Position numbers and translations under genes: made by a program
Shown here: piece by piece, positions 1 to 26,900 of the stretch
Layout of the letters: the number at the start of each line of letters is the position of its first letter
Numbering within the stretch: the stretch's first letter is position 1
Origin: Oscillospiraceae bacterium
GTDB lineage: Bacteria; Bacillota; Clostridia; Oscillospirales; Acutalibacteraceae
Length of the DNA stretch: 26,900 nt
Direction of reading: 5' to 3'
Assembly: GCA_021640185.1 (NCBI GenBank)
Contig: JAJXDX010000002.1
Location: forward strand, 1 to 26,900
Notes under the pieces: generated by a model
What the model was told of the DNA's origin: nothing
What the model saw: the letters and a program-made list of their open reading frames with translations, nothing else
Databases searched by the model: none

Positions 1-87
1 CTGCAGCAGGGCACGGGCGATGCCGTGACGGATCGCACCGGCCAGGCCGGTGCGAACCGTCACGGCATCGCCCGTGCCCTGCTGCAG
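1..87. repeat. Fold-back palindrome: 1-43 is the reverse complement of 45-87 with one mismatch (32/56)
   Basis: Revcomp of 1-43 is GGCCGGTGCGATCCGTCACGGCATCGCCCGTGCCCTGCTGCAG; 45-87 is GGCCGGTGCGAACCGTCACGGCATCGCCCGTGCCCTGCTGCAG. Confidence 0.95.
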
Positions 88-216
88 TTCGATGGCGAGA
101 ACCTGCGTTCTCCGCTGAAGAAGGCCGGCTTCCTCACGCGTGATCCGCGTATGAAGGAGCGCAAGAAGTACGGCCTCAAGGCCGCCCGTCGCGCACCGCA
201 GTTCTCCAAGCGCTGA
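37..216 (+). CDS. rpsI: 30S ribosomal protein S9, C-terminal part (5' truncated; bases 1-36 are not S9 sense sequence)
   Basis: Translation TGQAGA(N)[10 protein letters not shown]...[30 protein letters not shown] is the characteristic S9 C-terminus. Confidence 0.97.
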
Positions 217-245
217 TCGGCTGCCTTATCCCCTCAAGTCCTTTG

Positions 246-280
246 GCCCTCGGGCGGAAATTTCCGCCCGGGGGCTTTTT
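246..280 (+). terminator. Rho-independent terminator of rpsI
   Basis: GCCCTCGGGCGGA-AATT-TCCGCCCGGGGGC followed by TTTTT, about 30 nt after the rpsI stop. Confidence 0.9.
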
Positions 281-374
281 GCGTTTCGCGCTTGCCGAAC
301 AGCGGCGTCCTCGCGGCGCAGCCGCTGCGGTCAAAGCGAAAAACGTGCCACCGGCACGTTTTTTACCGCTTCGA

Positions 375-395
375 CAGTTCAGCAAGCGCTGATCG
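375..395 (+). repeat. Second copy of the rpsI 3' end (att-like direct repeat of 199-219)
   Basis: CAGTTCAGCAAGCGCTGATCG vs CAGTTCTCCAAGCGCTGATCG, 19/21 identical; both read QFSKR-stop. Confidence 0.8.
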
Positions 396-498
396 CCCCT
401 ATACCCTCCCTTGTGATGATATCCCGGTACATGGAAGGATCGTCCGCGTTTGTGTATGACATTTACAGCATACGCTTTGTTCGCCGGTAGGTATCGCA

Positions 499-527
499 TT
501 GAAAACGGTCGGCGCTTGTGCTATACT
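499..527 (+). promoter_or_regulatory. Putative sigma-A promoter with extended -10 and no obvious downstream CDS
   Basis: TTGAAA (499-504), 17-bp spacer ending TG-C, TATACT (522-527). Confidence 0.6.
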
Positions 528-672
528 GTAAAATGCGCAGTTGCGCCGGACGGGCATGAGCGCAGAAAAGAGGCGAAAGTATGGCCGGAGTCATCCCGTG
601 CTGCTTTGATGATCTTGTTTGATGTTTCGGGACGTTTCTGCACCGGGCATCCGCCTCTGGATATACGGCTCT

Positions 673-698
673 CGTTCATGCCGTTATCGGCATGAACG
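673..698. repeat. Perfect 11-bp inverted repeat (hairpin)
   Basis: CGTTCATGCCG-TTAT-CGGCATGAACG. Confidence 0.85.
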
Positions 699-801
699 TT
701 CGGCCGTCCGTGGCGGCAGCGTGCAAAAAAGCCGAATTAGATCCACCCACCGCTCCGCAAAACAAAAACAAGGCTTTGACGGGGCGAAAAACCGCGTCTA
801 T

Positions 802-841
802 ATCCCTCGGATCCGAGCTTTGGATCCGAGGGATCGTTTTT
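802..841 (+). terminator. Terminator-like hairpin
   Basis: ATCCCTCGGATCC-GAGCTTT-GGATCCGAGGGAT (perfect 13-bp stem), then CGTTTTT. Confidence 0.65.
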
Positions 842-1042
842 GCGGCGGATCTGGCGGCTTTGCCCACCGGGAGCCGCCGAAAAGGCCGACGGTAGCTCTG
901 TGTCCTGCCGTCCATGTGTGATATGGTCCCTTTTGCCGGTTTTGTGCTGCGATCTAACTTTGGCACACCACACCCTTTTATCTCGCCGTCCATGAGGTAT
1001 CGTATGCCGACAGTTCTTTATTTGCCGGTTCGTCAAAGCCGC

Positions 1043-1071
1043 TTGACAAACCGCGCTTCTTGATATATAAT
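1043..1071 (+). promoter_or_regulatory. Consensus sigma-A promoter of the TetR operon
   Basis: TTGACA (1043-1048), N17, TATAAT (1066-1071); imperfect AT-rich palindrome ATAAATAAT-TCCC-GTTATATAT at 1079-1100 is a candidate TetR operator. Confidence 0.9.
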
Positions 1072-1115
1072 TTCAATTATAAATAATTCCCGTTATATAT
1101 GAGAGGGGTGCGCCT

Positions 1116-1688
1116 ATGCCGGCAAAAGCGAAGGTCACCAAAGAAATGATCGTTGACGCGGCTTTTGCGATCGCCCGGGAAACGGGGGCGGAAAACATCA
1201 ACGCAAGGACCGTATCGGAACGGCTGCACTGTTCCACGCAGCCCGTCATGTATCATTTCGCGACGATCGAGGAGCTGAAACGGACGGTCTATGAAAAGGC
1301 AGATCTTTACCATTCGGCATATCTGATGGAGATGAAGCGGCCGCCGAAGGGCGCCGCGCTCGGGATCGGCATGAATTATATCCGCTTTGCGATCGAAGAG
1401 CCGTACTTGTTTCGTTTTTTGTTCCAGTCGGACCGTTTCGGCGGGAAAACGCTGCTTGAGCTGATCGATGCCGAGGAGCTTTCTCCTGTTCTTTCGGCGA
1501 TGCAGGGTGCCTTGGGGGTCGACAGGGAGCAGACCAAAAAGATCTTTCTGACGGTTTTTTTGTTTGCCCACGGGTATGCCAGCATCATCGCCAACAATGC
1601 CCTGAAATACGACGAGGAACTGATCGCCGCCCGGCTGGACCGGGCATACAGAGGTGCGATATCGGCGGCGCGGGAGGAAACGACATGA
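1116..1688 (+). CDS. TetR/AcrR family transcriptional regulator
   Basis: N-terminal HTH (IVDAAFAIARETGAENINARTVSERLHCSTQPVMYHF); C-terminal IGMNYIRFAIEEPYLFRFLF...LFAHGYA; RBS GAGGGG. Confidence 0.93.
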   Translation: MPAKAKVTKEMIVDAAFAIARETGAENINARTVSERLHCSTQPVMYHFATIEELKRTVYEKADLYHSAYLMEMKRPPKGAALGIGMNYIRFAIEEPYLFRFLFQSDRFGGKTLLELIDAEELSPVLSAMQGALGVDREQTKKIFLTVFLFAHGYASIIANNALKYDEELIAARLDRAYRGAISAAREETT

Positions 1689-2423
1689 AAAAGCTGTATG
1701 AGAAAAGCGAGCTGGCCTTTGCGCTCATGTGGGTCGCGCTCTATTGCGTTCTGCAGTCGGTGGCAGAGCCGCTGAATAAAACGATCGGGACCGAATACGC
1801 GGCAAGCGCCGCCTTTTGCCTTTTGCAGGCGATCGTTCTTTTCGTTTTTATCCGCAAGAACGGTCTGATGAAGCGGTACGGCCTTTGCCGGCCGCGTATC
1901 CGCCCGGCGGTTTTTCTATGATGTGCCGCTCGCTATTTTGGCGTCGGGGAACTTGTGGAACGGCGTCGCAGTCAACTACGCGCCGGCAGGGACGGTCTGC
2001 CGTGTCGTGTGTATGCTCGGCGTCGGCTTTTTGGAGGAGGTGATCTTCCGCGGGCTGCTGTTCACGGCCATCGCCAAGGATAATATCAAGTCTGCGGCCG
2101 TCATCTCCAGCGTGACCTTCGGCATCGGGCATATCGTTGATTTGATCAACGGCAGCGGCAGGGATCTGGTGGAAAACCTGTGCCAGATCGTTTTTGCGGT
2201 CGCGGTCGGTCTTTTGCTGGTCACGATCTTTTATCGCGGCGGCAGCCTGCTCCCCTGCATCCTCGTCCACGCGGCGATCGATGTGTCGGGCACGTTCGCC
2301 GACGATACAGGCCTTACCGCAGGGATGCGCCTGTGCCACGTCGCTGTCCTGACCGCGATCGCGGTCGCCTATACGCTGATCCTGACCAAAACGCTGCCGA
2401 AAAGGCGCAAAACAGAGGAGTGA
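1685..2423 (+). pseudogene. CPBP/CAAX-family intramembrane metalloprotease split by a frameshift near 1895
   Basis: Hydrophobic N-terminal ORF 1685-1921 overlaps the TetR stop (ATGA). A second frame open from 1896 reads VSARRFFYDVPLAILASGNLW and carries EEVIFRG, FGIGH and HAAID motifs. Confidence 0.8.
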
Positions 2424-2429
2424 GCAGCC

Positions 2430-3332
2430 GTGCAGATCGATCGGTTCTTCATCGACGGGGACATCCGGGGCGCCATCGCCTATATGCGCGCGCACGAGCA
2501 GTTCGCTGACGTTCTCCCTGCGTATGCCGCGCTTTTTGAAAACGCCGAATACCGCACATACGACGTGCCGGACGGGATCAACGACATCCTGCGGCGATAT
2601 CAGATCTATCTCCGGGACACGTTTTATTGCGGCGTGCCGGAGGCGGAGGCCGCAGACCGGCTGCTGGCGGGGCTGAGAGCACTGACCGGTCTGCCGGAGG
2701 CGGACGAGGCGGCCTTGGCGGGGCGGCTGGGGTCACTGTTCGCGGCGGCGGGCTATCATGCGCTGTTCGGCAAAACGCAGGGATATTACGGTCCGTATAT
2801 TTGGCGGGACACCGTCCCGACGGTTTACCGCGTCGAGCTGCCGGACGGCGCGGCGGAATATACCGTCAACATCCTGAAAGGCTTCGTGTTCCGGGGGTGG
2901 ATGGACTATCTGACCTTCGGGCGGCACGGCACGGGCGGCTGGACTTCGCCCGACGGCACGATCAACTGTGTCGCGCAGGCGTACGATCTCGGGAGTGAGC
3001 GGTTTTTGGTCTCGCTGCTGAAGCACGAGGCGCAGCACGCCGCGGATATGAAACGCTTCCCCGGCATCGCCCCGGCGGAGCTGGAATACCGGGCAAAGCT
3101 GGTGGAGCTTTGCTATTCCGGCGATCCGGGGCTGCTGCAAAAGTTTTTGTCGGAAGCGGACGAAAGCAAAACGGGCGACAGCCACGCGGTCGCGTCTGTG
3201 CGGATCGGGCGTGCGTTCGCCGGCGCAGATCCCGGATCGCTGCCCGACATCCGGGCGCGGGCGCTGGAGTCGTTCCATGCGCATACGAAAGAGATGGAAG
3301 AAAAATACGGAGGAAAACGAAATGGACGATAA
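2430..3332 (+). CDS. Hypothetical protein with HExxH...E zinc-metallopeptidase-like motif
   Basis: GTG start after GAGGAG; LKHEAQH followed by ELEYRA; operonic spacing. Confidence 0.75.
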   Translation: MQIDRFFIDGDIRGAIAYMRAHEQFADVLPAYAALFENAEYRTYDVPDGINDILRRYQIYLRDTFYCGVPEAEAADRLLAGLRALTGLPEADEAALAGRLGSLFAAAGYHALFGKTQGYYGPYIWRDTVPTVYRVELPDGAAEYTVNILKGFVFRGWMDYLTFGRHGTGGWTSPDGTINCVAQAYDLGSERFLVSLLKHEAQHAADMKRFPGIAPAELEYRAKLVELCYSGDPGLLQKFLSEADESKTGDSHAVASVRIGRAFAGADPGSLPDIRARALESFHAHTKEMEEKYGGKRNGR

Positions 3333-4236
3333 AGCCGGCATCACCGCCCTGATGAGCGCGTTCGGCCGGGCGTTCCATGCGGAGAACGAAGCGCATCCCG
3401 TTTTTGCCGATCATGCTGCCAAAGAGCTGATGACGGCAGAGGAATATGCCGCCGTCGGGGACTATCTCCTCGGCGGCGCGCAGTTCTTCGCACCGGAGAC
3501 CGACCCCGCGGCTTTGGCGCCGAAGGCGCTGCTGCGCCGGCTGGTGAACGACCATATCGCGCCGTCGCCGCTCAGCCGTGCGGTGTATACGGAGCGGGCG
3601 CTGAAAACGGCCGCCCTGACCGGCACGGGGCAATACGTCATCCTCGGCGCGGGGCTGGACACCTTCGCTTTTCGGGAAACGGCGTTTTTGGCGAAGCACC
3701 GGGTGTTCGAGGTCGATCACCCGCTGACGCAGGCGGACAAAAAGGAGCGGATCGCCCGCGCCGGCCGAACGATCCCCGCCGGCCTGACGTTCGTCCCTGC
3801 GGACTTTACCGAGGACAGCCTGACGCAGCGCCTGACCGCCGCCGGCTTCGACTCGTCCGCAAAAGCTTTTTTCTCGTGGCTCGGGGTGACCTACTATCTG
3901 CCGGCCGAAACGATCGACAAAACGCTTGCCGAGTTGTCTGCACTTTGTGCGGACGGCAGCACGCTTGTGTTCGACTATCCGGACGAGGGGTTCTTCGCCG
4001 CGCCTGTGCGGCGTGTGCAAAACACGATCATGATGGCCAAGGCCGGCGGCGAACCGATGCGTTCGGCGTTTTCCTACGGTGAGCTTGAAGCGCTGCTGGA
4101 AAAGCACGGCTTTTTGATCTATGAGCTGCTGACGCCGGCGGATATCCAAAGGGACATCATCGACAGGGCGGGCGCGGAGATGAAAGCCTTTGAACACGTC
4201 AACTACTGCCTTGCGGTCAGAAAGGAGCAGGCCTGA
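3322..4236 (+). CDS. Class I SAM-dependent methyltransferase, LCM (leucine carboxyl methyltransferase-like) family
   Basis: QYVILGAGLDTFAFR, VFEVDHPLTQADK, WLGVTYYL and LVFDY motifs; ATG 3322 after GGAGG. Confidence 0.92.
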   Translation: MDDKAGITALMSAFGRAFHAENEAHPVFADHAAKELMTAEEYAAVGDYLLGGAQFFAPETDPAALAPKALLRRLVNDHIAPSPLSRAVYTERALKTAALTGTGQYVILGAGLDTFAFRETAFLAKHRVFEVDHPLTQADKKERIARAGRTIPAGLTFVPADFTEDSLTQRLTAAGFDSSAKAFFSWLGVTYYLPAETIDKTLAELSALCADGSTLVFDYPDEGFFAAPVRRVQNTIMMAKAGGEPMRSAFSYGELEALLEKHGFLIYELLTPADIQRDIIDRAGAEMKAFEHVNYCLAVRKEQA

Positions 4237-4787
4237 TGGAAACAGCGACGAAACGCGCCCCTTACACGATCGGGCGCGCACAGCCGGAGGATGCCGCCGC
4301 GCTGTTGGCGTATCTGAAGATCATCGGCGGGGAGACGGATAACCTCAGCTTCGGCCCGGAGGGCGTGCCGCTGACCGAGGAGGCCGAGCGTGCCTATCTT
4401 GCCATGCAGGCGCAGTCGTGCGACCACATCCAGCTGTTGGCCAAGGCGAACGGGGAGATCGTCGGCACCGCGAGCCTTGACCGCAAGCCGGGGCGGATGC
4501 ACCACCGCGCCGAGTTCGGCATCAGCCTGAAAAAAGCGTGGTGGGGCTGCGGCGCGGCGGCCGTTTTGGCGCAGGGCGTGCTCGACTTCGCGCGGGCGGC
4601 CGGGATAGAGCAGGTCGATCTGGAAGTGCGCAGCGACAATGCCCGCGCGATCGCGCTGTATAAAAGGCTCGGGTTTCGCCGGCTGTGTACGTTCCCCGGT
4701 TTTTTCAAGATCGGCGGCGAGCCGATCGACTTCGATCTGATGATCTTGACTTTCGGTCCGGTCGCGCAGGATAAAGATCAACGGTAA
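4236..4787 (+). CDS. GNAT family N-acetyltransferase
   Basis: AEFGISLKKAWWGCGAA (acetyl-CoA motif A) and LEVRSDNARAIALYKRLGF (motif B); RBS AAGGAG. Confidence 0.92.
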   Translation: METATKRAPYTIGRAQPEDAAALLAYLKIIGGETDNLSFGPEGVPLTEEAERAYLAMQAQSCDHIQLLAKANGEIVGTASLDRKPGRMHHRAEFGISLKKAWWGCGAAAVLAQGVLDFARAAGIEQVDLEVRSDNARAIALYKRLGFRRLCTFPGFFKIGGEPIDFDLMILTFGPVAQDKDQR

Positions 4788-4809
4788 AAACCGTATGGGA
4801 GGAAGACGA

Positions 4810-5175
4810 ATGGATAAACTGATCGGCTGCTGCGGACTGGACTGCGAGACCTGTGACGCCCGGATCGCAACGGTAAAAAACGACGACGCGCTGCGCGAAA
4901 AGACCGCCGCGCTTTGGACGAAGCTCAACGGCGTGCCGATCGCACCGGATCAGATCTGCTGCACCGGCTGCCGGGTCGACGGCGCAAAAACGCCGTTTTG
5001 CGAAATGCTCTGCCCCGTGCATCGCTGCGTGCGGGAAAAGGGCTTCGCTACCTGTGCGGACTGTGGGCAGACGGACGGCTGCCCGACGCTGGGGATCATC
5101 GCCGCGAACAGCCCGTTCGTGTTGGAGAACCTTGACCGGCTCCGTAAAGCGCAGCCGGTTGACAGCGGCCGGTAG
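4810..5175 (+). CDS. Cys-rich small protein, DUF3795-like
   Basis: GCCGLDCETC...CTGC...CEMLCPVHRC...TCADC...GC pattern; ATG 4810 after GGAGG. Confidence 0.8.
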   Translation: MDKLIGCCGLDCETCDARIATVKNDDALREKTAALWTKLNGVPIAPDQICCTGCRVDGAKTPFCEMLCPVHRCVREKGFATCADCGQTDGCPTLGIIAANSPFVLENLDRLRKAQPVDSGR

Positions 5176-5198
5176 GCGGCGTAAAGGCATCGTATCGC

Positions 5199-5241
5199 AA
5201 AAAAAGAGGCGTGGCCGGCAAAAGCACGGTCACGCCTCTTT
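5199..5241 (-). terminator. Rho-independent terminator of the GRE operon (may be bidirectional); the stem contains the isomerase stop codon
   Basis: AAAGAGGCGTGGCCG (5203-5217) pairs with CGGTCACGCCTCTTT (5227-5241); A7 run at 5199-5205 gives a U-tail on the minus strand; lies between convergent genes. Confidence 0.85.
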
Positions 5242-6288
5242 CGGCGGCAGACAAACGGCACACGTCAGCGTCCCTTCGGTGTGCAGGACGACGCGGCCGG
5301 CCGCCGCGCACGGCAGAAAGAAGCAGTCGCCCCGCCGGAGCGGCCGGCGCTCCGGCCCAAACGTGATCTCCCCTGCCCCGTCTGTGACGACGCAGACGGC
5401 GGGCGCCGAACGCAACGTATGCGCGCAGGCGGTGAGCGTTACCCGCTCGATGGCGAAGCAGGGCGTGTCGGCGTAGGAGATCAGGCTTTCCCGAAGGCAG
5501 CCGCCCGACCGCCCGATCACCTGCGGCGTGCGCCGGGCGCGGGCAACGGCGGCTTCGCCGTGGACGGAGAAGTCGAACACGTCAAGTGCGGTGTCCGCGT
5601 CAAGGCCGAGATACATCTCCCGGTCGCTCAGCGTGTAGTCGGCGCAGCGGCGCTCCGGCTGAACGGTGAAGTCCGTCGGCTCCTGCACCTCGAGCATCAG
5701 GCAGCCCGCGCCGATCGCGTGGATCATGCCGGCCGGGATGAAGAACACGTCGCCCGGTCGCACGGGGACCTCGTTGAGCAGCGAGACCATGGCATTTTCG
5801 TCCGTTTCGCTGCGCTGCGCCGCGTCGGCGAGCTGCGCCTTCGTCGTCGCGTTTTTGAAGCCGAGATATATCCGTGCGCCGGGACGGGTGGCCAAAACGA
5901 GCCAGCTTTCCGCCTTGCCGTGATCGCTGTGCAGATGCCGGCGGGAGAATGCCCGATCCGGGTGCGCCTGCACCGGCAGACGCACGGCACTGTCGAGCAG
6001 CTTGACCAGCACGCCGAGCTCGCGGCGGCTACCGAGCAGCGCCTGCCGGTGATCGCGGGACAGGTCGTCGAAATATCCCCCGCCGTCCGCCAGACGGGAC
6101 ACGCCCTCCCGCTCGCTGCGGCCGGCGGGACCGAGCGCACGCACGGCAGAGGCGATCCATTCCTCCGGTGTGTGGCCGTCGGCCGAGCCGTCGCCGAGGA
6201 AGGCGCCGAACCCGGCGCCGCCGGTGTATACGCGCCACACACGGTCGCGCAAAAAGAACAGCGGCCGGGCAAAGCGACGGTCATCCAT
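5230..6288 (-). CDS. Type I mannose-6-phosphate isomerase-like cupin (sugar-phosphate isomerase, substrate uncertain)
   Basis: LVKLLDSAVRLPVQAHPD, GKAESW, IPAGMIHAIGAG and EVQEPTD metal/catalytic motifs; ATG 6288 after GAGGGG. Confidence 0.88.
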   Translation of the reverse strand: MDDRRFARPLFFLRDRVWRVYTGGAGFGAFLGDGSADGHTPEEWIASAVRALGPAGRSEREGVSRLADGGGYFDDLSRDHRQALLGSRRELGVLVKLLDSAVRLPVQAHPDRAFSRRHLHSDHGKAESWLVLATRPGARIYLGFKNATTKAQLADAAQRSETDENAMVSLLNEVPVRPGDVFFIPAGMIHAIGAGCLMLEVQEPTDFTVQPERRCADYTLSDREMYLGLDADTALDVFDFSVHGEAAVARARRTPQVIGRSGGCLRESLISYADTPCFAIERVTLTACAHTLRSAPAVCVVTDGAGEITFGPERRPLRRGDCFFLPCAAAGRVVLHTEGTLTCAVCLPPKEA

Positions 6289-6299
6289 GCGTTTTCCCC

Positions 6300-7673
6300 T
6301 CATCGGTCAAGATAGTGGATCAGCGACTGCGCCGCGGCAAGATCCGGCACGGCGCCGGCCGCTACCGCGGCGAACAGCGCCGCGCCGAATGCGGCCTCCT
6401 CCCGGTGCGACGGGACGGACAGCGGCAGCCCGAACGCGGCCGAAAAACGCGCGGCGAGCGGAGCGTTGTGCCGGATGCCGTTGCCCGAGCCGATCAGGTG
6501 TACGGGCCTTTGCGGCAAAAGCGGCATTATCCCGGCGTACAGGCCGTGCAGTTCGCTGACGATGCCGTTCATCACGCCGTCGCACAGCGCGGCCATGGTA
6601 AAGTTGTCGATGCCGATGCCGGTGATGCTGCCGCGGCGCTGCGGATCGCTGCGGGTGCCGCAAAACGCCGTGTCGACCGTCAGCGGGCTGCCGTTCGGGC
6701 GGTAGTCCGCCATCAGCCGATCCATGGCCGGATAGGCGCTTTCGACCGGCTGCCCGGTGACGGCGGCGGCGATGTCGCGCAGTGCACGCTCCAATATCGC
6801 ATAAGCGCGCCCGCCGCACAATGACGAGCCGGCAAGCAGAAGAAGGTCGTCGGTCAGCGGCCGCAGCTCGAGCTGCCCGGCCGCTGCCTGCGCCGCCGCC
6901 CGTGGCACGGCGCAGGAGATCTGGCTGCCGGTGCCGACGTTGACGAGCACGCTGTGGGCAAGATCCTGCACGGAGCCGAGGACGCTCGCCTGATTATCTC
7001 CGATGGCCACGGCCACCGGCACGCCATGCGCCGTGCGGCCGAGGGTGGCGTAGCCGGACGACACGTCCGGGAAAAACGCCGGATCCATCCCCGCGGCGCG
7101 GATGGCCGCCGTGTCGAACTGCCCGCGGGCAAGGGAGAACAGGCCGATGCTCGCGGCGTCCGACGGGTCGAGCAGCGGCGTTTTGCGCCCGGTCAGCGCC
7201 ATGGCGCACAGGTCGTGGATCGTGCAGAACGTGACTGCGCCGGGCGGGATCAGGCCGTTGACCGTGGCATAAAAATGCGTGACCGCGCCGTAGCCGGTGG
7301 CAAGCGGATAGCCGGTCGCCGCGGAGAGCCATTCGGCGTAGGTCTTGCCGTCGCGGTACGGCAGGTCGCCGCGGCCGTCCTGCCAGATCGTCAGCGGGCC
7401 GACGGGTCGCCCGTCGGCAGCGAGATACACGATGCCGTGCATCTGTCCGGTAAGGCCGACGGCGGCGACGTCCCCGTCGGCCGCGAGCGCGGCCGCGATC
7501 CGGTGCAGACGGGCGACCAGTGCGGCGGCGTTTTGCTGCTTTTCCCACGGTTCGGCCGCAGGGAGGAACGTGCCGTTTTGCTCGGTGATCGTTTGCACGA
7601 TCTGCCCGGTGGCCGCATCGCACGAAATGCCGCACAGCGACGTCGTGCCGATATCCAGTCCGATGAGCTTCAT
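6300..7673 (-). CDS. FGGY family carbohydrate kinase, sedoheptulokinase-like
   Basis: IGLDIGTTS, LTGQMHG, IWQDGRG, LATGYG, IGDNQAS, VNVGTGSQIS, GSGNG and EEAAFGAA motifs; ATG 7673 after GAGGT. Confidence 0.9.
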   Translation of the reverse strand: MKLIGLDIGTTSLCGISCDAATGQIVQTITEQNGTFLPAAEPWEKQQNAAALVARLHRIAAALAADGDVAAVGLTGQMHGIVYLAADGRPVGPLTIWQDGRGDLPYRDGKTYAEWLSAATGYPLATGYGAVTHFYATVNGLIPPGAVTFCTIHDLCAMALTGRKTPLLDPSDAASIGLFSLARGQFDTAAIRAAGMDPAFFPDVSSGYATLGRTAHGVPVAVAIGDNQASVLGSVQDLAHSVLVNVGTGSQISCAVPRAAAQAAAGQLELRPLTDDLLLLAGSSLCGGRAYAILERALRDIAAAVTGQPVESAYPAMDRLMADYRPNGSPLTVDTAFCGTRSDPQRRGSITGIGIDNFTMAALCDGVMNGIVSELHGLYAGIMPLLPQRPVHLIGSGNGIRHNAPLAARFSAAFGLPLSVPSHREEAAFGAALFAAVAAGAVPDLAAAQSLIHYLDR

Positions 7674-7683
7674 GAGATCCACC

Positions 7684-10053
7684 TCAGCACAGGGCGGTCG
7701 ACTGCAGGTCGAGCCGCCGGATGATATCCTGCTGCACGGCAGGCGCCAGATCGAGGAAATTGACGAACGTGCCGTGGATGCGCATGATGTACACGCCGGA
7801 GGGCGCGTATTTCTGCGGATCGGCCAGCACGCGGCGCAGCGTCTCCGGGGTGGTGACGTTGAGGTACAGGTAGAACGGGGCGACCTTCTGCGGATCGCGC
7901 GCGCCGAAGAACAGCGGCCGGATCACCCGGCGCATAAGATCCAGCCCCTTGCCTTCCGCCGTCGGCGCGGTGAAGAACTTGGGATCGATCCCGAGATGCG
8001 AGGCATAGCCGCCGTCCATTTTTTCGAACGGGAGCTGCAGCGTCGACACCATCCGGAAGCCCATGCCCCGGTCGGCCTCGCCATACAGCGGATCGACGCC
8101 GTAGTTGAGCTGCTCGCGGGCGTGGCGGCCGTCCGGCGTCGCGCCGACCCAGTAGCCGTAGGTCAGGTGCGTGGTCGGGCTGGCCCAGTCGGCGCGGAAG
8201 GGCTGCCCGAGATAGTTCTCGTGTGCGGTCACCATGTCCGAAACGCGGGCGACGATCGCGGCTGCCTCGGCGTCCGCCGTCGGATCCGCGTTGCCGAATT
8301 TCGGGGCGGCTTTAAGGAACGCGTGCAGCTCTTCGTAGCCCGCAAAGTCGGCACGCAGGGCATCGAGCAGCGTGTCGGCATCCTCGGGGCGTTCCCGCAG
8401 CAGACGGTCGACGGCGACGAAGCTGTCCGCCATGACGCTCAGGCCGTGGATCAGGCAGCCGCTGCCGTTGTATGCCGTGCCCCGGTGCACCGTGTCGCGC
8501 ATATCGTAGCCGCTGTCCGCGCCGCCCATGAACACGCTGAGGAACGGCACGCGCCGGCAGCCGATCGCCCGCGAGGCACCGTCGGCCGCAGCACACATCC
8601 GCCCGATGCATCCCTCGAGCACGGCATAGAACCGCTCGCGCAATCGCGGCAGCAGCTCCCGCCCGGAGAGCTGCGGGATATCGAGGATCTGCCGGCCGGT
8701 GATGAGCGAGCGTCCGCCGTTGAGCGTCAGCTCCAGGATCTTCGGCATATTGAGCCAGCTGTTGGTCGTGTTGCCGTTGTCCTTGCCCATGATCAGCGGC
8801 TCCTGACAGCCCGCGACGGCATAATCGGCCAGATCGGCCTCGCACACGCCGCGTCCGCGCAGGACGCGGAACACGGAGGTGTCGTTGAACAGCGACGGCG
8901 TCAGTACGCCGGGCGAGAAAAAGAACCGTCCCATCGCTTCGTACAGCGCATCCGGTGAGCCCTCGTGCAGCTTCGTCGACAGGATCGGCTGCGGCAGGTT
9001 CATGTCCAGATAGGCGTCCATCAGCGCATAGGTGGTCTCGTTCGTCAGGTCGTTGCCTGCGGTATCGCGTCCGCCGACGAGCAGGTTTTGTGAGATCGCC
9101 CAGCTCCGGTCACCGACGTTGAAGAACACGAGGAAGTGTTTGAACAGCGCCGCGGCCTCCGCGCGGGACAGGCCCTCCTTTTGGCGGTACGGCTCGAAGA
9201 TGCGGTCGGCGTTGCCGACGGAGAAGGCGAACGGGTTCGGCGCCTGCTCTAAGCACATGACCTCCCACAGCAGCATGAATGTCTGGATCGCCTCGAACAG
9301 GGTGTCGCACGGCTGCTCCGGCACCTTGCGCAGCGTGCGCTCCATGCGTGCGAGCCGCGCGGCGCGCTCCGGCGCGGCCGTGCGCTGCAGCTCTGCCGCC
9401 AGATCGGCATAGCGGCGCGCGAGCAGGAGCGCGCCGTCCACGGTCAGGCGCATGGCGGCGAAGTTTTGTTTTTTCTCCGGATCCGTCTCCGCCGCCTGTC
9501 GGTCGTCCAGCGCGGCGCGCACGGCGGCAAGGCCGTGCGCCAGCGCCGGACGGAAGTCCGGGATGACGTGGCCGGTGACGGATTCGACGAAAAACGCCAC
9601 CTCGGCGGTCTCCGTTTCATATTCGCGGTACACCGCGCGCAGGTCGCGCACGCTCTCGCTTTGGCAGGTGAACTGACGCACCCGGTCGATGCGCTCGGGC
9701 GTCAGCTCCCCGTTCGGCTCGATGTCGTCGAACACCGCCGTCGGGTCGCAATAGCCGGAGAACGTTTCCACCCGAAAAGCGGGATCGATCAGCGCATAGC
9801 TGCGTGCGAACGCATCCGATTGGCTGCCAGCGAACACGGCGTTCTCGCCGATCGAGAGCGGCAGCTCCTGCAAAATGGCGTACAGCTCCCGCGCCGCGCG
9901 CATCTCCCGCGGCTCTCCGGCGAAGTCGTCGGCGTGGTCGCACGCGATCTCGCGCGCCAAAAACCAGCCGTCCAGCCGCGTTTTGGCTCGTTCCTCCCGG
10001 AACAGCGCTTTTGCCGCTGCCGTGATCTTTTCCGCATCGTATCTGTGTTCCAT
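7684..10053 (-). CDS. Glycyl radical enzyme (PFL-like superfamily) with divergent active-site loops
   Basis: 789 aa; GHVIPDF, SQNLLVGG, Cys loop AGCQEP (Cys416), PKFGN, ATPDGR, C-terminal Gly loop IMRIHGTFVNF (Gly761); adjacent to an activase. Confidence 0.93.
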   Translation of the reverse strand: MEHRYDAEKITAAAKALFREERAKTRLDGWFLAREIACDHADDFAGEPREMRAARELYAILQELPLSIGENAVFAGSQSDAFARSYALIDPAFRVETFSGYCDPTAVFDDIEPNGELTPERIDRVRQFTCQSESVRDLRAVYREYETETAEVAFFVESVTGHVIPDFRPALAHGLAAVRAALDDRQAAETDPEKKQNFAAMRLTVDGALLLARRYADLAAELQRTAAPERAARLARMERTLRKVPEQPCDTLFEAIQTFMLLWEVMCLEQAPNPFAFSVGNADRIFEPYRQKEGLSRAEAAALFKHFLVFFNVGDRSWAISQNLLVGGRDTAGNDLTNETTYALMDAYLDMNLPQPILSTKLHEGSPDALYEAMGRFFFSPGVLTPSLFNDTSVFRVLRGRGVCEADLADYAVAGCQEPLIMGKDNGNTTNSWLNMPKILELTLNGGRSLITGRQILDIPQLSGRELLPRLRERFYAVLEGCIGRMCAAADGASRAIGCRRVPFLSVFMGGADSGYDMRDTVHRGTAYNGSGCLIHGLSVMADSFVAVDRLLRERPEDADTLLDALRADFAGYEELHAFLKAAPKFGNADPTADAEAAAIVARVSDMVTAHENYLGQPFRADWASPTTHLTYGYWVGATPDGRHAREQLNYGVDPLYGEADRGMGFRMVSTLQLPFEKMDGGYASHLGIDPKFFTAPTAEGKGLDLMRRVIRPLFFGARDPQKVAPFYLYLNVTTPETLRRVLADPQKYAPSGVYIMRIHGTFVNFLDLAPAVQQDIIRRLDLQSTALC

Positions 10054-10075
10054 AGCTCTCTTCTCCTTTGTGTCA

Positions 10076-10798
10076 TCAAGTATGTACGACGGACAGCCCG
10101 TGGCTGCGCAGGATCTGCTCGTATCGCTGCCGTTCCTCCTCGGTCACGAAACCGTCCCGGAAAGTGTACGGTCGGCCGCATTTTTCCCATTTCTCGCGAC
10201 CGTATTCGTGGTACGGCAGCAGCTCGAAGCGTATGCGGGCGCCATCGCACTGCCCGAACAGCGCGGCGAAGCGCTCCATATCCTCTGCCGAGGCGTTGAA
10301 GCCGTGGATCAGCGGGATCCGCACCAGCACGCAGGGACACGCGGCCAGCGCCGCGCGCAGGTTCTGCACGATCTGTTCGTTGCCCATGCCGGTGAAGCGC
10401 CGATGGATCTCGCTGTCGTGGTGCTTGCAGTCCATGATCAGCTCGTCGAGCAGAGGGAACAGCTCCGGCAGCCGCGCGGCCGTGCCGTTCGTCTCGATCG
10501 CCGTGCCGATGCCCCGCTGCCGCAGCAGCGTGAGCGCCGCCTTGAGCGGCGCGAACTGGCAGGTGCATTCGCCGCCGGTGAACGTGACCCCGCCGCCGTC
10601 AAAAAACATCGCCCGGCAGCGTTCGGCTTCGTCGGCCAGTGCCTCCACCGATACGCCGATGCCGCCTTTGTGCGGCATCCCCTCCGGGTTCGCGCACCAC
10701 GGGCAGGCCAGATCGCAGCCCTGCAAATGGTACACCAGGCGGTTGCCGCGCCCGTCCTGTGCGTAGTTGAAGCCTTTTTGAAACAAACGCAGTTCCAT
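10076..10798 (-). CDS. Glycyl-radical activating enzyme (radical SAM), short form without ferredoxin insert
   Basis: QDGRGNRLVYHLQGCDLACPWCANPE (CxxxCxxC), GGGVTFTGGEC, IETNG, RIPLIHGFN, LLPYH. Confidence 0.95.
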   Translation of the reverse strand: MELRLFQKGFNYAQDGRGNRLVYHLQGCDLACPWCANPEGMPHKGGIGVSVEALADEAERCRAMFFDGGGVTFTGGECTCQFAPLKAALTLLRQRGIGTAIETNGTAARLPELFPLLDELIMDCKHHDSEIHRRFTGMGNEQIVQNLRAALAACPCVLVRIPLIHGFNASAEDMERFAALFGQCDGARIRFELLPYHEYGREKWEKCGRPYTFRDGFVTEEERQRYEQILRSHGLSVVHT

Positions 10799-10817
10799 GG
10801 CTCCCTCAGCTCCTCCT

Positions 10818-10840
10818 ATTAGTTAACTCGATCAACTAAT
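10818..10840. promoter_or_regulatory. ROK/XylR-type operator
   Basis: ATTAGTT-N9-AACTAAT with perfect arms, between the -10 box and the RBS of the activase gene; resembles XylR-family operators (TTAGTT...AACTAA). Confidence 0.8.
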
Positions 10841-10849
10841 TGCACATAC

Positions 10850-10877
10850 AGTATACCGCATCCTGCGAAAAATGCAA
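10850..10877 (-). promoter_or_regulatory. Putative sigma-A promoter of the GRE operon
   Basis: Minus strand TTGCAT, N16, TATACT. Confidence 0.65.
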
Positions 10878-10914
10878 GAGCGTTCGGCAAAAAAAGAGGG
10901 ATTTTTTTCGTGCC

Positions 10915-10943
10915 TTGCCAAACGGCGCGCGGGAGAGTATACT
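10915..10943 (+). promoter_or_regulatory. Putative sigma-A promoter of the ROK regulator
   Basis: TTGCCA, N17, TATACT. Confidence 0.7.
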
Positions 10944-10974
10944 AAAAGACGAAGAAAGGCAGGTGGTGCGCACC

Positions 10975-12132
10975 ATGGGCGAGCCGCAGAACCAAAACAC
11001 GCTCAAGAGCAGCAACCGCGCGCGGCTGCTCGAACGCATCCGGCGGCAGCCGACGGCGCGGGCGGAGCTCGCGCGGCAGCTGGGGCTGACGAAGTCGGCC
11101 GTGACGCTGCTGACGGGCGAGATGATCCGGGAAGGGCTGCTGCGCGAGGCCGGGCCGGCGGAGAAAAGCGCGGCGCCGGGGCGGACATCGATCCTGCTCG
11201 ATATCGTGCCGGATCACGCCTTTGCGGTGGGGATCGCGCTGCACCGCCGTGTTTGCCGGGTGTGCCTGACGGATCTTTCGGCGCGGCCGATCGCGGACGA
11301 GGAGCTTCCGACGCAGGCGCTCCCGTCGGGGGACGCGGCGCTGGCGCGGCTTTGGCAGACGGCGCTGCGACTGATGCGGCAGACCGGGGCAGATCCGGCG
11401 CGCTGCGTCGGCATCGGGACGAGTGCGCCCGGCCCGCTCGACCATGCGGGCGGGCGGATCTTGCAGCCGACGGAGTTCGCGCAGTTCTGCGGACTGCCGG
11501 TCGTCGAGCGCTTGCATCAGCGCGCCGGGCTGCCGGTATGTTTGGAGAACAACGCCGTCGCGCTGGCGCTGCTCGACCGTCTGCGGCGCGGCGGCGGGGA
11601 CGGGAGCGTGCTGTTCACCGTGGTGGCGGACGGCATCGGCAGCGCGCTGCTGCAGGACGGCCGGCCGTTCCGCGGCGGGCGCGGCTTCGCCGGAGAGCTG
11701 GGGCACCTCTGCGTGGAGCCGGACGGGCTGCGCTGCACCTGCGGTGCGCGCGGCTGTTTGGAGCAGTATGCCACGCTGCGGGCGCTGCGCGCGCGGCACG
11801 GCTTCGATCGCTATGAGGAGATCGTCGACCGCGCCGAGGACGGTGACAGCCGGGCGCAGGCCGTGCTGCAGGATCTGACCGGGCATCTGGGGCTGGCGCT
11901 CGTCGATGCCGTCGATCTGTTCGACCCGGAGACCGTCGTGCTGTACGGCGAATACGGCTATCGGGCGACGGTGCTCACGGCGCGGCTGGCGGAGTATATC
12001 GCGGAGCATTCGCTGATTTGCCGGGCGCATCCGGTGGCGGTGCTGCCTTCGCCGCTGACGGCGGCGGATGCCGGGGCGGCGGCCGCCGTTTCGGCGCTCG
12101 ATGCGTTTTTCGCCCGCGGCGGGCGGCTTTGA
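10975..12132 (+). CDS. ROK family transcriptional repressor (XylR/NagC-like)
   Basis: N-terminal HTH (ARAELARQLGLTKSAVTLLTGEMIREGLL), DGIGS, AGELGH, Zn motif CTCGARGCLE. Confidence 0.93.
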   Translation: MGEPQNQNTLKSSNRARLLERIRRQPTARAELARQLGLTKSAVTLLTGEMIREGLLREAGPAEKSAAPGRTSILLDIVPDHAFAVGIALHRRVCRVCLTDLSARPIADEELPTQALPSGDAALARLWQTALRLMRQTGADPARCVGIGTSAPGPLDHAGGRILQPTEFAQFCGLPVVERLHQRAGLPVCLENNAVALALLDRLRRGGGDGSVLFTVVADGIGSALLQDGRPFRGGRGFAGELGHLCVEPDGLRCTCGARGCLEQYATLRALRARHGFDRYEEIVDRAEDGDSRAQAVLQDLTGHLGLALVDAVDLFDPETVVLYGEYGYRATVLTARLAEYIAEHSLICRAHPVAVLPSPLTAADAGAAAAVSALDAFFARGGRL

Positions 12133-12159
12133 CCGCAGAACGGCGGAAAGAGGAGATAG

Positions 12160-12241
12160 GGATCGCGTCCCCTTGCGGGACGAGATCCTTTTCTTTTTCC
12201 GATCCCGAAAAGCCGGGCACGCCGTCGGGACGTGCCTTTTT
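12160..12241 (+). terminator. Two tandem terminator hairpins between the convergent ROK and AraC genes
   Basis: GGATCgCGTCCC-cttgc-GGGACGaGATCC+TTTTCTTTTT (12160-12198) and GGCACG...CGTGCC+TTTTT (12216-12241). Confidence 0.75.
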
Positions 12242-12266
12242 GCGTTTTGCTTTGCCTGTCAGGCGC

Positions 12267-13655
12267 TCAGTCGGGCGCGTCCCGGTGGCGGAAGCTTGCG
12301 GGCGTTTGACCGGTCTTGGCCTTGAAGGTCTTGCAGAAATGCGACTGATCGTAAAACCCCGTCTGTGCCGCGATCTTGTCAAGCGGCTCGTCCGTGTTGC
12401 GCAAAAGGCTCTTCGCGGCCATGATGCGCACGGAAGAGATGTATTGCCCGATCGACCGGCCGGTCTGCTCCCGAAACAGGCGGGAGATGTACGAGGGCGA
12501 CATATGGATCAGCGAAGCGAGCTCGGCCGTGCGGATCCGCTGGGCATAGTGGCTGTGGATGTATTCCATGATGCTGTTGACCGAGGGTGAGCCGTTCGTC
12601 TGCTCAGCGGCGTCGATCAGCGGGATGCAGAACGTGTGCCACTCGTTCGCCTTGGCGATATACAGGCTGTGTCGGATGAGGGCATAGGTATCGGTGTTGT
12701 ACAGGCCGATGCCGACGGAACCGATCCGGTCGCTGCGCAGGGCAAAGGTGATGTGCGCCTTGCGGCGGTAAGGATGCAGATCTGTCCGGTTATGCTCATC
12801 GGGGGCGAACCACACCTGATAGGGGGTCGTTTCGCGGGCGAACAGTTCCATGTGCGGCAGGCGCTGCTCCCGGCAGGACGGCTGCGCGGAGCAGCGCAGC
12901 GCGTCGCCCGTGCGCGGCACGTCGATGTAATGCCCCGCGGTGAAGAACTGTGCGAGCAGCTGTGCGCCGTCGGGCGATACCTGCGGATCCTGCGACCAGA
13001 TCTGCAGGTCGGTCACCGCCACCCGCCGCCCCTGCGGCAGCTCGATGCCCCGGTCGGCCGCCGAGGTGATGCAGACTTTGTCCATGTGCATCAGGATGCG
13101 GCGGTATTCCTCGCTGATGTCGCGAAACAGCTTCACCAAAAGCAGCACGAGCTGGCTGCGGATGCACAGCTTGTAGCCCGGGCTGCGGCGGTCGGTCTCC
13201 TTGATCAGCTCCTGCAGGATCGCATGGACCGCGCCGTACGGCTCGATATGCTGATGGCGCGGCAGGAACACGTTGATGTTCTCGTGCGCGACCGCCGTGT
13301 ACGGCAGCGTCATGTCCGCCGGGTCGGCCGGCGGCTCAAGATCCTTCGGCATCCGCAGGTGCATATGGACGGCGAAGAACTCCGCCGTTTCCGACAGCAC
13401 GGTGAACGTGTAGGTCAGGCAGGGCGGGAAGAACACCATGTCGTTCTCCTGCAGCAGGAACTCCTTATATTCATCCTGATAGTCGATCAGGTCGAACCGT
13501 ACGCTGCCGCGGATCAGGAAAAACAGATAGTCGTCACCAAGCCATTCGCGGCGCATTTCGCCGCCGCTTTTGACCTCGTGACGGAGCGAGACGACACTGG
13601 GGAGCAGATAAAGCATCTCGTCCATGTTCATCTCGTCGATATACGAATATCTCAT
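12267..13655 (-). CDS. AraC family transcriptional regulator (cupin-like N-terminus, ~155-aa insert, C-terminal double HTH)
   Basis: 462 aa; ELASLIHMSPSYISRLFREQTG...IAAQTGFYDQSHFCKTFKAKTGQTPASFR; ATG 13655 after AAGGA. Confidence 0.93.
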   Translation of the reverse strand: MRYSYIDEMNMDEMLYLLPSVVSLRHEVKSGGEMRREWLGDDYLFFLIRGSVRFDLIDYQDEYKEFLLQENDMVFFPPCLTYTFTVLSETAEFFAVHMHLRMPKDLEPPADPADMTLPYTAVAHENINVFLPRHQHIEPYGAVHAILQELIKETDRRSPGYKLCIRSQLVLLLVKLFRDISEEYRRILMHMDKVCITSAADRGIELPQGRRVAVTDLQIWSQDPQVSPDGAQLLAQFFTAGHYIDVPRTGDALRCSAQPSCREQRLPHMELFARETTPYQVWFAPDEHNRTDLHPYRRKAHITFALRSDRIGSVGIGLYNTDTYALIRHSLYIAKANEWHTFCIPLIDAAEQTNGSPSVNSIMEYIHSHYAQRIRTAELASLIHMSPSYISRLFREQTGRSIGQYISSVRIMAAKSLLRNTDEPLDKIAAQTGFYDQSHFCKTFKAKTGQTPASFRHRDAPD

Positions 13656-13700
13656 GAAAAAAGTTCCTTTCCGGCCGTCGAGCGGGTGCGGTATGCTTCC

Positions 13701-13729
13701 AGTATAGCACATGGACGCCGAGAGCGCAA
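13701..13729 (-). promoter_or_regulatory. Putative extended -10 promoter of the AraC gene
   Basis: Minus strand TTGCGC, N17 ending TG-C, TATACT. Confidence 0.65.
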
Positions 13730-13944
13730 GCGCGGATATTACGATCGGATGTGGCGGCAGATGCGGAAAAAACGGTATTTTTGCGGAAAAACTTTCCTTT
13801 TGAGCGATGATTTATCGGTCATTGAGCACGATATGGAATAAATCATACGATCACGCGCTTGGTTTTTACAATGACAAACGGCGGCGGATGATGGTATCCT
13901 ATCATCAGACGGAATACGACGATCACGGGAAAGGAGCAGCAGCC

Positions 13945-16734
13945 ATGCACAGACGGTTTTTCTCCGTCGTCCTCGTCCTTCTGCTCACCGCGGGCCTGTA
14001 TGTACAGGCGGCCGCCGGCGAAGCGCCCGGCGGGGCGGCCGAAGCGAGCGCCGCCGAAGCTGCCGGAACGGCCGAGGGCGAAGGCAGCTACGGGCAGTAT
14101 CTTTCGCTGTCCGACGGCGCGGACGTTCGCGGCGAGGCCATCGTCCTGCCCGCCGGGCAGGCGGAGCAGACCGCGGGCAGCACGACGTGGACGGCGGATA
14201 TCCCGCAGACCGGGCGCTATCACCTGAAGGTGCGCTATCGGCCGGATGCATCCTCCTTTGCCGAGATCTTGCGGCGGCTGCTGGCGGACGGCGCGGTGCC
14301 GTACCGGGAGCTGGACGGCTTCGCGCTGCCGCAGGAATATCGCGACGACGGCCCGGTCAAGACCGACATCTACGGCAACGAGATCCGTCCGCAGCAGGTC
14401 GCTGCCGGGCGGATCACCGAAAATTATCTCTTCGACTATGCCGGGGCATACAGCGAACCGCTGAGCCTTTGCCTGACGCAGGGCACGCATCGCCTGACGC
14501 TGGAGGATATCTCCGGCAAAGCGGAGGTGATCGCGCTGATCCTCGTCCCGGCGGGCGAGCTTGCCGACTATTCGGCCTATGCCGCGCGCCATGCGCAGCA
14601 GCCGGTCTATACCGGCGAGCCCATCACGCTGGAGGCCGAGCAGTCGGCCTATCGCTCCGACCAGACGCTGTACGCCGTCGGCGACAAGTCGTCGCCGCTG
14701 GTATCGCCGAGCGAGATCGGCAAGATCCGCCTCAATACCGTGGGCGGTTACCGCTGGGCCACGGTGCACCAGTATATCGTCTGGAACGTGACGGTGCCGA
14801 GCGACGGGCTGTACACGATCTCGTTCAAAGTGCGGCAGAACGTGAACGCCGCACAGCGATCCGGCCGCATCCTGTACATCAACGGCGAGATCCCCTTCCG
14901 CGAGGCGGCACGGCTCACCGTGCCGTATTCCACCCGGTGGCAGCGGCTCTGCCCCGGCGACGGGGAATGGCGTTTTTATCTGCACGAGGGCGTCAACGAG
15001 ATCCGTCTGGAGGCGACGCTCGGACAGAACGATGCGACGCTGCGCACGCTGGAGGACAGCGTGCAGACGCTCAACACGATCTACCGCAAGCTGCTGATCG
15101 TCATCGGCCCCCAGCCGGACACGGCGCGGGACTATAAGCTCGATAAGCTCGTCCCGGAACAGCTCGCCCGGATGGCCGAGCAGGCCGAAACGCTGCGTGC
15201 TTGTGCCGATGCGCTGGAGGAATTCAACGGCGGGCGCAACGCCGGCGTGGGGCTGTTGCACACGATGGAGCGTCAACTCAAACGGATGAGCGACGATCCG
15301 GACAAGGTCGCGGGCGAGTTCTCGCAGTTCAAAACGAACATCGGCGCGCTTGGCACGTGGCTGTCCACGGCCAAGCAGCAACCGCTGGCCGTCGACTGTC
15401 TGACCGTCGGCGGCAGTCCGGCGGAGGAGCCGCCGCTCAACGCCGGCTGGTTCGCCCAGACCGCGTTCGATCTTAAGGAGTTTCTCTGCTCTTTCGTGAC
15501 CGATTACCGCAGCATCGGCGAGATGGAGGAAGGCTCCTCTTCCTCGCTGAAGGTGTGGGTGTCCTCCGGCCGCGATCAGGCGCAGGTGCTGCGCAGCATG
15601 ATCAGCGACAGCTTCACGCCGGCCGAGGGCGTCCACGTGCAGCTGGAGCTGGTGGCGAACGATGCGCTTTTGCCCGCGGTCGTGGCCGGCACCGGCCCGG
15701 ACGTGAGCGTCAGCACCGGTGACGTCATCAACTTCGCCATGCGCCACGCCGCCTGCGACCTGACGCAGATGCCCGGCTTCGCGGAAGTCGCGGCGCGCTT
15801 CCCTGCCGCGCGGCTCATCCCGCTGCGCTATGTCGGCGGGATCTATGCTCTGCCGGAGAACTTGGCGTTCTCCGTGCTGTTCTATCGCACGGACATTTTG
15901 GCGGAGCTGGGGCTGAGCGTGCCCGAAACGTGGGACGATGTGCGCGCCATGACCTCGGTGCTGTCCAAAAACAATATGGAGTTCGGCCTCCCTGCGGGCA
16001 ACGGCTCGTTTTTGCTGCTGCTGCGGCAGAGCGGCGTGCCGATCTATGAGGGCGACGGGATCTCCTGCTTGCTCGATCAGCCGGATGCGGTCAACGTTTT
16101 CCGCAGCTACACCGCCCTGTACGCCAACTACGGTCTGCCGCTGTCTTACGATCTGGTCAACCGCTTCCGCACGGGCGAGATGCCGGTGGCCGTGGCCGAT
16201 TTCGGCATCTACAACACCCTGTCGGTGGCCGCGCCGGAGATCCGCGGGCTGTGGGCGTTCACCAAGGTGCCGGGCACGCCGCGGGCGGACGGCACCGTCG
16301 ACCATACGACGCTGGCCGGCGGCTCGGCCGCCATGCTTTTGGCGAACGCCGCCGACCGCGATGCGGGCTGGACGTTCCTCAAATGGTGGACGTCGCCCGA
16401 CGTACAGGCCCGCTACGCGCGGGAGCTGGAGAGCGTCCTCGGTCCGTCCGGCCGCTATACCTCGGCCGCGACGGAGGCGTTCGCCCGTTCGTCTTGGTCG
16501 GCCGAGGATATGCGGGTGCTGCAGGCGCAGCTTGCCGAGAGCAGCGCGATCGAGCAGGTGCCGGGCGGTTATCTGATGACGCGGCATCTGGACAATGCTT
16601 TCCGCAATGTGGTCTATAACGCGAAGGATCCGATGGATATGCTGTTCGACTATGTGTATAAGATCGACCGCGAGCTGACGGAAAAGCGGCAGGAGTTCGG
16701 CCTGCCCGTCGCCGCGCAGGAGGGACAGGGATGA
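13945..16734 (+). CDS. Large (929 aa) extracellular solute-binding protein: signal peptide, two CBM-like beta-sandwich modules, helical linker, family-1 sugar-binding domain
   Basis: ATG after AAGGAG; hydrophobic signal ending VQAAA; WTADIPQTGRYHLKVRY and LEAE...WNVTVPSDGLYTISFKV repeats; C-terminal LFYRTDILAELGLSVPETWDD, FRTGEMPV, WTFLKWW. Confidence 0.88.
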   Translation: MHRRFFSVVLVLLLTAGLYVQAAAGEAPGGAAEASAAEAAGTAEGEGSYGQYLSLSDGADVRGEAIVLPAGQAEQTAGSTTWTADIPQTGRYHLKVRYRPDASSFAEILRRLLADGAVPYRELDGFALPQEYRDDGPVKTDIYGNEIRPQQVAAGRITENYLFDYAGAYSEPLSLCLTQGTHRLTLEDISGKAEVIALILVPAGELADYSAYAARHAQQPVYTGEPITLEAEQSAYRSDQTLYAVGDKSSPLVSPSEIGKIRLNTVGGYRWATVHQYIVWNVTVPSDGLYTISFKVRQNVNAAQRSGRILYINGEIPFREAARLTVPYSTRWQRLCPGDGEWRFYLHEGVNEIRLEATLGQNDATLRTLEDSVQTLNTIYRKLLIVIGPQPDTARDYKLDKLVPEQLARMAEQAETLRACADALEEFNGGRNAGVGLLHTMERQLKRMSDDPDKVAGEFSQFKTNIGALGTWLSTAKQQPLAVDCLTVGGSPAEEPPLNAGWFAQTAFDLKEFLCSFVTDYRSIGEMEEGSSSSLKVWVSSGRDQAQVLRSMISDSFTPAEGVHVQLELVANDALLPAVVAGTGPDVSVSTGDVINFAMRHAACDLTQMPGFAEVAARFPAARLIPLRYVGGIYALPENLAFSVLFYRTDILAELGLSVPETWDDVRAMTSVLSKNNMEFGLPAGNGSFLLLLRQSGVPIYEGDGISCLLDQPDAVNVFRSYTALYANYGLPLSYDLVNRFRTGEMPVAVADFGIYNTLSVAAPEIRGLWAFTKVPGTPRADGTVDHTTLAGGSAAMLLANAADRDAGWTFLKWWTSPDVQARYARELESVLGPSGRYTSAATEAFARSSWSAEDMRVLQAQLAESSAIEQVPGGYLMTRHLDNAFRNVVYNAKDPMDMLFDYVYKIDRELTEKRQEFGLPVAAQEGQG

Positions 16735-17663
16735 GCAAGAACACAGGCGGAGCGGGCATCCCGCGGCAAAGAAGGATCGGGCCGGGGCAACGCCGGGACA
16801 TGATCTTTTCCTATGCCTATCTGCTGCCCTTCCTGCTGATCTTCTTTACGTTCACCGTCGTGCCGGTGGTCGTGTCCATCGGCCTGTCTTTCACCGATTA
16901 TAACATCCTCGAGCCGCCGCGGTTCATCTTTTTGCAGAACTATCTCAAGCTGTTCCTGTCGGACGACGAGTTCCTGATTGCCGTGAAGAACACGCTGATC
17001 ATCGCGGTCATCACCGGGCCGGTCGGCTATATCCTCTCGCTGCTGTTCGCGTGGTCGATCAACGAGTTGCGGCCGATGCTGCGTGCGATCATGGTGCTGG
17101 TGTTTTATGCGCCGTCGATCTCCGGCGGCGTGTATATGATCTGGACGATCATGTTCAGCGGCGATGCCTACGGCTATATGAACGCGCTGCTGCTGTACAC
17201 CGGGGTCATCGATACGCCGATCCAGTGGCTGACCGACCCCAAGTATATGCTGGGGCTGGTGATCGTCGTCATGCTGTGGATGAGCCTCGGCGCCGGCTTT
17301 TTGTCGTTCGTGGCCGGCCTGCAAACGGTCGACCGCTCGTATTACGAGGTCGGCTACATCGAGGGGATCCGTGACCGGTGGCAGGAGCTTTGGTTCATCA
17401 CGCTGCCGCACATGAAGCCGCAGCTGATGTTCGGCGCGGTGATGAGCATCACCTCCTCCTTTGCCGTGGGCGATGTGACCACGGTGCTGTGCGGCTTCCC
17501 CAGCACGGACTATGCCGCGCACACGATCCTCAACCACCTGCAGGACTACGGCGGCATCCGGTTCGATATGGGGTACGCCAGCGCGATCGCCACGGTGCTG
17601 TTCGTTTTCATGGTCGGCACGAACCGGGCGGTGCAGCGCCTGCTGTCCAAGGTCGGCGAATGA
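16731..17663 (+). CDS. Carbohydrate ABC transporter permease (MalF/UgpA-like)
   Basis: Multiple TM segments; LSFTDYN; degenerate EAA loop YYEVGYIEG...WFITLP; MGYASAIA. Confidence 0.93.
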   Translation: MSKNTGGAGIPRQRRIGPGQRRDMIFSYAYLLPFLLIFFTFTVVPVVVSIGLSFTDYNILEPPRFIFLQNYLKLFLSDDEFLIAVKNTLIIAVITGPVGYILSLLFAWSINELRPMLRAIMVLVFYAPSISGGVYMIWTIMFSGDAYGYMNALLLYTGVIDTPIQWLTDPKYMLGLVIVVMLWMSLGAGFLSFVAGLQTVDRSYYEVGYIEGIRDRWQELWFITLPHMKPQLMFGAVMSITSSFAVGDVTTVLCGFPSTDYAAHTILNHLQDYGGIRFDMGYASAIATVLFVFMVGTNRAVQRLLSKVGE

Positions 17664-17691
17664 TGCGATATTCGATGGAGGGCAAGAGCCG

Positions 17692-18555
17692 ATGGCAACA
17701 AAAAGCATACTGAAAGGGCGGCCGGGGCGCTCGCGCGCGGGCGATGCCGTCAACGCGCTGCTGCTGATCGTTGCCGGAGCATTCATGCTCCTGCCGATGG
17801 TGTTCGTGGTCAGCAACGCCTTCAAGCCGCTCGACGAGCTGTTCGTTTACCCGCCGCGGCTGTTCGTGCGCAACCCCACGTGGGACAACTTCGCCGCGCT
17901 CGGTTCGATATTCACCGATTCGTGGGTGCCGTTCTCCCGCTACATCTTCAACACCGTGTTCATCACCGCCGCCTCGACGCTCGGGCAGGTCGCGATCGCG
18001 TCCATGGCCGGCTACGTGCTGGAGAAAAAACGCGTGCCGGGCATCCGGGCACTGTTCCAGATCGTCGTCATGTCGCTGATGTTCACCTCCGGCCTGACGG
18101 CGATCCCGAACTACGTCATCATGAGCCGTCTGCATTGGATCGATACCTACGCGGCGCTGATCGTTCCGGCGTGCGGCGCATCGATCGGGGTGTTCCTGAT
18201 GAAGCAGTTCATGAGCAACGTCCCGGACACGATCTTGGAGGCCGCGCGCGTCGACGGCGCCGGGGAGCAGCGCATCTTCTGGCGCATCGTCATGCCGAAC
18301 GTCCGTCCGGCATGGCTGACGCTCATCATCTTTACCGTACAAAGTATGTGGGGGACGACCGGCGGCACGTTCCTTTACCGTGAGGAGCTCAAGCCCCTGC
18401 CCTATGCGCTCAGCCAGATCGTGTCCAGCGGCATCGCACGCACCGGCGCGGGCGCGGCCGTTTCCCTTTTGATGATGTCCGTTCCGATCGTGACGTTCGT
18501 CCTTACGCAGAGGAACGTTTTGCAGACGATGATGTCCTCGGGGATCAAGGAATGA
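17692..18555 (+). CDS. Carbohydrate ABC transporter permease (MalG/UgpE-like)
   Basis: ILEAARVDGAGEQRIFWRIVMP EAA loop; ATG 17692 after GGAGGG. Confidence 0.93.
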   Translation: MATKSILKGRPGRSRAGDAVNALLLIVAGAFMLLPMVFVVSNAFKPLDELFVYPPRLFVRNPTWDNFAALGSIFTDSWVPFSRYIFNTVFITAASTLGQVAIASMAGYVLEKKRVPGIRALFQIVVMSLMFTSGLTAIPNYVIMSRLHWIDTYAALIVPACGASIGVFLMKQFMSNVPDTILEAARVDGAGEQRIFWRIVMPNVRPAWLTLIIFTVQSMWGTTGGTFLYREELKPLPYALSQIVSSGIARTGAGAAVSLLMMSVPIVTFVLTQRNVLQTMMSSGIKE

Positions 18556-20672
18556 GGTGCAACACCAAGATGCGTTCGCACAAAAGCAGAGCACGGGCCG
18601 CCGCAGCGGCCGTGCTGCTTTCGCTGCTGTTCGGCACGGCCGTCGGTGCCGCGGCCGAGAGCAGCGGCAGCTATCTGTACGACGAGCAGGGGCGTGCCGT
18701 CGCCGCACCGGAGGCCGCCGTCCTCAGCCGGTCGTTCACCGGGGACGAGGCCGGCACCTTCCGCTCCCCCGGCGACCTGTTCCTGACCGAGGATGCGCTG
18801 TACGTCGCCGACAGCGGCAACGCGCGCGTCGTCGTCCTCGACCGGCAGACCGGCGCCCTGCGCCGCACGCTCACCGGTGCCGTCGGTGAAGACGGCACGC
18901 TTTTACCGTTCGTCAAGCCCGTGGGGCTGCACGTGACGGCGGCGGGCGAGATCTTCGTGGCGGACAGCGAGGCTGCCGCCGTGCTCTGGCTCGATGCGCA
19001 AGGGCGCCTCATCCGTCGGCTGGAGCAGCCGACGGCCGACACGCTGCCCGAGGGGATGTATTTCAAGCCCACGAAGGTGTCCGTCGACGCCGCCGGGCGG
19101 ATCTTCGTCGTGTCGGAAGGGTTCAACATGGGCCTGCTCGAGTTCGATCAGCAGGGTAGGTTCCTGCGGTCGATGGGCGCGCCGGCCGTGGCCGTCAGCG
19201 CCGTCGAGCTGCTGTGGCGCCGCCTGATGACGAAGGAACAGCGTGCGCGCACCGTCGCGAACGTGCCGACGGAATACAGCAACGTCACGGCGGACGACGA
19301 GGGCTTTTTGTTCGTGACCACTTCCGCCTATGAATACTGGCAGTTCCGGCAGGGCAAGATCCGGCCGCTGCGCCGGCTCAACGCCAAGGGCAGCGACGTG
19401 CTGGGGCAGAGCGACGCGCCGATCGGCGATCAGGACTATCCCGAGAGCGCGACGCACGGCGCGATCTATTACGGCCCGTCGACGCTCGTGGACGTCTGCC
19501 TGCTGCCGTCCGGCTGCTATGCCGTGCTCGACCAAAAGCGCGGCCGCGTTTTCGCCTATACGTCGGACGGGGATCTGATGTATGTTTTCGGCGGCAGCGG
19601 CGACCGCCGCGGCGCGCTGTCGCTCCCGACGGCCATCGCCTATGACGACGGCGATTTTTACATCGCCGATGCCGGACGCGGCGAGATCCTCCGTTTTTCC
19701 CTGACCGAATACGGCCGCCTGTTCTCTGCCGTGGCCGAGGCGCGTGCCGCGATCGACTGCGAACGCGAGGGCGCCTTGTGGGAGCAGATCCTGCAGGAGA
19801 ACGCCAACTGCACGCTGGCCGTGCGCGGGCTGGGCCTTGCGGCCTACCGCCGTCAGGATATGCGGCAGGCGATGACGTATTTCCGCCGGGCGAACGACCG
19901 GGAGGACTGGTCGAAAGCGTTCGCGTTCGTGCGGCGCGCCTGGATCGAGGATCACGCGGTGCTGCTGCTCGTCATCGTCGCAGCCGCGGTGGCCGCGGCG
20001 CGTCTGCTTTCGCGGCTGCGGCGGCGCGCGGCCGAAACGGCGCCCAAAGGTTCGCTGCGGGCGGCGCTGCTGTACGCCGGCCGCGTCAGCATCCATCCGC
20101 TCTCCGGCTTTTGGGACCTTAAGCGGGAGCGGCGTGGCAGCCTTCCGGCAGCATTGCTGCTGTTTTCCGCCGCCTGCGTCGTGACCGTGCTGTCCGCCGT
20201 TTGCACGGGCTTCCTGTTCAACCAAAACGATCGGCAGAGCTACGACCTGTTCGGCACGCTCGCCTATCTGGCGGTCGGCTTTTTGCTCTGGTGTGTCAGT
20301 CAGTGGAGCGTCACGGCGCTGCTCGACGGCGAGGGCACGTTCAGGGACATCGTCACGGCCACCGGCTATGCCTGTACGCCGTACATCGCCCTGCAGCTTT
20401 TGGGGCTGCTGTGCAGCAACGTGATGATCCGGACCGAAGGCGACCTGCACACCGTGATCCTGACGCTGTCGTACCTGTGGCTCGTCGCCCTGCTGATCCT
20501 CGGCATGAAACAGACCCATGACATGAGCATGGCCAAAACGTTCCTCGTGCTGCTCATCATGCTGGTCGCGATCTTGCTGATCGTGTTCGTCGCGATGCTG
20601 CTGCTCGCACTGTATCAGCAGATGGGCGCGTTCATCCGGGATCTGTACGACGAGATCGTGCTGCGGCTGTGA
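18552..20672 (+). CDS. Secreted NHL-repeat beta-propeller + TPR-like segment + TM anchor fused to a Yip1-like multi-TM domain
   Basis: Signal peptide; NHL repeats (PGDLFL..LYVADSGNARV, PVGLHV..IFVADS, PTKVSVD..IFVV, PTAIAY..FYIAD); TPR-like GLGLAAYRRQDMRQAMTYFRRA; HPLSGFWDLKRE followed by about 5 TM segments. Start could be 18570. Confidence 0.8.
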   Translation: MRCNTKMRSHKSRARAAAAAVLLSLLFGTAVGAAAESSGSYLYDEQGRAVAAPEAAVLSRSFTGDEAGTFRSPGDLFLTEDALYVADSGNARVVVLDRQTGALRRTLTGAVGEDGTLLPFVKPVGLHVTAAGEIFVADSEAAAVLWLDAQGRLIRRLEQPTADTLPEGMYFKPTKVSVDAAGRIFVVSEGFNMGLLEFDQQGRFLRSMGAPAVAVSAVELLWRRLMTKEQRARTVANVPTEYSNVTADDEGFLFVTTSAYEYWQFRQGKIRPLRRLNAKGSDVLGQSDAPIGDQDYPESATHGAIYYGPSTLVDVCLLPSGCYAVLDQKRGRVFAYTSDGDLMYVFGGSGDRRGALSLPTAIAYDDGDFYIADAGRGEILRFSLTEYGRLFSAVAEARAAIDCEREGALWEQILQENANCTLAVRGLGLAAYRRQDMRQAMTYFRRANDREDWSKAFAFVRRAWIEDHAVLLLVIVAAAVAAARLLSRLRRRAAETAPKGSLRAALLYAGRVSIHPLSGFWDLKRERRGSLPAALLLFSAACVVTVLSAVCTGFLFNQNDRQSYDLFGTLAYLAVGFLLWCVSQWSVTALLDGEGTFRDIVTATGYACTPYIALQLLGLLCSNVMIRTEGDLHTVILTLSYLWLVALLILGMKQTHDMSMAKTFLVLLIMLVAILLIVFVAMLLLALYQQMGAFIRDLYDEIVLRL

Positions 20673-20706
20673 GCCGGCACGGGACGACGGGCAAAAGGAG
20701 GAGCAA

Positions 20707-23229
20707 ATGAAAAGATATGCGCTTTCCGCAGGCTGCCTGCTGAGCATGGTGCTGCTGCTGTCCTCCTGCGGCGCAGACATCGCGGAGGCTTGGGATCCGG
20801 CGCTCGCCTACGGCAGCGGCCACACGCAGAACACGGTGGCCGAGGAGGATCTTCGCCTGTATGCCGAGAACGACCGCCTTGCGCTGTGGATCGACGAGAA
20901 CACGACCGCGTTCACGGTCGTGCAGAAAGACACCGGCCGCCGGTGGAGCTCCGCCGACCCGGAGAGCGAGGCGGGCACGGCGGGGCGCGCGCTCATGGCG
21001 CTGACCTATCTGACCCCCGGCGGCACGCTCGCCACCGTGGACACGATGTCCGCCTGCGTGGCCGACGGCCAATACACCTGCGAAAAGACCGACGACGGCG
21101 CCGAGATCACCTATTGCGTCGGCGAGATGACCGGGCAGCTCAAGATCCCTCTGGCGCTGTCCGAGGAGCGCTTCGCGGCGGTCTGCGAGAGTATCGGGGA
21201 CGAGTTCTCCCGCGCACGGGTCGAGAACGATTACCGCTTGGCCGAGCAGAACGACGCCGAACTGATCGGGCGGTATCCGCTGCTTGCACAGCAGCCGCTG
21301 TACATCCTCAGCGATACGGTGCAGGCTTCGGCCGAGCAGCAGAAGCGTCTGGCGGCCATCCTGCAGGAGGCCGGCTACGACGCGGCACAGTATCAGGCCG
21401 ACAGCGCCTTTTTTCCGCAGGACGGAGAAGAGGAGGAAACGCCGGTCTTCCGTGTCGTGCTGCGGCTGCGGCTGACCGAGGACGAGCTGATCGTGACCGT
21501 GCCGGGTGATGAGCTGCGTATGCGCAGCTCTTACCCGCTGACCTCCATCGATCTGCTGCCGCGCTTCGGCGCGCCGGCGCGGGGCGACGACGGCTATTTC
21601 CTTTTGCCCGACGGCAGCGGCGCGCTCATGCGATACTATAACGGCAAGGGCGCCGCACAGGCCTATGTGCTGCCCCTGTACGGCATGGACGATGCACAGG
21701 CGCCGACGGAGCTCGTTTCGCCTTATCCGGAGGTCTATCTGCCGGTGTTCGGCATGAAAAACGGCGACAGCGCCGTTTTGGCCACGATCGGCGAGGGCGA
21801 TGCGATCGCCGAGATCCGCGCCTTCCCCGGCAGCGACAGCGGCTGCGCCTACGTGAACGCCGCGTTCAGCCTGCGCGCCACGTGCCGTTCGGCGCTGCAG
21901 ACCGGCAAGGCGAACGACTATTTCATGATCGCCCAGAGCAAGCGCTACACCGGCGATCTGACCGTCCGCTATGCGTTCCTCTCCGGGGAGCAGGCGGACT
22001 ACAACGGGATGGCCGCCTACGTGCAGCGGCAGATCTTCGGCGGCAGCGAGCCGCTGACGCCGGAGGCACCGCCCGTCGTGACCGAATACGTCGGCCTTAT
22101 CCGCAAGACCGAGAGCTTCCTCGGCCTGTCCTACGAGAAAAAGGTGCCGATGACGACGTTCGCACAGGTGACGGAGCACACGGCCGATCTGCAGGCGAAC
22201 GGCCTGCGCGGGCTGCGGGTGAAGCTGTCCGGCTGGTTCGGCGGCGGGTATCTGCACGGCTTCGCCGGCGGCGCGCGCGCGGAGCGCGCGCTCGGCGGCC
22301 TTGCCGGGGCGCAGGCGCTGGCCGAACGCCTGCGGCAGGACGGCGTCCCCCTGTTTTTCGATGCCGATATCCAGTACACCTACGACCGCTCGCTCGGCGA
22401 CGGGTTCTCTGTCCGGCGGGATACCGTGCGCCTGCTCGATCACGGTGCCGGCAGCGTGTATCCCTATGACCGCGCGACCATGCAGCGGGACAGCGAGCGC
22501 ACCGGCTATATCCACACGCCGCAGGCGACGGCGCGGGCGCTCTCCGGATATCTCGATAGCCTGTCCGCCGTCGGCGACGTCGGGCTGTCCCTGCGCCACG
22601 CCGGAAACAAGATCGCCGCCGACTATTCCGAAAAGCAGCCGGCCGACCGGCAAACGGCACTCGAGAGCCTGACCGCGGCCGTCGCGCAGGCGGCCGGGCA
22701 GCGCAGCCTGATGATCGGCGGTGCCAATGCCCGCATCCTGCCGTATGCCGATATCTGCCTCGATCTGCCGCTCACCTCGTCCGGGTCTTCCCTGACCGAC
22801 GAGAGCGTCCCGTTTTTGCCGATGGTGCTCAGCGGCTATGTGCGCTTCACCGGCACGGCCCGCAGCCTCGAGGGCGACCGCGAGGGACAGCTGCTGCATC
22901 TGGCACAGACGGCCGGCGGCCTTTCCTATGTGTTGACCGCGCAGAACGGCCGGGAGGTGACGGACGGTCCGTGCGCCTTCCTGTATTCCACCGACTTCGC
23001 CTACTGGCGCAGCGACCTGCTGCAGACCGCCGTCGGCTACCAGAGCGCGCTCGACGGCCTTTCCGGGCGAAGGATCGTCCGCTATGACCGGGTGGGCGAC
23101 GGCGTATACCGCACGACGTTCGCCGGCGGGGCGACCGTCACCGTCAACTACGGCGACAGCGCCGTGACCGTCGACGGAGAGCCGCTGTCCGCCCGCAGCT
23201 TCACCGTCCGGAACGGACAGGAGGGATGA
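20707..23229 (+). CDS. DUF5696-like lipoprotein (840 aa), possible GH101/GH129-like barrel
   Basis: Lipobox LSSC; RBS AAGGAGG; LPDGSGAL, LPVFG, MTTF...SGWFGGG...LGG, VPFLPMVLSG, VTVNY motifs. Confidence 0.75.
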   Translation: MKRYALSAGCLLSMVLLLSSCGADIAEAWDPALAYGSGHTQNTVAEEDLRLYAENDRLALWIDENTTAFTVVQKDTGRRWSSADPESEAGTAGRALMALTYLTPGGTLATVDTMSACVADGQYTCEKTDDGAEITYCVGEMTGQLKIPLALSEERFAAVCESIGDEFSRARVENDYRLAEQNDAELIGRYPLLAQQPLYILSDTVQASAEQQKRLAAILQEAGYDAAQYQADSAFFPQDGEEEETPVFRVVLRLRLTEDELIVTVPGDELRMRSSYPLTSIDLLPRFGAPARGDDGYFLLPDGSGALMRYYNGKGAAQAYVLPLYGMDDAQAPTELVSPYPEVYLPVFGMKNGDSAVLATIGEGDAIAEIRAFPGSDSGCAYVNAAFSLRATCRSALQTGKANDYFMIAQSKRYTGDLTVRYAFLSGEQADYNGMAAYVQRQIFGGSEPLTPEAPPVVTEYVGLIRKTESFLGLSYEKKVPMTTFAQVTEHTADLQANGLRGLRVKLSGWFGGGYLHGFAGGARAERALGGLAGAQALAERLRQDGVPLFFDADIQYTYDRSLGDGFSVRRDTVRLLDHGAGSVYPYDRATMQRDSERTGYIHTPQATARALSGYLDSLSAVGDVGLSLRHAGNKIAADYSEKQPADRQTALESLTAAVAQAAGQRSLMIGGANARILPYADICLDLPLTSSGSSLTDESVPFLPMVLSGYVRFTGTARSLEGDREGQLLHLAQTAGGLSYVLTAQNGREVTDGPCAFLYSTDFAYWRSDLLQTAVGYQSALDGLSGRRIVRYDRVGDGVYRTTFAGGATVTVNYGDSAVTVDGEPLSARSFTVRNGQEG

Positions 23230-23232
23230 GCC

Positions 23233-24126
23233 ATGCGCCAAAAACACCTTTCTCTGGAAAAGCGACAGCGGCGGGTCGGCTATCTGTTTTTGCTGCCCTT
23301 TGCGGTGGGCGCGCTGTTCTTTATCCTCTACCCTATCCTGCTGTCGCTTCGTTTCAGCGTCAGCGAGGTCATCCCTACCGTGACCGGCTACACGCTGCGC
23401 TTCGTCGGCGCGGAGAACTTCCGGTATCTCTTCCAAAAGGATCCGAATTTCGTGCGCACGCTGGTCGAAACGCTGCGCACGATGCTGCTGAGCGTCCCGA
23501 TCGTGCTCGTGTTCAGCTTTTTCATCGCCAGCCTGCTCGATCAGGAGTTCGTCGGCCGTTCGCTGGCCAGAGCGATCCTGTTTTTGCCGCTGATCGTGTC
23601 CTCCGGCGCCGTGTCGCGCCTGATGGCGTCCGATACCCTCGGCAGCACCATCGCCGAAAAGGGTACGTCCTCCGGCACGGAGCTGTCGACCGCGTTCGTC
23701 GCTTTTTTGGAGCAGTTCAAGATCAGCGATACCGTCACCGGCGTGCTGGTCTCGGCCATCGAGAACATCGGCACCGTTTTGGCGATGTCCGCCATCCCGA
23801 TCGTGATCTTTCTGGCCGGGCTGCGGTCGATCTCTCCGTCGATCTACGAGGCGTCTTATGTGGAAGGCGCCACGAAATGGGAGGTCTTTTGGAAGATCAG
23901 CCTGCCCATGATCAGCCCTCTCGTGCTCGTCGTCATCCTGTACTGCGTCATCGACCAGTTCACCAGGGCCGACAACGCCGTTTTGCAGAACGTGTGGGAC
24001 ATCTGCTTCAACGAGGTGCGCTTCGGCCGCGGCAGCGCCATGGCGTGGGTGTATCTGGCGATCGTGCTGGCGATCCTGACGGCGGTCTACCTGATCGTCG
24101 ACCGTTTCGTTTTTTACAATGACTGA
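23233..24126 (+). CDS. Carbohydrate ABC transporter permease (MalF/UgpA-like)
   Basis: IFLAGLRSISPSIYEASYVEGATKWEVFWKISLP; FGRGSAMAW. Confidence 0.93.
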   Translation: MRQKHLSLEKRQRRVGYLFLLPFAVGALFFILYPILLSLRFSVSEVIPTVTGYTLRFVGAENFRYLFQKDPNFVRTLVETLRTMLLSVPIVLVFSFFIASLLDQEFVGRSLARAILFLPLIVSSGAVSRLMASDTLGSTIAEKGTSSGTELSTAFVAFLEQFKISDTVTGVLVSAIENIGTVLAMSAIPIVIFLAGLRSISPSIYEASYVEGATKWEVFWKISLPMISPLVLVVILYCVIDQFTRADNAVLQNVWDICFNEVRFGRGSAMAWVYLAIVLAILTAVYLIVDRFVFYND

Positions 24127-25078
24127 GGAAAGGAGCCGACCGGCTATGCGAGCCTCCACCCGGCAAAGGATCCGAAAAAAGGCGATCCCCGTCGCCATGG
24201 CGCTGCTGCGGGCGGTGCTGTTCACGGCGCTGACGTTCGTCGTCATCTACCCGCTGCTCACGAAGCTCTGCGCCTCGTTCATGGCGCTGCGGGACGTCCA
24301 CGATATGTCCGTGCGCTATATCCCGCGTCATCCGACGCTCAGCCATTACCGCGACGTCTGGCGTCAGCTGGATCTTTCGGCGGTCTATCCGCTGACGGTG
24401 CAGTTCACCGCCCTCGTCGCCCTGCTGCAGACGTTGTCCGCCACCGTCGCGGGCTACGGCCTTGCCCGTTTCCGCTTCCGCCTAAACGGCGTTTTCCTCG
24501 CCTTGGCGCTGGTCGGTACGGTCGTCCCGCCGGATCTGCTGCTCGTCCCGCTGTTCAGCGAGTTTCGGTATTTCGACCCGTTCGGCCTCGTTTCGCTCGT
24601 CACCGGAGGCGCGCCGCCCTCGCTGATCGGCACCCAGTGGCCGCTCATTTTGCTCGCCGTCACCTGCACCGGCTACCGCTGCGGACTGTTCATCTTCATC
24701 CTGCGGCAATTCTTCCGCGGGATGCCGCGGGAGCTGGAGGAGGCCGCATATATCGACGGCGCCGGGCCGGTGCGCGCGTTTTTGCGGATCATGCTGCCCG
24801 GCGCGCGCACGATGATGGTGACGGTGTTCCTGTTCGGCTTCGTCTGGACGTGGCTGGACATCAAGTATATCCCGACGCTGATGCCGGATATGCCGCTGCT
24901 CGTGACCGAGGTGCAAAAGATCTCGGCCCTCGGGCTGGACGCCTCCGCGAACACCGTGGCGCGCAGCCTGCTCGTCAACGCCGGCGCGGTCTATCTGATC
25001 GTGCCGCTCGTCCTGCTGTATCTGTTCACCCAGCGATATTTCGTCCAAAGCATCGAGCGCAGCGGGCTGGTCGGATAG
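24119..25078 (+). CDS. Carbohydrate ABC transporter permease (MalG/UgpE-like)
   Basis: RQFFRGMPRELEEAAYIDGAG; QRYFVQSIERSG. Start could be the second Met near 24146. Confidence 0.93.
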   Translation: MTEERSRPAMRASTRQRIRKKAIPVAMALLRAVLFTALTFVVIYPLLTKLCASFMALRDVHDMSVRYIPRHPTLSHYRDVWRQLDLSAVYPLTVQFTALVALLQTLSATVAGYGLARFRFRLNGVFLALALVGTVVPPDLLLVPLFSEFRYFDPFGLVSLVTGGAPPSLIGTQWPLILLAVTCTGYRCGLFIFILRQFFRGMPRELEEAAYIDGAGPVRAFLRIMLPGARTMMVTVFLFGFVWTWLDIKYIPTLMPDMPLLVTEVQKISALGLDASANTVARSLLVNAGAVYLIVPLVLLYLFTQRYFVQSIERSGLVG

Positions 25079-25196
25079 GCCGCCCGTCCGCGCCCGGAAA
25101 AGAAAGGGGGATGCCCGGCAAAGCGAACGGATGACCGTGCGTGCTTGGAGAGGCACCGAAAACACTACTACATCGTTCAACAAAGGAGTAGGATCC

Positions 25197-26819
25197 ATGG
25201 ACCGCAAACGCATCATCACGCGTCCGCTCGCGCTGCTCGGCGCCGCCGTGCTGCTGTTCTCGGCAGTCGGCTGCGGCAGACAGACCGGGCCGGACGGCTC
25301 CGCGCCGAACAGCGGCACCTCGCAGCTGCCGACCGCCCCGGACGATCCGCAAAGCAGCGCAGGCACGCTGCCGGCGGACAGCGACACGGAGAGCACGACC
25401 GGCACCGGCACGGCCGGTACCGGAAAGACGACGAAGCCTCCGACGAAAACCGCCGCGGTAAAGACCACGTCCGGTAAGACGCAGAGCGATAAAACGCAGC
25501 AGGCCAAAGACGCGCTGGACTTCGGCGGCAAGACCGTGACGCTGATCTATGAATGGAAGCCGCAGACCAAAAAAGGCGTCAGCGCCGCGACCGACCGCTG
25601 GATCGACCGCGTGGCCGAAGTGGAGAAGAAGTTCAACTGCAAGATCGAGCAAAAGCAAGGGGCGAGCAATACCGAGTATAACGGCAACATCGTCACCAGT
25701 GTGCTCAACGGCAGCCCCGTCGGGCACATCATCAGCATCAACGGCAACGCGAACTATAACTTCATCCGCTCCGGCATCGTGGCCTCGCTCGATGCCGCCA
25801 TCAAGCAGACCGGCATCGACATGACCGATGCACGGTATAACCAGACCATCCGGCAGTATTACCATGTCAACGGTTCGCAGTATGTGTTCGGCTACACCAC
25901 CTTCGGCGACACCACGCGGGACGTCAGCGGCCTTTGGGCGTATAACAAGCGGATCATGAACGCCATCAAGGTCGATCCCTATGCGCTGTATCAAAGCGGC
26001 GACTGGACATGGCAAAAGGTATCCGAGATCGCCAAGGCGGCCACCGTGCGCAACAGCAGCGGCACCGTCACACAGTACGGTCTGGGCATCTCCGGTGCGA
26101 TGGCCGTGCTGATCCAGCTCTCGCTGGCCAACGGCGGCCGTCTGGGTACGGTCGACAGCTCCGGCAGCCCGAAGATCACGCTGGATACGCCGAACAACCG
26201 CGAGGCGTTCGAGCAGCTCTATCAGTGGGGCAGCGTCGATAAGACCGTGCTCGGCAATGCCGGCGACATGGCTTGGAACGCGATCGACAAGGAATTCGCC
26301 AAGGGCAATATCGCTATCCTCGCCGGCGGCGCCGCGCTCGTCAACATCTGCTACGAGCAGGGCATGAAAGACGAGATCGGCATCGTCCCCGTCCCGAAAG
26401 GCCCGCGCGCGACCGGCTACGTGTCGCAGATGAACATCGGCTACGGCTATTTCATCCCCGTCACCTACCAAAAGGATGCGGCCAAATACCTCATGCTGAT
26501 GGATGAGCTGTATATGCCGTATGAAGGCGTCAGCCAGGATACCCTGTTCAAGGAGCGCTGGATCTCCCGCTTCACCGATGCCAACGCCTATAAGCTGTTC
26601 AAAAGCATGTATACCGACACGGCCCATCAGGTGACCGATATGCTCAGCCTGTTCGACGTGAGCTGGGGCGATCCGGCCTTCAGCACCGTCGCCGGCAACG
26701 TCATGCGCGGCACGATCACGCCCGGCAATGCGATCGACACTTATGCCGACACCTATCAGACCGTCGTCAACGATAAGTTCGACGGCTACAAGATCACCGG
26801 TATCAAGAACGGAGGATGA
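25197..26819 (+). CDS. Sugar ABC transporter solute-binding lipoprotein with a long Ser/Thr/Gly/Lys-rich tether
   Basis: ATG after AAGGAG; lipobox AVGC (Cys at 25272); DFGGKTVT, YNKRI..DPYALYQSGDWTW, FAKGNIA, IGIVPVPKGP. Confidence 0.9.
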   Translation: MDRKRIITRPLALLGAAVLLFSAVGCGRQTGPDGSAPNSGTSQLPTAPDDPQSSAGTLPADSDTESTTGTGTAGTGKTTKPPTKTAAVKTTSGKTQSDKTQQAKDALDFGGKTVTLIYEWKPQTKKGVSAATDRWIDRVAEVEKKFNCKIEQKQGASNTEYNGNIVTSVLNGSPVGHIISINGNANYNFIRSGIVASLDAAIKQTGIDMTDARYNQTIRQYYHVNGSQYVFGYTTFGDTTRDVSGLWAYNKRIMNAIKVDPYALYQSGDWTWQKVSEIAKAATVRNSSGTVTQYGLGISGAMAVLIQLSLANGGRLGTVDSSGSPKITLDTPNNREAFEQLYQWGSVDKTVLGNAGDMAWNAIDKEFAKGNIAILAGGAALVNICYEQGMKDEIGIVPVPKGPRATGYVSQMNIGYGYFIPVTYQKDAAKYLMLMDELYMPYEGVSQDTLFKERWISRFTDANAYKLFKSMYTDTAHQVTDMLSLFDVSWGDPAFSTVAGNVMRGTITPGNAIDTYADTYQTVVNDKFDGYKITGIKNGG

Positions 26820-26821
26820 AC

Positions 26822-26900
26822 ATGAAAAAGCGGATCTTCTGCGCGTTTTTGGCAGCAGCCATGCTGCTCTGCCTTATCCCTCTGTCTGCCCTCGTCGGCG
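26822..26900 (+). CDS. N-terminus (signal peptide) of a secreted protein, truncated by the window end
   Basis: GGAGG RBS, then MKKRIFCAFLAAAMLLCLIPLSALVG. Confidence 0.8.
   Translation, partial: MKKRIFCAFLAAAMLLCLIPLSALVG

Follow-up and report, generated by a model that had tools for sequence, protein, structure and literature searches.

A glycyl radical enzyme clade with a non-canonical glycine loop, encoded beside an FGGY kinase and predicted to act on a simple sugar

Within the 26,900-nt stretch of Oscillospiraceae DNA analysed here (the window), a four-gene operon encodes a glycyl radical enzyme (GRE) that retains the catalytic cysteine and radical glycine of its superfamily and has an FGGY kinase as its core partner. 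Judged by sequence, the enzyme belongs to an uncharacterised clade new to the literature that we searched, and it probably breaks a C-O bond of a simple mannose- or fructose-like sugar. GREs are oxygen-sensitive radical enzymes. Only two acting on sugars are named in the accessible part of the June 2026 review PMC13450708, in which, as in our literature searches, the present family was not found; it may figure as an unnamed cluster of a sequence similarity network in other papers or supplements.

Operon structure and regulation

Four ORFs, for an activase, the GRE, an FGGY kinase and a cupin resembling phosphomannose isomerase (PMI), form one run on the minus strand, and a ROK-family gene diverges from it:

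5199..5241, minus strand: probably bidirectional intrinsic terminator that overlaps the stop codon of the cupin
5230..6288, minus strand: PMI-like cupin, 352 aa from an RBS-backed ATG; alternative start ATG at 6303
6300..7673, minus strand: FGGY kinase, 457 aa from ATG; alternative start GTG at 7682
7684..10053, minus strand: GRE, 789 aa
7771..7782, minus strand: non-canonical Gly loop R758-I-H-G761, then T-F, with no aromatic residue after the glycine
8808-8806 (C416) and 8802-8800 (E418), minus strand: Cys loop codons of C416-Q-E418, the CxE motif of eliminases and isomerases
10076..10798, minus strand: radical SAM GRE activase, 240 aa, short type
10819..10839, no strand: palindromic operator (TTAGTT-N9-AACTAA), flanked by the -10 box and the activase RBS
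10850..10877, minus strand: putative operon promoter TTGCAT-16-TATACT, seen by eye only
10915..10943, plus strand: promoter-like site for the ROK gene, TTGCCA-17-TATACT, 10/12 matches in the scan
10975..12132, plus strand: divergent ROK-family repressor (PF00480 plus HTH)

The chosen starts leave gaps of 22, 10 and 11 nt, reproducing the compact, co-oriented run (gaps of 10-22 nt) of the first-pass annotation. Its single strong terminator is also upheld: the hairpin at 5203-5241, followed by a U-run, has a stability of -32.7 kcal/mol (z = -4.74) that none of 200 shuffles reached, and is absent from the list of the consensus scan. The same annotation proposed one promoter and operator, of which the operator is supported by its recurrence; the promoter is missing from the promoter scan's list. 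Allowing at most one mismatch, in the 72 of 80 loci that could be evaluated, the predicted operator precedes the activase gene in 8/14 loci whose ROK gene is divergent, in 1/54 lacking ROK and in none of the 4 where ROK is co-oriented. ROK regulation, claimed for this operon, holds for a minority of the loci with good flanks (13/55), with AraC or GntR in others; a ROK gene is found near the GRE in 20/80 loci.

No aldolase or dehydrogenase family was detected among the 20 window proteins scanned, as had been noted before, and the operon has no room for small-subunit genes. A neighbouring AraC/ABC cluster was rejected as a component of the system, because GRE loci do not conserve it. None of the activase, GRE, kinase, cupin and ROK proteins reaches an NCBIfam function cut-off.

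The locus survey comprised 80 loci, 55 of them well-flanked (L276-L284 were left out), and the counts of FSA and dxs genes refer to 50 cassette genomes drawn from 50 of the 80 loci. The GRE family occurs in 24/400 sampled genomes of the class, in at least 10 families, and extends to Atribacteria-type environmental loci; Claveliimonas bilis is a cultured carrier of a homologue.

The glycyl radical enzyme and its activase

The activase carries the radical SAM motif CxxxCxxC at C28/C32/C35 and matches PF04055, scoring 164 bits against TIGR02494 (cut-off 174). In 77/80 loci no more than 3.5 kb separates it from the GRE, and in all 55 well-flanked ones it is adjacent and intact, so that the adjacent radical-SAM activase with CX3CX2C expected of the superfamily is present.

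The GRE itself matches PF02901 (325 bits) and gives no match to PF01228, the Pfam glycyl radical model. Its predicted structure is a 10-stranded β/α barrel (Foldseek probability 1.00, TM-score about 0.8), with the lowest model confidence in the active-site loops (pLDDT <50 at 317-319 and 627-633). In structural alignments with the 36 listed GRE chains of known structure it is 16-24% identical, all nine GRE NCBIfam cut-offs are missed, and in the tree the enzyme forms a long-branch clade of its own with support 100. It thus does not cluster with a characterised enzyme, an outcome that would have spoken against the first-pass interpretation. Scores of 44-171 bits against the CutC, HypD, HpsG, HpfG, IAD and HPAD models fall so far short of the curated equivalog cut-offs (1000-1150) that none of these identities can be assigned. 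Pyruvate formate-lyase and TdcE were rejected because the Cys loop reads CQE, a single cysteine in place of two adjacent ones, and TIGR01255 gives 54 bits against 994. Orthology to YbiW or PflD is contradicted by 22% and 25% identity (alignment A4), by 153 bits against a cut-off of 1109 for PRK09983 and by a separate tree position. An AARE, defined by Ala, Ser or Thr replacing the radical glycine, is excluded by G761. Overall structure-based identity to the C-S lyases IslA, IseG and HpsG is 19-20%; at the presumed positions of the sulfite anchor of these enzymes (two Arg and a Gln) the GRE has His162, Gln/Ser158 and Asp622.

C416 and G761 supply the Cys-loop cysteine and C-terminal glycine that define the superfamily. 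H162, C416 and E418 are invariant in 129/129 core-clade sequences, C416 and E418 in 145/145 full-length sequences, and R758 and G761 in each of the 144 that extend to the C-terminus; one distant family member (P0130) lacks the cysteine. The three residues align with His164/Cys433/Glu435 of glycerol dehydratase and His165/Cys441/Glu443 of YbiW, which argues for an elimination or isomerisation. A single cysteine within CxE is likewise the pattern of 1,2-eliminases and isomerases in the sections of PMC13450708 that cover them (5.6 and 5.7).

The glycine loop departs from the canonical RVxG[FWY], as given in PMC13450708 and PMC11528403: RIHGTF is found in 120/120 top homologues. Relative to the superfamily fingerprint RVxG[FWY]x6-8[FL]x4Qx2[IV]x2R, Ile replaces Val and Thr the aromatic residue, and the downstream L-x4-Q-x2-I-x2-R keeps the spacing. 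The first-pass annotation had overlooked this departure.

Candidate pocket residues were assigned from alignments. The polar and aromatic set E269, Q270, N273, R316, W318, N428, T430, W433, H536 and D622 is invariant in 129/129 core sequences, down to 39% identity. So is a second cysteine, C533, which aligns to YbiW G561 and PflD V522 and by strand alternation presumably faces away from the cavity. N428 occupies the position of YbiW R453, an arginine we assume to have a phosphate role; E. coli PflD has Leu there and the sister clade Arg in 16/16 sequences. R158 is found in 34/42 distant core sequences. The invariant R316 could bind an anion.

Kinase, cupin and neighbouring genes

The kinase matches PF00370 and PF02782 (FGGY_N/C) and is predicted to be sedoheptulokinase-like from the automatic ESM Atlas label ('Sedoheptulokinase', score 0.99). 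Its Met-His (GQMHG) and GDNQ motifs occur in 66/66 sequences, the Met-His signature being common to XylB-I, AraB-III and GntK, and our literature searches found no characterised bacterial kinase of the sedoheptulokinase-like type. It stands beside the GRE in 50/55 well-flanked loci and in 15/19 of an evenly drawn class sample. Conservation of both kinase and isomerase next to the GRE had been expected, and it holds for the kinase; the cupin is accessory (31/55). A true XylB (528 bits, cut-off 380) replaces the kinase in Atribacteria-type loci. The kinase family occurs without the GRE in 4/5 genomes, and in 2/5 tested kinase-less GRE loci no such kinase was found elsewhere in the genome.

The cupin shows weak similarity to ManA (TIGR00218, 69 bits against a cut-off of 116; E 6e-18 to 1qwr), and reads FTVQPE where ManA has TYR. 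The arginine of that motif, absent from every one of the 55 GRE-associated cupins (out of 59) that the motif search matched, is one we take to bind phosphate; no literature source for this role was found. With a separate housekeeping ManA in the same genome, the missed cut-off and the lost arginine argue against the housekeeping mannose-6-phosphate isomerase. It is instead a ManA paralogue, a placement that the tree also supports, and is predicted to act as an accessory aldose-ketose isomerase. This refines the earlier label of PMI-type cupin.

Sugar-related genes recur around the GRE. Core-clade loci include a D-lyxose isomerase (L146), D-psicose 3-epimerase family members (L126, L133, L316), HxlB (L126, L133) and an L-fucose-isomerase-like protein (L109 type), and Atribacteria-type gene runs include an SftI-related isomerase (144 bits, cut-off 700) and, upstream, a homologue of the glucose-binding protein 2b3b (397 bits). 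Inside the operon, glycoside hydrolase genes separate kinase from cupin (GH38, L316) and GRE from kinase (GH172, L308), come directly after the GRE (GH32, L307) or follow either the kinase or the cupin gene (GH5, mannosidase-like; L014, L027, L033, L077). Others are nearby: a GH2 mannosidase type (L019), GH130 (L004, L135), GH38 (L035, L036, L144, L311), and GH3, GH106-like, GH16, GH43 and GH116. In raw counts, mannosidases and fructo- or D-arabinofuranosidases recur in or beside the operon. E1/E2 dehydrogenase genes adjoin a core-clade GRE (L122), and E1 genes a sister-clade one (L083); such dehydrogenases could cleave a methyl ketose.

Proposed pathway and alternatives

Activity, reaction class, order of steps and class of substrate we infer from sequence. 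Our best explanation, to which we give a probability of roughly 0.45, is that the GRE is active and performs a radical C-O elimination or ring-opening on a free D-manno, D-fructo or D-arabino sugar, with terminal phosphorylation following. The step would be of the YbiW/PflD or glycerol dehydratase type, on a free monosaccharide, anhydro-alditol or alditol of these series. The activase would generate the G761 radical; a hydrogen of a carbinol carbon would then pass to the thiyl radical of C416 while E418 deprotonates that carbon's hydroxyl; the neighbouring C-O bond would break, with H162 or H536 protonating the leaving oxygen; and return of the hydrogen would yield a deoxy-ulose of the methyl-ketone type. 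The FGGY kinase would phosphorylate its terminal CH2OH, housekeeping aldolase, transketolase or TPP enzymes would complete the breakdown, and the cupin would be an optional isomerase through which mannose-type aldoses join the ketoses. We see little to choose between three classes of substrate: a fructopyranose or arabinopyranose (giving a 6-deoxy-5-ketofructose-type product), 1,5-anhydromannitol or -glucitol (giving 1-deoxyfructose), and an alditol. The argument for a substrate without phosphate is weak: PflD has Leu at the R453 position, and the invariant R316 could bind an anion.

In the known pathway 1-deoxyfructose-6-phosphate is cleaved by FSA/transaldolase. The source genome has an FsaA-like gene and a class II FBA; across the survey TAL_FSA occurs in only 12/50 cassette genomes, which rejects an obligate FSA-dependent anhydroglycolysis and, as the operon has no aldolase, leaves the fate of a deoxy-ulose phosphate unexplained in most genomes. 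A DXS bypass, in which GRE and kinase make DXP, was rejected because dxs is above cut-off in 46/50, and supply of 6-deoxy-5-ketofructose-1-phosphate to the archaeal aromatic pathway (DKFP) because DHQ synthase II was found in 0/51 genomes, the control matching in 3 archaea. Inositol gap-filling came into question because iolG-D-E operons end in a cupin paralogue; IolD orthologues occur in 16/51 genomes and IolB and IolC are already present in 5/5 tested, so this too was rejected. IolD was not found in the 82%-complete source genome, and the iol-operon cupin forms a clade separate from the GRE-associated one in a quick tree.

Were the order reversed, the kinase, standing in for a PTS, would phosphorylate a sugar, anhydro-alditol or ketose and so supply the GRE with a phosphorylated substrate, like those of YbiW and PflD. 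The near-obligate kinase link suits either order, and the invariant R316, the frequent R158 and the sister-clade arginine at the R453 position would suit a phosphorylated substrate; all characterised sugar GREs in the accessible part of PMC13450708 use 6-phosphates. We nevertheless consider this order unlikely, if quite conceivable, as the Met-His signature is typical of open-chain ketose or aldonate kinases, position 428 is Asn in the core clade and FSA is scarce. The missing dedicated aldolase or dehydrogenase would be accounted for if the RIHG-loop clade instead represented a new GRE reaction class, possibly using Cys533, that turns an unusable sugar into an ordinary D-threo ketose or manno-aldose of the xylulose, fructose or sedoheptulose series. 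The conversion could be radical epimerisation (starting, for instance, from a heptose or rare hexose), the release of one sugar-acid carbon as formate or CO2, or a 1,2-shift in a branched sugar. Isomerase and kinase would then feed the pentose phosphate pathway (PPP) or glycolysis directly, and their types would define the lyxose/xylulose, mannose/fructose and manno-heptose/sedoheptulose series. Such chemistry is in keeping with the invariant C533 and the altered glycine loop, yet we hold it improbable: CxE together with its His argues for elimination, C533 is probably oriented outward from the cavity, uronate and heptose genes show no conservation in the neighbourhood (a single UxaC, in L308, and a single UxuA, next to a cupin orthologue in L212), and the part of PMC13450708 covered holds no precedent.

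Elimination of C-N, C-S or C-OMe from an amino-, sulfo-, thio- or O-methyl-sugar would employ a catalytic set shared with CutC, IslA and HpsG, and could draw on the invariant acidic D622 and E269 and on the SftI-related isomerase of Atribacteria-type loci. This appears a shade more improbable again, given scores far below the CutC, HpsG and HpfG cut-offs and no recurrent sulfur-, amine- or methanol-handling genes among the scanned neighbours. That the GRE is a degenerate homologue beyond activation, the operon being a mannose/fructose isomerase-kinase module, might be read from the broken RVxG[FWY] loop, the silent PF01228 model and the cysteine-less P0130; conservation of C416/E418 and R758/G761, an intact adjacent activase in every well-flanked locus and the known tracking of Gly-loop sequence with activase specificity make this very hard to credit.

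The family is common, and its radical loop escapes both the Pfam model and the RVxG fingerprint, so motif-based surveys may undercount RIHG-loop GREs. If the GRE acts on a sugar as proposed, this would be a third sugar GRE, with a kinase instead of PTS and aldolase partners, and would add a further route of radical carbohydrate catabolism to human and herbivore gut anaerobes; bacterial sedoheptulokinase-like kinases and Arg-less PMI cupins would gain their first function. A new reaction class would open an aldolase-free route into the PPP or glycolysis to numerous Clostridia of the gut and to sediment bacteria of Atribacteria type. With its dedicated activase, its ROK sensor and C. bilis as a cultured carrier, the system is directly testable.

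Comparison with known systems

The YbiW/PflD isomerases of 'anhydroglycolysis' (PDB 8id7, 8id0, 8yjo) share with our GRE the fold, the CxE Cys loop, a cognate activase, a His at the YbiW H165 position and a sugar-catabolic setting. They differ in structure-based identity (20-23%), tree position, candidate pocket (here F/Y275, W318, N428, W433, H536, D622) and glycine loop (here RIHGTF), and their E. coli gene layout, which we examined, includes PTS and FSA partners where ours has kinase and cupin. The B12-independent glycerol and 1,2-propanediol dehydratases (1r8w, 9rco, 5i2g) are the top Foldseek matches and have equivalents of the His/Cys/Glu set, but show 21-24% identity and other pocket residues; the GRE operon, unlike theirs, has a sugar kinase and neither aldehyde reductase nor microcompartment. 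AAREs (PMC11528403) also depart from the canonical glycine fingerprint, whereas our GRE keeps the glycine and changes its flanks (His before, Thr/Gln/Met after). Type I PMI (ManA, 1qwr) resembles the cupin in fold and in its Q/H/E/H metal-ligand pattern, but has the TYR arginine that none of the motif-matched GRE-associated cupins carries. Sedoheptulokinase-like and xylulokinase FGGY enzymes share the Met-His and GDNQ signature, and the former the Atlas label, with a kinase that nonetheless scores below every curated cut-off (XylB, 95 against 380).

A glycyl radical enzyme clade outside the characterised families

The glycyl radical enzyme (GRE) of the window belongs to a genuine and widespread clade, distinguished by an RIHG loop, that is outside every characterised GRE family and has a conserved kinase partner. 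PF02901 is the sole Pfam match, the Gly-radical model being missed, and all nine NCBIfam GRE models score far below cut-off (best 229 bits vs 678). An AlphaFold2 model (pLDDT 84, pTM 0.90) gives TM-scores of about 0.8 at 16–24% identity with solved GREs (36 chains among the matches listed), propanediol and glycerol dehydratases being the top matches. Full-length relatives among 50%-identity representatives fall at 58%, then 41–42%, then 32–34% identity, with most others at 27–33%. In a FastTree of 47 rows, 19 core members occupy a branch of length 0.97 (support 100), apart from E. coli YbiW and PflD. The GRE therefore clusters with no characterised enzyme, in keeping with the first-pass annotation, and our search of the published literature found no description of the clade. 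Elsewhere in this genome, PFL-like GREs 24–30% identical to that of the window are encoded at five loci (contigs C71, C91, C263, C349 and C440), four with an activase match on the same contig.

Alignment equates H162, C416 and E418 with His164, Cys433 and Glu435 of glycerol dehydratase and with His165, Cys441 and Glu443 of YbiW; judged by sequence, H162 and C416-x-E418 make up the CxE set that marks GRE eliminases and isomerases. The Cys loop differs from that of PFL in having a single Cys, and the enzyme is therefore not a PFL. Its residues are those of a sugar eliminase/isomerase, so it would be expected to work like one. Across 129 core GREs, of which 74 come from GTDB or the window and 55 from metagenomes, with identity as low as 39%, E157, H162, E269, Q270, N273, R316, W318, C416, E418, N428, T429, T430, N431, W433, C533, L534, H536 and D622 are invariant. 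The resulting polar pocket, with two Trp, would suit a polyhydroxy substrate in a model whose loops 317–319 and 627–633 are poorly modelled. The Gly loop reads RIHGTF in 120/120 top homologues, while RxHG occurs in just 7/98 full-length GRE representatives, all seven with the pocket motif EQxPxP.

A sister clade (L083–L098 with proteins P0133, P0140, P0141 and P0146) has an RVHG loop, Arg at the YbiW R453 position and, in 16 members, R428, G622 and F/V533 at the core positions. Its partners include L-fucose-isomerase-like proteins, XylB, D-psicose 3-epimerase and IolB, joined at L083 by E1 dehydrogenase, class II aldolase and a relative of RuBisCO; it probably has a second, unassigned function. 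One further homologue, P0130 (746 aa, 41% identity), is a possible pseudo-enzyme: its Gly loop is altered and the motif with the catalytic Cys is missing.

Operon organisation and gene partners

Features of the GRE operon
10798–10076, minus strand, activase ORF
10053–7684, minus strand, GRE ORF
7673–6300, minus strand, kinase ORF
6288–5230, minus strand, cupin ORF
10975, start of the ROK repressor gene, divergent from the operon
10819–10839, palindrome TTAGTT-N9-AACTAA, flanked by a −10-like box and the RBS

The four co-oriented, close-packed genes proposed earlier are real (gaps of 22, 10 and 11 nt), as is the strong terminator, a hairpin covering the cupin stop codon (folding z = −4.74). Upstream of activase genes the palindrome, allowing at most one mismatch, is found at 8/14 loci with a divergent ROK vs 1/54 without ROK, the pattern being derived from the window, which was itself excluded from the count; the palindrome is for this reason very likely the predicted ROK operator. 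Regulation by ROK is likely here, but ROK is present at just 13/55 well-flanked loci.

In an even sample of 400 genomes of the class, the GRE family was found in 24, spread over at least 10 families. Within 3.5 kb of the GRE, the best 80 GTDB loci contain activase (77), kinase (67), cupin (41) and ROK (20); at the 55 well-flanked loci activase is found at all 55. Conservation of both kinase and isomerase was a check set by the first-pass annotation; it stands for the kinase (50/55) but much less for the cupin (31/55). The kinase directly follows the GRE at 15 of 19 class-sample loci, and two inserted genes separate them at a 16th. Five kinase-less loci were tested: three of the genomes have the kinase elsewhere and two do not. 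Three genomes have the cupin orthologue elsewhere, and the kinase also occurs without the GRE, which is in only one of the 5/400 phylum genomes with the kinase.

Many GRE loci have housekeeping flanks alone and no transporter. The window's own cluster at 12267–26819, an AraC regulator divergent from eight carbohydrate ABC genes (975-aa binding protein, four permeases, NHL/Yip1 protein, DUF5696 and a lipoprotein of 562 aa that matches no Pfam family), is not conserved with the operon in the 80 loci. At 1116–5175, TetR, CAAX protease, LCM-type methyltransferase, GNAT and DUF3795 genes converge on the operon's terminator, and this block looks unrelated.

Kinase, cupin and neighbouring enzymes

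GQMHG and GDNQ are present in 66/66 kinases, which the ESM Atlas labels automatically as sedoheptulokinase; the available part of one source gives this Met-His signature as common to XylB-I, AraB-III and GntK (PMC3245297). The cupin keeps the metal-ligand pattern of ManA but not its TYR arginine, which is in none of the 55 (of 59) GRE-associated cupins matched and is present in this genome's separate ManA. We take that arginine to have a phosphate role. A cupin paralogue also terminates iolG-iolD-iolE operons at four loci (L215, L216, L225, L226), and inositol gap-filling failed as a role for the operon, the genomes tested already having IolB and IolC. Another recurrent cluster (L218–L221), seemingly a sugar pathway, combines an L-fucose-isomerase-like protein, FAD oxidase, 361-aa Cys-rich protein, class II aldolase, PfkB kinase, IolB, an Arg-less cupin paralogue and XylB-like kinase, with ETF in L219. 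The source genome has a separate rare-sugar operon (L210, contig C376) of FGGY kinase, D-psicose 3-epimerase (above the NCBIfam cut-off), L-fucose-isomerase-like protein and DeoR.

GREs of a second core lineage (40–42% identity, loop RIHGQY; the representative's cluster includes proteins named Ca. Atribacteria) are encoded after a PMI-like cupin, an ABC system with a binding protein similar to the glucose-binding protein 2b3b (397 bits), and a true XylB, so the GRE–kinase partnership persists with another kinase subfamily. At these loci (L099–L130) the activase gene runs towards the GRE gene from the other strand, and a few bases separate the two stop codons.

Core loci elsewhere include D-lyxose isomerase (L146), a D-psicose 3-epimerase family member with HxlB (L126, L133) and an E1/E2 dehydrogenase set (L122). 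Hydrolase genes are inserted in the operon at separate loci. L316 has a GH38 gene separating kinase from cupin, and L308 a GH172 gene separating GRE from kinase, its product most similar to exo-alpha-D-arabinofuranosidase 8ic8. GH32 follows the GRE at L307 and the kinase at L015, and the operons at L014, L027, L033 and L077 include a GH5 mannosidase-like gene. GH130, GH38 and mannosidase-type GH2 genes lie nearby at L004, L019, L035, L036, L135, L144 and L311. The predicted activities of these hydrolases seem to point to three sugars with the D-arabino triad in common, D-mannose, D-fructose and D-arabinose, although GH3, GH106-like, GH16, GH43 and GH116 likewise occur near GRE loci.

A putative reaction

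Our best reading, held at a probability of roughly 0.45, is radical C–O cleavage of a free sugar of the D-manno/fructo/arabino series, followed by the kinase step. The thiyl radical would abstract H at a carbinol carbon, Glu would assist ketyl formation, the adjacent O would leave as water or ring oxygen, and return of H would yield a deoxy-ulose, whose terminal CH2OH the kinase would then phosphorylate, with the cupin as an optional feeder. Radiation chemistry offers a precedent in the ring-opening of fructopyranose to 6-deoxy-5-ketofructose. That proposed opening mirrors the step of YbiW, as far as the available part of the GRE review describes it (PMC13450708).

The order of steps is one weak point, because PflD likewise lacks Arg at the YbiW R453 position; that the kinase acts first and the GRE afterwards seems unlikely to us. 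Downstream cleavage is the other, because FSA is found in just 12/50 genomes. Formation of an ordinary ketose by new radical chemistry would account for the missing aldolase, and we consider it rather improbable; elimination at C–N, C–S or C–OMe appears slightly more doubtful still. It is very hard to credit that the GRE is an inactive homologue, and its catalytic His, Cys and Glu are among the invariant positions. Two further roles for the operon, DXS bypass and archaeal DKFP supply, were tested and failed.

Where it could be consulted, the GRE review (June 2026) lists six C–O eliminases, CutC, three C–S lyases and three isomerases, the kinase/cupin pair accompanying none of those listed, and describes whole GRE clades without assigned function (PMC13450708). 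Activase specificity is thought to depend on the GRE Gly-loop sequence. In the parts available of two sources, the fingerprint of this radical loop in canonical GREs is RVxG[FWY] (PMC13450708, PMC11528403), from which the RIHGTF of the RIHG-loop clade departs.
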